Assembly: GCA_965153455.1 (NCBI GenBank)
Contig: OZ234493.1
Span: forward strand, 8,732,213 to 8,796,212
Length of the DNA stretch: 64,000 nucleotides
Source: Sphagnum compactum
Taxonomy: Eukaryota
Direction of reading: 5' to 3'
Shown here: one piece after another, positions 1-64,000 of the stretch
How the letters are laid out: each line of letters opens with the position of its first letter
Numbering within the stretch: position 1 is the stretch's first letter
Notes under the pieces: generated by a model
The model's database searches: none
The model's input: the letters and a program-made list of their open reading frames with translations, nothing else
Told to the model about the DNA's origin: nothing
Made by a program: the position numbers and the translations under genes

Positions 1-415
1 TAACAGAAAGCCATGTTGAATTCTTTTGTCAGATAGCTGAAAGATCCTTGACAGTCTTCACTTGCAATAAAATTTCAAGAAAACAGATCATGATTAGACT
101 CAGAGTGCAAACAGAATTTAAAGGTTTGTCTTAGAGCTGCATTGCATTGTCACAAAGACCTAATGGAGGCAAAACTGTCTATGACAGCCATTACACAACA
201 ACAACATCAACATCAACAAGAATGCCATGCAAGGCATCCCAAGTGGTCAGCAGCAGTAAACAACACAGAAGAAAGTTAACAAATATTCCTGAAGGTATCC
301 ATTCTTGCCGGCTATAGGTATTCATTAGGTCTCAGTTGAAGTACTTAGGAAACATTACACTGCATCCTCTACAAATTGGTGAACTCAAACTCTGAGTGGA
401 GAGGAGTTGTCTTAC

Positions 416-3400
416 CAAGTATACTGAATGCCCTCCACAAGAGGTTCAACCAAAGAGTGAGCTGATGCTGCCATTGCAGGGGACACAAAGGCCCCTATGC
501 CCAAGATGCTTGTGGATGTGCCACCTGGTGCACCAAGAGTAGTCAAAGATGGTCCATTATTCCCCGCACTGCTCACAAATATCACCCCATGCTTGTTTAC
601 AACCTGAAAGTGTCAACACTAACAACTCAGGAAGAGTGTTTGTCTGTTCACATGTATCCAAAGAATTTATTGTCAACAATAGCTCTTAAAACCTTTTGAT
701 TGAACATCTACTAAAATATCTGCATGATCTATCAGGTTTTGCTCTTGCCTCATCAGCAAGCTGAATAAAACGGCCATAATCAGGCATTGAGGTTGGCTCC
801 CCGTAACTCATATTGATAAGATCACACTTGTTCTGCACACCCACACAGCAAAAATTGTATGTTGAGATGTATTCTTCGAGTGCACCAACCCTTCAACGTC
901 CCATGTTTGATTGCAGGCCTTGGTGTTACTTGTAACCTCCAAACAAAGAAAATATCACTCTGCCCCTACTTACAGGGTCTAAGAGGCATATTTGGACTTT
1001 GAAAACAACACTATCGAGTCAGAAGCCTCTATGTTGAAATAAATACCATATGTAAAGTGTAACAATCACAGTATGACCATAATGACTATTGATGGAGCCC
1101 CAGCATTGCAGGGCCATACAAACACATAAATGAAATAACCTCTACTTAAGTACTCAAACCATTAAACTGTACCTCGATAACTGCTATGATAGCACGAGTG
1201 AGACCAGTTCCTGTTTCCATCCCTCCCAGTCGAGAGTCACCAATCTTACATGAAACAATCTGAGCTCCTGGTGCCACTCCATTCAGTAGTGGCTCCTGAC
1301 CACCAAGCACTTATGCACATAAGTATTAAACATTTAGCTCTTGAACTTTTGTAGCTTTGTGCACCTCTTGTACCCCCTGCAGTAAGGGAGCAGGAAAAAA
1401 GTTTTTTGACAAAGGACAAGTAGAACTTAAGTGATCCATCTACTGACTGACTTGGGATTAAGGATTTATCTGTGACCCAAGCAAGGTGGTTTTTTTCCAA
1501 AAGATGAAGACATACCTCAGGATGGTGGGCAGCAGTGATACCAGCCACATGGGTGCCATGAGGTGAGCTGTCAGTGACAATGCTCAGCACATTGCCATCA
1601 TCAAAGACATTCAAGACATAGCTGCATGCATCCATCCGGCTGAAGAATCCATACTTCCGTTCTATCCTGCACACATTTATGATCATGGGCTCTAATGAAG
1701 AGACAAACACATGCATTTCTACAGTAGAAGAATCATCATGTTGCCCTTAACTGTGAAGATCCTTCAACACTCAGGAAGCCACATAACAAGTTGGAGAGTA
1801 CATTAGGACAATATGAGAACAGGATTCACAAACTCGCATATTTGTATTGATGAACATCAGACAAGGCAGGTGACCAGACAAAGAAAGGAAACAGAAAGAA
1901 TGAAAGAAAGAAAAAGAGACAAGAAAACAAGTGTCCCCTTGATAATTGAGTAGCATTTGATTAAACAAAAACATGTGGACTCTCAGAACCCTACACCAAT
2001 GCAACACATGAAAGAGCTGCTTGACACATGAAAAAAACTTGTTCTTAACAGCAGTAGCAACCAGAAGTGCTTAAGCATGAGACCAGCAGGCTACAAAAAC
2101 AAATACTAAACATTCTAACCCATATTGTGCTCACATGCCAACATCAAGGACCAGATGTCAGGCTGATTACCTGTAGTTGGTCAAAGGAGTACAATCTGCA
2201 AGCTTTCCAAGACCACTGCCATCTTCCATGTCTTGAGTATCCAGTGCTGCCCTCCAAACATCACCATCATGCCAGACTACAGCATCAATCACTGGACCCT
2301 TATCCTCATATGCCTGCCATAAATACAAGGCAGACATCATCCTCCAAGACTTGATCACTGAGAGAGCCACCATGATTTCCACTGAAGTTCCTTACATAAG
2401 CAAGATTGCAAGCCTACTGGATAATCTCTGTTCCTCTACCTGGCAAGTGACCACATATAGTGCACATGCAGAATGTGCTAAATTAGTTTTAGGAGCTGCA
2501 CACAGGTCATCAGTTGCAAGGTCTGCATCAGCTATAGGATCTACAAACCACAAAAATATTTGCTACCCTGCTGAAGTGCAACACATCATGTTCATGCAAG
2601 TTCATAACACACAATAAAACATGAAGGGACAAAATGAGACCAGGGGACGACTAAAGTGCAGGGAATCTAACCTCAGCAAACTTTTGGAGGACATCAATGC
2701 GGGTCTGGATATCCTCTCGATTCTTCTTCAATTGCACGTCCAATGGTTTAGGATATTTCTGGAAGTTCATCTTTCATGTCAGAACATCCCACAGTATCCA
2801 CTGGACTTACTGGCATATAGCAAATTGCAGTCCATGAGGACTGGCGAACATTGTGTGCTAGTTTGGAAAATACATAAAATGGAAGATGAGAAAGCAAGCA
2901 GGAAAGTTTTCAGTGCAAACCAAGTCAAATGCTGTCAGCTCTCGAAGTGCAGCTGTCACAACCTCCCTCTGTTTCTCGTCAAACTTCTTCTTACGCTCTG
3001 TCTGTATAAGTGCATCATTTCATCAGCCAGAGTCACTAAATCCTGAGTACAAGATTGTGAAGAAACCAAAATGAGAGAATTAAAGCCACACATTGTGCCC
3101 AGATGATGAAAGTGCTGCAACATACCAACTCATCTACTCAAATAGGCAACTAGCATTCTCCTACTCAGGAAGATCCACAAGCAAGAATACTGATTCACTG
3201 TGCCAACAGAACAATAATGGTCCATGACTACCTTGAGCCGTGAGGTCAGTTCTTTAGTGAATAGCGAAAAGGCCAACTTAGAGCCCACCCGCCATTTGCC
3301 TGTAGGGTTCTTCCATTCCCGGTTTATCTGTAGGCGGGCCCCTACATAATCAAGATGCAAGTGTCAGTTCAGGACACAAAAAAATAAAGGATTCACATGA

Positions 3401-4962
3401 TTTCTGGAGTTAATATTCTGATCTTCTGTCATTCTTCTTAATGAACGAGCAATCCTGAAGGAAAGTGTCACTTCTCCAATACTATTCAGAAAAGTACCTT
3501 GGGTTCTTTGTTACCTTACAATTATTTTGCTTTATCTTCTCACCGACATAGTTTCTCTTGCATTAAAAGCCAAAACAATGACCAGAACCATTCTGAATAC
3601 ACCATAAAAGTACCTGAGGCTCCAATTAGGTATCCATCTTCGTCTGCTTCCACAACTGTAGATGTATCCACATCCCCACTCCCAGTGCTGAAAATAGACA
3701 ACAAAGACTCCACATGAACTTTCATCTGTATGTCCTGTCATTTGAATGACAATTTGATTGCTAACTGAGAGCAAACATACTGTCACAAACAGCTGTTGCA
3801 TGTAATCGAACAAAAATTACTGTTGTTTTAGATAAACTTCATTGACCAGTCAGAACTTCCTTGCAGTTCTTAGTATCCTGTCATGCCACTATGCAGAGCT
3901 CCCACATACCAATCCAAGACATCAATAATTTTTGGTTTGCCATCTGTGGTAATTTGCATTCCCTCAGCTGCTGGGTCCACGCCAGAATCTGCATTGCACA
4001 ATGCAGTGAGCTGAACTTCTTTACCAGAACATAACATAGTACAGGATGAACAAATCCTTGGTTGCTCTCATTCATGGCTGTTGGGGAACCTGGAGATTAT
4101 GTTCAGCAATCTCTTGCTTTGAACCCTGGAAAGCCCTTCAACTGGACCTACAAGTTTGACATAAAGCCGGGACCACATTTCATGAGTAAAACTGAGAACC
4201 AAACAAAAATCGTACTCCAAAAGTTGCAATTTACTGTTAAAGCCCTCTTTCATTCATTGTCTCTGGTGCTAAGATAAAAAGGCATTAGGGTCCCATTTCT
4301 AGCACCTTCATTGAAGAGATTAAATTTGACTATGGTCTTCTAACTTGTAACAACTTACTGTCCCATGGCAGTGCCTTACCAAAGATGGCAATGACAACAC
4401 CCCTCCCATCATACTGTGGATGTTCCTCAAGAAATCTCTGTGCACCAATCTCCTTCTTGGGCATCAGACTTTCAACAAACATGGAATTATCAATACTCTG
4501 TGGCACTGAAGACATGTCCTCAAACCCTGGCATTGCCAGCACTGTTTCTCCCTTTGAGCTACAATTCCCTGTCCCACTCCCAGGTGTTGGAGAAATTGTC
4601 TCAGAGGTGCCTCTTTGCCCCTTCCACTTCCTTCCTGCACAGATCCTTGATTGTACAAGATGGGCATACAAGGTTCGCTCCAAAAGCTTGTTCCTGACTG
4701 TCCTTGGCCCTTTTGACAAAAAAGGCAAACTCCAACTACTACAGATTACTGATCCTCTTACAATTTGTTCGCTTCCTTTGCACACACTAACATGCCAAAG
4801 GCTTCCTTCGAGACCAATGCAGTCTACCTTGCCACTATTTTTCTGGGCTATGGCTTGTTGAGGACTGGAAAGACAAACCCTCGCATGCACAAAGCCACTG
4901 CAATCAACCTGAGCAGCCTGAGATGTTGAAGAAATACCTCGTGGATTGAGAGAGGTGCACAT
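416..4962 (-). CDS. TPP2: Tripeptidyl peptidase II (subtilisin-like S8), 5' portion; the gene continues beyond the left edge of the window
   Basis: Exons joined in frame by hand (minus): 4962-4380, 3988-3910, 3687-3614, 3341-3232, 3001-2921, 2758-2672, 2313-2171, 1666-1516, 1295-1173, 832-749, 603-416. Translation gives [26 protein letters not shown] (catalytic Asp), [11 protein letters not shown] (catalytic His), [30 protein letters not shown] and [10 protein letters not shown], all typical of TPP2. The catalytic Ser lies outside the window. A likely 5' UTR intron spans 4974-5384. Confidence 0.95.
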
Positions 4963-7649
4963 ATGCCTTCCTCCTACAAGGAAGGTAGAGTCTCAGGTTA
5001 TGCCAAATCCAAGGAGAACTTCACTCAATTGTGCTATGACTGCGGAGCAAGTTCATAGAATGTGCACACATAAAAATTGACCGAGACGTTGGAAATACCA
5101 AAAAAACCTTAGAAAAGAGCTCAAAAGCTTTTAGGGTTTGGTTCCAGAAAAGAAACCAGCGACCTCAATTCCAAATCTCCAGGACTTAGAGGTCTGATTC
5201 AATTTGAAAAGAAGAATGGCGACTGTGATTCTAACCTTCTGACTCTAAACTCTAGGTTCTTTTCCATCTTCTAAGTCGGTCTTGGCATCATCCTCCAAAT
5301 GCTGCACGGCACAAGCAATAAATACTGAAAGGAAAAGAAAAAAGGAAAAACAAAGGCCAGAAGAATCGTAGACAGATTATTCACCTGTGCAAATCAATAG
5401 GAGGCTCCGCACTGATACCTTACCAGACGCAACTGCGATGGCAAGCAACTGAAATGCTTCTCTCCGCGCTGCAACGAGGAAGGCGATTGAGAAGAAAAAA
5501 ATTGGAAGAAAATTTTGATAAATGTATCAAAAGAGAGGCGGAGAAGAGATGCAATAGGATAAGAGACTAGAAAATGAAAAATGCATCTGCAATCTGCTTG
5601 TAGGCGCGCATAAAAGCTCCCAACTCCAGAGATCGCAACTCTGTCTCTGTCTCTCTTGGTCACCGCAAAAAAAAAAACTTGCTAAGCTTCTCGTTATGGT
5701 AAGGAGCATTACCTTACATTCAACTCTTGGGTACTTTTGGGTGTCTTTTTATTCCTGTACTTTTGCAGGTATTTTGGGAATTGAGATGGTTGATGGCCAT
5801 TAGACTGTCAAGCAGAGTTTTTTTTTTTTTGGCGAAAAATCGCCAAAAGGCGACACTGCCCAAATTTTCGCCAGAAAATCCCCTTTTTTCTTAAAATCAA
5901 TTCGCCAGACTGCACACCTTTTTAAGGAGCGAGTCGCCACATGTATGCCTACTGGCTACACTAAAGTACCTGCTCTTTTAGTTTTCGTCATGTGAAGGTC
6001 TCTTGAATGCAGAGGTCTTTTGAGCGAGAGTGTGAAGGTTTTTGGAGAACATGGAATTTGGGCGCTGAGAAATTCGGGTTGTGAGAAATTCAAGGCTCAG
6101 AAGATCTAAAATCAACCTATAGCAACTTGGTTTGATGGCAAACACAAGTTCACATCTTCAACCTCCATCAACCACTGATGCCCACAACATTTGAGCTCAA
6201 CAAAAATTTCTCCCCAACTTCAAGCAAAATCTTGAAATTTCTTAGGTGAGGTTTAAGGTTTAGGAATCCTAGAACCTTTTGATCTCTAGTTTTCAAAGCA
6301 CCATGGTAAAGAACTCTAATGAAGATGGGATATTTTTTTATTATCAAGGTGAAGAACTTAACTTGTGACAACCATTCTTGTTGTCATTTTGGTCAATTGC
6401 CACATGTTGTGTTAAGGTGGCCCATCTTGTTCAATCCTGGGCAGACAAATGGTTTGCCCATTCCATAAACCATCTTTCTCACATTCCTCAAGCAAAAGTT
6501 GTTGCCAAACCCACCCAAGTTTCATGATGCCCTAATCCTAAATTGACAATTCAATTTGAAGGTTGCTTGTTGCCTCCTTTCTGAGATGCAATAGTGATAA
6601 ACCACATCATTCCACACCTACTAAGGACCCCATCAATGTTATGCCATCTTCAACAAGTGAACAAAATGTGGTTTAGGGTTGTGAGTAAATATCTATCATG
6701 GAGTGGCCTAGAGATGGTTAGATTGGACCATAGATGTTATCTCAATTGCATTAAAGAACATGGCATGAAGAGGTAGTCCCTTCAAGCCCGTTTTGAGATT
6801 GAATTCCTTTGTGCAACTGTCTATTTAGTTGGAAGTGACATTTATTTAGATTGTGATTCAAATATGAATTCAAAAAGACTCTAAGTTAAGCTTACAAACC
6901 CCTAGGTAGAATGAAAATAGCCCCCACATTTGTCATGCAACATTGGACATCAATGAAAAAATGTACATTTTGGTTTTCATTTCAATTTGTGGTTTTATTG
7001 CAAAGCATTCATGTCTACCTTTCATATTTCATATTATTAATGTTGTGAGCCTTTGTCTTGCCTTGATTCAACTCTACATTGATCGGATTAAGTTCTAAAT
7101 TGATGGATTAACCTATGTTTTCATATAATTAAATTATGTATTCAACTTTTAAATTGATGGATTGGCATTTGTTTTCATGGATTAGTTTTATTGTCATTTG
7201 ATTTAGTTATGTATTCAACCTTTGAATTGATGGATTAGGTCTGTCTTGATTTGACTTGATGGATTAACCTTTGCTCTAATGGTTTAACCATTGGTTTGAT
7301 TTAATTAGCCTCTATCACTAATGATGATGAAGGTCCAAATTGATGGATTAACCTTTATGTTGACCTGATTAATTAGACGCTCCAATTAGGGTTGATTTGA
7401 TGGATATTCCAACTAGGCTCTAAATTGATGGACTAAAGTATGTCTTGATTTGATTAAGTTCTTTCCATAGTAGTGTAATTTTTCTCAATAAAATTTAGTA
7501 GTCTCAAAGAATACATAACAAGTTGATCAATTTTATTTGTTTGATCATGGGCAAGTATTGCCCCTACTGATAACTGAGATGTGTCAATATGAACATGAAA
7601 TTTTAGTTCGAAGTTAGAACTAATGAATATGGGAACTTAAAACATTACC

Positions 7650-8650
7650 AATTCTTGATGTCTTCCCAAGCAATTTGACATTCAACAATCCATTCAAATG
7701 CCTTAATTTTCATGAATAACTTTGTGATGGGTGCCATAATAAAGGCAAATTTTTGGATGAAGATCGGTAGAACTAAGCCATTCCATTGAACATTTGGATC
7801 TCTTGTGGTGTTTTAGGTACTGAAATTTTGACTATGGCTTCTATTTTCTTAGGATGAAGTGTTTTCCCTTCCTTGGAGACTATGAATCCCAAAATAGTTC
7901 TAGAATAGACCATGAATGTGCATTTCTATGGATTCAGACTAATGCAACATTTTCTACATTTAAGAAAACATTTTTTAATTTTTAAAAGTGGGTGGACAAG
8001 TCACTAAAAACAGTAAAATCATTTAAAAATTTCTTCATGAATACATCAATGTACTCATGAAAAGTTTTGGTGACTACCCTTTGATAGGTAGGTGGTCCAT
8101 TTTTATCCCCAAAAGGCATTATGACCCATACAAAAACCTTCCGATTAGTAACAAAAGTAATCTTGTATTAATCTTCCGGTGTTATGGAAATTTAATGGTA
8201 TCCAGAAGAACCATCTAAAAATGTATAGACCTCATGTCCAACTATAGTATTAATAACCTCATCAATAAAAGGTAAAATCTATGGATCTTTATTTGTGGTG
8301 GCATTTAGTTTTTTGAAATCCACACAAATTCTCAATTTTTCGTTCGTCCTAAGCATTACAACTATGGGTGATAGCCAAGTAGCCTCTTCAACAAGTTTAA
8401 TAAAACTTGCAACAAGTAATTTGTCAATGTCATTTTTGACAATTGCTACATAGTTAAAATTCAACCAATACCTTGCTTGATGAATAGGTGGTATCAATGT
8501 ATTTAGCTCAATTTGGTGTTGAACTATATCTAGTGGTATGCCCTTCAAATCTTTGTAAATCCATGCAAAAATGTCTTTGAACACCTTTAGCAATTCAACT
8601 AGTTGAAAATTGATAACAAGTTCCAAATCAATGTTGATTTTGACTTATTG
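7650..8650 (-). mobile_element. Degenerate Ty3/gypsy reverse-transcriptase fragment
   Basis: ORF 8279-8626 (QHQIELN..IDKLL..FIK..WLSPIVV..KLRICVDFKKLN) continues into stop-interrupted FLDGSSGYH, VIMPFG and GPPTYQR motifs, typical of gypsy RT. Confidence 0.85.
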
Positions 8651-10599
8651 CAGATTTATGACTATAATTTGCAACTAAAAATAAGTTACAACTAACATGT
8701 ACAACAAAAATTCCATTAGTTGCAGAAGTGAAGTTGCATGCAACATCTAATCACAAATGATAACTTAGCATGATGTTATCACATTTCACATGGATGATGT
8801 ATATGATCAACATATACACCTTCATGAGTTGTGTATAAAATTTACAACTAATCACCGTTATTTGCAACTATGTTGTAACCCATTACAAAGTGCCATGTGG
8901 CAACATAATTATTTTTTAAAGATTATGTTGGAAAATTACATATTGGATCTTCATCATTTATTTTGGATGTGGTTAAATCATGCCACGTGGCATAATGCAA
9001 ATTTGCCATGTGGCATGTTAATTGAATTTTGGCCAAAATACATTTAAATTAATATTTAAGGAGGTATGTAGGTAGGTAGGTAAATAGGTAGGAAAGTAAG
9101 TCGGTAAGAAAGAAGGTAAGTAGGACTAGGTAGGTAGGTGGGTAGGTAAACAAAAAAGTAAATATGTAAATATTTTAATTTTGTTTTAGGTTTAACTTTT
9201 AGGGTTAAGCCTATTTCATTGGCTCATTTCAAATTACACATGTTTTAATATAAAAATGTAAAGCAAATTAACACCTTTTTTATATACTTTTACAAAATGG
9301 AAATGGAAGACAAATCATATGGGATAAATTCTTTAGTTCCAACCTAGATTGTAATTAATTTGGAACTAAGAAATTTATCCCATTTCTTTTCTTTTCTTTT
9401 TCAAGTTCATAAATTATATAACTAATAGGTAATTTACTAATTAATTAATTAATTATAGTTGATTAACAAAGGATTAAATAATTGCTTACCCATTTACCAA
9501 CCTACTTACTACTTATTACCACATACAAATCAGGTAGTAACTACTAGTAGCATAAATTATTTAAATTATTACATAAAATACTAGATTATTAAATAATAAT
9601 AAACATAATTATATAATATATAATATATATTTTTATTTAAATAAATAATAATCAGTATAATATCACTCATAATAATAATAATAAACTAATGTAATTATTA
9701 ATTATTTAATTATTTAATATTAAATTATAAAATTAATAATAATACTAATTATTACTATGAACCAATTAATTAATTTTTAATTTTTAATAATAATTATTTA
9801 TGTTTAATATAATAAATAGTTCTACATACCTAACTATTTAACTATTTATTTATCAATTTGCCTAGTTTACATAACCACAATATATGCAAAATGTACATTG
9901 AATATGCCCTAAATATAATATAATTAAATTCCTAAATATATAAATATACCATAATATATTCCAAAACACTTTAATATATATCAAAAGTATATCACTATGA
10001 AAAATTGTGTCCATGACAACTAGATTATCCTATAACTAGGGTTCCAAAATAACTAATATATAATTACATTACAATTGTCCCATGAAAATATGAAAAATTA
10101 ATAAAAGAAGTCACATCAGAAAATCAAGGAGTTATATTATAGTTGTAAATTAATTACAAGATATATATTTATATAATATAGTGTACACATTATATATATA
10201 GTCATAGTCAACCATGTTTGACTTTATTGATAAATTATGCTTTAGTCATATGTAACAATTCCACCACAACTAGGATAAATTTAGTTACTAATCAACGACT
10301 ATTTTATAATAAATGTACATCTTTGAATAACACATATGATCATGCCACATGTATACATTTCCACCGCTCAATATATTTGAAATTTCAACTTGTTTGTAAC
10401 TAGTATGTAACTGTATTTCAACTTAAAATTTGAAATTTAAATATCTAAAATTTGGACAGGAAACCTTCAAGCAATTGACACATGGCAATATATCAACAGA
10501 TTTGTTGACTTCAATGCTATTGAAGCCCTAACCAACACCAACCTTCCCATAGAATGGTTTTTCGATCTTGATGGTAAAGAAGATTACCTTGCATTTTCC

Positions 10600-11300
10600 T
10601 TAATTTGCTAGCTACAAGTATTTTGTCTACTACACTAAAGTGATGATGGTGTTGGAGGTCCTCAACATGTCACCAAGCTCGCATTTAATCAAATAGTCAA
10701 CAAAATGAAACATGCTCGTGTGAAAGTGCAACTCAAAGCTTGGTGTTTGAACTAGAAAAATGTTTCCCATTGAAACATGAAATGATGGTTGTTCTAGGTG
10801 TGGTCTACCCTAGTTTTGGGTTAGAAATATTACAAAGACAAACACTAATTTTTTTTTTCATATGAATGTCACGAAGGCAACTTTTAGTGTGCCTTGCAAG
10901 GTGAGTGAAAGTGGGAAATTGTCCTTGCATTGCTTTTGAATCACATTTTAATTTTTTAGTCCTCCCATTTCAGGATGACCATGATCCATAACTTCAAAGT
11001 AGTCATGTGCGAAGAAAGTGGCCTAAATCGAGTGACTAGGTTTTGGCGTAAGATCCCTGCAACTCTCATCCTTAACCATAAACTCTTAGAGTTCATAAAG
11101 TTAACTGAAATTGTAGTTGTTTAGGTACTCGGTTTTGTTGAAGATGAAACACACTTTCAGAACATGCACTTGGATCTATGTACCCAATTTTACATTCAAC
11201 AACTTTTTACATTGTAAAACTTTCCTTACAACCAAGCCATTGCCAAGTGGCAAGGTAAAACCTGTTATTGTGCAAATGCATAGTTGCAAGCAATTAACTC
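10600..11300 (+). mobile_element. Decayed hAT-like transposase C-terminal (dimerization-type) remnant
   Basis: Frameshifted reading near 11030-11165 (RFWRKIP..LEFIKLTEIVVV*VLGFVEDE) matches the clearer remnant at 53840. Confidence 0.5.
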
Positions 11301-11346
11301 TTGAAATCTAGGGTATTGTTTTGGAAGATTTTACGGGTCTTGCAAA

Positions 11347-11706
11347 GAAAAGTTGAACACATCAAATAAGAATGTGGTAGAGTTTTGAATTATAAACTAC
11401 CTTTTTTCTGCTCATAATTTTTCTTCAATGAGTTTAGAAAAGTTGAACACATCAAATAAGAATGTGGTAGAGTTTTGAATTATAAACTGCCTTTTTTCTG
11501 TTCATAACTTTTCTTCAATGAGTTTAGAAAAGTTGAACACATCAAATAAGAATGTGGTAGAGTTTTGAATTATAAACTGCCTTTTTTCTGCTCATAATTT
11601 TTCTTCAATGAGTTTAGAAAAGTTGAACACATCAAATAAGAATGTGGTAGAGTTTTGAATTATAAACTACCTTTTTTCTGCTCATAATTTTTCTTCAATG
11701 AGTTTA
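11347..11706. repeat. Tandem repeat, 90-bp unit x4
   Basis: Unit GAAAAGTTGAACACATCAAATAAGAATGTGG...TTCAATGAGTTTA starts at 11347, 11437, 11527 and 11617; copies are nearly identical. Confidence 0.95.
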
Positions 11707-13086
11707 TGTTTGCATTTTGCACATTTTGACATTGTAATTTGCAAAATCAATCTGATTTTGTATTTGTCCAACGTTTCAATCTTGTTAGGGATGCACAGCT
11801 TTTGAGCTTGTGGGGAAATTGGATCTTGGTACTTGGGTACTTGGATTTTGGTATGACGAATTATTTCACATTTGAAAATAGGGAGTCATGAGGAAGTAAC
11901 TTAATTTGGACTCTTTGAGACTGTTTGTAAATTGTGAGAAGATTCCTGAATTAACAAGACATGTTTTGTGTCATATCTAGATTTAAAGACTCTTGTTTCA
12001 ACTTGTTGCGGTATGTGACCAAAATTTCCCCTTTAGCAATAGCTGCATCGCCAAATACGTACTCTGTGGCAATGCATGTGCATTCAGTATGTTCGATCAC
12101 GTTCTGGGCTGTTGTTGCCACTCGATTGTTGTTGCCACTGTGCAAACATTTGCAATTTACAATACGCCATCATCGCCACTTGCCACAAAAAAATCTCCAA
12201 GTCAAAATTTTCACCACCTATGCTGTTTCATACATGAGCTGTGTAGCCACCTTGGCAACCAGCCACACTTGAAAACAAAAATGGCTGGTCTCAATCCCCC
12301 TTACTATTGAATCATTGGATGAGTCAATAATCAATCAAATCATATGCAACCAGGTGCACATTTCAGATAATCAATTATCTCATTACCAAGAGAATCGAAC
12401 CTTGAACCCCAAGCTCTAACATTGTCACGAACACAGTACTGGGTTTCGAACTCGCATGCATGTCGATTCTCCACTATCTAGCAAGAGTCAGACGAAGGCC
12501 TTCGTCGTTAAATACGAACTATGCGATCAGCGTCGCTAAACGTGTTTTCTGTGACTAACTGCAACACTGAACGAAGATACTAGGTAAAGAAACTTCTTCG
12601 AACTGCCACGGCCCATGACTTGAACGGAGGTTTGTTGGCCCCGCAGCCAAAACTTGAGAAGAAGCTGAGAGATTAATTACGCAGCTCTACAGATACGAAA
12701 TATATAATCGGTTCCAAACTGTACAGATTTCTTCAGCCAATATTGGTTTTATTCCAATGCGATTAAGACATGTTAAGGCACGCGTAGTATAGATCAACAA
12801 ACTGCAACAGTTACCTATTCACAAGAAAGTGACCCAAATTTCCTGAACTCGTGTACCCCGTCTCTGATGACTGTAATTCAAAATATTCTGAAGTACCAAG
12901 TGCGAAATATCTGTGTGTAATAATATTCTGAAGTAAAACGTTGAAAAAAAATGGGCACAGAATAACCTCCGCGCGATCATGTACATTCACCTGTCCTCCC
13001 CTAAGACCGGGGCGGGGGAATCTACTAGAATATTCTGCTAGATTCCGGATCTAGCAGAAGAAAGAGTTGTAGCTGTGCACAACTAA

Positions 13087-15154
13087 CTAGGTGTTGATTG
13101 CACCACAAGTTTTTCGAATCTGTCCGTTCGTGCCTGTGAGAACTCCGACGTTCCCAAGCTTCACCATGGAGCGTGCGAAGCTGAATCCCCACGGGCTGGG
13201 GCCGAACTGGCCTGCGCGTCCCTGAGGCGCGAAAGACCTCACGAGCCCCGAAGTTCTTGGGTCATGAGTGAGCTCTTGATCGATTTGCAGAATGCCGTGG
13301 TTCAACTGGAGCTGTTGGAAGTAGCTGGTGTCGACGATGAACTCGGTACCTTGGTCCAGGGCCACGGGGTTGCCCAGGCCGCTGGCACCTTGAGGACACA
13401 CAGACTTCAGAGTAGCGACCAGAGCTGGGGCCATAGTGGGGTCGGCTACCCCAGTTCCTTGAAAGTTGTAAAGACGGTCAGAGAAAAACAAGCAGTGCGC
13501 AACTCCGACTGTGTGAGCCCCTGTTTTCATGCAACCAGAAATTTTCACATGTCAAACGCTGCGTGTGATCGAAGGGACTAACATTTTCTCAAGCCAATAT
13601 TCATGTGATAACTTCTTGCTCGTAAGCCAGCTTTGAGGTTCGACCCCATCTTTCTCATGTGAAGCTACATTGTCCGCGTCCACGAGCTAGCAAAGTACCA
13701 TGTAGACTTATAAGGACATCTTTCCATTAGGCTGTTGTGATGACGGTGATCACAGCAGCTTTCCGTTATGTATTTTCAACTAGTTGTGCTCACAGTCATC
13801 TTACAGCTCTATCAATCGAGCATTACTCAATTGCAAGAGCTATGAGAGCTATAAGGCAACCTGTGACTCACCGCCACTCACCATACACTAACATCTATCT
13901 TTTTTTATGAGAACATGTGTTCCCAGAGTTCCTAATATGATTAATTGCAGCAAGAAACAAGGCCCTATGTCAATGGCTTTTCCATTAGCCTGCTGTGATG
14001 TGTATAACTGTGATCACAACAGCCTGATGGATAGAGACCCTAAGAAAGCCATGTGAACATCGACTGTGATGATCAAAGGCTTTGAAATCTCGAACGAGAA
14101 ACTGTAGAGAATTATGTACCAGCGGTGACAGGAATTGGTACCTAGAAGAGTGGTAAGATCGTTGACGTTGAGGCCGATGGAATTGAAAGCTGCAATCGCC
14201 TGCGTTACAGTGTCAGTGGGTCCGGGCACGTCAACGGCCGACGCCAGTGACACGACTCCATCTCTGCGTCCGGTGGGAAAAAGAATTTGGGGTCCTCCTG
14301 CCTGTAAAGTATTACCCAGACTTGTTACTTTACACTCGACAAGACCTTAGTACAAGCAATCGTGATATGCATCTAACTATGAAGATCTCCGCGACTACTT
14401 GGGTTTCTTAGCAACATCTGTTAAGTTTTTGTGAATATGAAGGAGCTGAATAAGGAGGCTGGTTTCGAAGGATATCAAATGTACCAGAAGAACTACATCA
14501 CGAGTCGCGAGGGCGATAATGTCAGCGCAGGAAACGACGCCCGGGCAAGCTGCCTCGAGATTAGTCTTGATAGTGTTGATCAAGTCCTGACCGTGAATTG
14601 TTAGATTCGGTCCCGCTTCAATCTCAGCTTGGTTTCCCGGAGTGCTCAATATCAGAATGGATGCATCACAGCCCTGCAGAGTAACAAGAATACAGTCCAG
14701 AGGAACCAGTTACAATTTATAACTAGTGTCGGGATTCTACATGATCAAGCTGAGCTGCATGTGATGTTGCATTTCTCCGTGCATTCTATTCATTCAACCA
14801 CACCTTGAACGGAACAAAGTTTGAACTCCTCATGATCAAGGAGTTTGAACACTGATCTTGCAGAGTGCAACCCAATTAAAGTACCGTGACGAAGCAGTCA
14901 TGGAAGAACATGCGCAGCAATCCCGCCGTGATGGTTTTATCGCTGTTCCATTTTGCAATAACTGCAGCTCTGATGATGTTTTCCGCGCCGGGGCACGAAT
15001 TTCTGTAGAAGTTTAGTCCATAGGTTGGCGCTGCAGTTGCTGTGCCAGGATTCGGAAAGTTTGCTGCAACTGCGCCCTCAGCTACCCATACTACTTCACT
15101 GGTAGCCACCATGAGCACCACCAACAAACCAGCTACAAACGTCAACTTCTGCAT
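13087..15154 (-). CDS. Class III secretory haem peroxidase, 350 aa
   Basis: Four exons with GT-AG introns: 15154-14885, 14673-14485, 14301-14142, 13520-13087 (1053 nt). N-terminal signal peptide; [16 protein letters not shown] (distal His); [27 protein letters not shown] (proximal His); eight conserved Cys; C-terminal GQIRKTC. Confidence 0.97.
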
Positions 15155-15853
15155 CTTTCAAGCTGCTGTAGAACTCAGCTACCAGCTGCTGTTCCAAGAG
15201 ATATAGCACTGGAAGTCCTAGAGATGGCAAAGCTGCAGCTTATATAGAGAATACACTGATTGATTATACTACTGAAAGCTTCAAATCTAAAGCTTCACCA
15301 GATCAGGATCTGTAAGAAGAGTTTTTATGCAGCTAGCAGAGGATGTCCAAGATCAATTAGTACTGTAAAACTATGTAATGCTGAGATTTAGCTCAGGATC
15401 AGTATTCTGCAACTAGCTAGCAGCTGCAGTACTCTCTAGTATTGATCAGAATGGGGTGGTATCTTCTTTGTAGCAGCAGGCATCTACTGAACTCACAATT
15501 GCAGAGCTGTGAAATCTAGAGACATGCGACACTCTCTTTATACAAATGCTAAGGCGCTGACTTTGTTATACAAAATTTTGACGCGGCCACAAAACAGTTG
15601 AGCAGCTGGATCATCAATCTTCTTGGATCAGGTGAGGTTCTAAATAAAGAAGTCAAAGGCGAAGTTACAGGCTGTGTAAAACCCACCTCCCTGGCTTGTC
15701 ATTGTAGTATTCATCTACAAAGCTGTAGACTTGGAGCTCCAAGGATCAGGCTGCACAAGCTCTTAGAGGATCAACGTACTAGACCACTTGTGGTTATAAT
15801 TGTTTCTTCTCTACAACTAAAGTGAAAAAGTTTACGTTTACTAATATAATATG

Positions 15854-16074
15854 TGTCAGATCTTGACTTCAACTAATCCAACATTATTCCTAACTTATTA
15901 GGAGTGGGCCCCTCTGATATTGGCCTAAGTATATCCAACCTCCTGTAAGGTCACCCATCCCAAGAGTCTTTAAGCCCCAAGAGAGCTTAACTTCAGGGTT
16001 CTTGTGAAACCCAATGGTGAGAAAAACCAATCAGAAAAAATACTTTTTGCAGATGAAAATTACTTTCTTTGACA
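15854..16074 (-). mobile_element. Putative solo LTR of a Cassandra-like TRIM carrying a 5S-rRNA-derived segment
   Basis: Termini TGTCA...TGACA flanked by ATATG/ATATC. Minus strand of 15938-16019 aligns with the 5S rRNA internal control region: AGTTAAGC...TTGGG (box A area) and GGATGGGTGACCT (box C), at 5S-like spacing. Confidence 0.6.
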
Positions 16075-19000
16075 ATATCAAAAGGAGAGGGGGCCTACAA
16101 TTTGAGATGAATACAAAGTGATCACATCCAAACAAACACCTATCTTAAAAAATAAAAGAGAGAGAGAGTTCATGTTGTGGTTTTGACTACAAGCATCCAC
16201 TACAAGCATCCACTAGAATGAAATCACCATTTTACAACTTGTCTTACATTATTGAAAATGTTGTTTACAACTATTTTGATCTCTTTACAGAAGGGTAATC
16301 TGTAAAACACTTGAAACAAATTTCATAAGTTTATTTGGATCTTGCACCTCATTTCCAATGTGTAAGTCTCCATCCAAGAAAAGGGGAGGTACATACACCT
16401 ACTTCATAAGAGTTGGAGGAAAATTAACAGTTTTTTTATAGCCTCAAGAAATAGGTGTAAAAACTAGTGTTGGCAAGTTCTTGGATTTACACAAGTTTAG
16501 ATTTTAGATTAGGTTCTAGAATCCTTAGATTGGAGGGTCTAAGTTTTGTTAGAACTGCGCGTAGAACCTAATCAAATAACCAACATCTTTTCAAATTGAA
16601 TTAAGATTTGAACTGGGGTGTTACTCAATTAAAACAAGTCTAAATTCTCTAGGTAGTACAACTTTGTGAAAACAAAACATAAAATTGACTTACATTGTAA
16701 AGAACTTATTGCATTTGATTAGTTTTAAACTTTGTTCACTAGTTGAACAAACTGATGCTGCACCAAAAAAATAATCGTTTAGTTATGGGTAATGAAGATA
16801 GAATTGGGCTTGCTCTTAAAGCAAACTAACTCTAAATTCTTTATGAAAATAACCGAAATTAAAGATTTCAAAAATTTCCAAAGAATCAGTCTCAAGAACA
16901 AATCGAAGGTTCTATCAAAAAATAAAATAAAATAATAAAATAAAATAAAGTCAAAATCAAAAACTGAACAACACTGATAAGAACCCTCCCCCTCCTATGC
17001 CTCTTGATCTATGCATGTTTAAGTTGATAATAACATTTGTGTAAGATAATTGTATAATGGGTAAAACCCATGGGTAGGGGACATTTCCAAAATGTGGGAC
17101 CAGACTCGGATGAAAGGCCAGTGCATTCATGAACTAGGTAAACAGGATTGAGCCTGCAAATTGGCTTGAATTCACAAGATGCAGCAAGTTTTTCCTACAA
17201 CCAGTCAAGACCGTGCTCTTAAGTCTCCCAAATTCTAGTGATAGAATATGCACCATGGAAAATCATTAGGTTGTGAGCTGTTCACCAAGTTGACCAAAGA
17301 AAACTTTGGAGGCAATCTCTTTGAAAATCATTTCTTGCACTCAAGAGCAGACTAGTAAAATTAAAAAAATTATCAGGCAACTTAGGTTAAGCTTAGAACC
17401 ACATGTTTTAGAAATTATGCAAAATTGCTTCATGAATTTGGGTTCTTGGTGAAAACATTTGCAGTCAAAGATAAAGCCAGATTTTGCTTCTGTTTTTAAG
17501 GAAACCTCCACCCAAAAGAACCTAGTAAGGCCTGTTATAATAAACAAGTTAACATCAGCCGTTGCCGTATATCACCCATCATAGGAAATGGAAAAAATAT
17601 TCTTCTAAAATCTGTAATCTGAGCGAGTGGAACTTAAGATCAAATTTAGCTTGATTCTATTAGTAGCTAGTGATTCAAAATTTTCAAGTCAGAAAATAAA
17701 AAGATATATATTGTCACAAATTCTCTTTTTTTTTGAAAAGGTCAAATTTCCAGGGAAAATAATACCAACAAAAATTTGCCACATTTTGCCACAATTTTTA
17801 GATGTGGGGCTGTTTTTCACCAGTTTTCTACAGTTTTGACAGTTTTCGAAACACTTGATGCCAATTAATACTGAATAATTTTTCAGGGCAATTGCTAAAT
17901 CATGATGCTACTACATCACAGAATTTGGGAAAAAATGGGAGTTAGCCAGCCCTTTTATTTTTGGAGTGTGAATTTCACACAGTTGTGAAATTTGATCTCA
18001 TAAATTCAATCAGTATTTGAAACAAGAAATCCAAATTTCTTAAATAAAATTTAGAATGTCTTTTAAAATCACTATATTTCCGTAGATGGCTCAAGTAGCT
18101 AGGAAAAAAAAAAGGATGTTTAAATTTTTCCTTTGAATTTTTGTTAATAGCTGAATTTGACTAAATCAGCTTATGAATGATCACCACCTCAGCTACATCA
18201 CAACATTGAGAACAAAAAAACACTGGGCCACACATCTGAGCTTAATCAAACTCCAAAAAATAAGGTTGTGTTAAGCTTTGATTTCCCTTGAAATGTGGAG
18301 GATGGTTAACCATGAATATTGTCACTATTCAGGGTTTAAGAGCCAGGGTTTATGAGTTTGTAAGCTGGTAGTTGAGTTTGAAGAAACCTGTGCCATTATT
18401 TCTAGTGTTGCTGCATGTAGCCTTACTGACCATAATAATGCCAGTGGGGTTCTGAAAACTCAATGCCCACCTCCAAAGATGGGCATCACATTTTCAAAAA
18501 ACTTGTCATAATTTTTTTCCTTCTAAAAACATGCTATGGATTCCAGGAAAAACAATTAAAAAGAAGAATGCACACAATTTTTTTATGCCAGGTAAAGCCC
18601 TTGAGGTCGAGCTTTACAGGAATTGAGCCTGCACTTGGCTCCACACTTCGCAGGGCCCTTTTGCCCATAAAGCCCCACCCCAGGGCTTTACCCTACACAT
18701 TACTATCCAATTGGCATAAAAAGCAGCAGTGGTTTGTTGAATCCAGAACCCGAGGAGATGGAGGAACCGTGTTGAGAGGCTCCTTTACTTTATTAAGAAC
18801 TATTGCTGAGCTTCCATCATGAAGGTTCCTTCCAGCATCGGCCAGTTCTCCACTCAACTAAGTCCTGGCTTTCATTATATTTGGCAATCCAACATTGTCT
18901 TCATTCTCTCTCACCAAACGGAAGTTGAGGTCTTCGCTAAGCTTTAATATGCCATGGTATCTTGTACTGCGAGCTGGACTTCTGAGGACACTTTTCAAAA

Positions 19001-20571
19001 TTTTCCCTAAAATATATCCATTGTTTCCTCTCCAGTGAGCTTACTACCCCTTGATTTTAGCTATTTTTGGGAAATACATGCAGTGTCTTTGGGCCAGGCT
19101 GCCAGGAGTTGACGCACTTTTGCAATCCTTTTTCTTCACAGTCATAATAGAGGCTGAAAATGATGCTTGTGCTATGGACACAAATATGTGAGGTTGACTT
19201 TGCACAATGCTTAGAATGCTAGGATAAATCATTGGCGGCAGTTTCTGAGCTCTTTCCACATTGACATTACGAGGATTGGAGATTTTGGGCGAGCAAGGAA
19301 TTACTTGGTTGGTTCGAAGCTCAGTGTTGTGCGATTATAACTTTTCAAGAGAACCTCTGGTTCCAGTTCCAACTTTTTTTAAAATGTGAATGGTTCCCTA
19401 TTCCTCAAGTTTCAAGACTCTTGGTGTGTTAGTTTTTCAGAAAAACATTTAATAAAGTTATTAATAAAGTCACCCTCTCTTTCACCCCGTATCCACTCTG
19501 CTTTCCCAGCCCATCCCCTCTTCCAGTGATATCGGCAAAGCAATGAAATTTTATTAAATCTCAGCATGAAAATTAATGTTGAAACTCAGTATTTAATGCA
19601 CAAGGTTCTAGACTAATTATAGTAGTTGTACAGGTAAGAGCAGTGGAAATATATGTAGCAGCACTGGAGGCGCTCAGAAAAACGGAAAGAGGGGATGAAA
19701 AAGAGTTTACACCAAAATTAGTTACCAGCATTGCACAATCAATAAAAAGTGTTCATATGTGCTCACTAAATGCCTAAACTCCAATAAACAAAAGAAAACA
19801 AACTTGCATATATATATACTTGGCTAAATTTGGGACACTCAAGCTTGCTTGCATCTGTCGATGGGTGGGGGCAAGGAGGGTGGTAGCTCATTTTTCAAAT
19901 GTAACAATTACATGCCTAATTAAGTACCTAGTTACTGGTGATTAATGTAAGACTTTTTAAGGTTTAGGGTTACATAGCATATTTCTTGGCATATTCGTAT
20001 GCTGACCTTGAGTACACATGTAAAATGGGCACTCAGAGGAATGTATAACATTTTTGGTAACATTGTCCAATAATCAAGAGGCTTTGTTCAGATTAAATGA
20101 TCTTTAAATCATTGAAAAAGCTCTTTAAAAGGGTTATAACAAAAATCTGTCTTTGCCTTCAGGATTCGGCACGCACTCCAGCTTAGGTTGGCTAATTTGG
20201 GTTTTTTACACAGTCCACTCAGAAGTAGTTTAGCCCTGCAATTCAAAATTAATTTTGTTCCAAGTTCATTTCATTCTACTTCCACCATGAAAATAAGATT
20301 AAATTCAGGAAGCAACTGATATGCTGGTGCCATTGAGCTGTTACCTTCCCTAGGCCAGAGTGAATTAACAGCCACCAATGCACCAGTTGGCCGTTCTGTC
20401 CACTGGATGGGTTGCGTTTTTTCATTCGGCGCCGGATGGGGCTCATCACAGTCGATTTCTTTTTGCTGCTGACCACTGTACTTTTTTTTTTTTTTTCTTG
20501 CTCGTTTTTCCCTGGACCTGACCTCACACATAGCTACCCTGCTCACTTTTCTACCCTGTTCACTTTTCTAC

Positions 20572-20711
20572 CTAGCTACTGTACTCACCACCTACCCTAC
20601 TAACCTGGCTACTGTACTCACCACCTGCCCTACTAACCTGGCTACTGTACTCATCACCTACCCTACTAACCTAGCTACTGTACTTACCACCTACCCTACT
20701 AACCTAGCTAC
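20572..20711. repeat. Left subterminal tandem repeat of the MULE, 33-bp unit x about 4
   Basis: Unit CCTAGCTACTGTACTCACCACCTACCCTACTAA; further partial copies near 20945 and 22895. Confidence 0.85.
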
Positions 20712-23700
20712 CCTATTAATTACATACCCTACCCTAAAAACCTTACCCTAAATGCAATACCTGCATTTTGGGCCATTTCGAAAGTATGCATGTGGGGTTC
20801 AAGCTTTCTTTATACAAAGATCCTACCCTAAATGCAATACCTGCATTTTGGGCCATTTCGAAAGTACGCATGTGGGCTTTTAGCATCTTTATATGAAGAT
20901 CATACCCTAAATGCAATACTTGCATTTTGGGTCACATCACTAACCAAGCTACTGTACTAACCACCTACCCTACTAACCTAGCTACTCTATTAATTACATA
21001 CCCTACTAACTTAATCATTAGGTTTAGGGTTGAGACACATAAATTAATTGATAAGTTTTTCATAAATGTATAATAATTAATTTAAAATAAGCTAAATTTG
21101 GGGGGAAAATTTTAGGGTTTACACACATGTGAAGTAATACAATTGCATTTTATACCTTCTTCAAAAAGAATGGAAAAATTAGGTTGGAAAAATCACACAA
21201 AGGTAAAAGACATATCTTCTTTTTTGGTTTTGTACGAAATTTATTTGATTATTTCTAAAGATTAACATATTTTCTTTCAGTTAATAAATATTTATAATTA
21301 AAAACCTTTGAATTTTGGTTTCTAAATTTTTTCCTATGTTCTTTTAAATTTGGTTATTTTGCATTATATGATTTGTATAGTTTATATAGTTTTTTGGGTT
21401 TAGGGCATATATCACTAATTCTTCTTTTTGTTAGGGTTTGTATAGTTAGGGTTTATATGAAGATCCCACCCTAAATGCAATACCTGCATTTTGGGGCACA
21501 CAAAAAATACACATGTGGGGTTTAAGCATCTTTATATGAAGATCCTACCCTAAATGCAATACCTGCAATTTGGGCCACTCCGAAAGGACGCATATAGGGT
21601 TTAAGCTTCTTTATATGAAGATCCTACCCTAAATGCAATACCTACATTTTGGGGCACACAAAAATAATTAATTAATTTCAAATTAATATGCTAACAAAGG
21701 TGTGTATAGAGGTTAACGTTGTTGATTAGGAGTTCCATGATTCTTACTTCGTTTCATGAATTTGAAAAGAGGTTGTATTGTTTGTGGATCAAATAATATG
21801 ATGACAATTGTGATCAAACTTATCTTGGTGTAGGAATTTTTCATGAAAAAGCTGAACTTACAATCGATAACATGGAATAATTATCTTAAATAGTGATTTC
21901 AATAACTTATTAAAACAAAAATATACTTCAGTTAATTAATCAAATATCAAATTAATCAATCTGATTTTTGATAATTATTCATCTAAATTATTTGATAATA
22001 AATTAATTATCAGAAATATTTTATATTAAATTGGGGGGAAATTTTTGGGTTTAGATATATGTGACACAATACAATCTCGTTCTATATTTTCTTCAAAGAG
22101 ATTGAGAAAATGAGGTTGGAGTTATCACACAAATGTAATTAACAAACTTTATGTGAAAACCCAACCCTGAATGCGATACAAAGTTTGTTGAGATCAAAAA
22201 TAAACCAGCAACTATTATGAGACCTATATGCGAGTATTGCAAGAGATGCCAAAAAAAACCAGCAGCTATTATGGGAACTATATGCAGGTATTGCAACGAA
22301 TGTTATAAAAACCCAACGAATACCATGGATCGATATGCGGGTATTGCAACGAATGAAGAATGTCAGCAACTATTCAGTTGGTAAAAGTAAGTACGGGTGT
22401 AGGTATTGCAACGAAACCCCAAAATTCTAGTTCGTAAAGGTAAGTATAAGTCTGAAGTTGAAATGAAAAAACAAACCTAAATGTAATACCCACGTTTGAA
22501 AAAACCCCATCTAAATGGTTTGGATACCCTTAAGTGAAGACCTAGCCCTAAACACAATATGCATATGCAAAGTCACTTTGAAATAACCCAACCCTAAATG
22601 CAATACCTGCAATTTGGGTCACTCCTAAAGGACGCATGTAAGGTTTAAGCTTTCTTTATACGAAGATCTTACCCTAAATGCAATACCTGCATTTTGGGTC
22701 ACGTTGAAAGTACGCAAGTGGGATTTAGGCTTATTTATATGAAGATCCCACCCTAAATGCAATACCTGCATTTTGGGTCACTCTGAATAGCTACCTTACT
22801 CACTTTCCTACCCTCATAAGTATTGCACCAACCTTCATACCTTATTTATTATCCCTTACTCACATAGCTACCCTAATAACTAGTTATCCTACTGACCTAG
22901 CTATTGTACTAACCACCTACCCTACTAACCTAGCTACTCTATTAATTACATACCCTACTAACTTAACCATTAGGTTTAGGGTTGAGACACATAAATTAGT
23001 TCATAAGTTTCTCACAAATGTATAGTAATTAATCTAAAGTAGGCTAAATTTGGGGGGAAAATTTTAGGGTTTACACATATGTGAAGTAATACAATTGCAT
23101 TCTATATATTCTTCCAAAAGAGTGGAAAAATTTAAGTTGGAGAGATCACACAAAGGTAAAAGACATATCTTCTCTTTTGGTTTTGTATGAAAATTATTTG
23201 ATTGTTTTTGTAGATTAACGTATTTTTCATTATATAATTTGTATAGTTTTTTGGGTTTAGGACATATATTAGTAAGACTTTTTCTTGTTAGGGTTTGTAT
23301 AAATAGGGTTGTAATAAGGCTTATGGCAAAATATCATTTGAATTTTAAAGGTTATGCTTTATTATTTAGTGTATAAGAATTTGGTTCATATATTTCAAAA
23401 CCTAAGGTTTATACTCTAAATTTTGTTCATTGTATTGGTTTTTGATCTTTTCACTTGTTTAGATCTATACCATAATTTGAATTTCCTTTGTTTCCATATG
23501 TTCCATAGTTGCTAGGGTTTAATATTTTCTAACCCATTTTTTTACGAGTTATGATTTTTTAGGGTTGCATTTTCAATTGGGACTATAAACTTTGGTGGAA
23601 CGTTGTCATCTTTTATTCTTAAAGGTATGCATTTGTTTCTTGTTACTTCTTTTGTTTTTTTGTTTATATTTTTCACAATTCAACCTCTTTTCATTTCCTA

Positions 23701-24268
23701 CTTGTTGGATATAGAAAGGGCATCAAGTTTCATTAAATATACAAGCATAGATAAAGGTTTTATACTTTTACATGGATATTTCATATTCAATATTTCTTTG
23801 TAGTTCTTTTTTTCATACCCATATGCGAATTATGCATTGACTACCCACAACCAGTGTGGGTTTTATGGCTTAAGGCAGGTATTGCATTTTGCACCTTTCA
23901 AACAGTGTGCATTAATTATCATTATGTAGGTATTGCTACATGGGGTTTTCAGACATTATGGGTTTAAGGTACAATACGGGTATTGCATATGAGAAAATTT
24001 TCAATGATGGGAGGTTTAATAGCTCAATGTGGGTATTGCCAAAGTTTGTTTTAGTATATGGGTTCATAATGCAAGTGTTGTACGTTATGTACATTGGAAT
24101 AATAGGTTTTTTATATCATGATATGGGTGTTGTAATGGGAATTCCAAGTCACAACATTGATTTTAAAGGAGCCATGAATGTATTGCATTTTGGGTTTTTG
24201 TTCAATGATGAATGTTTAGAGAATTATAAATTCTCTTGATGCAGGAATTTGTCCTACTTCCTTCAATC

Positions 24269-26964
24269 ATGGGAAGGGTTCCAAAGTCCCATTCCATTCA
24301 TGTCCAAAACCCCACCAAGTCCCCTTTCTCAAATAAAGACTTGGTGTGGACGTTTGGGATACGCCATGGAGGGCAAAATAAAGTGAGCATTCAATTTGCT
24401 TATGTTCCGTATACTCGCATCTCGGAATTCTTGGAAGGTGAACGAGGGGATACGAGCACCCCTGTGGAATGGAGTGTTTACAAAAACTTTCCAAGCCAAA
24501 CGGATGTCAAGCATCCAACTATCAAAAACCACCTCGGGCATACATGGTAAACATTTATGGCATTAACCTTTTTAATTTATTTAATTCATATACCAAAGAT
24601 GTAATCATTTACATTTTGAAAGTTTTTTGGTCTAGGTATCAATGCGCATATGGACCAGAGGACTATCGAGAAAATTCAACCCACACTCGATCTATTAAAC
24701 GAGGATGCCTAGCGTCATTCTCAATCAAACGTCTATACACACGACCTGATGTGGCTGAGATCACAATTTATCATAAGGCCCATACACGAATTGATGGGTC
24801 ATTCGCACATGGTGAGCATGACCCAGAGTCCATTTCTCGTATGTCTCGTTATGCTCCACGCATGTCACAAGCACTGAAAGACCACATATGGGCCCAATTA
24901 AGCTTAGGTTATACCCCCAAACAAATATATGACAAGCATAAAGCAATTTGGTGAGAACGTGTGAATGCGGGTCAAAGCATGACACGAGATGATTTCATTC
25001 GGCTTCAAGACATTGCATATTTGGATCGAAAACATAAGAAAGGGAGTTGGCGTTTACACACTAACCCTGCAATTTCAATTCGGTCTTGGGCTCTCCAACA
25101 TCCGGAAGATGTGTTCTTTTTCCAAGATGTTGGTGAAATGAATGGAACTCAAGTCCCATTCACCATAGGTATTCAAACACCAACTCAATGTGAGTCCATG
25201 CTATCATATGGTCACAATGGTGCCATTTCTATGGATGCCACATTTGGCACAAATGACATGAAATTCCATCTATTCACCTTGATGGGATTTGATGATCATC
25301 GCACGGGTGTCCCTTTAGCCTGGATCATTACAGGTAGGCAAACAGTGCAAGATTTGATCGAATGGTTGAAACCATTAAAAGAGAAGATGTTATCACTCAT
25401 GCCACATTGGAAACCATCATGTTTTCTCGTTGATGATGCACCTCAAGAATTGAAGGCATTACGGTTAGTTCTATACCTAGTATCGACTTTGTGTTTATTT
25501 CCTTAAATGTTTTTTAATATCTTTCATAAAATTCTTGATTACTTCAAATGCATTTTATGTTGTACTAACCCCATCCACTCATGGATATTTTATTGCATAT
25601 GTGTCCTTATTAGGGTCGTATGGGGTATGGACAAGGTTCCCATCTACCTTTGTTGTTGGCATGTTCTCAAAGCATGGCGCCTACATGGTACTGAAAAAAT
25701 CAAAGATGTGGAAGTGCGGGGTGGAATCCTCCAAGACCTTCATGATGTGATGTACATGTCCATCAATCATGGAGAAACAATTGATGACTTCAAAGAGCGT
25801 GGGAGGGTTGCTGTGAGAGAAAGCCTTCATAAACATAGGCCTGGTGATGCGTGGACAAACTATTTCTGGACTTATTACCATCAATTTGGTAAGTGATAAT
25901 ACTTATCATGGTTCAGCATTCAAATTTATTTTGTATAATGTTATTCATCCTTGTGTATTGTGTTTATGTTTGTAGAATTATGGATGGTGGGTGTTCGAAG
26001 AGTGCCCCATTCCAACCAAGACACCCAAGTGAGCATTGAATCATATCATGGTGCGTTGAAACGTTGGCTTGCTCTTGACACAAGAGGCCTTAGAGGGCGT
26101 AGGATTGACTGGTTGGTGTGGCGATTAACAACAACCATTGCACGCCACTACATGCACACATTGGAAATGAAAAAGAGGGGTTTCATAAAAAACAAGGTTA
26201 TGGAGGCCATTATTACACGAAGTGTGGAGAAGGCAGCCCTTATTCCAATCAGCCATGTGTACCAACCAACCCTTGAGAGTGATGGAGCTTGGGCCGTACG
26301 GAGCCAACGCCTTCCCAATGTTATTTACACGGTGAAATTCCCATTCACCGAAATGTTTTGTTGCACATGCGAATGGGCATTGCGAGCGAACATGTGTAAA
26401 CACCAAATTAAGGTCATTCTCACATGCACAGACATTTCTCAAGAGGATATCATTCATTATTGTGGAACATGGTATGGATCACATCGTGGAGGGTTGGGTC
26501 ACATGTTTGCAGACCCGCAACATATTCCAGATGATATGGAGTCTAGTGATGATGACGAAGATGATCATCTTGAAGGTGATGATGGGATCATGGAATTTGA
26601 TGGGCTCATGAACATGGAGCAAAATGATCTCCCTATGGGTGCCATTGTAGGGTCTAATGAGACAATAATGTCATCAACCCCAATGGAAAGGGCTCTTGCA
26701 CAATTGGTCACTACAATGCAAGAGATCACAAATGAATGTAAAGAAGGCGATGTGACACTTTGTGAACATGCCACCTCACACATGAGAGTATTGGCATGTA
26801 ATATTCGTAACATACGCCTCACAAAGGCAAATGCAATTTCACACCCAGGATTGGTGTTACGCCGTGTAGAAGATGGATTGGGAAATAGTGTCAAACGGCT
26901 CAAAGATTGGCATGAAACAATGCTCAATCACACAAATGTACGTACTAAACGATGTCATGAATAA
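24269..26964 (+). pseudogene. MuDR/MULE transposase with SWIM zinc finger (about 789 codons), one premature stop
   Basis: Exons 24269-24546, 24636-25463, 25614-25888 and 25976-26964 join in frame (2370 nt, GT-AG). Motifs: YQCAYGPEDY..RGCLASFSIKRLY; DDE residues in ISMDATFGTN, FLVDDA and SIESYHG; CCWH (CxxH); SWIM CTCEWALRANMCKH. In-frame TGA at 24952-24954. A likely 5' UTR intron spans about 23625-24244. Confidence 0.9.
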
Positions 26965-28580
26965 ATGTTTCAATTACTAATCAAGATTGTTGCCATTAGC
27001 ACTAAGAATTTTCTTTTAGAATCAATGTTGTATGGAGGAAATCATACCCCAAATTCTTTGAACATCATGTATTCAACACACATGAAGTCCAATATGGCAC
27101 AAAGGTTATTATTGTTTCCAAATAATAAGCACAAAAAGTGTGAAATGCAAACACACAAGGATAATGATAATATTAGTGTTAGATGCAAGTATTGTAACTA
27201 GGCCCCAAAATCCCAGTTGGTAAAAGTAAGTACAAATGCAAGTATTGCAATCATGCCCCAAAATTCCAGTTGGTAAAGGTAAGTATGGATGTAGGTATTA
27301 CAATGAAACCCCAACATTCCAGTTAGTATACGTAAGTATAAGTTCGGGTATTGCAAGTTTAAATGAAAAACAAGCCTAGATGCAATACCCACACGTTAAA
27401 AAAAAACCCATCTAAATGGTTTGGGTACCCTTAAGTGAAGACCTAGCCCTATACACAATATGCAGACGCAAAGTCACCTTCAAAAAACCCTACCCTAAAT
27501 GCAATACCTGCATTTTGGGTCACACGAAAAATACGCATGTGGGGTTTAAGCCTTCTTTAAATGAAGATCCTACCCTAAATGCAATACCTGCATTTGGGGT
27601 CACTCTAAAATAATTAGTTAACCCTTACTTTTTTTCATGAATTTGAAAGAGGTTCTATTATTTGTGGAACAAATAGTACAATGACAATTGTGATCAAGCT
27701 TATTTTGGTGTAAGAAATTTTCATGAAAAAGTTGAACTTGCAATTTATAACATGGAATAATTATCTTAAATAATGATTCCAATAACTTATTAAAACAAAA
27801 ATATACTAAATTTAGTCAATCAAATATCAAATTAATTAATCTGATTAAATCCAACTTTTTATTTTCAAGTAAATAAATTTAAGCCAAATGATTGGTTAAT
27901 TATTTTAAATAAATAAATGATTATCTAATTCTTCATAATTAATCATCTAAATTATCTAAAATAATGGTCTATTAATTATTTAATTATATGACAAATTTTA
28001 TTGATAATTCATTAATTATCATAAATATTTTATATTAAATTGGGGGGAAAATTTTAGGGTTTAGACATATGTGAAACAATACAATTGCATTCTATATCTT
28101 CCTGAAAGAGATTGGGAAAATTAGGTTGGAGTTATCACACAAAGGTAAAAAAAAACCTTATGTGAAAACCCAACCCTAAATGCAATACAAAGTTTGTGAA
28201 GATCAAAAAATAAAAAGTTCAAGCTTAAATATTTTTCAAAGATGTTCATATTTTTTTTCCCCTTTTAAAGTTGTATATTCATACTAAAAACGTAAATATA
28301 AAGTCTTTAATTTAATGAGATTTTAAATTGTGTTAAAAAAAAATCAAAACACATAATAGTGGTTTAAATATTGGTCCAAATATATTGTTATTTATAAAAC
28401 CTAATACATAAATAATGATATTATGGAATTATACTGTTGATCCATTTTCAATACATATAATATTTTAGGGGTTTAGGGTTTAGGGTTGGGTTTTCACAGG
28501 TTAAGGTTGGGTAAACCCTAAAACCCTAAACCCTACAAATATTAATAGTAAATAAAATAAATCTACAGTGCATTATAGAG

Positions 28581-29328
28581 GGTTTAGGTTTAAGGTTTAG
28601 GGTTTAGGTTTAAGTTTAGGGTTTAGATTTAGGGTTTAAGGTTAAGGTTTAGGTTTAAATTTAGGGTTTAGGTTTAAGTTTAGGGTTTAGATTTAGGGTT
28701 TAAGGTTAAGGTTTAGGTTTAAATTTAGGGTTTAGGTTTAAGTTTAGGGTTTAGATTTAAGGTTTAGGGTTTAGGTTTAAGTTTAGGGTTTAGGGTTAGA
28801 TTTAGGGTTTAGGGGTTTAGGGTATAAGTTAGGGTTTAGATTTAGGGTTTAAGGTTAAGGTTTAGGTTTAGGGTTTAGGGTTTAGGTTTAGATTTAGGGT
28901 TTACGGTTTAGGGGTTTAGGGTTTAAGTTAGGGTTTAGATTTAGGGTTTAAGGTTTAGGTTTAGGTTTAAGGTTTAGGGTTTAGGTTTAGATTTAGGGTT
29001 TAGGTTTAAGGTTTAGGGTTTAAGTTAGGGTTTAGATTTAGGGTTTAAGGTTAAGGTTTAAGTTTAAGTTTAGGGTTTAGGTTTAGATTTAGGTTTTAGG
29101 GTTTAGGCGTTTAGGGTTTAAGTTAGGGTTTAGATTTAGGGTTTAAGGTTAAGGTTTAGGTTTAAGTTTAGGGTTTAGGTTTAGATTTAGGGTTTAGGTT
29201 TAAGGTTTAGGGTTTAGGTTTAGATTTAGGGTTTAGGTTTAAGGTTTAGGGTTTAAGTTAGGGTTTAGATTTAGGGTTTAAGGTTTAGGGTTTAGGTTCA
29301 GGTTTAGGGTTTAGGGTTTAGGTTTAGG
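28581..29328 (+). repeat. Interstitial degenerate telomeric array (TTTAGGG with TTTAGG, TTAAGG and TTTAGA variants)
   Basis: About 750 bp of continuous plant telomere-like repeats with recurring variant blocks; a short inverted pre-array lies at 28465-28535. Confidence 0.95.
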
Positions 29329-30699
29329 ATACTGATAATGATGCTGCAAAAGCTGCTGTTGTGGCTACAAAGAAAAGTGATTGGTCTTAAGTGCGCACCT
29401 ACCGACTAAGTACGCACACTCCTCCTAGGTTCAAGTTGCATACTTAGGCGGGAGGCTATTGTACGCATGTGGGTTTAAGCATCTTTATACGAAAATCCTA
29501 CCCTAAATGCAATACCTGCACTTTGGGTCACACAAAAAATACGCATGTGGGGTTTAAGCCTTTTTTAAATGAAGATCTTACCCTAAATGCAATACCTGCA
29601 TTTAGGGTCACTCTAAAATAACTAGTTAATTTCAAAATCATATGCTAACAAAGGTGTGTATGGAGGTTGGGGTTGTTGATTGGGAATCCATGATTGAAAT
29701 TTAGAGTTTGGGAAACCCTAAATTAATTAACAGTTTTTTTACAAATTAATAGTAAATGAAATAAATCTATGGTGCATTATAGGGGGAATTTTATATGCAA
29801 AAAAATGCAATACATATTTGCAAGATCATACTGAAATAATACATAGGTGATTGGAGGAAAGCATATGTGAAAACCCTAAACCCTAAATGCAATACTCGCA
29901 TGTAATGTCATTTCAAAAATGGTCTGGGTACCAAAATTATGTCTTTTTATATACCTAAATTAAATATTATTCTAAATTAATTTTATGACAAAATGTAAGT
30001 TTTACAATGAATGAAAAAACCAGCAACTATTATGGGACCTATATGCGGGTATTGCAAGAGAACCCAAAAAAACCAGTCGCTATTTTGGAGACTATATGCG
30101 GGTATTGCAACGAATGAAGAATGTCAACGATTATTTGTGCCCTTTATGTGGGTATTGCAAGGAATGCAAAATGCCAGCGGCTATTATGGGACTCATATGA
30201 GGGTATTGCAATGAATGGAAAAGGCCATTGCCTATTAATGCAAAATGTCTGTGGCTATTTTTTGAGGTTATATGCAGGTATTGCATATTAGAAAATGGTC
30301 TTATGGAGTTCATAATAGAAAATGATGTGGGTATTATATGTTTAAAATGTGTGGATTATTTTAAAAGTCTTCAAGTGATGTGAGTCCTATTAACTTAGAT
30401 GTAAGTATTGTATAATGTTTATTTTGATCTTTGATTTGATTCTTACATCTCAAGTACAAACAAAATTATGACAAAGAAGACATATAGGATTAACCAAATA
30501 CACATCAAACAAGTGTGAGTAGCCGATACTATTATATTAATAAAAGATGTACAAAAATGGGTGCATGGAAAATTACTAGAGAACCCAATGAAGAAAAAAC
30601 ATTGGATCACTAGAACATATCAAAGGATCAAAGTTCAAAATTGGGTAGTCCAAAAAAGAAAAGGGCTACAAAACCTTACTAATTATATAAAATGAAACC

Positions 30700-32427
30700 C
30701 TAACCCATATCAGTATCTACAATCCCATGTTTAGCTCGATATGCAACTGCTGCATTTGCAGCCTTTGCTGCATGATGAGCAGTGTAAAGATGGCGGCGTT
30801 GCATCTCAATCTGAACTGCATTTGCAACAAACTGGGCCTTTGTTTGGTCCTGAACCCTACAAACACCCAAAAATCACCAAATTAAACCGTAACACACCTT
30901 GGATCAAATACAATAAAAAAATAATAAACATTGCTTAATATTTTTTTTTACCTTCCATGAATCATTCTAGATTCATGAAAATCCAAAACATTCGATAATT
31001 GTTTTGTCCGACTTGTTTTGCTGGACTCTCGCTCCCAATTCTTCACATCCCATGCCGTCTTTAATTGTCGTGCGTATGCACAACGAGTGGATCGGATCAT
31101 CCCCTGTAAGTCATCATCCTTCTCCATTCGTACAATTGCATCTCGCGCCACACTGCCCACACCCCAGGCATCAAGGCCCAACACCTTCAACAATTGCTCT
31201 GAAGCAAATCTAACCAAAGGTGGTTTTGGGAGTGGTGGACACTGTTTTGCAAGAGTCATCAAATGATTCCACTCGCGTTCTGCTTTGGCACGAGCACGAC
31301 TAGCAGCTTTCTGATCATTTCGCCTCTGCACAGCCATCGCATCTCCCAAAATGCGAGCGTTCATCTTGCCATGGTCTTGATGCCGAGGACCTCATGCAGC
31401 AATTGAAGGCCTCCCAGGTTTTGACTTTTCTGCCACCAAGCCGTGCACCTCCTTCAAATGCTGCGTCAATAGCCATTTCGCACAATATGCGACAGTGCAA
31501 TTGTGGACTTTGCACTTCCATTTGGACCCGACCTTTGTCCATTCCTTATCCTTCCGAGCCAGATTAGGTGGACAAATAACTGCAGGTGGTTGAGAAGCTT
31601 GCTCAGTTTCCAGTTCCGGACCTAAACCCAAAAACAGAAAGTTCAATAAACAAAATGCAGGTATTGCAAAACATCAAATCACAAAATTACATATTACTTC
31701 TATAAACATGAACTGTTCTAAGGTATTGCAGTAAATTTTTTTTGACAAAAACATTTCTGCACCATCCAACAAATGGAAGGTGCAGGTGCAATTAAATTTT
31801 GAGAAATTTGTACAATTTTATTAATTTGTAATTAATCTAATGTCCTATCTTCTAATGTCCACGAATTCTACAGTAATCTATACCAATGCTACCCTTTTGT
31901 TTCAATTGTGATAGAGCACAATTATGCTCACCAGTTTCCCGATCTAATGCAGCAATATTATCCTTAGCAACAATTTGCTGGGCACCTCCCGCATCTGATG
32001 TGGTGACAATTTCCTAGGCACCTCCCGCATCTGATGTGGTGACAATTTCCTAGGCACCTCCCGCATCTGATGTGGTGACAATTTGCTGGGCACCTCCCGC
32101 ATCTGATGTGGTGACAATTTCCTGGGCACCTCCCGCATCTGATGTGGTGACAATTTCCTGAGCACCTCCCGCATCTGATGTGGTGACAATTTCCTGGGCA
32201 CCTCCCGCATCTAATGTGGTGACAATTTCCTGGGCACCTCCCGCATTTGATGTGATGACAATTTCCTGGGCACCTCCCGCATCTGATGTGGTGACAATTT
32301 CCTGGGCACCTCCCGCATTTGATGTGATGACAATTTTTTGGGCACCTCCCGCATCTGATGTGGTGACAATTTCCTAGGCACCTCCCGCATCTCCTGCATC
32401 GCTTTTCTTTACTCTCCTCCTACCCAT
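30700..32427 (-). pseudogene. MULE accessory gene: 12-aa tandem repeat, C2H2 zinc finger and uncharacterised helical C-terminus (about 440 codons), four premature stops
   Basis: Exons 32427-31932, 31621-30952 and 30856-30700 join in frame via GT-AG (1323 nt): MGRRRVKKSDAG(DAGGAQEIVTTS)n..ALDRETG|PELETEQ..WKCKVHNCTVAYCAKWLLTQHLKEVH (C-x4-C-x12-H-x4-H)..MIHGR|VQDQTKAQ..GIVDTDMG*. Stops: TAG at 32374-6, 32050-2 and 32014-6; TGA at 31392-4. Confidence 0.8.
31976..32392. repeat. Coding minisatellite, 36-bp unit x about 11.5
   Basis: GGCACCTCCCGCATCTGATGTGGTGACAATTTCCTG recurs every 36 bp from 31981 to 32377. Confidence 0.97.
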
Positions 32428-32579
32428 TATAACCTCCAACCCTAAACCAGTAGTTATTACCAATTGTTAATTCTAATGAACAAAAGCACAAGCAACAACA
32501 AAACAAAAAAAATAAATCGCCACTAGCAGCAAGAAAAAAGAAAAAAAAAGCGTTGCAACTTTGAGCTTTAGAAAATTGC

Positions 32580-32890
32580 AGCTTTGAGCTCGGAGCTTTA
32601 AACGTTGCAGCTTTGAGCTTTGAGGGTTTAGGGTTTAAACCCTAAACCCTAAACCTGCAGCGCTGCAGCTCTGAGCTCCACGAGTTAGGAGCAGCGCAGC
32701 AGCTCCGAGCTCCACGAGCTTGGAGCAACTCCAAGCTCTGAGCTCCACGAGCTTGGAGCTCCAGCACAGCTCCGAGCTCCACGAGCTTGGAGCTCTAGCG
32801 CAGCTCCGAGCTCCACGAGCTTGGAACTGTGCTGCTCCGAGCTCCGAGCTCCACGAGCTGGGAGCTGCAACTCCGATCTCCCAGCTCCAC
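32580..32890. repeat. GC-rich GAGCTC-based satellite, block 1
   Basis: Repeated GCTCCGAGCTCCACGAGCTTGGAGCT modules. Confidence 0.9.
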
Positions 32891-33371
32891 GAAAATTCTT
32901 GGAAAAGCTGATTCCACAAAGCTTTCATAACAAAAGAAATCCAAAGAACAACGATGAGCAATTGCTTTTTCCTTACCTGGATACTGCAGGCAGATTCAGG
33001 GCAAACGAAGCTTGTGTCCAAGTCCTTACCAAAACTGCGCCCAAAATCTTTCCTGCAAAACAGAATTAGTTTTCAGGGAGCCTCCTCTTCAAAAGTCTAA
33101 TTCTCCCCCTCTCCCCCCCCTCCAACACCTCTCTGAGATTCAACAGAAATGCAATTCCACGAAATTCCATCACCAGACACTTGGAATGGAAAAAAAATCA
33201 CGAAGACCAAAATGCTATCAGTGCTGATGCTTTTCCAAGCCAACACGACGACAGCTTCATTCTTGCTACCGAAGCCTGTTCTACCGTCACTCGTAAAACT
33301 CCGCACACAACAGCAAAAAAATGAAAAAAGAGAACAGATTTCTCGCTTTTCACAAACGTTGTTCCTTCTCT

Positions 33372-33375
<4 letters not shown>

Positions 33376-33425
<50 letters not shown>
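33376..33425. repeat. (GA)n microsatellite
   Basis: About 25 uninterrupted GA units. Confidence 0.95.
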
Positions 33426-33427
<2 letters not shown>

Positions 33428-33809
33428 ACAAAGTTCTCCTTCCGGCGCCTACTATAATGTATCGATCTCCCTACACCTCCTAACACAAGTCCGAATTTTC
33501 CATCAGATATCAATCCGCAATGAAGAAGAACATCCCGGGCCTGATAAAAGTGGAAAACAAGAAAAAACAGAACTCGCTAGCCAATTGTCATCCCTAGTAC
33601 CTGCTGGTGTCTCGAAGCTGATAAAAGACAAAGCAGAGAGAATTGCCTTTCCAAAACTGCCAGCCAAGAAAACCAAAAGAAACTGAAAACCCTAAACCCA
33701 ACAAACGAGCCGTAAATTGGTCCACTTCTCTCTCAGTCAGATTCCCGCAAATTCTTGTCTCCAAAAATAAATTTATAATAGAAAATTTTCGTCGCGAAAG
33801 CTCCAAACA

Positions 33810-34216
33810 CCAGCGCTCGAGCTCGGAGCTGCAGCTCCAAGCTCCGAGCTCCACGAGCTGGGAGCTGCGTTGCAACTCCGAGCTCCACGAGCTTGGAGCC
33901 AATTGTCATCCCTAGTACCTGCTGGTGTCTCGGAGCTGCAGCTCCCAGCTCCGAGCTGCAGCTCCAAGCTCCGAGCTCCACGAGCTGGGAGCTGCGCTGC
34001 AACTCCGAGCTCCACGAGCTTGGAGCTCCAGCGCAACTCCGAGCTCCACGAGCTGGGAGCGTGGAGCGTGGAGCTTGGAGCTCCAGCAGAGCTTGGAGCT
34101 GCAGCGTGGAGCTCCGAGCTCCACGAGCTTGGAACGTGGAGCTCGGAGCTGCTCCAATCTCGTGGAGCTCGGAGCTGCGCTGCTCCGAGCTCCAAGCTCC
34201 ACGAGCTTGGAGCTCC
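33810..34216. repeat. GC-rich GAGCTC-based satellite, block 2
   Basis: Same modules as block 1, in both orientations (CCACGAG and CTCGTGG). Confidence 0.9.
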
Positions 34217-35044
34217 TCTTCAAGCAAACATTGTTGGACAAAGATGGAAATTGACTGAAACCAAAGAGTGCAGAACATACATGAGGACACAGTACCGTCG
34301 ATAAGTTCGGCACCTAGGAGATGTTTATTGCTGAAGCTCGGTACCGCTGATATCTTCTTCTGGCAGGATAGAAGCGTTGAAGAGGAGGAAAGAAACCAGC
34401 AATATAATATTATTACATGAGATTCTTACGAGCACCGAAGTCTGCCGCGAGGGGGAAGGAAATCCGTAAGGGCGAATGCTCAACTACAACTGTCTTCCTT
34501 TCCTTTACGATCAAGTGGAAGTACGCAACAACAACAGCAACAGCAACGGCGCCATATATAATAAGCAATCCAGTAATGAACGAGAGGCCGCGTGCAGAGC
34601 GCCTATAAGCAATGTTCTCAAAAACTGTACAGCTGCAACAACACCAGCAGCTCCTCAAACACAGCGTTGCAGCAAAACCACGAAAATCTACTCACATGTA
34701 AGTGAGCAGGAAGATGTACAAACCAATCGGCAACTCTAGGAAAAGGAAGCCTTCACACCAAATTGCACGCACGCGCTGCTGCTGATCTCCGAGAACCATA
34801 AACCTGAAGACGAGATATCGGAGAAAACTTGCACAATAGTCACCAAAACTACCGAAAATACAGACACCGAGAAAGAGAAAAGACACAGAAAACCGCACCG
34901 AGAGAGACAGAGAGACAGAGACAGAGAGGGAAATATGCAGTGAAAAGCAGAGGGTGAAAGAAGCAAGCGACCAGAGAGGAGACCAGAACTCAAAACGATT
35001 TTTAAAAAAATTCTACGCGAAAAAAAAAGGAGTTACAAGTTCGG

Positions 35045-35565
35045 GCAGCTCCGAGCTCCACGAGCTTGGAGCGTGGAGCTCGGAGCTGCTCCAATCTCGT
35101 GGAGCTCGAAGCTGCGCTGCTCCGAGCTCCGAGCTCCACGAGCTTGGAGCTCCAGCGCAGCTCCGAGCTCCACGAGCTTGGAGCTTGGAGCTTGGAGCTC
35201 CCAACTCGTGGAGCTCGGAGCTGTAGAGCTTGGAGCTGCAGCTCCCAGCTCGTGGAGCTCGGAACTGTAGAGCTTGGAGCTGCAGCTCCCAGCTCGTGGA
35301 GCTCGGAGCTGCAGCTCCGATCTCCAAGCTCCACGAGCTTGAAGCTGCAGAGCTTGGAGCTACAGCTCCCAGCTCGTGGAGCTCGGAGCTGCAGCTCCGA
35401 TCTCCAAGCTCCACGAGATCGGAGCTGCGCTGCTCCGAGCTCTGAGCTCCACGAGCTTGGAGCTCCAGCGCAGCTCCGAGCTCCGAGCTCCACGAACTTG
35501 GAGCTCCAGCGCAGCTCCGAGCTCCAAGCTCCACGAGCTTGGAGCTGCAGCTCCGAGCTCCACGA
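35045..35565. repeat. GC-rich GAGCTC-based satellite, block 3
   Basis: Same modules in mixed orientation. Followed at 35640-35790 by GGTGCTCCCG repeats and at 35810-35880 by a purine-rich GGTAGGAGG subterminal tract. Confidence 0.9.
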
Positions 35566-38156
35566 TGCAAAATAAAAAAGAAGAAGGGAAAAAAGCTTAC
35601 CTTGAAGCTCTGGCGCTCCTGCTTCAGGAAAAAAGCTCCAGCTCTGGCGCTCCCGCTCTGGCTGTGGTGCTCCCGGTCTGGCTTCGTCACTCCCGCTCTG
35701 CCTGTGGTGCTCCCGCGATGGTGCTCCCATTCTCGCTGTGGTGCTCCCGCGATGGTGCTCCTGCTCTCGCTGTGGTGCTCTGGCGATGGCGATTGGAGGT
35801 AAGACGTTGGAGGTAGGTAGGAGGGGGGAGGTAGGAGGGGGTAGGTAGGAGGTAGGAGGGGGGAGGAAGGTAGGTAGGGGAGAAATGTTTTGGGGCAGAG
35901 TAGAGGCGGGAGAAAAAAAAAATATTTGGGCAGTCCGGATGTGGTTTTGGTTCATCCCCAAAACAGGTTGAACGGGCTCATCCTCAACTGGTGCATTGGT
36001 GGCTGCTAATTCACTCAAGCCACCTTCCCTATATCTTTTGTTAGATACGGTCTTGCAAATATAAGATGAGCAACAACCAAGTGTGGATTTCAATGTTCAA
36101 CCAGGCATTACTGTGTCAACACTGAATTCAGTTTTTTGACAGCTTCATGGAACATTTCTTATTTTAGTGGTTACTGGTTTAAATTTGGCATACAAGGTAG
36201 ACCCATTATGCAATGAGCTGTTTGTTGGGACTTAAGCAACTTGCAAAATTGGACAAGATGCTTTAGGGATGAATGTGATGTGAGCAACTACATGAAAAAA
36301 TATGTTCCATCTCTAGAGATTTCAGATTACTATAATTCTTTTGTGTAGAGTAAGAATGGAGTGTGTGTTCTGGGCTACACAGCTTTACCATCCATAATTT
36401 TGAGTGTCTTGAAACAGACACTTCAATCAAAGAATTGAAATTTGGTTCTGAGAGAACTCCAACAATGTAGAGATCATAAAGGAAAATTGTGATACAGCTA
36501 AAAAAGCAAGTCAAAGTAGATCATTGTTTGTATTAGCTAACAAAATCATAGAGGTTGCTGAGCATATCAATCATAATCTGTTTTCTGGCAGAAGGAATGC
36601 AACTCAATTTCAAGGCAAGATCACAATTTGGGTAAATTCTGGCAGTTTAATAAATTCCCAATGACTATTTTACAACGCCTAGAAATATAATAATTCTGTT
36701 TTTGGCAACATCAAGTATCCCCTGGTGATGAATCAAGAATCTAAAACTGTTTGCAATCTGGTTGGGGAAATGTAGGTGAAAAGCATGTGGACAAATTGCT
36801 ACAAAATGATGGAAAAGTCCTCATAAACTCGAGTATCCCAAAATTTTGAACTTTTTTTGTTGGACACTTGTGGATTATGTTACTTTGCAATTGATTATTG
36901 AGGTATTTAAATGCACTCATAGGACATGTTCCCCTAGGTATGAATATTTGAATTGGCAATGGCAACCGATTTTGTCATTTAAGACAACATGGAAACTTGC
37001 TAGAATGACAGGTATGGACCTTTCCATGTAGAGGATAGCACTCTACATTTAAATGAAATTTACATGTAAATTTCAGCATTTAACGGGTTGGCGGTTTGTA
37101 GTTCATATGGACCTTAGAAAGCTTATTTCTTTCTTTCTCTAGAAAACATTTTATCTAATACTTGAGGTTTTAAGACCTAAACTTCAGGATAGCAAGAATT
37201 TACATTGAAAAACAGCCCATATTCAAGTTGTCTGACGTTTAGGGTTAAGGACAGATGTTCAAGGGGAGGCAGTAATGAGGAAGTTTGTGCGATAGGATAG
37301 GTATAAAAAAGTAGCTTTATAAGAACCCTTCATGTGTTTCAAATTGTAGGTGGGTTTGACACATTTGCATGAAACAAATTTAGTAATGGGTGCATTAAAC
37401 TGATTCATTTTCAAGTAGCAAAATCCAGATTTGCAGAGCTTTACACTTTATATGTTTTGTTACTTTTCAATTTTTACAGATAGTTTAAGCATTACGGTTT
37501 ACTATAATTGTTAACTGGAGAAAACCTATAGTTTACAAATTGGCTTTAGGGTTAAGATAGAAAATGCCATTCATATTACAGTTTGCAAAAGTATAGAAGA
37601 GCACGTAACATACATTGTTATTTGTTGTTCCCTACACTCCATGCTGAGCTAGAACTACTAATTTGTTCATTATTCTCCATGAAAGTAATGAAAAATTATA
37701 CAATTTCTCCTTCTCACTTGGTATTAGCAGATTACCACCCAACTTCAACTTCCAGAGCAAACAAGTACAAATAGCCAGCTACGGTAGTTAAATTTCAAGC
37801 ACTCTGGCACATGTGAAAGATAAGTGGAGCATTTGGTCACAACATGGGGAATAGAATAGTTATGATACAAGTTTGATATCATAACTATTTATCGATTGAT
37901 AGTGCCATATTCTTCAGGTTCCTCTGTTGATATTGCCTTTCCATTATGGTGTTAAACCCTCACAGTTTGTGATATTGTCTTCCCATTATGGTATTTTACA
38001 TTCAAAATTCAGTCATTTTACAACGGTAATTTGAATGCATTGTGGAAACTTTGAATGCATTTGTGTAGGGAAAAAGATTGTTCTCTTTCACTGATTAAAA
38101 TCGAATCCAACTGTAAAGTCGCTACTCATGCTAAACAATAGAAATTGTAATTTCAA

Positions 38157-38305
38157 GGTCATGCTTGTTAAATTACAAAATCAAATTGAAGGGAGAGAAT
38201 ATTCATACTAGAGAGATGGGGCTCACCTATTTAAGAAAGAGTTATGTGTCACTAGAAAAGATTTCTCTCTATTCAATTTGATTTTGTAATTTAACAAGCA
38301 TGACC
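38157..38305. mobile_element. MITE-like foldback, 149 bp, with 34-bp perfect inverted arms
   Basis: GGTCATGCTTGTTAAATTACAAAATCAAATTGAA at 38157-38190 is the exact reverse complement of 38272-38305. Confidence 0.7.
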
Positions 38306-40552
38306 ATGTAATTCATACTAGTACCATTCCATCAGCAGAAGCTCAAATACCCATGTGCAGATCTACCAAACAATTTTCAAATATGTAAATTGAGGAATTT
38401 GAATTCAATTCAATTCAAGATCCAATTCAATTCAAATTGCATGCAATTCCATTCAATATTTTCATTTGAATAAAATTTAATTTTCACAAAATCAAATCAT
38501 TTTCTTCATCAATCAGTTGTCATCGGTAGTGTGTAGCAATGTAGAGCCCAAATAATCACATTGCATGATGAGTGTTTAAAATTTATCCCCACACTACAAG
38601 TAAGTTTTTTGTTCTACATATCAAGGTTGCTTAAATAAACGTGATCATGTTAAATTAAACATGAAACTAATCGTATATCATTTTCTAAATACATAAAATT
38701 ATTTTTAATTATTTTACATTTCACTTAATGAAATACAAAGTAATTAAAGTAATGAAATATTAAAATAATTACGTACAAAATAATACAAAATTTATTTTAC
38801 AATATGTAAATCAACTATAACCACTACTAGAAAACGTGTGGACAAACCATTGTAGCCAACCACCCAACTCAATTTTGGGTGGTCTTCACATGACACAAAC
38901 CACTCACGATTTTGTTGAGTGGGCAAATCCCACTAGAAACTCACCAAAGTGGTCTTGCAATGGGAGGCAATGGTGGTTTAAGAATTTTCTACTTGAAATG
39001 CCTTTGGCCATGGTTGAAAATTTTCCATTCCACCTTTTCAAACCACTTGGGTGGTTTTTCATAGTGATCATTATAAACATTTTGCACAAGGTTAACCACT
39101 TTACAAGGTAGGTAGGTAAGTAGGTAGGTAAATAATATAATTAAGTTGTACCTAGGTTAAGATAATCAATTTATACATAGGTTTGGTAGAATAAAATATG
39201 TATTTAAAGCATGTCTACTATAAACTATAACAAGGTTAAGTATACCATAATTTATACATATAGGGTAAGTATATTATAGCCTATGTATCAAAGCTAAGTA
39301 TTAGTATACGATTTTTTATGTACCTACCTTGATATATAATGATCTATATTTACGTTAAGGTAGGTTAGGCTTACTTAATTACATGTAACTAGCCTAAATA
39401 TAGCCTAATTTATACATACCAAGCCCTACATATAATCTACATGTATAGAACATATTGAATTTACAAAAATGCAAATAATAGTTCAAAGACAATGTTTCAC
39501 AACACATTAAACTCAATTTTTAAATGTCAAGAATAAAATGTAAATATGCGTTATATTTTGCTTTTCACCATAAGTAGCATTCCCCAATTGTGGAACTAGC
39601 CCACCTTGGAGAAACCTACCAAAGTGTAAGGTAAAGCCCTCATGTAGGGACAATTCCTAAATAAGGGGCCTAGGAGAAGGGAATAGTTGAAACAGCCCTC
39701 CATTCTTAAAATGTTTCTTACATGTGAGCCCTACCCAATGCAAGAGATGAGTCAAACCTTATGTGTTAAGGTATAATAACTTCACAAGTGAACGTTTTGT
39801 TTTGTGAAATGTCCCACACAAGGCAACCTTGTATGATGATGCCTCTTGTTCGTATGACAAGAAATTAGAAAACACATATTGTGATCTCTTATGATATTAG
39901 TAGGAGGTGTCGCATACTATGTTGCATTGATTATTGTGCAAGGTAATCCTTTGGTGCAACAAGGCATTACACTCTATGAACCAAAGCTTGCCAAGGCGAT
40001 ATGCCCAAGTTGGCAAACTTTGGTTCACAAGGTCTAATGCCCAAATGAAAATATGGTGTGAAATTTCACACAAATGTGAAAAGTAAAATGGAAAGATAAT
40101 ATCTTGTTTATATATATACATTATTCCTTGTTTTTGAGGAAAAAATCATCAATTTTTTTAATAAAAAAATTTAAAAACTTCTCCACATTTTCACCTCGGT
40201 TTTGGTTTGACCTAGCAAATTTGGTTTGCACTTTTTTAAATGTTAGACAAATTCCTAAAACCTATCACCATTTACCCATGAAATCCCTTTTGAAATGCTT
40301 GCAACTAACATTATGCAAATAGTTTGTTAAAAAAAACACTGATATATTAAGAAGACATTACCTACACTACCTACACTTCTTCTTTTGGGGTTTGGAAAAG
40401 TTTGCACATTTGGGATTTTATCTTGTCAAACAATTGCAGCGTGTCTTGCATATGCTGTTGTCCTAATATAATATGGAGGAGGAGGAGAAGAAGAAGAACC
40501 AAGAGCAGGAGAAAGTAGAAGGGGAGGAGAACGAGACCCGGGGGACGGAGTC

Positions 40553-40918
40553 ATGAGCTTTGAGGATCTTGAGATGGGTGGGGGAGGGAATAGCAAATCG
40601 ATCTCTCTGACGCAACTACAGCAGCAGCAGGGGTCCAGTAGTAGCGATGGCGTGGTGGCGGGAGTGTTTAGAATCAATACTGGGGTTTCTTCTTTTAAGC
40701 GTCTCGTTAATATGCTGGGTACGTCCAAGGATACTCCGTCCCTGCGTGAGAAGCTGCATGAGACGAAGCACAGTATAAACAAATTAGTCGAAGAGACGGT
40801 CGCTAGGTTAAAGGAGGAGAATGAAATGGACCATCTGTCATCCGCGAGTACCGGTAAGAAGCTGAAGGATGCGAAGCTTGCTAAGGACTTCCAAGCTGTG
40901 TTGGTTGAGATATTCTGA
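40553..40918 (+). pseudogene. SYP22: SYP2-family (SYP22/VAM3-like) Qa-SNARE syntaxin, N-terminal Habc portion only
   Basis: MSFEDLE..VAGVFRINTGVSSFKRLVNMLGTSKDTPSLREKLH..KKLKDAKLAKDFQAVL is characteristic of SYP2 syntaxins. Similarity ends at 'VLVE'; no SNARE or transmembrane exons were recognised downstream. Confidence 0.75.
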
Positions 40919-43034
40919 AATGGTTGGTCAAATTGAAGCAATTCCCGACTATTAAGGATTTAATTTGAAACAATATTTTTCAGTCCCTTGGAGGCACTTT
41001 TGTGTTTCCAAGGAGACAACTTGTAAGGTCAAAGGTGATCGATCATTCATTTGAAGGAAAACCTGCAACTTGTACAACAGACAAGTTTCAATTAAGAGTA
41101 GTAAACAAATGACATGGTGCTACTCCAAACATTGCTTGCTTCAAGCAAACGTTCAGTCTCAGAGTTTTTACGGGATTTCTGCAACACTTGTTTTGTTAGG
41201 TGTGACCATCATGCAAATCATGGCAAATAAAGTCTTCCTTTTGAAGCAGGTACTTCATTTTACTTTGTCCCCTTTCTTTCATTTTTCTACTTTGTAAGAT
41301 CTTCCATTGGCTGCTGTAGTTCTGGAAAGCCCACAGCTTACGATGCTGAACACCAGTCACATGAGTTTCTGTTAGTCTGCTTGCATGATGGTACATACCT
41401 AATGCAGCCTGCTTCGCGGCCACAACAACTTTGTCTAGTACTGTGGCAACTTCCACACTAATTATATGTACCTTATATGAATGATGTATGCATATACATT
41501 TTTTATCCCCTAGATTAATTCCACCTTTTTTGTTTGGGGTGATGGTGAATGGTGAAACAAAAAAATGCCATGTTCATTTGAAATAATAATGCAATTCATC
41601 TTCACGTAAGTACATTGTACAACAAAACTGCTAATTTGAAATTAAGAAAATTGGTACATCATTGAACAAGGGTCTCTGTTTTTTAGTTGTGTACGTGTTT
41701 TTTATTTAGTTCACATGATTTTGAAGCTAATGTTAACATAAACAAAACTAAAGTGATGAAAGGAAAATGAACTTGACATGGACCATTGATTATGTTATAA
41801 CAATCACATTGAAGTTATTCACTAGGGGATGAGATCACCCAGTTTTGGCATAATATGGGATCAAATTCATAATAGGGTGAGAATTTTACAACACAAAATA
41901 TATTTGCACCCTTATTTTGGATCCTTGTGCATGTGCAAAGGAGACATGATGCAAAATCTTTATGCAATGATCCTTCTTCATTTTTTTTTGTGTGAAGTAA
42001 ATGTTTGCAAATGAATAGGTGTAGAGAAAGAAGGGAGTGAGAGATTTATGAAAGAAGTATGGTTTGTAAAATTTTTGAGAGATTCAAAGATCATTCTCAC
42101 TTGTGACAACTATAGCAAGAGCATGGAGCAAGCGGTGGAGGAAGAGTGTCATGCAAGAGCAAGAAGTTGCAATGCACAAGGGTTTTATTGTTCTAAAGGT
42201 GATGATTAAATTTGTAACATTCAAGTTGTCCTATCTTCAAAAACTTGGAGATGGTGTTAGTAGAAAATCAAGAGGACAATGGCAAATAAAAATTTCAACT
42301 ATCATTCATTAGATGTGAGCTTGTGGTCAACTTTCATGTTAATGCCTATGCTACGGTTTATTTTCATGTTCTTCTTGAAGCTCTTCAAACTTGTTCAAAA
42401 GTTGACTTATACATGGTCAATACAATCAATTCACAATGGACATCCTTTGAACCTCAAATTTGCATCAAACCTAATCCATGAATCCTAAAATGTGATTGAC
42501 CACAACAATAATCATGCAATTCAACTTTCGAGTAAGTTGTTATTTTCACAAATACCTTAGTTCTAAAACACATCTTGCCACACTTGGCCATGACCCCCTC
42601 TAGCTTTGGAGTCTAAATTGAGTAAACAAAGCATGTTTTAAAGTTGTAAGCAAAAACATGCATTATAATGTATTGGAAATTGTTCAAATAGATCATATTT
42701 TCATACCATTGCAATGCATGGCATTGCTAGGTAATCCTAAATGAGTATCTCCTTAGAGTTGATTCAAACATTGAATCATATAAGGATTTTCACTTGGATT
42801 TGGAAATTCCTAGGTAGAATGGAACTTTATTTCATAAGTTGCAGCTTTATATGACTTTTTGGAACTACATATGAACTTTGTAAATTTTCCCAAAAGTTCA
42901 TCAAATTGGGAGATGATTTTGTATAGGTTTGTCATGAATTTGAAATGACTAAAAGAAACCCCATTTGTGCATCAAACTTGGTGATATTTTTCTATAGGTT
43001 TATGTTTGGTCTTGGAACCTCATAATTGGAACAT

Positions 43035-43560
43035 TTCTCAAGTTTGTGTGAAACTTGGCACCTTCGATGTTGTAATTTAAAGTTTGTCTTTGACTTGGTA
43101 GTTCAATTTGAACCTCTTTTAAGTCTTGTGACATTTAACACTTTTGATGTTGTAATGTAAGGTTTGTCCTTGACTTGGGCAGTTCAATTTTAACCTCTTT
43201 CAAGTCCATGTGATACTTGGCACTTCTAATGTTACAATTTAAGGTACATCTTTGACTTGGCAATTCAATTTGAACTTCTTTCAAGTTTGTGTGTAACTTG
43301 GCACCTTTAATGTTGTAATATAGGTTTTCCCTTAACTTAGCAACTCAATTTGAGCCTCTTTAAAGTCTATGTGATATTTGGCACCCTATTGTTGCAATTT
43401 AGGGTTTGTCCTTGACTTGGCAATTCAATTTGAACCTCTTTCAAATTTGTGTGATATTTGGCACCTTTGATGTTGGAATTTAGGGTTTATCTTTAATTTG
43501 GCACCTTTCATGTCTTTGACTTGGCAACTCATTTTGAACTTCTTTCAACTCAATGTGATA
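43035..43560. repeat. Degenerate tandem repeat, about 80-bp unit x about 6
   Basis: TTGGCACC..GATGTTGTAATTTA.GGTTTGTC.TTGACTTGG..TTCAATTTGAACCTCTTT recurs near 43056, 43137, 43217, 43298, 43378 and 43458. Confidence 0.85.
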
Positions 43561-43699
43561 TTTAGCCCTTTTATGTTGCAATTTAAGTTTATAATTCACT
43601 TTTTAACTCCAACAGAACCATTTGGAATCTTTCTTTCATTTGGCACCTCTAGTGATCTATTTCATTTATTTCAAGGTTGATTTATCATTAAAATTGAAA

Positions 43700-45290
43700 C
43701 CCTAATTATTTGGGGTTTGGTTTCATCGTATTGAAGTATGTTTCAATAAATTGAACTTTGAATCAAATTGGTGTATTTCCATCAAATAGGTGTTTATTTC
43801 ATGTACTTGGAAATCTAATTCCCTCAAATTGGAGGTTGATTCATCAAATTACATGTAACCCTAACTACTTGAAGTTTTATTTCATCAAATGAAGGTTTAT
43901 TTCCACTAAATCAGAATTTGCCTCAACAAATGGAAGTACATTTCATCTACTTGGATGTTCGATTCCATCAAATTGGAGGTCAATTCATCAAATTGAACCT
44001 AAACCCTACTTGCTTGGGGGCATGTTTCATTTTTTCCAAATGTAATTCATCAAATTGAAGGTATGTTCATCAATTGGAGGTTTCATGAAAAATATTAAAA
44101 GGTAAACCTTATTTCTTTAAAATTATATTTCTTTGAATGGGAATTTGTTTCCATAAAATTGAAGTTTGTTTTCAACAAATTGGAAGTTCAATTCATGAAA
44201 TTGATGTTTAAACAAATGGAGATCTAATTCATCAAATTGAAGTTTGTTTCATATTTTTAAAAGTTCATTTCATTGAATTGAGGTCTATTTCATCTTTTTG
44301 AAAAAAAAATTTCCAACAAATTGGAGGTTCAATTCATCAAATTGAAGTTTGTTTCAATAAATGGAAATTTGATTCCATGAAATTGAAATTTGTTTCAAGA
44401 TATTGAGGTCTAGAATTCCATTAATTGGAGGTTTATTTCATTGAACGGAGGTTTGATTCCATCGAATTGAAGCATGTTTCATTTATTGAGGGTTTGATTT
44501 ATCAAATGGAGGTATGATTCCATGAATTCAAGCTTTGTTTCATTGAATAGACGTTTGATTCCATAAAATTGAAGCATGTTTCATTTATTGAGGGTTTGAT
44601 TAATCAAATGGAGGTATGATTCCATGAATTCAAGCTTTTTTTCATTGAATAGAGGTTTGATTCCATCAAATTGAATATTGTTTCCATTGAATTGGGGTTT
44701 GTTTCATCAAATTGAGATTTGTTTCGATCATATTGAGGTATGTTTCATTTACTTGAACTTGATTTCCACCAAAAGGATGCATTTTTCATTTATTGCAGGT
44801 GTGTTTCCATGAAATTGAAGTGTGTTTCATTGAATGGAGGTATGTTTCTATCAAATTGAAATGTGTTTCATTGAATTGAGGTCTGTTTCCATTGAATTGA
44901 GGTCCATTTCATTGATTCAAGTTTTGTTTCCATCATTTTGAAGTATGTTTCATTGAATTGAGGTATGGTTCATTGATTCAAATTTCGTTTCCATCAAATT
45001 GATATATGTTTCAGCTACTAAAGGGTTTGTTTCATTGAATTGAGTTTGTTCCATTGGTTTGAGTTTTATTTCCATCAAATTGAAGTATGTTTCATCTAAT
45101 GGAGGTATATTTTCATTGATTTCAGGTTTGATTCATCAAATTGAAACATGCTTTATTTATTGGAGGTTCCTTTCCATAAAATTGAGGTTTGTTTTCCCAT
45201 TGATTTGAAATTTGTTTCATTATATTGAAACATGTATTGTCCATCGAAGGTCCATTTTGTTCAAATTGAGGTTGAATTATTTTTTAAATT
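43700..45290. repeat. Degenerate minisatellite array, about 20-22-bp unit
   Basis: Dozens of CATCAAATTGAAGTTTGTTTC / CATTGAATTGAGGT variants over about 1.6 kb. Confidence 0.85.
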
Positions 45291-46789
45291 AGAATTATTG
45301 TTTCATCTAATAACACCTTAGTTTTTAAAATCTAAACGTTTTTTTATCACCATTTAGTTTGTAACATTAGGGCCTTGTATGGAAACCATTTGGAATTCTA
45401 AAAGCCATGTAATATTATGTATTCCATCAATTTCCAAGTGACATTTGGGTTGAAGAGAGAAAATCTAACAATTCTTGTAGGTTTTGTGATAATGTCAAAG
45501 TTTAACAATGTCCTAATGTGATTTTATGATTTGGGTTTTTGTGGCTTGGACAAGGTTATGTTGTGCATATATAGTTGAAAGGTTATTTTTATGGCCTTAG
45601 GTCTAGGCATGGTAAGTGATGATCAAGAGCCAAAGGTTGTGATGTAAACATGGAGGTATGACTTGGATGCAAAATGTGAGATATGACTTAATCAACCAAA
45701 GGTGAAGGTGGATAGGAAGGAAAAGCAATTGTACATTCTTGTATAATCATTCCATTTGAACACCATTGTCACAAATTACAATTGACATTTTTCATTGTAT
45801 TCAAAATATATGAAGCATGTGACACAACTTATGTTTAGCCTTATGTAAACAGTGGTATATGGGGAATACAACACACCTTATCTCAATAAAGTCTTTGAAG
45901 AAGACACTTTGAAGGACTAACTTTGGGATGTTTTGAAAAAGTTGAAGATTAAAACATCTAATGAAAAAGGAAGTGAGAGAGTTGTGTTGTAAAATGAAAA
46001 AGTCATGATACACTTAAAATCAACACAACATGCCACTCGAAACATTCTCAAATGTTAATAAAGTGTGATTATTGGTACATTTACCCCATTCATAGTACTT
46101 ATTATTCTTAAAATTTGTGAGTCTATAAACGAGCCAACATTTTTACCCCATCATTTAGCTTGTGATTTAATTATGCATCTACTCCAAGTGGCAAGTTGTA
46201 GACAAAGGTACAAGTGCTTCAATCATAATCCATTAGTATTGGCACGATGGTGTGGAATATGCTGGTCAATAATGAGGATCAAAGAGTTCTGATCAAGGCA
46301 AAGATGAAAGTTACATAGAGAAGAAGAAACATGTGTTAGAATTAACAATTTTAAAACAACTAAAAACCTTGAAGTTTTAATAAATGCATAATTGTAATTC
46401 AAAAGTTAAGAAAATTTTATACTTGTAATTAAAAGTCATAGTCTTAACTATAGTTAATTCATCTGCGTGGTTGCCAATGATGTTGTACATGTGAAGTTTA
46501 GGTAATGTATGTGTAGGATATTAATCAAAATAACTATAGCTTGGAATAAGTGATTGTATTTGGTTTTTGTAAAATCAAATTGTTTCATGAGTCTTCTTCA
46601 TTTGCACATCAACCTCCCAATTCCCCATTCCACGCATACATTATACCTTAAATGCATTTTATTGTATGTTTACATTACATCCACATCATGCCCAAGGGCA
46701 AGTTTGCACCTTCCAAGCCATCACATCACAAACTTGGTAACAAAAACATCAAAATGGGAAAATGCAAAAACAAAAAATCAAAAAAATTT

Positions 46790-47340
46790 GATGAAAATGA
46801 TCATGACAACCATCACAAAGAAGAGGATCATGATAACCATTGCCAAGAACAAGAATAAAAGAATGATTATAAGAAGACGACCATCATGATCATTACCAAA
46901 GACAATAGCAAAGGATTATGAAAAGAATAGGATTGGGGCAACCATCGTTAGGAACATGAACAAGGGGATGGCTAAAAGAAGAGGATTATGGTGGCCATTG
47001 CAAGAAACATGAACAAAAGGATGGCTAGAATAAGAGGATCTTGATGACCATTGTGACAAAAAGGATCACAATGACCATTGCAAAGGATAGAAAAACAATA
47101 GGATTGCCAAAAGAAGGGGATCATGATGACCATCAATAGGAACATGAACAAGAGGATGGCTAAAAGAAGAGGATCACAACAACCATTACAAGGAACATGC
47201 ACAATACTACGATGGCTAGAATAAGAGGATCGTGATGACCATTATGACAAAAGGATCATAATGATCATTGCCAAGAATAGGAGCAAGAGGATGGGCAAAA
47301 GAAAATGATCACAATACCATCACCATGAACGTGAGCAACA
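46790..47340 (+). repeat. Degenerate purine-rich repeat of about 50 bp (AAGAGGATCATGATGACCATTGCAAGGAACATGAACAAGAGGATGGCTA), probably TE-derived
   Basis: Several diverged copies here, with more at about 48020-48220 and 48850-48960. Confidence 0.7.
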
Positions 47341-50300
47341 AGGTGCAATCACAATAAAAGGAACCACTTGCGGCAAGGTCTAAGTCCTTTTCAATGACTA
47401 AATTGCACATGTGGCTTTCTTGTATTGGTTTATAATGCATTTTTAAAAATAGCTTTTCAAGTTGGATAATGGTTGGATATCAATTTTGAGGCCAAATATG
47501 ACCCAAAACATAGTAAATAAATTTTTTTTTTACATCATGTTGTACATTAGAATCAAATGTACAACTTTTCTTTTAGTCATGATGATAAATTATGAACTAT
47601 TTTAGTCATTAAGCACGTTTGAAACCATTTTAACTAGTCATGTAAAAAGCTTTCAATACAAGCATGTAAAACTATTTTTGAATGATTGGACACATGGCCC
47701 ACTTCTTGTGAAGTATATTAAAACTCATACAAAATTTGAAAGCATTTGTTGAAAGTTTGAATAACAAAAAGCACATTCATGTTTTTTGGATGTTTTTAGC
47801 ACTTGTTAACAAGTCCTTGGCATGTGTAAAAGGACCTTTATAACACAATGAAATGACTTCAAATTCATAGGATGATAACTTCATGAGTAAATGAACATAA
47901 TGAAAAAAAAGTTTATTTATATCATTTAAATGTTGTATGTGATACATTTTCAAAGTAGACAAGGTACATAAAACATTGACTTTCAACAAGTCCTTAGGCT
48001 CCTTTAATTGTGATCTCACCCAAGAGGATGACTAGAAGAAAAGGATCATAACAACCATTGCAAGGAACAAGAGTAAGAGGATGGCCAAAATAAGATCATG
48101 ACAACCATCATGACCAAAAGGATCACAACTACCATTGCTCAAAATAAGAACTAGAAGACAATTATAAAAGGAAGATCATGACAACTATCATCGTGTATAA
48201 GAGCAAGAAGATGGCTAAAAAAAGGGTGAAAGCACATTATAGTGGCCTTATATGAACATCACATTGGCATGTTTTCTTGTATCTCTTAAATATAGAAAAA
48301 CAAAATAATTACTTTTCAGTTGAAATATTTTTAAAAATAGTCGCATATGTTAAGCTAAAATAATCAATTTTTCAATAATGAAAAAACACATTGAAATCAT
48401 GGATACAAAATAAGTAATGGACTTTTGAATTTTGGCAATAATTTTCATCACACTTGTAAAATTCACAAATATGGACTTTAATTTTAAAATGTATTTGTCT
48501 CATGTATTTGAAACTTTGGGATATTGCATGATTGATATTTAAGGAATTAAAAATGCTGAATGAACAAAATATGAGTTAAATTTGTTGTGTTATGGACTTT
48601 TGAAGGTCCCAAAAATTATAATGATTTTTAGAATATTTTTCAGCATAAAATGATTTTTTTTAAACTATCTTTTTGAAAAACATTAAATGTCTTATAACAT
48701 CATGACTGGAAATTGAAAAATGAATTTTTTTTAATTTCAATAAGATCTAAATATTCATATTTTAAGTTATTTTTCAATTAAACTAGATATGGACTCTCAA
48801 AATGAACTTTGATTTGCCAAAAATAAAACACCTTGGCATGTTTCCACCCATAAGAACATGGCAGTTATTGTTAGGAACATGAATAAGAGGATGGTTAAAA
48901 GAAAATGATCACAATGACCATTGCCAATAACAAGAGGACAACCATTGTGAATAAAAGGATCGTGGTGAAAAGTGTGAACAACTAACTTGGGAAAAAAAGG
49001 TGCAACATCACAAGGAAGACGTGAATGTGTTTTTTCAAAAAACCACCAATGCAAGGAAGATGAAGAAGACTTGCAAATAAAAACCACAAAACAAGTAAAA
49101 AAATGCAAATAAAAACCTAAAAGTTTTGCATGAAAAACAATGGAGTCAAAGAAGAACATGAAGAAGAAAACCTAAACTTTAAACTATTTTCAACTTTTAA
49201 AGCCTAAAATGGAACCAGAAGTGGGTTTTCTTCAAAACCTTGACCCCATTTCAAGTTTTAGCACTCTTTAGGACCAAACCTTAGGTCTAATTCCAATTAG
49301 AATGCATATATGAAATTGCGAGGTTGGTTTCGATTTTACAACCTGGGTTCAATTCTGGTTCCAAAACTTGTGGTTGGTTTTAATTAGGTTCCTTGGAATT
49401 ATTCAACCAAAATTGGCAATTTGGAATTGTTGAAGTGAATAATTGCCCAACATTTGTGGAAACCCCTAAACAAACTTTGTAGTGAAAACCCCCAAAAAAT
49501 GCCCAAAAGTGCAAACCCTAAGAAATCCCTAAAGTGGAAAACTTTCCAAAAAATAAATAATAATTTCAATTTTTTTCACCCTTTATTTTCAACATTGGTC
49601 CCTAGTTTTGTAATTTCATCCCCATATTTGGAGACTTTAAGGATAACCAAAAATAAAGGATGAAATTGGGATTGGGTATGGGACTTGGGAAGGCTTTAAA
49701 GATAATTTTATTGTTATAAGATTTTTGGCATATTCAACAATTATTACACCATACCCAATTTAACTGACATATTTGAAATCTTATGACATTTTTTTGATAT
49801 ATTATATCCTCAAAATTAATAACTAGATTGTCACATATGACATTTCCATGTGACAACAAAATAAATTTATTGATAAAACTAGATTAAATTGTAACCAAAA
49901 AGCATTCCAAGTCTCATATTATGTATTTGATTTTTCTTGGTATCATGCCACTTGTATTTCATATTCATGTAAAAGATACTCCATTTTACAAGTTTTCAAA
50001 GCTATGGCGTTGATGCATTCTTAGTTTATTTGTTAATGTTGTTCAATTAAAGTGTACATTATTTGATCTACAACAACCCCATCTAGCATGGCACTTTAAA
50101 ATAGTTAGTTTTTACATATAAATTATATGAACAATACTTCTCACTCATAATCATATTGTTGTGGCCTTGCCAAGTTGTAAATGAAGCCTAAAATCAAAAG
50201 GGCTTGAATGATTTATAGTTCTTGAAAATGGTCCAATATACATTGAAATGCATTGTTATACATGTGTGACCATCCCAAACATTTTGCACATGTTTTGTAT

Positions 50301-50789
50301 TAAATGAAGCTACCATCGTGTAAGAAGTAGGTTTTAACATAATGCATATGTAAAATTGCAAATAGAGCCTAAGCTTTAATTTTTTTAGTTATAAGGCGGA
50401 GCACATTATAAATGATAATAATGTCTCCTTGAAATGCAAAGGCATATTTTGCTTTTAATCTTTTACATGCACATTTTTAATTTTATTTTTAAAAAAATAT
50501 TTGTCATTATGACATAATTTATTTCAAGAAAACAAAAGAAGAGTGAAATATTCATTTTGAATAGAATTTGAAACTCGATTTCTCTTATAGGTCAAATCCT
50601 TTGCTACAATCAATATGCTAAACCAAAATATCAAGGCAAGGCCCCAACTTTGAAATTGCACAATTATTCTCTTTGCAACGGAATGAAATATATTTTTCTT
50701 AAGTTGAAATCATTTATTAGAATGAAAATTTATAGAAAATGTGTTGTTTCTAAACATATTTGCATTACATGATTCACTAACAAACTAAT

Positions 50790-52769
50790 TTACAAAAATC
50801 TCATTGGTATAACAGATGAAGGTTGATTGAAGGGAGTATTTGAAGAGGCAAATATAGAAGGTGATGCTTTCAACATGTATTGAAGGATGATTTTTGCTGG
50901 TGTCATTGATGTATTTCCAATTATCCACCTATTCTTTTCAAATTTTCCTTGTGCGGTCCCTTTAGATTTGAAAAACATAAATTTCCCTTGTCCATCAGGC
51001 TTATTTTTTGGCAAATGTTCCTTCATAAATGTCACCGTTTGCAAATAACCATGTCCCCTTTGTGAATCCACCTTTTAACCAATCACCCACAAACTGGAAG
51101 AAAACCAAAAATTAAATACTTGTGAAGTAAATTCTATTACCTATGTGAACTTGAAATATTCAGATCTACATGGCCATGACATGTGAATTATTTGAAATTA
51201 TGTTTGAACATGTTGATACTTGGAAGTTGATTTTATTCATTATTATTAATTTTTTGTTCAAATGAAAAAATGTTTGGATTATGTAATTTGTATTAAGTAT
51301 TGGACATGCACATGCAACATCAAGGAATGATAATTTTGCATGTTTAAAGCCAATGATTGTTTTTCTTCATCTTGTCATATTGTGCCCTAGTTGTGATGTA
51401 AACAAAATGTTTAAATCATTTACACTAAGCATGTCTTTTTTCAACATTTTCTGTACTTTAATTTGGTGGTTGCTCAAATTACCACACAAATTAGCCAATG
51501 ACAATATTGATAACAACTTAATTTAATACTCCATTTAATTTATAATATCTAGATACATTTACATTCAAATTTTCAATTGGAAAATCAATAACTAATAGTT
51601 TGAAATCTTAAATGATTTCGAATTTATGAACATTATTTCAAGTGTGATGAATCACACATATGACAAATGTGAGCAAATTTATTTTTTAATTGGTATGATC
51701 AAACATTAATTCTTCAATGGAAATTAACTGAAAATAATTGTAAGGCATTACTTGACTTATTGGGTTTTGAAAATGGTAAGTGCCAACACCATCTTTTTTA
51801 TTATCTTTCCATTGGCCTTTATATATGTCACCATTTGGATATGTGTATTGTCCTTCTCCATGTCGTTTATCTTGGAACCATGACCCTAAAACATACCCCA
51901 ACAATTCCTTACATGATGCACCCCACCATCACATTTCCATTTCAAGAAATATATTCCATTTTGCTTTTGGTAGTGGATGAATGGAAATCACCTTGATATA
52001 TTGATTTATCAGGATAATTCATAGTCCCCATTCCACTCTTTTGGTTTTGTGAATAGTTTCCTTCATAACTTGCTCCATTTTTGAAAATGTATCTTCCTAG
52101 CCCATTTCGTTTTCCATCAAGGTAAACACCTTCAAATGTGTCACCATTAACATAGCTAGCAATTCCCGTTCCAATGGGCACAAAATCCACAATTGCACCT
52201 GACCATGAGAAAACCTAAACCCATACAAACAAAATCAACCATTGAGCATTCTTGATAAGCTTTGAAAATCATATTGGATGTCTTCCTCATAAAACCTTCC
52301 ATAATTTAAATAATTTTGCTTCTTCTTTTTGGCAAACATAATGGCCAACAAACAATAAATTGAGATATCATCCTATAATTTCAATGTTGTCTTCCTTTTT
52401 TTACATCTAAAGCTTTTGAACATTGATCCAAAATCCATGTTCCTAGATTAGGTGCAATGTTCCATCTACCCTTATTTACATCATTTTGCATCAAAAAATA
52501 TGTTTTACCAATGGACCAACTTTGGGTGTCTGTAAAAAACTTAATGTAATTTAACTTTGAGACATCAATATGCAAAAAATAGTTAATGAAATTCAATATA
52601 ATGCAATGTATGTTGCATATAAACAACTTAAATGTACTCGTATTCAATTTTTTGTTAATTTGCCTCCAAATTGATGTGACAAATATTTTAATTGATATAG
52701 CATGCCATGCAATGAGTTTAGCACCTTGTCAAGTTCCTCAAGCTCTTCTTCTTCTTCTTCATCAGACAT
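50790..52769 (-). CDS. RSPH1: MORN-repeat radial spoke head protein (RSPH1/RSP10-like); apparent +1 frameshift in the last exon
   Basis: Exons 52769-52725 (MSDEEEEEELEELDK), 52214-51992, 51885-51752 and 51093-50790, all GT-AG. Tandem MORN motifs: NGDTFEGVYLDGKRNGLGRYIFKNGASYEGNY..YPDKSIYQGSWFQDKRHGEGQYTYPNGDIYKGQW..FVGDW. An A6 run at 51004-51009 gives AKK* where AKNKPDGQG is expected. Confidence 0.8.
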
Positions 52770-53837
52770 TTTTTTATAATTATGATTAAATTAGTTGTGA
52801 GTCCTTCAAAGCTCTGTCCTCCTTATGAAATTCTAAATATTTCCAATGTGACTTGTAAAAGGATGTAAAATGGTTAAACCTTTCAAAAAGGAAAGTTTAA
52901 ATTTACAAACATTTCACACCTTAGTGCAATTTGATATGAATATGACTTTAAGCATTCTTGCACTAAGATATAAAAACATAATGCACAAAAATATGGTATT
53001 AAAAAACTATATAGAAAAAAATCACTTTGTGTCAATTGAAAGATTTTTGTTGCAGATGGAATACAACATGCAATAAACTACCTAGCATGAAAACAAGATA
53101 TCCCTAGAATAAAAATGGATCACAAAGAATGGACTTGTTTCAAAAAAGGAAATTTCAAAGAACTAATGAGCAAAATATATAAAAGATAAAGACATACAAC
53201 CTTCAAGATACACCATGAAAGAGGATGTATTAACCTTGGAGAGATTTTAAGTTAATTATGATGAGGTAATATTAGGAATAATAAACTAAGTTGATTTGTC
53301 AAATGAATGTCATCAATTTCTAATTTTAAAAATTATGAGACATTTTTCATAAATGTGCAACACAAAGCTGCCAATTTTTTGTTTTTTTTTTTTCTCAAAT
53401 ATGGATTTGAGTTTTTTTTAAAGAATCTACATAATATTCATATCCATGTTTCTAATTTTGGCACAAATCTTTTTTTGGTACATTAATAATATGTTGTTGA
53501 CATACACAAAAGGAATTTTATGAAATTAAATACCAAAAATTCAACTAGGCCATACATGTGAAGAGGTTTAGATAACCACCTAATCATAACTAGCTATGGA
53601 GGAGATAGCCACAACTTCCTCCTTGTTTCATTAGTAATTAAAATCTTAAAACTATGGTATTATGTTTTATTCACAACATCCCTTGTATTTACTTATATTT
53701 TATGTTATTATAGCTATTATAAATTTTTGTACCCTAAATTATTATATGTTATTTTACCTTAAAGTATCTTAACTAGTTTATTATAAGCTTTTAAATTATT
53801 TAAAATTAAATTATTCAACTAACTTTAGGCTATACCT

Positions 53838-53918
53838 TAGGTTTGTAGAAGATGAAAGAACATTTTCCACATTAACCTTCATGAAGTCCAAGCTTTGGAA
53901 TCGATTGGTTGGGCACCC
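53838..53918 (+). mobile_element. Short hAT-like transposase C-terminal remnant
   Basis: Reads FVEDERTFSTLTFMKSKLWNRLVGH, an 'ERxFS...R.RL' hATC-like motif. Confidence 0.55.
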
Positions 53919-54149
53919 CACCTTCCCCAGCCTTTATGAATATCTACAAAACTATTTGATGAAAACATGTATATATAAAGTATAATAATAATTAAGTGTC
54001 ATTTTGATCTTGAATGTACCACTCATCCTCCCCTTTTTGAGCTATCAATAAAGTTCAACAAAGTGAGGACCAATCCTCAAAACTAAGGTGTATGTCATAA
54101 TCATTTTTCTAATCACACGATGATCTACCTATATTATGGCTACATAGAC

Positions 54150-55230
54150 TAGGGGTTAACTATGTTAGGCCTACTTACCTTCTTACCTATGGACTACCTA
54201 CCTACCCAAGAGTTGCATACTTATTTATGGGCTCCCTATCTACTTACCTTGTCTACCTATTTGTAGCTATCTACCTACCTATCTACCTACCTATCTACCC
54301 ATGGGTTACGTATCTATCTACCTATGGGTTGTCTACCTACCTACTTACTTAGGCTATCAAAAATATATATATGGAAGGTTACATAGGACTGTCTTAAATG
54401 CTACCTATATATGGGCTATTTAGAATGTTACATAGGGCCCACCTAAAGGGGTATAAAGGGACTTCCCAAGTTGGGGATGCCTAGGGGTTATTTATGGGGT
54501 TATATAAGGGGCTATTTAAGGACTACATAGGGGGATACTTGGGGACTACCTAAGTGCTTACCTTAATTAAAGGATACCTAGGGTTTATTTAGGAAACTAC
54601 ATAGAGTTTAACTAGGAGATTAATTAGAAACTTCCTAAGTTAAAGGATACTTAAAGAATTATTTAAAAGATTGTTTAGGGACTTTTTAAGTTAAGGGATA
54701 CCTAAGGGGCTACTTATTGGGCTACATGTGGGACTATTTAATGGGATATTTAAAGGACTACAAAAGGGTTATATGTAACCCCTAAGTAGTTTTTAGGTCT
54801 CCCATAACCTAGGTCGGCCCCTAAATAACTGTTAGGTATCCTATATCTTAGGTGTCTCTTTAAGTAGTCCTTAAATAGCCCTCTTGGTAGACCTTATGTA
54901 GCCCCCTATGTAGACTTTTGATAACATGTAGGTATCCCCTTAGGTAGGTTCTATGTAACTCCTTAAATAGCCTATAGGTATCTTGTAGCATGGGTAGGTT
55001 TTTAGGTGTTTCCTTGAATTCCTTAAGTAGGCCCCTTAAGTAGTCCTTAGGTGTCCCATAACCTAGGCAAACCCTTAGGTGTTTCACAAATTAGTTCTTA
55101 GATAGGCTTTAGGTAATCACACTAAGTAACGCCTAGGTATCCTATAACTTCAGAAATCCCTAGCTAACCCCTTACGTTTTGTATAATCCCTTAAATCCCT
55201 TTTAAGTATCCCATGACATAAGTAGGCCTC
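54150..55230. repeat. Low-complexity CCTA/TAGG-rich region forming an imperfect foldback around about 54780
   Basis: Left half is rich in GGGATACCTAGGGG-type motifs; right half is rich in the complementary CCCTAAGTAG/TAGGTATCCC motifs. Confidence 0.5.
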
Positions 55231-56039
55231 TAGGTTTTAAGAAGGACCCCCAATTTTTGTTGTGAACATTTTTCAAGGGAATGGTTTGGGTTTTGGTTTT
55301 TTTATATTACAAATATGGGACTTGGTTTTGGTTCCAATTTCTAAATTAAGGGGAAGTCCATGTTTTGGGTTTTTTTATTATCTTCAACTTAAGCTGATTC
55401 CGATCCCCAATTCCATGATCTCCGGTTTTGAGTAACCTCCAATTCTACTTATAATATCCAAAACATGAAAATGGACAATGCAAAAAAAAAATCTTGAAAT
55501 TATATTCCAAAGAAAAAATATTATTATGAAGGTTTTTAATGTCAAATTATTACAAACCAACCTAATTGTAAATTTTAATCTACACTAGATGTTTCTAGAA
55601 GATTATAATTATTTTTTCAATGCCATGTGGTTTCATGTTTAGGGTTTTTGCAATTGTAATTACCACCTTGAATGGTTTTTTTGTCACCTTTGAATTCATC
55701 CCTTGAAAATCCCTAATCCTACCCTATTTCAAACCCCCAAAAAACCTTTATTTAGACCCCCAAAACCCTATTTCAAAGCCCTAGAAAACCTTATTTTAAC
55801 CCCCCAAAAAATATTTTTCAAACCCCTAGAAAGCCCTATTTTAGACCTCAAAAAATATCATTTCAAATTGCCAAAAACCTACATGAAGATGGAAAGGAAA
55901 CTCCATTGCAACAAACAACAACAAGAATTTTAACAAAACTTAAACTAATTGTATTCCGACAAAAAAGAAAGAAAATTAACACAATGGAAGAAACTAAAAA
56001 AAAATGTAGAGCCTATTACTACTTTCCTTCAATTTGAAA

Positions 56040-56690
56040 AACCCAATTTTCTTAGTCACATCCTCATAGTGCAAATATTTCAAGATTCAAAGGATGGAGA
56101 TACTAACTTTTCCTTGTCTTTTTAACAATCCCAAGCAAATGATCATGTCTAAACTTTTGTTTCAATGGAAAATCAACCAAGGATTTTGCTTTAGGACCAA
56201 CCTTCTAAAAATAGGCAATTCAACAATGATAAAGGCATAATCTCCTTGGCAATAAACAAGACAATATCCTCTTCAAATTGTTTTTGATAAAGATCTTCCT
56301 TGCTATAAGGAACCTAACTATCAAAGAAAACATAAATAATGCAAGGGTTTGGGCCACATCTCTTTTTTGCAACTTGCCTTTCTTCTTTAAGCCTAATTCT
56401 TCTCGCTCATTGCACAACCCAAAGTTGTTGATGACTAATCTCCAAATGTTTACAAAAAGAAGAAATCCCATTAATAGTCTTTTATGTTATCACACCCCTC
56501 TTTTGACTTGCAAGTCGAACAAGTAGATAACATAGAACACACTTTAATTTTTCTTGTGAGGTTGAATTTGAACTTGAACTCACCTTGGGTGAAGAAAATG
56601 CCATAGATGTATAGAAAGCCCAAGTTGTGGTAGTGCATCTTTTAACTTTCCAAAAGTCATGTTGTTTTGCCAACAAACCCATTAATCACA
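56040..56690 (-). mobile_element. Decayed hAT transposase N-terminal BED-type zinc-finger remnant
   Basis: TTTWAFY..KLKCVLCY..KRGVIT*KTINGISSFCKHLEISH, similar to the finger at 61235-61507. Confidence 0.5.
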
Positions 56691-59379
56691 CAGGTTTGTG
56701 GTTGTAGAATTTTCAATAGGTTTTGTTGATGTATGAACTATAGAAATAAAGCAAACCTAAAACATCATTTTTATTTTCAATGGATGGTCAATGAGAAACA
56801 TCACCTTTGTTGGAAGCTCCCTTAAACCTTTCATAAACCATCTTCCTGAAAGAGGTTCTTCAAAAAATCCCTAAAGGTTAGGAATTTTCCCTTAGAGTTG
56901 TTATATTAGGAACATCAAAGGAATTATTGTAGGAATAATAGGAACATCATGAGGAATAGGAAGATGATGAACAACAAAATAACTAAAAATATTTGCAAGA
57001 AAAAGAAGACCTCAACATTACCATTCCCATACAAACCATCCTCACAAAACAAAAAACAAAAAAAGTCAACAAGGAAGAGGATGAACAAGACAATGGCTAA
57101 GAATATGATGACCAACACAAGGATAATGAAAACAATAAGTTGAGTAAACAACTTATTTCACTTGTTCAAAGTTGATGCTAGGAGCTTGAAGAGGATTATG
57201 AACAAGCCCAAAAAAAAAAAAAGTTTGAAGTTCAATGATTTCTTTAATGTAAAAACCAAACACAAATTTTCTTGGAAGCAACTTGAAGCTTAAAAAATTT
57301 GGATCTTGTAGTGTGTTTTTCAAACATGAAAGCCAAACAAAAAAAGATGATGAAAAAGCTTAGCTTCCTCAAAAAATCCCTAAACCCTAAAATAAGAATT
57401 GGATTAAAAAATATATATGTTTGATTATGGTTCTCAAACAATTTTGAAATTAGACCTCATGTTTGGTTCTAGTTACTTGCAATGCCATAACCAAGGGATG
57501 GTTCAAACCTAGTTCCATAATTGGCCCCCATTATTCCATTTTGGTTCCACCTAGTTCTAGAAATGGGACTTGGTTCCAGTTCAAAATTGAACCCATATAA
57601 TTGGGTCCGCTCATGTATTTGACCAAGATTGCTACAAACCTATATATTCATTTTTAATCACATTTTTTTGTGGAATGGTTAGACAATATTTTGGTGGGCA
57701 ATGAACGAAACTTGAATTGATGTTCCTTCATGCATTTAAATTCTTCATTGTGGGAAGACTCATCTTGGTCCTCCTAGTCATAATTGGGTTAATAGGATTC
57801 CTTTTGATTGATTTCATGTTGAGTCTCATGGTCATCACAAGACCTTTTGCAATGGGTTCAAGTGGTATTTCATTGAGTTCATGTTGTTGGTTAGGTAAAG
57901 TATTCTTCACTCCAAATCTTTTAACAATGGATTAAAAAACTTAAGGCCACATATTCCTTAGTAACTCTTCATGATTAATGAAAGCTTGACAAAAATTACG
58001 AGATAATTAAATACAAGGACAAGTTTACTCCTCATTTGTCAAAGTCATGGTGACCTCAACTTGTGCAACCAAATAATAGGAGGTGGTTAGTACAATTTCA
58101 AGCTAAATGACTTCCATAAATTCACATGGATTCACAATATTCACCATGGCCAACATTTTGTAAAAGCAAATATTTTGTAGTCCATCAATAATGTGAAGAA
58201 GATTGGTTATAGACCAAACAAAAATGACAAAACAAAATAACATGGCACAATTTAGATGCACATGGTTATAATGAACTAGTTAAAACTTGTGTAAATTTTT
58301 AATTTAAAAAATTGATGCTACCCCTTTATCGCTTAACAATCCATTACGTGTTCACATACACAGATATTAACACAATTTAAGTGACTCAAAGGACTTTTGT
58401 CATTAAAGGATATCTATAACAATAAATCCAAGGATTAAAAATTATTTTGTAGTTGTTATTACAATATACACATTTTTCATCTTTGATTTTTATTCCTATT
58501 CATCATCAATTATCTTTAAAATGACACACAAATGGAAACCTAGTTCTCTTCTTATATTTTTTATATTATCATGTCTTTTTTGTACATCAATAAATTAGAC
58601 ATTACTATTAGTTTTTATAAATTTCAAACAATCAATTTTTGAAAGTGGTTTTCACAATCTAGTCATGACATTTTTCAAAATTAGAAAATATTTGTCAAAA
58701 CAACATTTTGATGACAACAAGGTGCAAACAATTTATTTTTTACATTGTCGTAATTCAACTTCACCCCTTTCAAAGACACCTTCAAATTCTTCTAATTCAT
58801 TTTTTAAATCTTCATTTGTCTGAATGAATTTTACAAAGTTAGAAAGAGATTCATGACTACATTTCATTAGGTTAGTTTTTGTTTAGAAATTGAATTCTCT
58901 AATTTTTTTGTTTGTAAATGACATCTCCTAAGATTAACAAGTATTTTGATTAAGGGAAAAATATTTTACTTGAATATGTGACCTAACAATATTTAATATC
59001 TACTAAGCAAATAAATTAACAATTAAAAATATCAATTCATGTTTTCCCACCATAGAAAAAACATTTGTTGTCTTTCACATTATCATTTAATACCATTTGA
59101 AAATCAAGAGCTCCATGTTGACAAGCTTTGTTGTTGAATCACTTGTACTTGCAATCTATTCAAATATATCCAAATTGTGGTCCTCACCAAGTCTTCGATT
59201 AACAAAACTACTTAAAATGAAAATGATGCAAATTGTTGATGACATTTCATTAGCATAGGATATAAAAATTTCCTATCATACCATTCAATAACAACACCTT
59301 GTTCCCATCTAAAGTTTGATTATATTAATCTAAGGCTTTTAAATTAGGGTTTAACCTCAAGGAAAATATGTTATGGGCA

Positions 59380-61510
59380 TTTTTCCCTTCACATTTCCTT
59401 AAAAATGAAAGGAAATAATCTAAGACAACATAAACCTTTTTTATGTTAAAAGCTAGCCAAGCGAATTCAGTAACACCTCCAAATCTTTGTCCATTAAACT
59501 ATCAAAAGTGGGCACAACTTCATTTTTTTGGTTAACTTTCAAACTCATGGATACGATAGAGTGAAATGCATCACTAAGCAATTAATGTCCACAAGACCAA
59601 TTTAGAACACAAAAATTAACAATGGAAAAAATGTAATCAATAATAATCTAAAAGATGTGCCATTTTAGAGGAGGTGGCAATTGGCCAATCACCTCATAAC
59701 AATTTGTTTATTATAATATAAAACAATAGTTTCTTGGAACTATAATGCATGTTGAGACATGATTTTTAAAAAACATGATTATTTTGTTCACAAACTTATT
59801 AATCAATGATAAACATATCAGTCCATTGTCTTGTCCTACATTATCATAAATAAAGATTTTTAAATTGAAATTTTGTTTAAAATAACAAATGCATTACCTG
59901 GTTTTCATTAAGGTATTCAATTTCCTTGGATGAATTCCAAAATCAACACAAGCCCTATTCCACTTTTGCTTTCCCTTTCCATATTTTTGGGCCATGTTAT
60001 GCGCTTTTGTAAATATTCTTATGTAGACTTGATCAAAACATAATTTTTAAAATTTTCAAACTTTTTCATTGGTTGTAGCATAGTTAAAAAATTTGGGAAA
60101 AACATGGCCAAAACATGTTTCTTGAAAACTTTCCTCCAAACTTAAACCTTCACAATTCACAACTAATCATTGCATTAAAATTATACCTTTCATTCTTCAC
60201 ATAAGTATTTTTTTTACACCACAAACTTATACATGCATCACACATGTTTTAAATGTACAACATATGTGCGCAAGAAATACAAACCCATGAAAGAACAATT
60301 TTCACACAATTTCCATTACCAAATTGTGGGATGGGAAGCTTGTGATGTAGACCATACTTCTTCAACAAAATCTATTAAACCTCGAGCTAGAACTTGTTTT
60401 GTAGTTTCAAATAGTCTAATGGTCACATGTTTTTGGCTGTTAATTCATTCTTAAAATGTTAATGACCAAAGTAAATATATCATGGGCTCCTTTTGACATC
60501 TATACATCAAAGATGACAACTGTGGAATCACATTTTGCCAAGGTTAAAGAACATATAATTGATTAATTTTATCCACCAAATTTGATAATGTTTCTTGTGA
60601 AAATTGCTTTCCCAAAAGGGAATTAATTTTTGGACATAAATGTACAACCATATATTTAAACCACACATTTTCAACAAATTGCATAGGAAAAAATTTCTTC
60701 ACAATAAAAAAACTAAGGTCTTAAAAAAATTCTTTGTGTTACACATCATCCATTTTGAAAAAATTAATAAGAATATTTCCTTGCATAAGCATAATTAGAA
60801 AATTAGTAGGTTTGAGTAATAATCCTAATGTGAACAAGCTCAAGACTTTTGGTTCTTAATAATATTACTTTTTTGGAGGAGTAAGGAAATTCCTATTTTG
60901 CAAAGTTGAATCTTTTGCTCTTTTTTAGTGGTTTCCATGTGTTTTGTGTTTCAAGTTGTTTGTCAATATATGACTTAGAGTTGAGTATAACATGAATTTT
61001 CCCATGCTGGAATGGGTAATGCTTTTGACTTCACAAAGATTTTGGATTTGATTATGTGACATGCTTGTTTGTTTAACATGAGTAGTGTGACATGTTTTGT
61101 ATTTTTGGCAACTATGGATGTAGGTGCCTAGATAGGGTACGGCATGACAAAATCATTCGCATCAAATGTTTTTGAGATAAAGCCCCTAGACACATTTGGC
61201 TTCTTTTTTGCTAGTTGTTTTTTCACATTCTTTTTCATTGAATTGTTTGCTTCCTCCTCAAACCAAAAACAACATGGTTTGCATTCACATGTTTTTTTAA
61301 TGATGTTATTCCATTTGTGTTATAATGTGAGATTAATCCCTTTCTTGCTTGTGTTTTGGGATTTAATACATTGATTGGAATGTTATAACATGAAATGCAA
61401 TGCATATTTTGTGGATCTTCAACATTAAAATTTTGATGATCATTTACACCAAAAAAAACAACATAGTGAGGTTTTGTTGTGTGGTTTCCATAATTTTCTT
61501 TGAACATGTA
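59380..61510 (-). mobile_element. Degenerate hAT (BED-finger) transposase with stops, frameshifts and insertions
   Basis: ORF 61235-61507 MHCISCY..RKGLISHYNTNGITSLKKHVNANH (BED-like). 60400-60710 reads VKKFFPMQFVENVWFKYMVVHLCPK..VIFDV*MSKGAHDIFTLVIN..QPKHVTIRLFE (first catalytic Asp region). CFGHVF (CxxH) near 60105-60120. Confidence 0.7.
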
Positions 61511-64000
61511 ACTTCTTTTAATTATTTTTCATTGTTAATTTTAGTTTGCAAACTAGAATTATTTTCATACTTTTCTTCCCTTTATTATTCTTCCATATTT
61601 ATTTCATTCATGAATACTTCATGTCTCATTCCCACTATATAACTTTATTTTCATTTTCAAAGGACCCATCCATTTGTAATTTTCATAACAATATTATAAA
61701 AAATGGAAAATAATAAAACAACTAATTTTCTTAACAAAAATAATAAAAGATCTTAAAGAAAATCAAAATGTAAGCATGTACAAAGGAAAAATTACAATTA
61801 CAAAAAAGGGCCAAGTTTAGGGTTTAAGGTTTAGAAGAAAAATTCAATCACACTCACTTTTCTCCCTTCTCATGATGTGAAAAAAATGTAGAAGAATAGG
61901 TGAAATCCAATTGAATTTTGGTATGTTTCATGTAAATTGTCAAAGGTTTCAAAAATCTTGTAAATGAAAATCTTTCACACACACAAATAAAAAATTATAT
62001 TAATAAAGAAACAATAAACTAAAAAATACAAAAATGAACATATCAAAACATAAACACACCTGCATAATCAAACAAATAAACAAAACAAAGACACAAACAC
62101 AAATATAAAAAAAACTATCAACACAACTAAATACATAAACACATCAACAAACAAACATTCAAATAGAACGCAAACGCAACAAAGAAAAGAAAAACACACG
62201 CACACACAAACAATGTAAAAATATAATAAAATTACTAGCACAAGTGTGAATGTTGTTGAAGATTATGAGCTTTGAACTTCAAGCTTCCACACTTGCATGG
62301 AGACAAATTAGTCAGGGGGTGGGGGGAGGAGTACTAGGTAAAAATGCAAACTCAAAAAAAACACAACACAAAAATAGGTAAGTGGAAAAGCAAGTGGGAA
62401 CACTAGGTACTTGTGTGAATTGTCACTATTGGTGAAGCAATATGTGAAGGCACAATAATAGGTGAAACAATGTTGATGATAGGAGCATGTGGAACAAATG
62501 AGAACAACGAGATCAAATAGTGATGACGAGAATAAGTGTAGTAAGCAAGAGTGATGTGAACGAGCAATGATGGTTGGAGCAATCAAGAGCATGTGTGACA
62601 CATGATGAACCAACCAAGGTGTGGCAAGTTGGCCAACCAACATGCTACAAAGAAATAGAAAGATGAAGCTTGTAGGTGGGAAGAGAAGAAAAGGGTAGAG
62701 AAGAAAGAATGAAGGGAAGAGAAGGAAAAAGGAAGAAGAGAAGAGGAGGGAAGGAGAGTGAAAAAAAACAACAAGAAAGAATGAATCTTTGAGGACTTGC
62801 AAAACCAAGCACAAAGAATAGACAAAAAGCCTCACAAAAACGAAAGCAAGAAGCATTGATGCATCAACACTAAAATTTGTGAAAATGAATAATGGGGATA
62901 GAAATTGCTTGTGGGACCTTTTAGTTAGTCTTCAAGAAATAGAAGCTACAAGACAAGTGTTACACTAGGAAAGAAGTGGCACCACTAGGAAAGAAGAAAA
63001 ACCCTAAGGCTTTGGATGCTTGTAGAAACTAGACATCCTAATGTACTAGGTACATGGACCCCTTAGGCCTAGCCTAAAATTGAAGGCTGAAAACTTGACT
63101 CTTCTTACACCTTTTTACCCCATCTGGGTATCAACATTTTGAAAGCTATGAAAAAGATCTGAATCTCATGGTCCAAGAACAAGAAATATAATTGAGGATT
63201 TGGACATCAATTTGGGTATCAATAAGTTTGATACCTGTAGGTGTTTAATGCCTAATACTCAAGTGAGATACCTTAATGCCTTGATACTCTCAGGTGATAC
63301 CTGACACTCCTTTTGATACCCGCCCAACACTAGAGTTAAGACCTGGTGATCATTTTTATGCTCGGGAAAGTGAGGTGAGTGGCACATAAACTATTTTACT
63401 TGCAAGCAAAGTATGATGATACATTTGCTCAAAGCCCAAATCATGTGAAAACCCAAGTGAATTTCAAGGTTTGCCAGGCTTCCCATTTGAGTAAAATCTT
63501 GAGTAAAATTTCTCCACTCAGGTAGGTCACTTTGAGCTGCTCAAACTGTTGGCCCTGAACCGTCCCACTGGGTAAATTTGGTTGCTCATGGGAGGGAGGG
63601 AGGTTAGAGAGCATGTGAGCCCAGACCTGTCAACTTGGACTATGTGCCTACTCAGTCAGGCACATAGTAGGAGCTGAACTTTAATAATAATAATAATTCA
63701 CCTTCTCCCAACTCCAAAGTGAGAAAGACATGGATTTGGGCACTAAAGTCTCCCACCAAAAACAAAAGGATAGGGTGTTTTCACACTACATTCCTGGCCA
63801 AAAATGAAGTTAACCTTTTGTGGTATCAAAATCCTCAAAACCCAAAAAAAAACATTCACTTCTGATTTGCCCCAAATAAAAAGAACAAATAGAGAGAGGG
63901 GATGTAAGAAAAACAACAATTCATAGATGGATTTAATAGCAAGCAATGGATTTTTGCACACCAAAGGGGGGGAGCCAAAGGCTGAATTTTTATAAGGATT

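Follow-up and report, generated by a model that had tools for sequence, protein, structure and literature searches.

Mutator-like elements (MULEs) that carry accessory genes are found in maize, Arabidopsis, yeast, and insects. As a class, MULEs are described as having terminal inverted repeats (TIRs) of 14 to 500 bp, often hundreds of base pairs, and target site duplications (TSDs) of 8 to 11 bp, and as frequently capturing host DNA (PMC6446971). The accessory protein of maize MuDR, which is reported to have no recognisable domains, is needed for integration (PMC6446971, PMC12973397). In VANDAL21 (Hiun), the VANC21 motif YAGTATTAY is arrayed in tandem in the noncoding parts, and VANC proteins are described as containing the domains DUF1985 and DUF287 and as combining a conserved core with variable tandem peptide repeats (PMC5735166). 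The Spectre MULEs of aphids and other arthropods pair a C2H2 zinc-finger open reading frame (ORF) with a transposase ORF between inverted ends flanked by a TSD, the second ORF of the yeast MULE Mutyl (mutB) is credited with a DNA-binding role, and plant MULEs, by the same account, stay apart from those of other hosts (PMC6446971).

We analysed a 64,000-nucleotide stretch of DNA from Sphagnum compactum (the window), in which positions 20353-36021 (15,669 bp) very probably represent one decayed copy of a multicopy moss family of Mutator-like cut-and-paste DNA transposons (Table 1). The two 37-bp TIRs pair at 34 of 37 positions, and their 32-nt core has exactly two matches in the window (0 and 1 mismatch) and none in any of 100 shuffled sequences. 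The adjoining 10-bp duplication, ACCTTCCCTA, is perfect (10/10), falls within the MULE range, and is present in exactly two copies in the window; two or more matches arose in 1 of 100 shuffles. Similarity to 80 related metagenome loci runs from bin 20250 to bin 36000, and none of the 80 aligned in the bins outside the element (19750-20249 and 36250-37031). The left TIR was also present at 24 further places in the related loci, and the left/right difference at TIR positions 4-5 is identical in kind across them. The intact boundaries claimed in the first-pass annotation were thus confirmed, as was its remark that the TIRs are short for a MULE, although 37 bp lies inside the reported range (PMC6446971). 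Two convergent genes within these ends, claimed there as well, were borne out both by the gene models and by their recurrence at related loci.

Table 1. Features of the element and its borders (window coordinates)
Feature	Position	Strand	Remark
Left TSD, ACCTTCCCTA	20343-20352		adjoins left end
Left TIR, 37 bp	20353-20389	+	similarity to related loci begins here
17/33-bp CCTACC-rich subterminal repeats	20534-20732	+	left
Left-arm rearrangement	20736-23249		window versus L027, L044, L067, L024
Five GTATTGC, ~51-bp spacing	23879-24186	+	just upstream of transposase ATG
Transposase gene, 4 exons, 789 codons	24269-26964	+	three GT-AG introns
Transposase exons	24269-24546, 24636-25463, 25614-25888, 25976-26964	+	
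53-bp array and 79-bp units, both with GGTATTGCA	27183-27621		downstream of transposase
Degenerate telomere-like array (AGGGTTT), ~115 copies	28579-29328	+	private to window copy
79-bp and 51-bp arrays, seven GGTATTGCA	29462-30285		downstream of accessory gene
Accessory gene, 3 exons, 440 codons	30700-32427	-	two GT-AG introns
Accessory exons	32427-31932, 31621-30952, 30856-30700	-	in frame across junctions
C2H2 finger coding stretch	near 31440-31520	-	inside accessory exon 2
Two GGTATTGCA	31660-31730	+	accessory intron 1; likewise in L067, L030
36-bp x 11.8 array	31970-32392	-	within accessory exon 1 (Tandem Repeats Finder)
Right-arm variable region	32655-35570		private to window copy
Three self-complementary GAGCTCC-type arrays	32655-32892, 33798-34223, 35032-35570		
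20/34-bp and 14-bp (GGGAGGTAGGAGGG) repeats	35635-35878		right subterminal
Right TIR, 37 bp	35985-36021	-	
Right TSD, ACCTTCCCTA	36022-36031		adjoins right end

Like MuDR, the element has a transposase of the Mutator superfamily, two convergent genes between inverted ends, and a TSD within 9-11 bp; it differs from MuDR in the length of its TIRs (about 200 bp in MuDR) and in having an accessory protein with a C2H2 finger, MURB being compared here by description only. The combination of a C2H2 ORF and a transposase between inverted ends also resembles Spectre, the C2H2 ORFs again being compared by description, whereas Spectre resides in animal hosts and has 74-bp ends and an 8-bp duplication (PMC6446971). 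Likeness to Mutyl is equally one of description (PMC6446971). By comparison with these systems, the moss element appears to be an ordinary one of known kind, with a hint of self-regulation.

The product of the plus-strand gene is a DDE-type MULE transposase. Its exon 2 matches Pfam MULE PF10551 (E 6.2e-8, 33.4 bits; cut-off 27.6), exons 2-4 contain motifs resembling those around the catalytic D, D, and E of MULEs, and exon 4, which is matched by 114 protein clusters, holds a readable SWIM-like CxCx(n)CxH motif. The Pfam SWIM model PF04434 gave E 0.17 and 11.9 bits (cut-off 19.6), and a ZSWIM1-3 RNaseH-like model gave E 2.3e-5, under its cut-off. A Cys/His-rich region precedes the MULE domain, and Pfam recognised no DNA-binding domain in the N-terminal part of exon 2. 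The spliced transposase proposed earlier for this strand therefore stands as a four-exon gene with GT-AG introns and PF10551, but its reading frame is interrupted by one in-frame TGA (24952-24954), where 45 of the 49 relatives aligned have TGG.

For the minus strand, the predicted spliced zinc-finger gene held up in its three exons and GT-AG borders but not as an open frame, since it contains four in-frame stops (TAG at 32376-32374, 32052-32050, and 32016-32014; TGA at 31394-31392). RNA-library contigs aligned there showed no joint spanning its introns. As translated, the accessory product would begin with a basic N-terminus and with tandem repeats of 12 residues that are acidic and variable; a single C2H2 finger of the classical type, a long helix, and a conserved C-terminal part belonging to no known family would complete it. 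The 12-residue repeat, SDAGGAQEIVTT, is encoded near the N-terminus by the 36-bp array; in relatives, a diverged 36-bp unit is repeated 2-5 times at this position. The finger reads C-x4-C-x3-Y-x5-L-x2-H-x4-H in the exon 2 translation and fits the C2H2 pattern that we applied (C-x2-4-C-x3-F/Y-x5-L-x2-H-x3-5-H). Pfam lends this weak support, with zf-C2H2 detected in 1 of 30 accessory family members (E 0.0063) and a ZNF451-type model at E 0.098, and no Pfam family reached threshold with the accessory protein. An AlphaFold model of P0115, a Sphagnum-labelled protein that agrees with the accessory protein in the N-terminus, the finger, and the exon 1/2 junction, has two strands and a helix at the place matching the finger; beyond the single C2H2 finger and the long helix, no known fold was found.

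A search with the accessory protein returned 174 representatives at E <= 1e-3, with motifs in common and identity down to 26%. The distant relatives (26-40% identity) are short broken ORFs typical of repeats, and a search of longer proteins returned a single full-length relative, which is element-like and without host-type architecture. Between the window copy and 31 loci the median dN/dS of the accessory gene was 0.28, and differences at codon positions 1, 2, and 3 were 0.198, 0.172, and 0.310, respectively. Because the divergence of the accessory gene from its relatives is strongest at third codon positions, we infer that this gene was formerly a working gene of the element.

The metagenome collection encodes at least 578 relatives among the 600 pattern matches listed, and the family has been sighted in moss metagenomes and in the one Sphagnum-labelled protein. 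Of the 80 related loci, 32 have the accessory gene beside the transposase, or 26 groups out of 62 once redundancy is removed, and its position and orientation are kept in all 26 groups. Where at least 6 kb is available past the transposase stop, the two-gene layout is present in 25 of 33 loci, the other 8 being without the accessory gene. Co-occurrence of both genes between the same ends at other loci, which the first-pass annotation had set as a refutation test, was thus observed. The annotation had also called for further copies with different TSDs, and these exist, although with duplications of 9 bp rather than the 10 bp of the window copy: a complete copy of 13.3 kb (L067) is flanked by TGGTTTGGG (9/9), two complete copies of 10.2 kb (L049 and L050) have duplications matching at 8/9, and L044 (left) and L006 (right) have CCATGTAGG in common (9/9). 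The recurrence of layout and ends at many loci, with differing 9-bp duplications, indicates that the unit transposed as a whole and that this is a genuine multicopy Mutator-like family. Copies without stops, in contrast, did not emerge: no intact full copy was seen among the sampled loci, every accessory exon-2 copy (32/32) contains 1-9 stops, and nearly all transposase copies contain stops. With one stop in the transposase and four in the accessory gene, the window copy is unable to supply either protein now, and since no codon periodicity was seen in the divergence among the loci themselves, most sampled copies are long dead.

The 9-mer GGTATTGCA occurs 26 times (0.57 expected), always in noncoding parts of the element and never in exons, and 36 of the 37 occurrences of GTATTGC in the window fall within the element. 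In four complete loci, GTATTGCA is found 9-15 times inside and 0-1 times outside, with no occurrence in 33.8 kb of flanks from seven further loci. Enrichment of GGTATTGCA is family-wide and takes the form of noncoding clusters around both genes that keep their places across the family; L067 has GTATTGC motifs placed likewise upstream of the transposase, and Tandem Repeats Finder detected arrays at the matching place downstream of it in 10 of 10 loci examined. The motif is common to three different repeat units, which have 14 nt around it in common and could have descended from one unit; in the 79-bp unit, it lies in the best-conserved block. It is absent at both termini: the first copy lies 400 bp inside the left end, and the rightmost 4.3 kb of the element contains none. 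L067 shows the same placement.

Other repeats abound (54 Tandem Repeats Finder rows between 19000 and 37500). The 33-bp subterminal unit, conserved in the loci, gave 103 HSPs there, a CCTACC-rich block is also present near the right end in inverted position, and the 14-bp repeat GGGAGGTAGGAGGG recurs in L006, L010, L018, and L049. The left arm measures 2.9 kb in the window copy versus ~1.2 kb in relatives, with duplicates (20939-21453 and 22857-23249) flanking additional 79-bp and 51-bp repeats of the intergenic type. The telomere-like array replaces an AT-rich segment common to 46 loci; 0 of 80 loci align to it in bins 28750-29249 and 4 of 80 in bin 28500, and the telomere 20-mer is in no locus. 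The right-arm variable region additionally contains two unique spacers and a (GA)27 tract (33372-33425), and GAGCTCCACGAG had no occurrence in 742 kb of loci. In total, arrays unique to the window copy amount to ~4.8 kb. Most likely, the telomere-like and GAGCTCC arrays arose by repeat expansion in this copy or its lineage and play no part in transposition. The earlier description of noncoding space filled with element-specific repeats thus applies to the GGTATTGCA arrays family-wide, but the 36-bp array is coding, and none of the 80 loci has the GAGCTCC or telomere-like arrays of the window copy.

How the second gene and the arrays came to be there could be read differently. The gene could be a captured host fragment in the manner of Pack-MULEs, and the arrays products of slippage or faulty gap repair, neither being functional for the element. 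Such a history would be in keeping with the frequency of host DNA capture in MULEs (PMC6446971), with the private arrays and the visibly rearranged left arm, and with the breakage, without exception, of the sampled accessory copies. We nonetheless consider it improbable, given the constant position and orientation of the gene in 26 non-redundant groups, its third-position-biased divergence (dN/dS 0.28), the repeat-like nature of its 26-40% identity relatives, the element-like character of the single full-length one, and the GGTATTGCA clusters that hold their places family-wide. A Pack-MULE proper was ruled out, since the element has a transposase gene and its second gene holds its place in those groups at this dN/dS. 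It is also conceivable, and to be taken seriously even if we would not bet on it, that the window copy is a mosaic recombined from two diverged lineages of the family, one contributing ~9.4 kb on the left (up to ~29.8 kb) and the other ~6.2 kb on the right (the accessory gene, its upstream region, and the right end). K2P distances from the window to the loci are 0.09-0.14 left of ~29.8 kb versus 0.19 and 0.28 over the accessory gene, whose extra divergence is of the selected kind (dS 0.645, versus 0.108-0.165 for the transposase); 31841-35760 cannot be aligned to any locus except for a short block at ~32389-32520 (8 loci), and best identity is 93% at the left end and 88% at the right. However, both genes have L004, L013, L069, and L073 as their nearest relatives, and the pairwise distances of the two genes correlate (r = 0.48, 406 pairs). 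Among the loci, too, the accessory exon is ~1.8 times as diverged as the transposase, so that a higher local rate, due for example to more C-to-T decay in the GC-richer accessory exon, explains part of the difference.

In a working member of this two-gene MULE family, the transposase would recognise the 37-bp ends and perhaps also the CCTACC-rich subterminal repeats of both ends. Our best guess for the accessory protein, tentative and on balance rather unlikely, is an element-encoded DNA-binding regulator that would recognise GGTATTGCA and control transcription or chromatin of the element; its predicted targets would lie upstream of the transposase, between both 3' ends, and in the accessory first intron. 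A MURB-like role as an integration helper is about as likely for this protein. Possible, if doubtful, is that the transposase itself binds GGTATTGCA as regulatory or titrating sites, leaving the accessory protein otherwise employed, for instance as a MURB-like helper contacting the transposase. The AtMu1 MULE transposase alone is reported in a preprint to activate cognate copies sequence specifically (10.64898/2026.08.24.746577), MURA is described as interacting with MURB and MULE accessory proteins as being diverse (PMC12973397), and the moss transposase has its Cys/His-rich region N-terminal to the MULE domain. Yet Pfam recognises no DNA-binding domain in the N-terminal part of exon 2, and GGTATTGCA, being missing from both termini in the window and in L067, is not at the places expected of transposition sites.

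Another parallel in layout is VANDAL21 with its VANA, VANB, and VANC genes. Both are MULEs with gene content beyond the transposase, both have motif arrays in noncoding parts, upstream of the transposase and in an accessory intron, and in both the accessory gene is conserved less than the transposase (K2P 0.282 versus 0.091 in the moss element) and encodes a conserved core with variable tandem peptide repeats (PMC5735166). In contrast to VANDAL21, the moss element has one accessory gene, not two, and clear inverted ends, and the likeness is one of layout, the element being known here from its sequence. These parallels would suit an anti-silencing system of the VANC type, in which the accessory protein binds its own arrays, removes methylation or silencing, and co-evolves with its targets, but we regard this as highly improbable. 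The VANC-like protein envisaged in the first-pass annotation lacks the VANC domains: DUF1985 and DUF287 were detected in 0 of 30 accessory family members scanned at E <= 0.01, nor did the pieces of the window protein encoded ahead of exon 3 (52 residues) match either at E <= 10. No co-variation between motif and finger is visible, as the sampled family conserves both; the dN/dS of 0.28 argues for purifying selection rather than an arms race; and the sampled copies are all dead. Equally remote is the notion that a bryophyte MULE lineage independently evolved a VANC-like self-recognition through a single-C2H2 protein with fast-changing peptide repeats that binds GGTATTGCA; such binding would activate, or shield from silencing, copies of its own family only.

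In the literature searched, we found no characterisation of accessory proteins from bryophyte MULEs. In the moss family, a clean and conserved pairing joins a transposase to a small C2H2 protein whose family has no name, with the noncoding space around both genes filled by a single short DNA word. If GGTATTGCA proves to be bound and methylation to be changed, transposons that regulate themselves sequence specifically would cease to be peculiar to Arabidopsis; otherwise, one more annotated transposon family would have been added for mosses, mostly dead and of use chiefly in masking and in dating insertions.

The proposal that this stretch holds a Mutator element with intact boundaries held up. 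Once reverse-complemented, the right end agrees with the left at 34 of 37 positions, the 10-bp target-site duplication is perfect (10/10), and homology to relatives stops at the ends. A 32-nt core of the end is found nowhere else in the 64-kb window, and 0 of 100 shuffles matched; the 10-mer ACCTTCCCTA is present only twice in the window, each copy abutting an element end from outside. CCTACC-rich subterminal repeats lie at both ends, inverted relative to each other. Coordinates are collected in the table.

Features of the window copy and its flank (window coordinates)
Feature	Coordinates	Strand	Description
Element	20353-36021		Element proper, 15,669 bp
Inverted ends	20353-20389; 35985-36021		37 bp each
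Left-arm rearrangement	20736-23249		Duplicates 20939-21453 and 22857-23249
GGTATTGCA word	20753-31730		26 occurrences, all within this span, none exonic
Transposase gene model, 4 exons	24269-24546; 24636-25463; 25614-25888; 25976-26964	+	Three GT-AG introns, 789 codons
Transposase in-frame stop	24952-24954	+	TGA
Telomere-like array	28579-29328		Degenerate AGGGTTT, between the genes; ~115 units, 77% matches
Accessory gene model, 3 exons	32427-31932; 31621-30952; 30856-30700	-	ATG at 32427; 440 codons
Accessory intron 1 boundaries	31931; 31623-31622	-	GTGAGC donor; AG acceptor
Palindrome	32623-32655		Short, of telomere-like units (GGTTTAGGGTTTAGGGTTTAAACCCTAAACCC), ~200 bp upstream of accessory ATG
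Right arm	32655-35570		Three self-complementary GAGCTCC arrays on GAGCTCCACGAGCTTGGAGCTGC, two unique spacers, (GA)27 tract
Flanking ORFs	13087-13551; 1249-1746	-	Host-gene pieces outside the element

A metagenome collection was scanned with the last transposase exon, giving at least 600 pattern matches. A relative is encoded by 578 of the 600 listed, and the best 80 of at least 578 loci were retained (62 groups after near-identical contigs were merged). When the window was tiled, similarity to these 80 loci began in the bin holding 20353 and ended in the bin holding 36021, and none of the 80 matched in bins 19750-20249 and 36250-37031. Within the loci, this 37-bp end turned up at 24 more sites. 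The first-pass annotation had anticipated other copies with different 10-bp duplications; complete copies do carry differing duplications of their own, but these are 9 bp, not 10. They comprise locus L067 (13.3 kb; TGGTTTGGG, 9/9), loci L049 and L050 (10.2 kb; 8/9) and a copy pieced together from L044 (left flank) and L006 (right flank), whose accessory-gene translations are identical (CCATGTAGG, 9/9). Since complete copies are flanked in this way, 9 bp is the normal duplication of the family, and the 10/10 duplication in the window could alternatively be a 9-bp one extended by a single chance match. MULE target duplications are reported to measure 8-11 bp (PMC6446971), which covers both lengths. 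These data show that a MULE unit was inserted repeatedly as a whole. At both L049 218-370 and L050 258-410, a pair of facing family ends is separated by the same 9 bp (GCAAAAGTT); it seems that one copy was inserted at the edge of another or that a target was shared. One protein source-labelled Sphagnum balticum, together with runs labelled moss metagenome, places the family in mosses. From transposase stop to right end, the window copy is the longest seen (9.06 kb versus 5.8-8.3 kb in others). Of the two flanking ORFs, one carries a plant peroxidase domain (PF00141, E 1.7e-21); the other matches subtilase weakly and below threshold (E 0.0011). The surroundings of the element are therefore genic.

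Exon 2 of the transposase scores above the cut-off for Pfam MULE (PF10551). The protein also has a CxCx(n)CxH pattern, with Pfam SWIM below threshold. At the in-frame stop, the codon is TGG in 45 of the 49 relatives aligned there. A search for PDB relatives of the transposase core returned none at E <= 1, and one protein search found no longer proteins related to exon 4, which is weak evidence. Copies without stops, which the annotation had also envisaged, were not recovered: almost every transposase relative has stops in one or more exons, and among the best 80 loci 0 of 32 accessory copies are unbroken, with 1-9 stops each in exon 2. The window copy itself is now inert.

The accessory gene opens a frame that crosses an array of 36-bp units (11.8 copies), ends at the first donor and resumes in phase past the acceptor in the finger-bearing exon, which a second GT-AG intron connects to a short last exon. 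The frame is interrupted by three TAG codons within array units and by one TGA, at which 28 relatives have AGA (14), GGA (11), TGA (2) or AAA (1). This model is supported by P0115, a related Sphagnum-labelled protein of 281 residues. Both have a basic start (MGKRRRLRKS in P0115, MGRRRVKKS in the window model) and acidic repeats, and they share the finger and the segment just before it. Because the array frame is continuous with the gene and matches P0115, the most conspicuous of the "motif arrays" is coding sequence, with ~12 copies of SDAGGAQEIVTT in exon 1; in relatives this position holds a diverged 36-bp unit in 2-5 copies. A Cys/His-rich frame of this array (CGRCPGNCHHIR) was considered as a metal-binding repeat and rejected, since it is the SDAGGAQEIVTT frame that runs from the ATG through the GT donor to exon 2 and matches the P0115 N terminus.

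That the two genes belong together is borne out at other loci. The accessory gene follows the transposase, oriented convergently as in the window, in 32 of the best 80 loci (26 of 62 groups) and, by usable length, in 25 of the 33 that extend at least 6 kb past the transposase stop; it is missing from the other 8 long loci. Between the window and 31 loci, the median dN/dS of the accessory gene is 0.28 (range, 0.21-0.38), and differences by codon position are 0.198, 0.172 and 0.310. When the loci are compared with one another, the values are equal across positions (0.174, 0.168 and 0.160), as expected for dead copies. These patterns indicate that the gene was once constrained, and the dN/dS together with the third-position bias speaks against a host fragment carried along passively.

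For 29700-32050, contigs from one DNA run and three RNA libraries were mapped; RNA runs X16 and X17 give near-identical figures in every table and may be one data set, to be counted once. RNA-library contigs that are 88-99% alike fall on accessory exons 2 and 3. For the transposase region, 20-28% of the sampled words are present in RNA-library contigs of moss and plant metatranscriptomes. RNA libraries can contain DNA. No RNA-library contig in 29700-32050 joins across either predicted accessory intron; cover is low over intron 1, which proves nothing with contigs.

Divergence is uneven along the element. Median K2P between the window and the loci is 0.091 in transposase exon 4, 0.097 in exon 2, 0.116 upstream of the transposase, 0.143 in the intergenic segment, 0.192 in the accessory 3' part and 0.282 in accessory exon 2. 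Overall, divergence from all relatives is two- to threefold higher in 29800-36021 than in 20353-29800, and this includes synonymous accessory sites (0.645 in the accessory exon versus 0.108-0.165 in the transposase). The right ~6 kb may derive from a more distant lineage, making the copy a mosaic, or may change faster through a higher local rate; against a mosaic, both genes have the same loci as nearest relatives and the distances of the two genes correlate (r = 0.48). Transitions predominate (ts/tv, 3.7-4.7), and GC content is 0.40 in the loci versus 0.44-0.48 in the window copy. The transition excess and the GC-poorer loci are consistent with silenced copies decaying by C-to-T change, the window copy being one of the less decayed.

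The claim of internal motif arrays stood in part. Family-wide non-coding word arrays exist; the 36-bp array is coding, and other arrays are private to this copy. TRF placed the family-wide non-coding units (33-bp subterminal, 79, 53 and 51 bp) at the same places in 10 of 10 loci. The 79-, 53- and 51-bp units have in common the 9-nt word GGTATTGCA, for which 0.57 occurrences would be expected in the window, and 36 of 37 cases of its 7-nt core, GTATTGC, fall inside the element. Five cores lie just upstream of the transposase ATG at a spacing of ~51 bp; further sites of the word are found between the 3' ends of the two genes, within accessory intron 1 and in the left arm with its duplication, and both termini lack it. 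In four complete loci an 8-mer of the word occurs 9-15 times inside and 0-1 times outside, and it is absent from the flanks of seven further loci, which total 33.8 kb. The best conserved part of the 79-bp unit is the block AACCCTAAATGCAATACC; this unit also carries AACCCTAAA adjoining the word.

Among the private arrays, the telomere-like one is in none of the best 80 loci and substitutes for an AT-rich segment common to 46. The left-arm duplicates flank extra copies of repeats normally situated between the two genes, extending this arm to 2.9 kb versus ~1.2 kb in relatives. The GAGCTCC arrays of the 3.2-kb right arm are absent from the rest of the window and from the 742 kb of related loci; the palindromic repeats that relatives carry there are shorter and differ in sequence, so palindromy may be a property kept while sequence changes. 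A nested foreign transposon was considered as the source of these 3.2 kb, and no ends or duplication were found. The relatives' sequence at this place is replaced, not split.

The finger of the accessory protein fits classical C2H2 spacing. An AlphaFold model of P0115 (30-row alignment; mean pLDDT, 58.7) has residues 1-128 disordered, then a finger of two strands and a helix, and a helix of 44 residues modelled with confidence. The protein had no Pfam match at threshold, no usable match in the ESM Atlas and no Foldseek match against the PDB at E <= 0.001; VIA-align wide gave generic long-helix matches only (Z <= 5.3), and a profile search of PDB sequences gave a single chance-level match (E 0.36). 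A full HMMER scan found 174 family representatives at E <= 1e-3, with identity down to 26%; they are mostly short ORF fragments and share the motifs QDHxxMNA, KPxLVxLxS..LLxxLGIxxWGVG and AWDxxNW.

We infer that transposition would proceed by cut and paste, through a DDE transposase acting on the 37-bp ends and perhaps also recognizing the CCTACC-rich inverted subterminal repeats. The accessory protein would be a nuclear DNA-binding regulator reading the GGTATTGCA clusters around both genes, an assignment we regard as possible and hold tentatively. A MURB-like helper contacting the transposase is about as likely, and the motif may be read by the transposase itself. That the protein lacks any function is improbable. 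The VANC-type protein suggested by the first-pass annotation found no counterpart at the domain level: the two domains given for VANC in PMC5735166 are both missing in 30 of 30 accessory-family members scanned, and a true VANC-like anti-silencing factor would be very improbable. The parallels to VANC (an arrayed motif, variable peptide repeats and an accessory gene less conserved than the transposase) are a lead, not a finding.

Second MULE genes are well known and include mudrB, vanB/vanC, mutB and the C2H2 ORF of insect Spectre elements (PMC6446971); a survey of 1007 plant genomes describes MULE accessory proteins of many different kinds (PMC12973397). A description of this family was not found in the literature on moss and Sphagnum MULEs and Sphagnum DNA transposons; supplementary TE tables of moss genomes and of PMC12973397 may list it. 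Judged against the literature, the novelty lies in this particular family: its host is a moss, its ends are short, its C2H2-plus-helix protein belongs to an unnamed family, and it has a defined 9-nt word.

Follow-up and report, generated by a model that had tools for sequence, protein, structure and literature searches.

Arrays of a putative protein-binding word in the non-coding DNA of a moss Mutator-like element

Structure of the element

The window, which is the whole 64-kb stretch of DNA analysed here, contains a Mutator-like element (MULE) with terminal inverted repeats (TIRs), a target site duplication (TSD) and two convergent genes. Its principal features are as follows.

20343..20352: left TSD copy, 10 bp, ACCTTCCCTA, read directly; an identical 10-mer is at 36022-36031
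20353-36021: the MULE, 15.7 kb, bounded by TIRs, with two convergent genes within
20353..20389, plus strand: left TIR, 37 nt, inverted counterpart of 35985-36021
20534..20732, plus strand: CCTACC-type repeats of the left subterminal region, in units of 17 and 33 bp (TRF)
24243..26964, plus strand: transposase gene, with MULE domain, CxC...CxH SWIM-like pattern and an intron at 24546-24634
28181..29870: copy-specific insert
30691..32430, minus strand: accessory gene, convergent with the transposase gene
32650..35570: satellites of a GC-rich GAGCTCC type, both orientations, lying upstream of the accessory gene
35985..36021, minus strand: right TIR, 37 nt, with CCTACC repeats just inward (35815-35878)
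36022..36031: right TSD copy, 10 bp, ACCTTCCCTA

Homology to related loci starts at 20350-20353 in 23 loci and ends at 36021-36022 in 12, and the TIR core is matched in 27 of 80. The 10-bp TSD is within the 9-11 bp characteristic of MULEs, with similar duplications readable at two related loci (L019 and L021), and both the 37-nt TIRs and a DDE RNase-H-like transposase domain are present as in other MULEs. The Pfam family PF10551 is matched on 24955-25506 (E = 6.2e-08, 33.4 bits against a cutoff of 27.6), and relatives carry PF10551 and PF21056. The CxC...CxH pattern (CCTCEWALRANMCKH) is invariant in transposase alignment A1, and a Pfam search with the 341-aa ORF returned no SWIM family at E ≤ 0.01. 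The N-terminal region of the transposase has a conserved C...C...H...H pattern; MULE transposases are described as having an N-terminal WRKY-GCM1-type zinc finger (excerpt of PMC1702500).

Family members are transcribed. Contigs from moss and plant metatranscriptome libraries map on the transposase, RNA-library contigs cover 23326-23943, and one skips 24546-24634, a stretch that reads GT..AG. The window's transposase gene has an in-frame stop at 24952-24954 and this copy is therefore probably defective. In the accessory gene, exon 1 encodes a basic N-terminus together with tandem repeats of 12 aa (36 bp x 11.8, 31970-32392) interrupted by three TAG stops, and the next exon encodes a C-x4-C-x12-H-x4-H finger with an in-frame TGA at 31392-31394. 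Homologous accessory ORFs of 227-250 aa are intact elsewhere, two of them bearing Sphagnum names; the frames are broken in all 15 of the accessory loci that we read through, and most copies examined are dead. With stops in both genes the window copy lacks intact coding capacity, and it is probably a defective copy within an autonomous family of MuDR-like MULEs, one that probably belongs to peat moss (Sphagnum).

The non-coding parts of the element are rich in repeats. Blocks related to the left CCTACC-type repeats recur at 20939-21010 and 22857-22962. Read inward, 17 left ends contain CCTACC 75 times in total and 11 right ends 47 times, and the reverse word GGTAGG is absent from both sets. The GAGCTCC-type satellites are copy-specific and lack GTATTGCA, the motif considered below; for GAGCTCCA, the window accounts for 44 of the 55 words counted within 24 elements. 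At the insert, alignments to related loci are almost wholly missing over 28501-29000 and only partial over 29001-29500. Within the insert, at 28579-29328, is a degenerate satellite of 750 bp that resembles telomere repeats, (AGGGTTT)n (TRF), and a contig of run X15 (type unrecorded, probably DNA) joins 28180 to 29871.

Motif sites within the window

GTATTGCA is present at 34 sites on the two strands of the window, all within 20753-31730, compared with 2.53 expected (sd 1.46, largest 6) from dinucleotide-preserving shuffles of the window. Of the 37 occurrences of the 7-mer GTATTGC, 36 lie within 20754-31723 and the remaining one is at 7555, and there are 15 exact copies of the longer word ACCCTAAATGCAATAC (19 allowing up to two mismatches; 0.06 expected). 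The arrays and the intron sites are as follows.

20745..20936, minus strand: type-A array, 3 units of 79-80 bp
21468..21658, minus strand: type-A array, 3 units (TRF period 79, 2.7 copies)
22195..22410, plus strand: type-B array (54-bp units, ...TATGCGGGTATTGCAACGAATG...) and the start of a type-C unit, 4 plus-strand sites
22591..22781, minus strand: type-A array, 3 units
23879..24187, plus strand: array in the transposase 5' leader or first intron, 3 exact GTATTGCA and 2 GTATTGC sites
27183..27388, plus strand: type-C array, 53-bp units, immediately downstream of the transposase stop, with one minus-strand site last (27381)
27492..27603, minus strand: type-A array, 2 units
29461-29611: type-A array, 2 units, in the copy-specific insert
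30005..30285, plus strand: type-B array, 51-bp units, just 3' of the accessory gene, 5 plus-strand sites
31661 and 31723: two motif sites, apparently within an intron of the accessory gene (minus strand)

The original prediction of more than 30 copies concentrated in the MULE agrees with these counts, with the proviso that the number is inflated because of an internal duplication in the window copy, in which blocks at 20.7-22.8 kb recur at 27.2-30.2 kb. It had also described a unit of about 80 bp occurring about 13 times in five clusters, and TRF reports a 79-80-bp period in the five type-A clusters, which together hold 13 of the 15 exact ACCCTAAATGCAATAC copies (3+3+3+2+2). The opposite-orientation copies that it placed in other repeat units are found in 51-54-bp units at 22195-22355, 27183-27356 and 30005-30227 and in the 23879-24187 array, where sites are about 50-200 bp apart, and both of the accessory-gene intron sites that it listed are present.

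By region, 17 GTATTGCA sites are in 20353-24242, 15 in 26965-30690 and 2 in the accessory gene, with none in the transposase gene. There are also none in the 3.6 kb between the accessory gene and the right end, upstream of the accessory gene, and thus the motif is not at every gene flank. Four sites are in the insert, at 29508, 29588, 29806 and, across its left edge, 28181; the site at 29888 is just beyond its right edge.

In each unit of the type-A array at 20745-20936 a minus-strand GTATTGCA lies within a 29-nt near-palindrome and is followed by TTTAGGGT, which follows 15 of the 34 window sites. The extension had been called telobox-like, and this is accurate insofar as TTTAGGGT is one telomere-repeat unit; it differs, however, from the canonical telobox AAACCCTA. 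The adjoining word is TTTAGGGT then A or G (GGGTAA, GGGTAG, GGGTGG), and no canonical telobox (AAACCCTA / TTAGGGTTT) is next to the motif at the window sites.

The motif across the family

We assembled a family set of 26 sequences, consisting of the window and 25 TIR-bounded relatives from metagenome contigs. Inside these elements there are 278 GTATTGCA sites in 299,838 bp compared with 3 in 152,503 bp outside, and with the window left out the counts are 244 in 284,168 bp and 3 in 104,173 bp, in keeping with the claim that the motif is rare outside the element. Each of the 25 relatives has 2 to 17 sites in the part of the element present on its contig. In the suggested comparison of k-mers inside and outside family copies, when 8-mers with at least 60 inside occurrences are sorted by inside/outside ratio, GGTATTGC ranks first (191 inside, 2 outside) and GTATTGCA second (261 inside, 3 outside), followed by overlapping words and one-base variants.

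The 261 GTATTGCA instances fall into 39 flank-context clusters, and their alignment extends the core to about 14 nt, with the consensus ATGYRG-GTATTGCA. The six upstream positions (A T G Y R G), which were not used in site selection, carry 0.63-1.16 bits, compared with mostly 0.05-0.4 bits for positions beyond them, and the ancestral word was probably ATGCGGGTATTGCA. Variation is among the highest at positions -3 to -1, and the dinucleotides at -3/-2 (CA 75, TA 70, TG 58 and CG 33 of 261) show CpG-type decay, which may be an indirect sign of past methylation. TTTAGGG follows 36 of the 261 family sites, and the canonical telobox AAACCCTA is 2.1-fold enriched in the element.

Six loci (L064, L065, L068, L069, L075 and L080) represent a sister subfamily with 47-53% transposase identity. 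Their family-specific DNA homology to the window is restricted to transposase coding parts, with L080 matching the window's telomere-like satellite as well. In L068, L075 and L080 combined, GGTATTGC is the top 8-mer by observed/expected ratio (29.6x), and there are 28 occurrences of GTATTGCA.

The refuting outcome originally named, a motif kept no better than the bases around it, was not observed: the core is conserved across copies above its neighbouring bases, by a modest margin. Pairwise identity among the other copies is 0.969 at core A/T positions versus 0.894 at A/T positions within 40 nt (Mann-Whitney p = 1.8e-12), and core 8-mers average 0.899 versus 0.848 for nearby windows (p = 2e-05), with the core equalled or exceeded in conservation by 28.6% of nearby 8-nt windows. 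Core G/C positions are not better kept than other G/C (0.781 vs 0.772, p = 0.47), and by the simpler measure of identity to the window the word is only 8th of 120 recurrent 8-mers.

Position and orientation relative to the genes are conserved in 62 loci and the window. Sites flank the genes: they are found in the 5' leader of the transposase gene, between the two convergent genes and in an accessory-gene intron. Almost none are in coding sequence, where the only cluster is of 11 minus-strand sites near -1250. The densest bin of the family is +250..+500 from the transposase stop, the position of the type-C array at 27183-27388 (120 plus-strand sites in 59 loci), and bin -3000..-2750 from the same stop, which corresponds to the array at 23879-24187, has 36 plus-strand sites in 44 loci. 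The TIRs contain no GTATTGCA, and in the terminal 700 nt the 17 left ends have 5 sites, 3 of them coming from the window's duplicated copy, and the 11 right ends have none. The tandem units that multiply the sites are of about 51-54, 79-82 and 100-106 bp.

The encoded proteins as candidate binders

Pfam searches found no family for the window accessory protein and two locus ORFs at E up to 10, or for eight accessory-protein relatives at E up to 0.1, and DUF1985 and DUF287, the domains by which a VANC-family protein would be recognized, are absent from the accessory protein. By our own residue assignment, its single C2H2-pattern finger would present hydrophobic residues (A, W and L) at the usual base-reading positions. 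Profile searches with the encoded proteins against PDB sequences gave nothing below E 0.3, and no DNA-binding fold was found for either protein, the two AlphaFold models having mean pLDDT values too poor for the purpose (45.5 and 43.6).

Comparison with known systems

Maize MuDR has two convergent genes (transposase and accessory) between its TIRs and a 9-11-bp target duplication, and it has this arrangement in common with the moss element. The MuDR TIRs are about 215 bp and hold promoters and a transposase site, and we know of no internal motif arrays of the GTATTGCA kind in MuDR. In En/Spm and Ac, the 12-bp TnpA motifs and the hexamers, respectively, are subterminal, within a few hundred bp of both ends, and these many short-word copies in both orientations are recognized by a protein that the element encodes and that also regulates it. 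The moss element likewise has many short-word copies in both orientations; however, its GTATTGCA arrays are internal, and the subterminal place is taken by CCTACC. We rejected subterminal repeats of the En/Spm or Ac type as the identity of GTATTGCA, since the mirror-symmetric clustering at the ends is a property of CCTACC and not of GTATTGCA. The link of the En/Spm subterminal motifs to regulation is discussed in bioRxiv 10.64898/2026.08.24.746577 (excerpt).

In Arabidopsis, VANC21 binds YAGTATTAY arrays in non-coding VANDAL21 DNA; VANC proteins are shown with DUF1985 and DUF287, and VANC targets differ between related families (excerpt of PMC5735166, to which this comparison is confined). VANDAL21 (Hiun) and the moss element both belong to the Mutator superfamily and have an accessory gene (PMC5735166), whose protein has a variable region of tandem peptide repeats. 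Both elements have a short word enriched in their own non-coding DNA and rare elsewhere (9 nt in VANDAL21), with GTATT common to the two words, and in the moss element this enrichment is dense and within its own non-coding tandem repeats, as in VANC-type arrays. In both, the dense arrays have one orientation each, tandem units are gained and lost between copies, and arrays are located 5' of the transposase and in accessory-gene introns. The likeness to VANC arrays that was originally proposed thus extends to placement, tandem arrays and single orientation per array, but not to the accessory protein, which has one C2H2-pattern finger instead of DUF1985, DUF287 or any Pfam family. The moss element also differs from VANDAL21, as described in that excerpt, in its clear 37-nt TIRs, in having both array orientations overall, and in its host, a moss rather than a eudicot; and its word is stable across a deep subfamily split, unlike VANC targets (PMC5735166).

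A second precedent is AtMu1c, whose transposase alone binds and activates its own copies, with sequence-specific binding leading to hypomethylation and transcription (excerpt of bioRxiv 10.64898/2026.08.24.746577). This self-binding supports the transposase as an alternative binder in the moss element. As reported in the same excerpt, however, AtMu1c has its binding peaks at the TIRs and has no accessory gene, whereas in the moss element the TIRs lack the word and the subterminal regions nearly do.

Interpretation

We considered whether the arrays are simply neutral internal satellites, spread by slippage or unequal exchange, in which the core is a relic of one ancestral unit and there is no reader protein. 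Such an origin is consistent with the wide variation in sites per locus (0 to 17), with the contribution of segmental duplication to the window's high count, with the conservation of other unit words, such as CATGTGGG and ATGAAGAT, to the same degree as the core, and with the slower decay of A/T family-wide (0.904 at A/T positions versus 0.751 at G/C). A relic is not expected, however, to be the single most element-specific word, or to keep six flanking positions over 39 contexts; moreover, the word outlasts all alignable non-coding similarity in the sister subfamily, and core A/T is better conserved than neighbouring A/T, so we regard this as unlikely. A little less probable again is a site for a host transcription factor or chromatin factor serving as a promoter or enhancer module, maybe with the telomere unit and a TRB-type binder. 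One array is within the transposase 5' leader, TTTAGGG follows sites in both the window and the family, and there is an Arabidopsis precedent in which teloboxes recruit TRB/PRC2 and are opposed by nearby motif-binding PMD-C proteins (excerpt of bioRxiv 10.1101/2024.09.27.615353). In those PMD-C / M1M-M2M modules a motif lies beside a telomere-type PRC2-recruiting element and the anti-silencing reader is transposon-derived, a likeness by description to a system of Arabidopsis host genes and proteins (same excerpt). The moss extension, unlike the PMD-C-linked teloboxes, is non-canonical (GGGTAR or GGGTGG) and present at only part of the sites, in the type-A lineage and some sister-subfamily units; telomere-type words are only 2.1-3.2-fold enriched in the element; and the 3 sites in 152.5 kb of host flanks are at or below the base-composition estimate (about 6).

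Binding sites for the transposase that are needed in cis for transposition, in synapsis or cleavage, as in En/Spm or Ac, seem improbable. In favour of this role, the C...C...H...H pattern of the window's transposase recalls the WRKY-GCM1-type finger of MULE transposases (excerpt of PMC1702500), and the start of the motif, ATGYRGGT, contains the GCM-domain site ATGCGGGT (excerpt of PMC2172107), which is found 39 times inside elements and once outside. The GCM resemblance spans very distant relatives, however, and is only a lead; the TIRs lack the word and the terminal 700 nt nearly do, the arrays are asymmetric about the element, with 4.3 kb between the right end and the nearest GTATTGCA site, and the subterminal position is held by the end-symmetric CCTACC repeat. 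The 29-nt near-palindrome of the type-A units could instead act as a hairpin in DNA or RNA, such as a small-RNA precursor or a structure-specific signal, and each of the five type-A units that were folded forms one (-6.2 to -9.8 kcal/mol, z -3.2 to -5.6). Yet the folds of three type-B and type-C units do not surpass those of shuffles by the usual threshold (z +0.54, +0.06 and -1.74), conservation of the second-arm words (0.76-0.82) is among the lowest in the units, and there is no Rfam match across 20000-36500, making a hairpin function very improbable.

The explanation that we favour, with a probability of about 0.6, is that the sites are arrays of a cis-acting, sequence-specific, putative protein-binding word in the non-coding regulatory parts of the element. 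That a core shared by unrelated repeat units may be a binding site, as originally proposed, has good, if indirect, support at the level of sequence from its 39 flank contexts, its standing as the top element-specific 8-mer and its retention in the sister subfamily, and the pattern is consistent with a regulatory array of binding sites like that of VANDAL21/VANC. The enrichment, its specificity to the element, the retention over contexts and subfamilies, the placement and the transcription of family members are observed; that a protein binds, which one it is and what its binding does are inferred. The accessory protein, the zinc-finger protein originally proposed, is tentatively the leading candidate as binder, the transposase is a somewhat more doubtful one, and a host factor is improbable.

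If the arrays are binding sites of this kind, tandem duplication of short units would provide more of them, and the end sequences needed for transposase cutting would be the TIRs and the end-symmetric CCTACC repeats rather than the GTATTGCA arrays. It is plausible that the arrays attract a protein encoded by the element and that this protein controls the element's transcription or chromatin state, which may amount to self-activation or anti-silencing, like that of VANC on VANDAL21 or of the AtMu1c transposase on its own copies.

A short word concentrated in the element

The 8-mer GTATTGCA (the core word) is present at 34 sites on the two strands of the 64-kb window, and all of these lie within 20753-31730, whereas dinucleotide-preserving shuffles of the window give a mean of 2.53 sites and a maximum of 6, in agreement with the original prediction of more than 30 copies concentrated in the MULE. 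A unit of about 80 bp had been proposed to occur about 13 times in five clusters, and this is borne out by the 16-mer ACCCTAAATGCAATAC, which has 15 exact copies (19 at no more than two mismatches; 0.06 expected), 13 of them in the five clusters, where Tandem Repeats Finder reports periods of 79-80 bp. Copies in the opposite orientation are indeed carried by different units, with 51-54-bp units at 22195-22355, 27183-27356 and 30005-30227 and an irregularly spaced array at 23879-24187. The spacings between sites cluster at 50-54, 79-82 and 100-106 bp. By region, the sites number 17 in the 5' region, none in the transposase, 15 in the intergenic region and two in the accessory gene (the second gene, on the minus strand), with none in the 3.6 kb from the accessory gene start to the right end. 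The 25 relatives bounded by terminal inverted repeats (TIRs) have 2-17 sites per copy.

Structure and state of the element

The plus-strand open frames at 24230-26964 contain a CxC...CxH pattern and encode the Pfam MULE transposase domain PF10551 (E 6.2e-08). When the C-terminal 341 transposase residues were used as a query against metagenome contigs, 208 of 588 candidate stretches encoded a relative, and the best 80 of these 208 were kept as related loci. Aligned to the window, their homology begins sharply at 20350-20353 (23 loci) and stops sharply at 36021-36022 (12 loci), 37-nt TIRs are located at both borders, and an identical 10-bp duplication, ACCTTCCCTA, flanks the TIRs at 20343-20352 and 36022-36031. 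The element is therefore a 15,669-bp MULE with two convergent genes; the TIR core is present in 27 of the 80 related loci. The other features of this copy and its surroundings are as follows.

About 30691-32430, minus strand: accessory gene, encoding a basic N-terminus, twelve 12-residue repeats, a C-x4-C-x12-H-x4-H finger and a helical tail
31970-32392, in accessory exon 1: 36-bp repeat, 11.8 copies, encoding the 12-residue repeats EIVTTSDAGGAQ; three units contain TAG
28181-29870: copy-specific insert, with a 750-bp degenerate telomere-like satellite (AGGGTTT)n at 28579-29328
32650-35570, both orientations: GAGCTCC/GAGCTTGGAGC satellites of 48-54% GC, upstream of the accessory gene
20534-20732, 20939-21010, 22857-22962 and 35815-35878: CCTACC-type subterminal repeats, pyrimidine strand
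11346-11706, outside the element: tandem arrays with units of about 90 bp
43024-43503, 44169-45229 and 46941-47338, outside the element: tandem arrays, longer and more diverged than that at 11.3 kb

This copy is probably defective: an in-frame stop interrupts the transposase at 24952-24954, and four stops (one TGA and three TAG) fall in the accessory gene. Blocks at 20.7-22.8 kb are direct-orientation duplicates of blocks from 27.2-30.2 kb, and a segment of about 1.95 kb is tandemly repeated; the blocks directly duplicated in the 5' region (20645-23310) are ones whose normal place is 3' of the transposase (27183-30285). A sequencing run of unrecorded type (probably DNA) has contigs that connect 20419 with 22799 and 28180 with 29871, and there are thus other copies without one duplicate and without the satellite-bearing insert. 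This telomere-like insert is missing from most related loci, with a similar satellite in one of them (L080), and the 32650-35570 satellites are almost private to this copy, which has 44 of the 55 GAGCTCCA words inside 24 elements. At another locus (L021, 324-406), two family TIRs are arranged back to back with about 20 bp between them. One of the two belongs to a neighbouring inverted copy, which points to members of the family having inserted next to or within one another.

Moss and plant metatranscriptome contigs map to the transposase region with at least 92% likeness, and a 1292-nt contig from a moss metatranscriptome skips 24546-24634, a GT..AG intron of 89 nt in the window's transposase gene. 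This is hard to explain by contaminating DNA, and some family member is therefore transcribed and spliced. The four sequencing runs consist of assembled contigs; parts of the element without RNA cover are no sign of silence. Several RNA-library contigs start at an acceptor-like site at 24242/24243, and a splice from about 23944 to 24243 is possible.

Specificity and extent of the word across the family

Among 26 TIR-bordered sequences there are 278 core sites in 299,838 bp inside the elements and 3 in 152,503 bp outside, and with the window removed there are 244 in 284,168 bp and 3 in 104,173 bp, respectively. The core word is also a practical marker that sets the family apart from flanking DNA by about 30- to 47-fold. 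In an unguided comparison, every 8-mer found 60 or more times inside elements was placed in order of its inside/outside ratio in 24 sequences, two near-duplicates having been dropped. The first-ranked word is GGTATTGC (191 inside, 2 outside) and the second is GTATTGCA itself (261 inside, 3 outside), after which come overlapping words together with two one-base variants, GTATTACA and GTATTGTA.

The 261 core instances fall into 39 flank-context clusters. Across them the six positions preceding the core (A-T-G-Y-R-G), which played no part in site selection, carry 0.63-1.16 bits, whereas positions beyond the 14 nt mostly carry 0.05-0.4 bits, and the word is therefore about 14 nt long, ATGYRGGTATTGCA. 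At the Y-R step (positions -3/-2), CA (75), TA (70), TG (58) and CG (33) together account for 236 of the 261 instances. This is the mixture that a decaying methylated CpG would leave, and the ancestral form was probably ATGCGGGTATTGCA.

The word also crosses a deep split within the family. Six loci (L064, L065, L068, L069, L075 and L080) constitute a sister subfamily with a transposase identity of 47-53%, and the family-specific DNA homology that links them to the window is restricted to parts of the transposase coding region, with the exception of L080, which also aligns with the telomere-like satellite of the window. In L068, L075 and L080 combined, GGTATTGC has the highest observed/expected ratio of any 8-mer (29.6-fold), and GTATTGCA occurs 28 times, in different units. 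The observation made in the window is confirmed and extends to the whole MULE family. One could regard such a word as a by-product of repeats, but its specificity, its unguided ranking, its extension beyond the core and its depth in the family argue that it is more than this. RNA and hairpin readings were rejected, as the hairpin is limited to the type-A (79-80 bp) repeat units and the element region matches no Rfam family. A full-text search found no paper with any of four spellings of the word, and no paper on Sphagnum Mutator elements was found in the searchable literature.

Conservation relative to neighbouring bases

Identity to the window is 0.938 at core columns compared with 0.857 for all non-coding DNA, and by this measure the core word is 8th of 120 similarly chosen recurrent 8-mers; however, the measure is biased because sites were picked where the window fits the consensus. 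We therefore replaced it by pairwise identity among the other copies (74 loci, six near-duplicates dropped), which is 0.899 for the core, 0.768 for positions -6 to -1 and 0.836 for the flanks. Within the core, the A/T bases (T, A, T, T, A) reach 0.969, compared with 0.894 at A/T positions up to 40 nt away (p 1.8e-12), whereas the G/C bases are at 0.781, compared with 0.772 for G/C nearby (p 0.47). In the non-coding DNA of the family as a whole, G/C positions are at 0.751 and A/T positions at 0.904, and the G/C positions of the core decay at the general rate of an apparently methylation-scarred family. The core is more conserved than its neighbours, as the original prediction called for, by a modest margin, with equal or greater conservation in 28.6% of nearby 8-nt windows. 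Retention across contexts and across subfamilies is the stronger argument for the word than conservation across copies.

Placement of the arrays and the element ends

The positions of sites relative to the transposase stop were determined for 62 loci and the window. Plus-strand sites lie just 5' of the transposase frame (36 in one 250-bp bin, 44 loci), and the coding region is nearly free of sites, its sole cluster consisting of 11 minus-strand sites near -1250. Sites are most densely arrayed directly after the stop, with 120 plus-strand sites in 59 loci, and 78 minus-strand sites occupy the following bin. A second minus-then-plus block is located 2.75-3.75 kb downstream of the stop, beside the 3' end of the accessory gene, and the introns of this gene hold a few sites.

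The 700 nt inside the TIRs contain five core sites in 17 left ends (three of these in the window) and none in 11 right ends. CCTACC repeats read in the same direction inward from both ends, with 75 at the 17 left ends, 47 at the 11 right ends and none in reverse; they are also seen at the ends of L019, L021, L028 and other related loci. Transposase sites usually have this geometry, as repeats reading alike inward from both ends, and the CCTACC repeats, which are separate from the GTATTGCA arrays, are probably bound by the transposase. Their presence in this place argues for another role of the GTATTGCA arrays, which we infer to be, most simply, regulation of the element's genes.

A second family-specific word, AAGAAGGC (104 inside, 1 outside), forms arrays upstream of the accessory gene in other copies and occurs only twice in the window. 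In these arrays, possibly a second cis element, the word stands in both orientations and frequently forms short inverted pairs:

L019 (related locus), 14407-14917: AAGAAGGC array
L022 (related locus), 12938-13383: AAGAAGGC array
L028 (related locus), 16271-17094: AAGAAGGC array

Candidate binding proteins

The core word is well supported, indirectly, as a putative protein-binding site, and both element-encoded proteins are candidates for its binder. The accessory protein has a finger of classical pattern in which AKWLL is nearly invariant. By our own residue assignment, A, W, L and K/Q occupy the usual base-reading positions, an unusual set for a base-reading finger, and a 14-nt site is long for one finger. 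Named relatives are found in Sphagnum balticum and S. jensenii (77-80% identity), which points to a peat moss as the probable host, and the S. balticum relative P0189 has other peptide repeats at the place of EIVTTSDAGGAQ, so this region turns over quickly. No Pfam family was found on the accessory protein, DUF1985 and DUF287 included; one relative has a sub-threshold zf-C2H2 match (E 0.0063, 17.3 bits versus a cutoff of 25.2). A profile search of 1.84 billion representatives gave 398 matches at E of 0.001 or below, and the 150 of these that were listed are all of 232 aa or fewer and are read as fragments of the same family. The ESM Atlas gave no named neighbour for the accessory protein (best score 0.88, to unnamed clusters), and PDB profile searches with either protein gave nothing below E 0.3. 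The AlphaFold2 model of the accessory exon (26 sequences, mean pLDDT 45.5) was too poor for fold searches, and that of a transposase N-terminus (10 sequences, mean pLDDT 43.6, zinc-finger part below 50) was likewise unusable.

The transposase N-terminus has a conserved C...C...H...H block of the sort that is called WRKY-GCM1-type in MULE transposases (PMC1702500). The ancestral word opens with ATGCGGGT, eight nucleotides identical to the published GCM-domain site (PMC2172107), with 39 occurrences inside elements and 1 outside; this match, between very distant relatives, is a lead and not evidence. The transposase also stays a candidate in view of AtMu1c, whose MULE transposase on its own binds copies of the element, at the TIRs, and activates them (bioRxiv 10.64898/2026.08.24.746577). 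The sister subfamily keeps the same core beside a transposase finger of about 47-57% identity and an accessory finger exon of 38% identity, and as both proteins persist there in diverged form, co-variation is uninformative as to which of the two binds.

Comparison with known systems

In the VANDAL21/VANC21 system, a 9-nt motif, YAGTATTAY, is enriched in the element's own non-coding DNA, in dense tandem repeats that change between copies and lie upstream of the transposase and in accessory-gene introns, and the variable parts of VANC-type proteins contain tandem peptide repeats (PMC5735166). The cis architecture of the moss MULE matches this description, but its accessory protein is without DUF1985 and DUF287, and the moss system is therefore an analogue and not a member. 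Further differences are its clear TIRs, the presence of arrays in both orientations, its moss host and a word that is unchanged across a deep subfamily split. By analogy, the system would be of a kind already known, motif arrays serving a transposon-encoded regulator, in a new variant.

The proposed fusion of the core to a telobox-like sequence holds in part: the telomere unit TTTAGGG follows the core at 15 of the 34 window sites and 36 of the 261 family sites, but the canonical telobox is not matched by this extension. Telomere-type words are enriched only 2.1-3.2-fold in the elements. A parallel with motif/telobox modules that oppose Polycomb, as described in bioRxiv 10.1101/2024.09.27.615353, is speculative.

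A broader reading, to which we assign a probability of only about 0.15, is that the moss MULE family evolved its own sequence-specific self-activation or anti-silencing module independently of the eudicot VANC proteins. An element-encoded protein, basic at its N-terminus and bearing rapidly evolving tandem peptide repeats and a single C2H2 finger, would dock on the ATGCGGGTATTGCA arrays around the genes and keep the genes free of silencing marks, possibly with the help of the transposase's WRKY-GCM1 finger. Roughly half of the sites border a telomere-repeat unit, and at these the protein might be in competition with a Polycomb-recruiting host factor that binds telomere repeats.

In the sources available, transposon proteins with sequence-specific anti-silencing activity are so far documented for VANDAL, Spm and AtMu1 elements of Arabidopsis. 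A bryophyte MULE with the same cis architecture and an unrelated accessory protein raises the question of whether motif arrays with a cognate protein form a general Mutator strategy or a eudicot speciality, and the 14-nt word, with its near-invariant TATT and decaying CpG, offers a short, concrete target in peat mosses. The interest would be greater if the anti-silencing reading holds in a bryophyte and, were the broader reading above true, such modules would be an ancient, recurrent Mutator strategy across land plants.

Follow-up and report, generated by a model that had tools for sequence, protein, structure and literature searches.

The window analysed in this study, a 64,000-nucleotide stretch of Sphagnum compactum DNA, contains a Mutator-like element (MULE) of 15,669 bp at positions 20353-36021, where homology to related loci ends at 20353 and at about 36021. 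An identical 10-mer, ACCTTCCCTA, lies directly beyond both ends (20343-20352 and 36022-36031), and this perfect 10-bp target-site duplication (TSD), observed for one element only, lies within the 8–11 bp range given for MULEs in PMC6446971. The terminal inverted repeats (TIRs) cover 37 nt each, at 20353-20389 on the plus strand and 35985-36021 on the minus strand; a 32-nt core of the left TIR matches 36016-35985 in inverted orientation at 31/32 positions (E 8e-10), and 34/37 positions agree by eye over the full 37 nt. TIRs of 37 nt are short for a MULE. One related locus, L036, has the same left terminus as the window element in a different flank. Another, L070, the one further locus in which two termini were present, looked like a short complete derivative and was discarded as evidence because it has no TSD.

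A decayed, intron-containing MULE transposase gene was identified on the plus strand at 24230-26964 by Pfam and by alignment with a liverwort (Riccia) protein. The MULE (DDE) domain PF10551 was matched on 24955-25506 (E 6.2e-8; score 33.4 bits, cut-off 27.6), and the gene aligned with the 654-aa Riccia SWIM/MULE protein at 28% identity (E 7e-53) with two intron-like gaps. An in-frame stop is present at 24952-24954. The open reading frame (ORF) at 25939-26964 contains a CxC...CxH pattern (CCTCEW...CKH) aligned with the SWIM region of the Riccia protein, and it gave no Pfam SWIM match. A second gene, referred to here as the accessory gene, lies on the minus strand at 30700-32427, so that the two genes are convergent.

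Two repeat arrays were also found. GGAGCT-rich tandem arrays, made of GAGCTCCACGAGCT and its variants, occupy 32657-35562 (strand not assigned): the 14-mer has 26 matches at ≤1 mismatch against 0 expected, and GGAGCT occurs 98 times in 32428-36021 (27 per kb) against 0–0.4 per kb elsewhere. These arrays are lineage-specific and occur at one end of the element only, with no GGAGCT in 20353-24200. The intergenic part of the element carries a telomere-like (AGGGTTT)n array at 28579-29328, likewise unstranded (TRF period 7, 115 copies), and the heptamer is present in smaller counts in 65/80 related loci.

Structure and decay of the accessory gene

The accessory gene starts at ATG 32427 and consists of three exons separated by two GT..AG introns, ending at TAG 30702-30700. 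The joined exons of 496, 670 and 157 nt amount to 1323 nt, namely 440 codons plus a stop, and this in-phase frame agrees with the start, the 31931/31622 junction and the last exon proposed in the preliminary description. The coding part of exon 1 (31932-32427) begins with MGRRRVKK, followed by about 12 units of DAGGAQEIVTTS encoded by a repeat of period 36 (11.8 copies, 94% matches, 31970-32392 by TRF). As had been noticed before, this 36-bp repeat is read in other frames as well: on the minus strand the array is open in each of its three frames, MREVPRKLSPHQ and DAGGAQEIVTTS among them. Intron 1 (31622-31931, 310 nt) has the donor CTG/GTGAGC, with GT at 31931-31930, and the acceptor TTTAG/G, with AG at 31623-31622. 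Exon 2 (30952-31621) encodes, as judged from the sequence and aligned relatives, a C2H2-like finger, a KPGRP patch, a TGA stop and a helical region; both the C-x4-C-x12-H-x4-H finger (CKVHNC...H...H, 31514-31443) and KPGRP (31421-31407) lie in the exon for which they had been reported. Intron 2 (30857-30951, 95 nt) has the donor AAG/GTAAAA, with GT at 30951-30950, and the acceptor TGTAG/G, with AG at 30858-30857. Exon 3 (30700-30856) provides 51 codons and the TAG, its join to exon 2 being that of the Sphagnum gene model P0098. By tblastn, exon 3 was matched in 64/80 related loci, and all of the other 16 have ≤153 nt of downstream sequence.

The four in-frame stops mentioned in the preliminary description were recovered as three TAG (codons 18, 126 and 138) and one TGA (codon 242, 31394-31392), and all are private to the window copy. 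The three TAG fall in the 36-bp coding repeat, and the TGA position is Gly in 12/12 aligned relatives. In L040 and L042, the closest relatives, the start is identical and is followed by 3–4 repeat units without stops; the repeat head varies in length from 3–4 to about 12 units among copies that are 92–93% identical. The window copy is dead: four stops interrupt the accessory gene, and the transposase gene has one or more. Hundreds of relatives share the frame, the two introns and the motifs, which is more than chance.

The long 5' UTR that had been suggested is plausible in its splice sites, judging from sequence conservation. A putative 5' UTR intron on the minus strand would extend over 32473-35600, with the candidate donor AAG/GTAAGC at 35601/35600, of which the GT is kept in 3/3 loci, and the candidate pyrimidine-tract acceptor TTCATTAG at 32474-32473, of which the AG is kept in 46/46 aligned loci.

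The gene family, its transcripts and its constraint

The family to which the accessory gene belongs is large and had not been described before. At least 509 relatives in moss metagenome contigs were confirmed among 600 scanned stretches, while 336/472 candidate proteins and 379 cluster representatives matched at E≤1e-3. None of the papers retrieved on Sphagnum and bryophyte Mutator-like elements, judged by title and abstract opening, deals with the element or its accessory gene.

Whether the homologues lie inside MULE TIRs had been put forward as a check: among the 28 loci with >2500 nt of upstream flank, the terminal segment was found upstream of the accessory gene in 22, with the gene 1.4–2.9 kb inside the terminus. 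The gene keeps this same place beside one terminus across subfamilies that are 73–94% identical.

Stops were present in 65 of 71 distinct exon-2 copies, whereas exon 2 is free of them in L001, L006, L018, L027, L060 and L076, and most copies have decayed by C>T-type (transition) stops; when the majority codon was taken, no stop remained at any of 223 positions. The pooled dN/dS was 0.385 against 0.49–0.81 in five control frames. When the pairwise values were binned by divergence, dN/dS at ≥16% divergence was 0.33 against 0.67–1.07 in the control frames, and below 8% divergence it was 0.65 against 0.35–0.54. The anticipated ratio below 1 among copies was thus obtained, and these data show purifying selection between subfamilies.

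Members of the family are transcribed and spliced, as Sphagnum gene models P0070 and P0098 and metatranscriptome contigs share the splice sites of the window gene. In P0070, an N-terminus of the exon-1 type is joined to exon 2 at acceptor 31622. The RNA junctions that had been predicted were recovered for intron 2, where two metatranscriptome contigs skip 30856-30950 (CT..AC on the plus strand), and in part for intron 1, where one RNA contig ends at 31622 and runs on into the end of exon 1 as found in a different subfamily. In the polyA run, in which only 34 reads were placed, 5 reads that stop at 30858 and 8 that stop at 30657 run on into sequence unlike the window gene; therefore, much of the RNA signal over exon 3 and the 3' UTR comes from other transcripts.

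The encoded protein and known accessory genes

The protein combines a basic N-terminus and variable, acidic repeats of 12 residues with a single C2H2 finger, a GRP patch and a long basic helix. Members that are only 24–40% identical keep C-x4-C-x12-H-x4-H, GRP/PST, QDH..MN, KP.LV and WGVG. The finger has the spacing of classical single C2H2 fingers and is predicted by AlphaFold to form a beta-beta-alpha unit (strands 36–39 and 42–45, helix 52–68; block-mean pLDDT 68–87), and the family profile matches the fingers of TFIIIA (E 3.3e-4) and GLI (E 0.023). It differs from the classical fingers in that the window copy stays under the Pfam gathering score (best PF23101, E 0.095, 13.1 bits against 27) and in what follows, namely, in the model, a 44-residue basic helix and further helices without a known fold. 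Only 2/53 family members reached zf-C2H2 (PF00096) at E≤0.01; protein P0001 matched no Pfam family at this threshold, and the pieces of the window gene gave sub-threshold zinc-finger matches at E≤1.

The C-terminal domain, which the preliminary description could not recognise, likewise matched no Pfam family and no PDB fold. An AlphaFold model could not be used when built from 17 nearly identical rows (pLDDT 45.1), and a model from 53 rows was moderate only (pLDDT 70.6, pTM 0.33), so that no compact domain is established at this pTM. Foldseek of the 53-row model against the PDB returned no match at E≤0.001, the best score in the ESM Atlas (0.85) was under the trust level of the tool and belonged to no named family, and in the VIA wide search the highest Z was 6.1, over residues 85–159, all matches being generic long helices.

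Two known DNA-binding motifs were considered for the basic part and rejected. The AT-hook has an R-G-R-P core with basic flanks; K-S-K-P-G-R-P-S has P, not R, before G-R-P and is AT-hook-like only. In the long helix, the spacing of N, AA and SR, inspected by eye, does not agree with the bZIP signature, and no Pfam bZIP match was obtained.

Only a few additional genes are known from Mutator elements, namely mudrB, vanB, vanC and mutB, and their understanding is poor; VANC is the sole one with a known mechanism, as the transposon's counter to silencing by DNA methylation. The genes of MuDR are convergent and contain introns, and MURB is not known to have a zinc finger. As described in PMC6446971, mudrB/MURB of maize MuDR has no known function and is apparently needed for integration; the likeness to the Sphagnum gene, compared by description only, is that of a second ORF beside the transposase gene inside a Mutator element, and the difference is the host, a grass there and a moss here. 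The same paper describes Spectre, an aphid MULE with a C2H2 zinc-finger ORF and a transposase ORF between perfect TIRs, and mutB of the yeast element Mutyl, a second ORF that is DNA-binding (PMC6446971). Both are like the Sphagnum element, again by their descriptions only, in having a second ORF, which in Spectre has a C2H2 finger as well.

VANC of Arabidopsis VANDAL21 (Hiun) is described in PMC5735166 as having conserved domains and a highly variable region of tandem peptide motifs, with short DNA targets stacked as fast-changing tandem repeats in the noncoding parts of the element. The Sphagnum copy resembles this in that a MULE encodes an accessory protein whose head of 12-residue repeats is variable, and in that the element has GGAGCT arrays. 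However, VANC is reported to be restricted to dicots and to resemble MAIN in structure (PMC13547354), whereas the Sphagnum protein has a C2H2 finger and neither a Pfam match nor a PDB fold match. As far as could be tested, it does not appear to be a sequence or fold relative of VANC, and the likeness would lie in architecture only.

Interpretation and alternative explanations

The data are best explained, with a probability of about 0.7, by the ORF being the pseudogenised accessory (second) gene of an autonomous-type Mutator-like element in Sphagnum, convergent with the transposase gene and encoding a putative DNA-binding helper protein. The earlier view of a non-transposase gene inside a MULE is supported by the TIRs, the 10-bp TSD and the convergent MULE transposase gene. 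From the element context, the constraint on the family and the kept motifs, the gene is therefore regarded as a MULE accessory gene and not as captured cargo.

The opposite possibility, that a host gene was taken up in the Pack-MULE style and is carried without serving the element, appears improbable. It draws on the reported frequency with which MULEs take up host fragments (PMC6446971), on the introns, which are retained as in captured genomic fragments, and on the proposal that VANC itself stems from a captured MAIN-like gene (PMC13547354); because of this proposed origin, an old capture followed by co-option is conceivable. However, no host-like parent was found among the 336 protein matches or the 379 cluster matches, nor among 609 candidates in the search of proteins ≥392 residues (0/609), which agrees with the preliminary description in its rejection of a captured host fragment. 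The gene is also whole from start to stop with three exons rather than a fragment, it keeps its place next to one terminus across subfamilies, and for divergent copies its dN/dS amounts to at most half of the value in the control frames. Further, Pack-MULEs are by definition without transposase and carry identifiable host-gene fragments (PMC6446971), a definition under which this element, with its transposase gene, does not fall. We consider it very improbable that the gene belongs to a domesticated or host transcription-factor family sitting in repeat-rich DNA. A single C2H2 finger with a basic N-terminus and the transcription and splicing of some copies would suit such a regulator, but the stops in 65/71 distinct exon-2 copies, the copy number in the hundreds and the flanks, which are common transposon sequence ending at the TIRs, argue against it.

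Doubt may also be raised as to whether the two genes are partners, since the TIR-bounded repeat and the accessory gene could form one family into which the transposase gene came with the segment 23420-26959 (unstranded) by insertion or recombination. No transposase relative was found in any of 80 related loci, only two of which, L036 and L041, were informative in having enough downstream sequence and homology; both lack exactly this segment while keeping the accessory gene, so that the link between the accessory gene and the transposase rests on one copy. One boundary of the segment, moreover, lies 3 nt before the transposase stop codon. When longer proteins were searched with the transposase core, the sole match was to a liverwort protein (36%), with none to Sphagnum, which is weak evidence. 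However, in both derivative copies position 23419 is joined to 26960 with a 2-nt AA overlap, and because there are no TIRs or TSD at the junction and the ends overlap by only 2 nt, the absence of the segment has the hallmarks of a deletion rather than of an insertion. The 10-bp TSD suits a MULE, and deletion derivatives usually outnumber autonomous copies in DNA transposon families. Non-cognate neighbours are accordingly judged an unlikely explanation.

Under the preferred reading of a MULE accessory gene, the motifs suggest that the basic N-terminus would take the protein into the nucleus, where DNA may be contacted via the single C2H2 finger, the K-x-K-P-G-R-P patch next to it and the long Arg/Lys-rich helix. 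The GAGA factor shows that one finger flanked by basic regions can recognise a short GA-rich site. The protein might then act in trans on copies belonging to the same family, with the dense GGAGCT arrays between the accessory gene and the nearer terminus as the likeliest targets, and, as a helper or anti-silencing factor, it might promote transposition or expression of the element. The acidic 12-residue repeats, which vary, could be an effector or specificity region. A bolder and quite speculative proposal is that it is a sequence-specific anti-silencing or activating factor recognising the GGAGCT arrays of its own family, and that its repeat head co-evolves with the DNA arrays through the expansion of repeats. 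This would be a VANC-like system made of unrelated parts (C2H2 finger, GRP patch and basic helix) that originated independently in a bryophyte, far outside the dicots.

The MULE at this locus is well delimited, and its accessory family is new, abundant and maintained by selection. As it comes from an early-diverging land plant, it provides a second, independent system for asking what MULE helpers do. The variable peptide repeats, the DNA-binding motifs and the fast-evolving arrays point to the binding of GGAGCT arrays as a concrete question. The family also matters for annotation, since Sphagnum genomes and peatland metagenomes list hundreds of its ORFs under the label 'hypothetical protein'.

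The element and its accessory gene

The homology of the window to 80 related metagenome loci stopped sharply at 20353 and at about 36021, and the ends are inverted repeats (20358-20389 against 36016-35985, 31/32 matching, E 8e-10; 37 nt with 34/37 matching when counted by eye from the extreme ends). The 10-mer ACCTTCCCTA lies directly outside both ends, at 20343-20352 and 36022-36031, and the related locus L036 has an identical left terminus in a different flank. Inside the element, the plus strand carries a transposase gene with introns, whose MULE domain scores above the Pfam cut-off and which matches a 654-aa MULE/SWIM protein of the liverwort Riccia (E 7e-53); it contains an in-frame stop at 24952. 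The accessory gene is convergent to the transposase gene, with its start 3.6 kb inward of the right terminus. Of the 28 related loci whose upstream flank exceeds 2500 nt, 22 have the right terminal segment 1.4-2.9 kb upstream of exon 2.

The preliminary description had proposed that a 36-bp repeat is read in the DAGGAQEIVTTS frame from ATG 32427, spliced in phase from 31931 to 31622 into an exon with a zinc finger and a KPGRP patch, and followed by a last exon ending at TAG 30700, all of which is borne out by the sequence. The 36-bp unit is repeated 11.8 times at 31970-32392 (94% matches), where all three minus-strand frames are open, and the DAGGAQEIVTTS frame is the one that starts at ATG 32427. 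Both introns are on the minus strand and in phase, with the donor CTG/GTGAGC (GT 31931-31930) and acceptor TTTAG/G (AG 31623-31622) for intron 1, and the donor AAG/GTAAAA (GT 30951-30950) and acceptor TGTAG/G (AG 30858-30857) for intron 2. Exon 2 encodes CKVHNC-x12-H-x4-H and KSKPGRPS, the last exon closes with TAG 30702-30700, and the three joined exons give 1323 nt, namely 440 codons and a stop. Four stops interrupt the window copy: three TAG within repeat units (codons 18, 126 and 138) and a TGA at codon 242, a position that is Gly in 12/12 aligned relatives. Two Sphagnum gene models of the family agree with this structure: P0070 has a repeat-rich N-terminus (MGKRRRLRKS...) spliced onto exon 2 at the identical acceptor, and P0098 has exactly the predicted junction between exons 2 and 3. 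Exon 3 was found by tblastn in 64 of the 80 loci, and the other 16 all have 153 nt or less of downstream sequence.

In L036 and L041, window position 23419 is fused to 26960 with a 2-nt overlap, and TIRs and TSD are both absent at this junction. These two loci are internal deletions in which the transposase gene was lost and the accessory gene kept. As no transposase relative was present in any of the 80 loci, with only L036 and L041 informative, the pairing of the accessory gene with a transposase is documented by the window alone.

Several further features of these elements were observed. Related noncoding sequence of 2-3 kb lies on each side of the transposase segment (20570-23419 and 26960-30237), built of 51-53-bp and 80-bp tandem units in direct orientation, and the derivative copies retain both blocks. 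Two long loci, L019 (6128-6994) and L031 (9986-10852), contain only the equivalent of window 30769-31634, the rest of the element being absent, and these stretches are isolated accessory gene fragments. L023 carries parts of two elements head-to-tail (1-604 and from 1693 on): some 1.1 kb separate the left end of one and the right end of its neighbour, which suggests that such elements cluster. Outside the element, a class III peroxidase gene with introns (13087-15157, minus strand; PF00141, E 1.7e-21) is located about 5 kb from the left end, an inverted repeat pair of 51 nt (92% complementary, 63 nt between) occupies 38149-38313, and two more tandem-repeat blocks are found at 43024-45258 and 11346-11706.

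Family size, selection and transcription

The window represents nuclear DNA of a plant: the named relatives of the accessory gene come from Sphagnum balticum and S. jensenii, and the others from moss and peatland records. Of 472 candidates in the protein search with exon 2, 336 reached E<=1e-3, and the search among proteins of at least 392 residues gave none out of 609 candidates; at least 509 stretches were confirmed among 600 in the metagenome contig scan, and the profile search of cluster representatives gave 379 at E<=1e-3. Members with just 24-40% identity retain the finger, GRP/PST, QDH..MN, KP.LV, WGVG and the ...IHG end of exon 2.

For the analysis of selection, 72 of the 80 loci and the window were used (eight loci with gapped, short or edge-cut matches were left out), and removal of two duplicates left 71 distinct exon 2 sequences of 669 nt each. 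Stops numbered 0, 1, 2, 3, 4, 5 and 6 in 6, 16, 25, 11, 7, 4 and 2 copies, respectively. The 159 stops fall at 35 codons, mainly as CGA to TGA, CAA/CAG to TAA/TAG and TGG to TAG/TGA, and the majority codon is a stop at 0 of 223 positions. Among the 71 copies, only the window is interrupted at codon 76 (counted within the exon piece), and 103 of the 112 reads of the DNA run X22 at this base were without the stop. In the same run, eight reads jump 85 nt within exon 2 (31500-31586), so this deletion is present in some genomic copies.

The pooled Nei-Gojobori dN/dS among copies was 0.385 for the true frame, and five control frames gave 0.49-0.81; that the controls, too, are below 1 is due to a ts/tv of 2.8. 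At a pairwise divergence below 8%, the true frame gave 0.65 and the controls (+1, +2) 0.35 and 0.54; at 16-20% the values were 0.33 against 0.67 and 0.86, and above 20% they were 0.33 against 0.80 and 1.07. Such values are typical of a transposon gene, with constraint in transposing lineages and neutral decay after insertion.

The RNA data supported the proposed introns in part. Two contigs from the metatranscriptomes X15 and X16 lack 30856-30950, a gap with minus-strand GT..AG borders (shorter side 25 nt), in agreement with the 30951/30857 junction; the two runs, which are near-equal in size and have the same contigs, were counted once. Use of the 31622 acceptor was seen in one contig, which stops there and continues for 27 nt whose reverse-complement reads ...SVIASDQEI, the exon 1 end known from other subfamilies. 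The polyA run X23 yielded only 34 reads, with the first mate on the plus strand in all, which fits minus-strand RNA in a usual stranded library, and no joint was backed by three of these reads. As some reads pass into sequence unlike the accessory gene (five that end at 30858, eight at 30657), other transcripts contribute to the signal over exon 3 and the 3' UTR. The accessory gene family is thus transcribed and spliced as predicted, a statement that concerns family members and not the window copy itself. At 30530-30858, a paralogous exon 3/3' UTR copy seems to be spliced into another transcript in X23.

Protein architecture, noncoding arrays and the parallel with VANC

The window protein begins with MGRRRVKK, and a start of the form M-G-[KRTE]-[KRG]-[RK] was found in 27 of the 65 loci with at least 700 nt upstream. 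After this N-terminus follows a head of acidic 12-residue repeats encoded by the 36-bp units; of 16 copies inspected with TRF, 13 have such units here (2.6-8.2 units). L040 and L042, the nearest relatives at 92-93% identity, carry 3-4 DAGGAQEIVTTS units against about 12 in the window, and the array has therefore expanded recently. The AlphaFold model, from a 53-row alignment (eight close copies and 45 picked by length among 150 listed profile matches), was of moderate quality (pLDDT 70.6, pTM 0.33). It predicts a beta-beta-alpha finger (block-mean pLDDT 68-87), the GRP patch in a linker, an Arg/Lys-rich helix of 44 residues (block-mean pLDDT 83-94) and additional helices beyond it. The family profile matched a TFIIIA finger (E 3.3e-4). 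Outside the finger, the protein matched neither a Pfam family nor a solved fold, and this includes the C-terminal domain, which the preliminary description had likewise failed to recognise.

The noncoding DNA upstream of the gene is also repetitive. GGAGCT occurs in 98 copies in 32428-36021 (27 per kb), against 0-0.4 per kb in the rest of the window, and is absent from the opposite end of the element. In 15 of 16 loci, hand-picked from the 23 with the terminal segment, 2-29 copies were present in the first 700 nt inside the terminus, with almost none downstream. The window shares the 14-mer GAGCTCCACGAGCT only with L040 and L042 (2/80 loci), and other subfamilies have different arrays at the same place. 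A candidate 5' UTR intron has a good donor at 35601/35600 and an acceptor 45 nt before the ATG that is conserved in 46/46 aligned loci, suggesting that most GGAGCT arrays may lie within this putative intron.

Extra ORFs are already known in MULEs, namely mudrB, mutB, vanB/vanC and a C2H2 ORF of the aphid Spectre element (PMC6446971). VANC binds a short motif, which has accumulated in noncoding DNA of its element as rapidly changing tandem repeats, and the protein itself contains tandem peptide motifs in variable regions (PMC5735166); VANC is described as MAIN-like and dicot-specific in PMC13547354. The architecture of the moss gene, with its peptide repeats and noncoding DNA arrays, is strikingly parallel to that of VANC, although no link by sequence or fold was found between the two proteins. 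The moss gene is therefore classed as an accessory gene of a MULE that represents a new protein family; its motifs and the analogy suggest that it may have a MURB- or VANC-like role, as had been proposed. No description of the element or of the accessory gene was found in the literature, supplements aside.

Telomere-like repeats were observed in the element as well. A 750-bp interstitial (AGGGTTT)n array lies at 28579-29328, and a palindromic TTTAGGG/AAACCCT pair is situated upstream of the accessory gene, at 32620-32650 and at about 32440, just before the ATG. The heptamer CCCTAAA was present in 65 of the 80 related loci, so that telomere-like repeats characterise the family and have expanded in the window copy.
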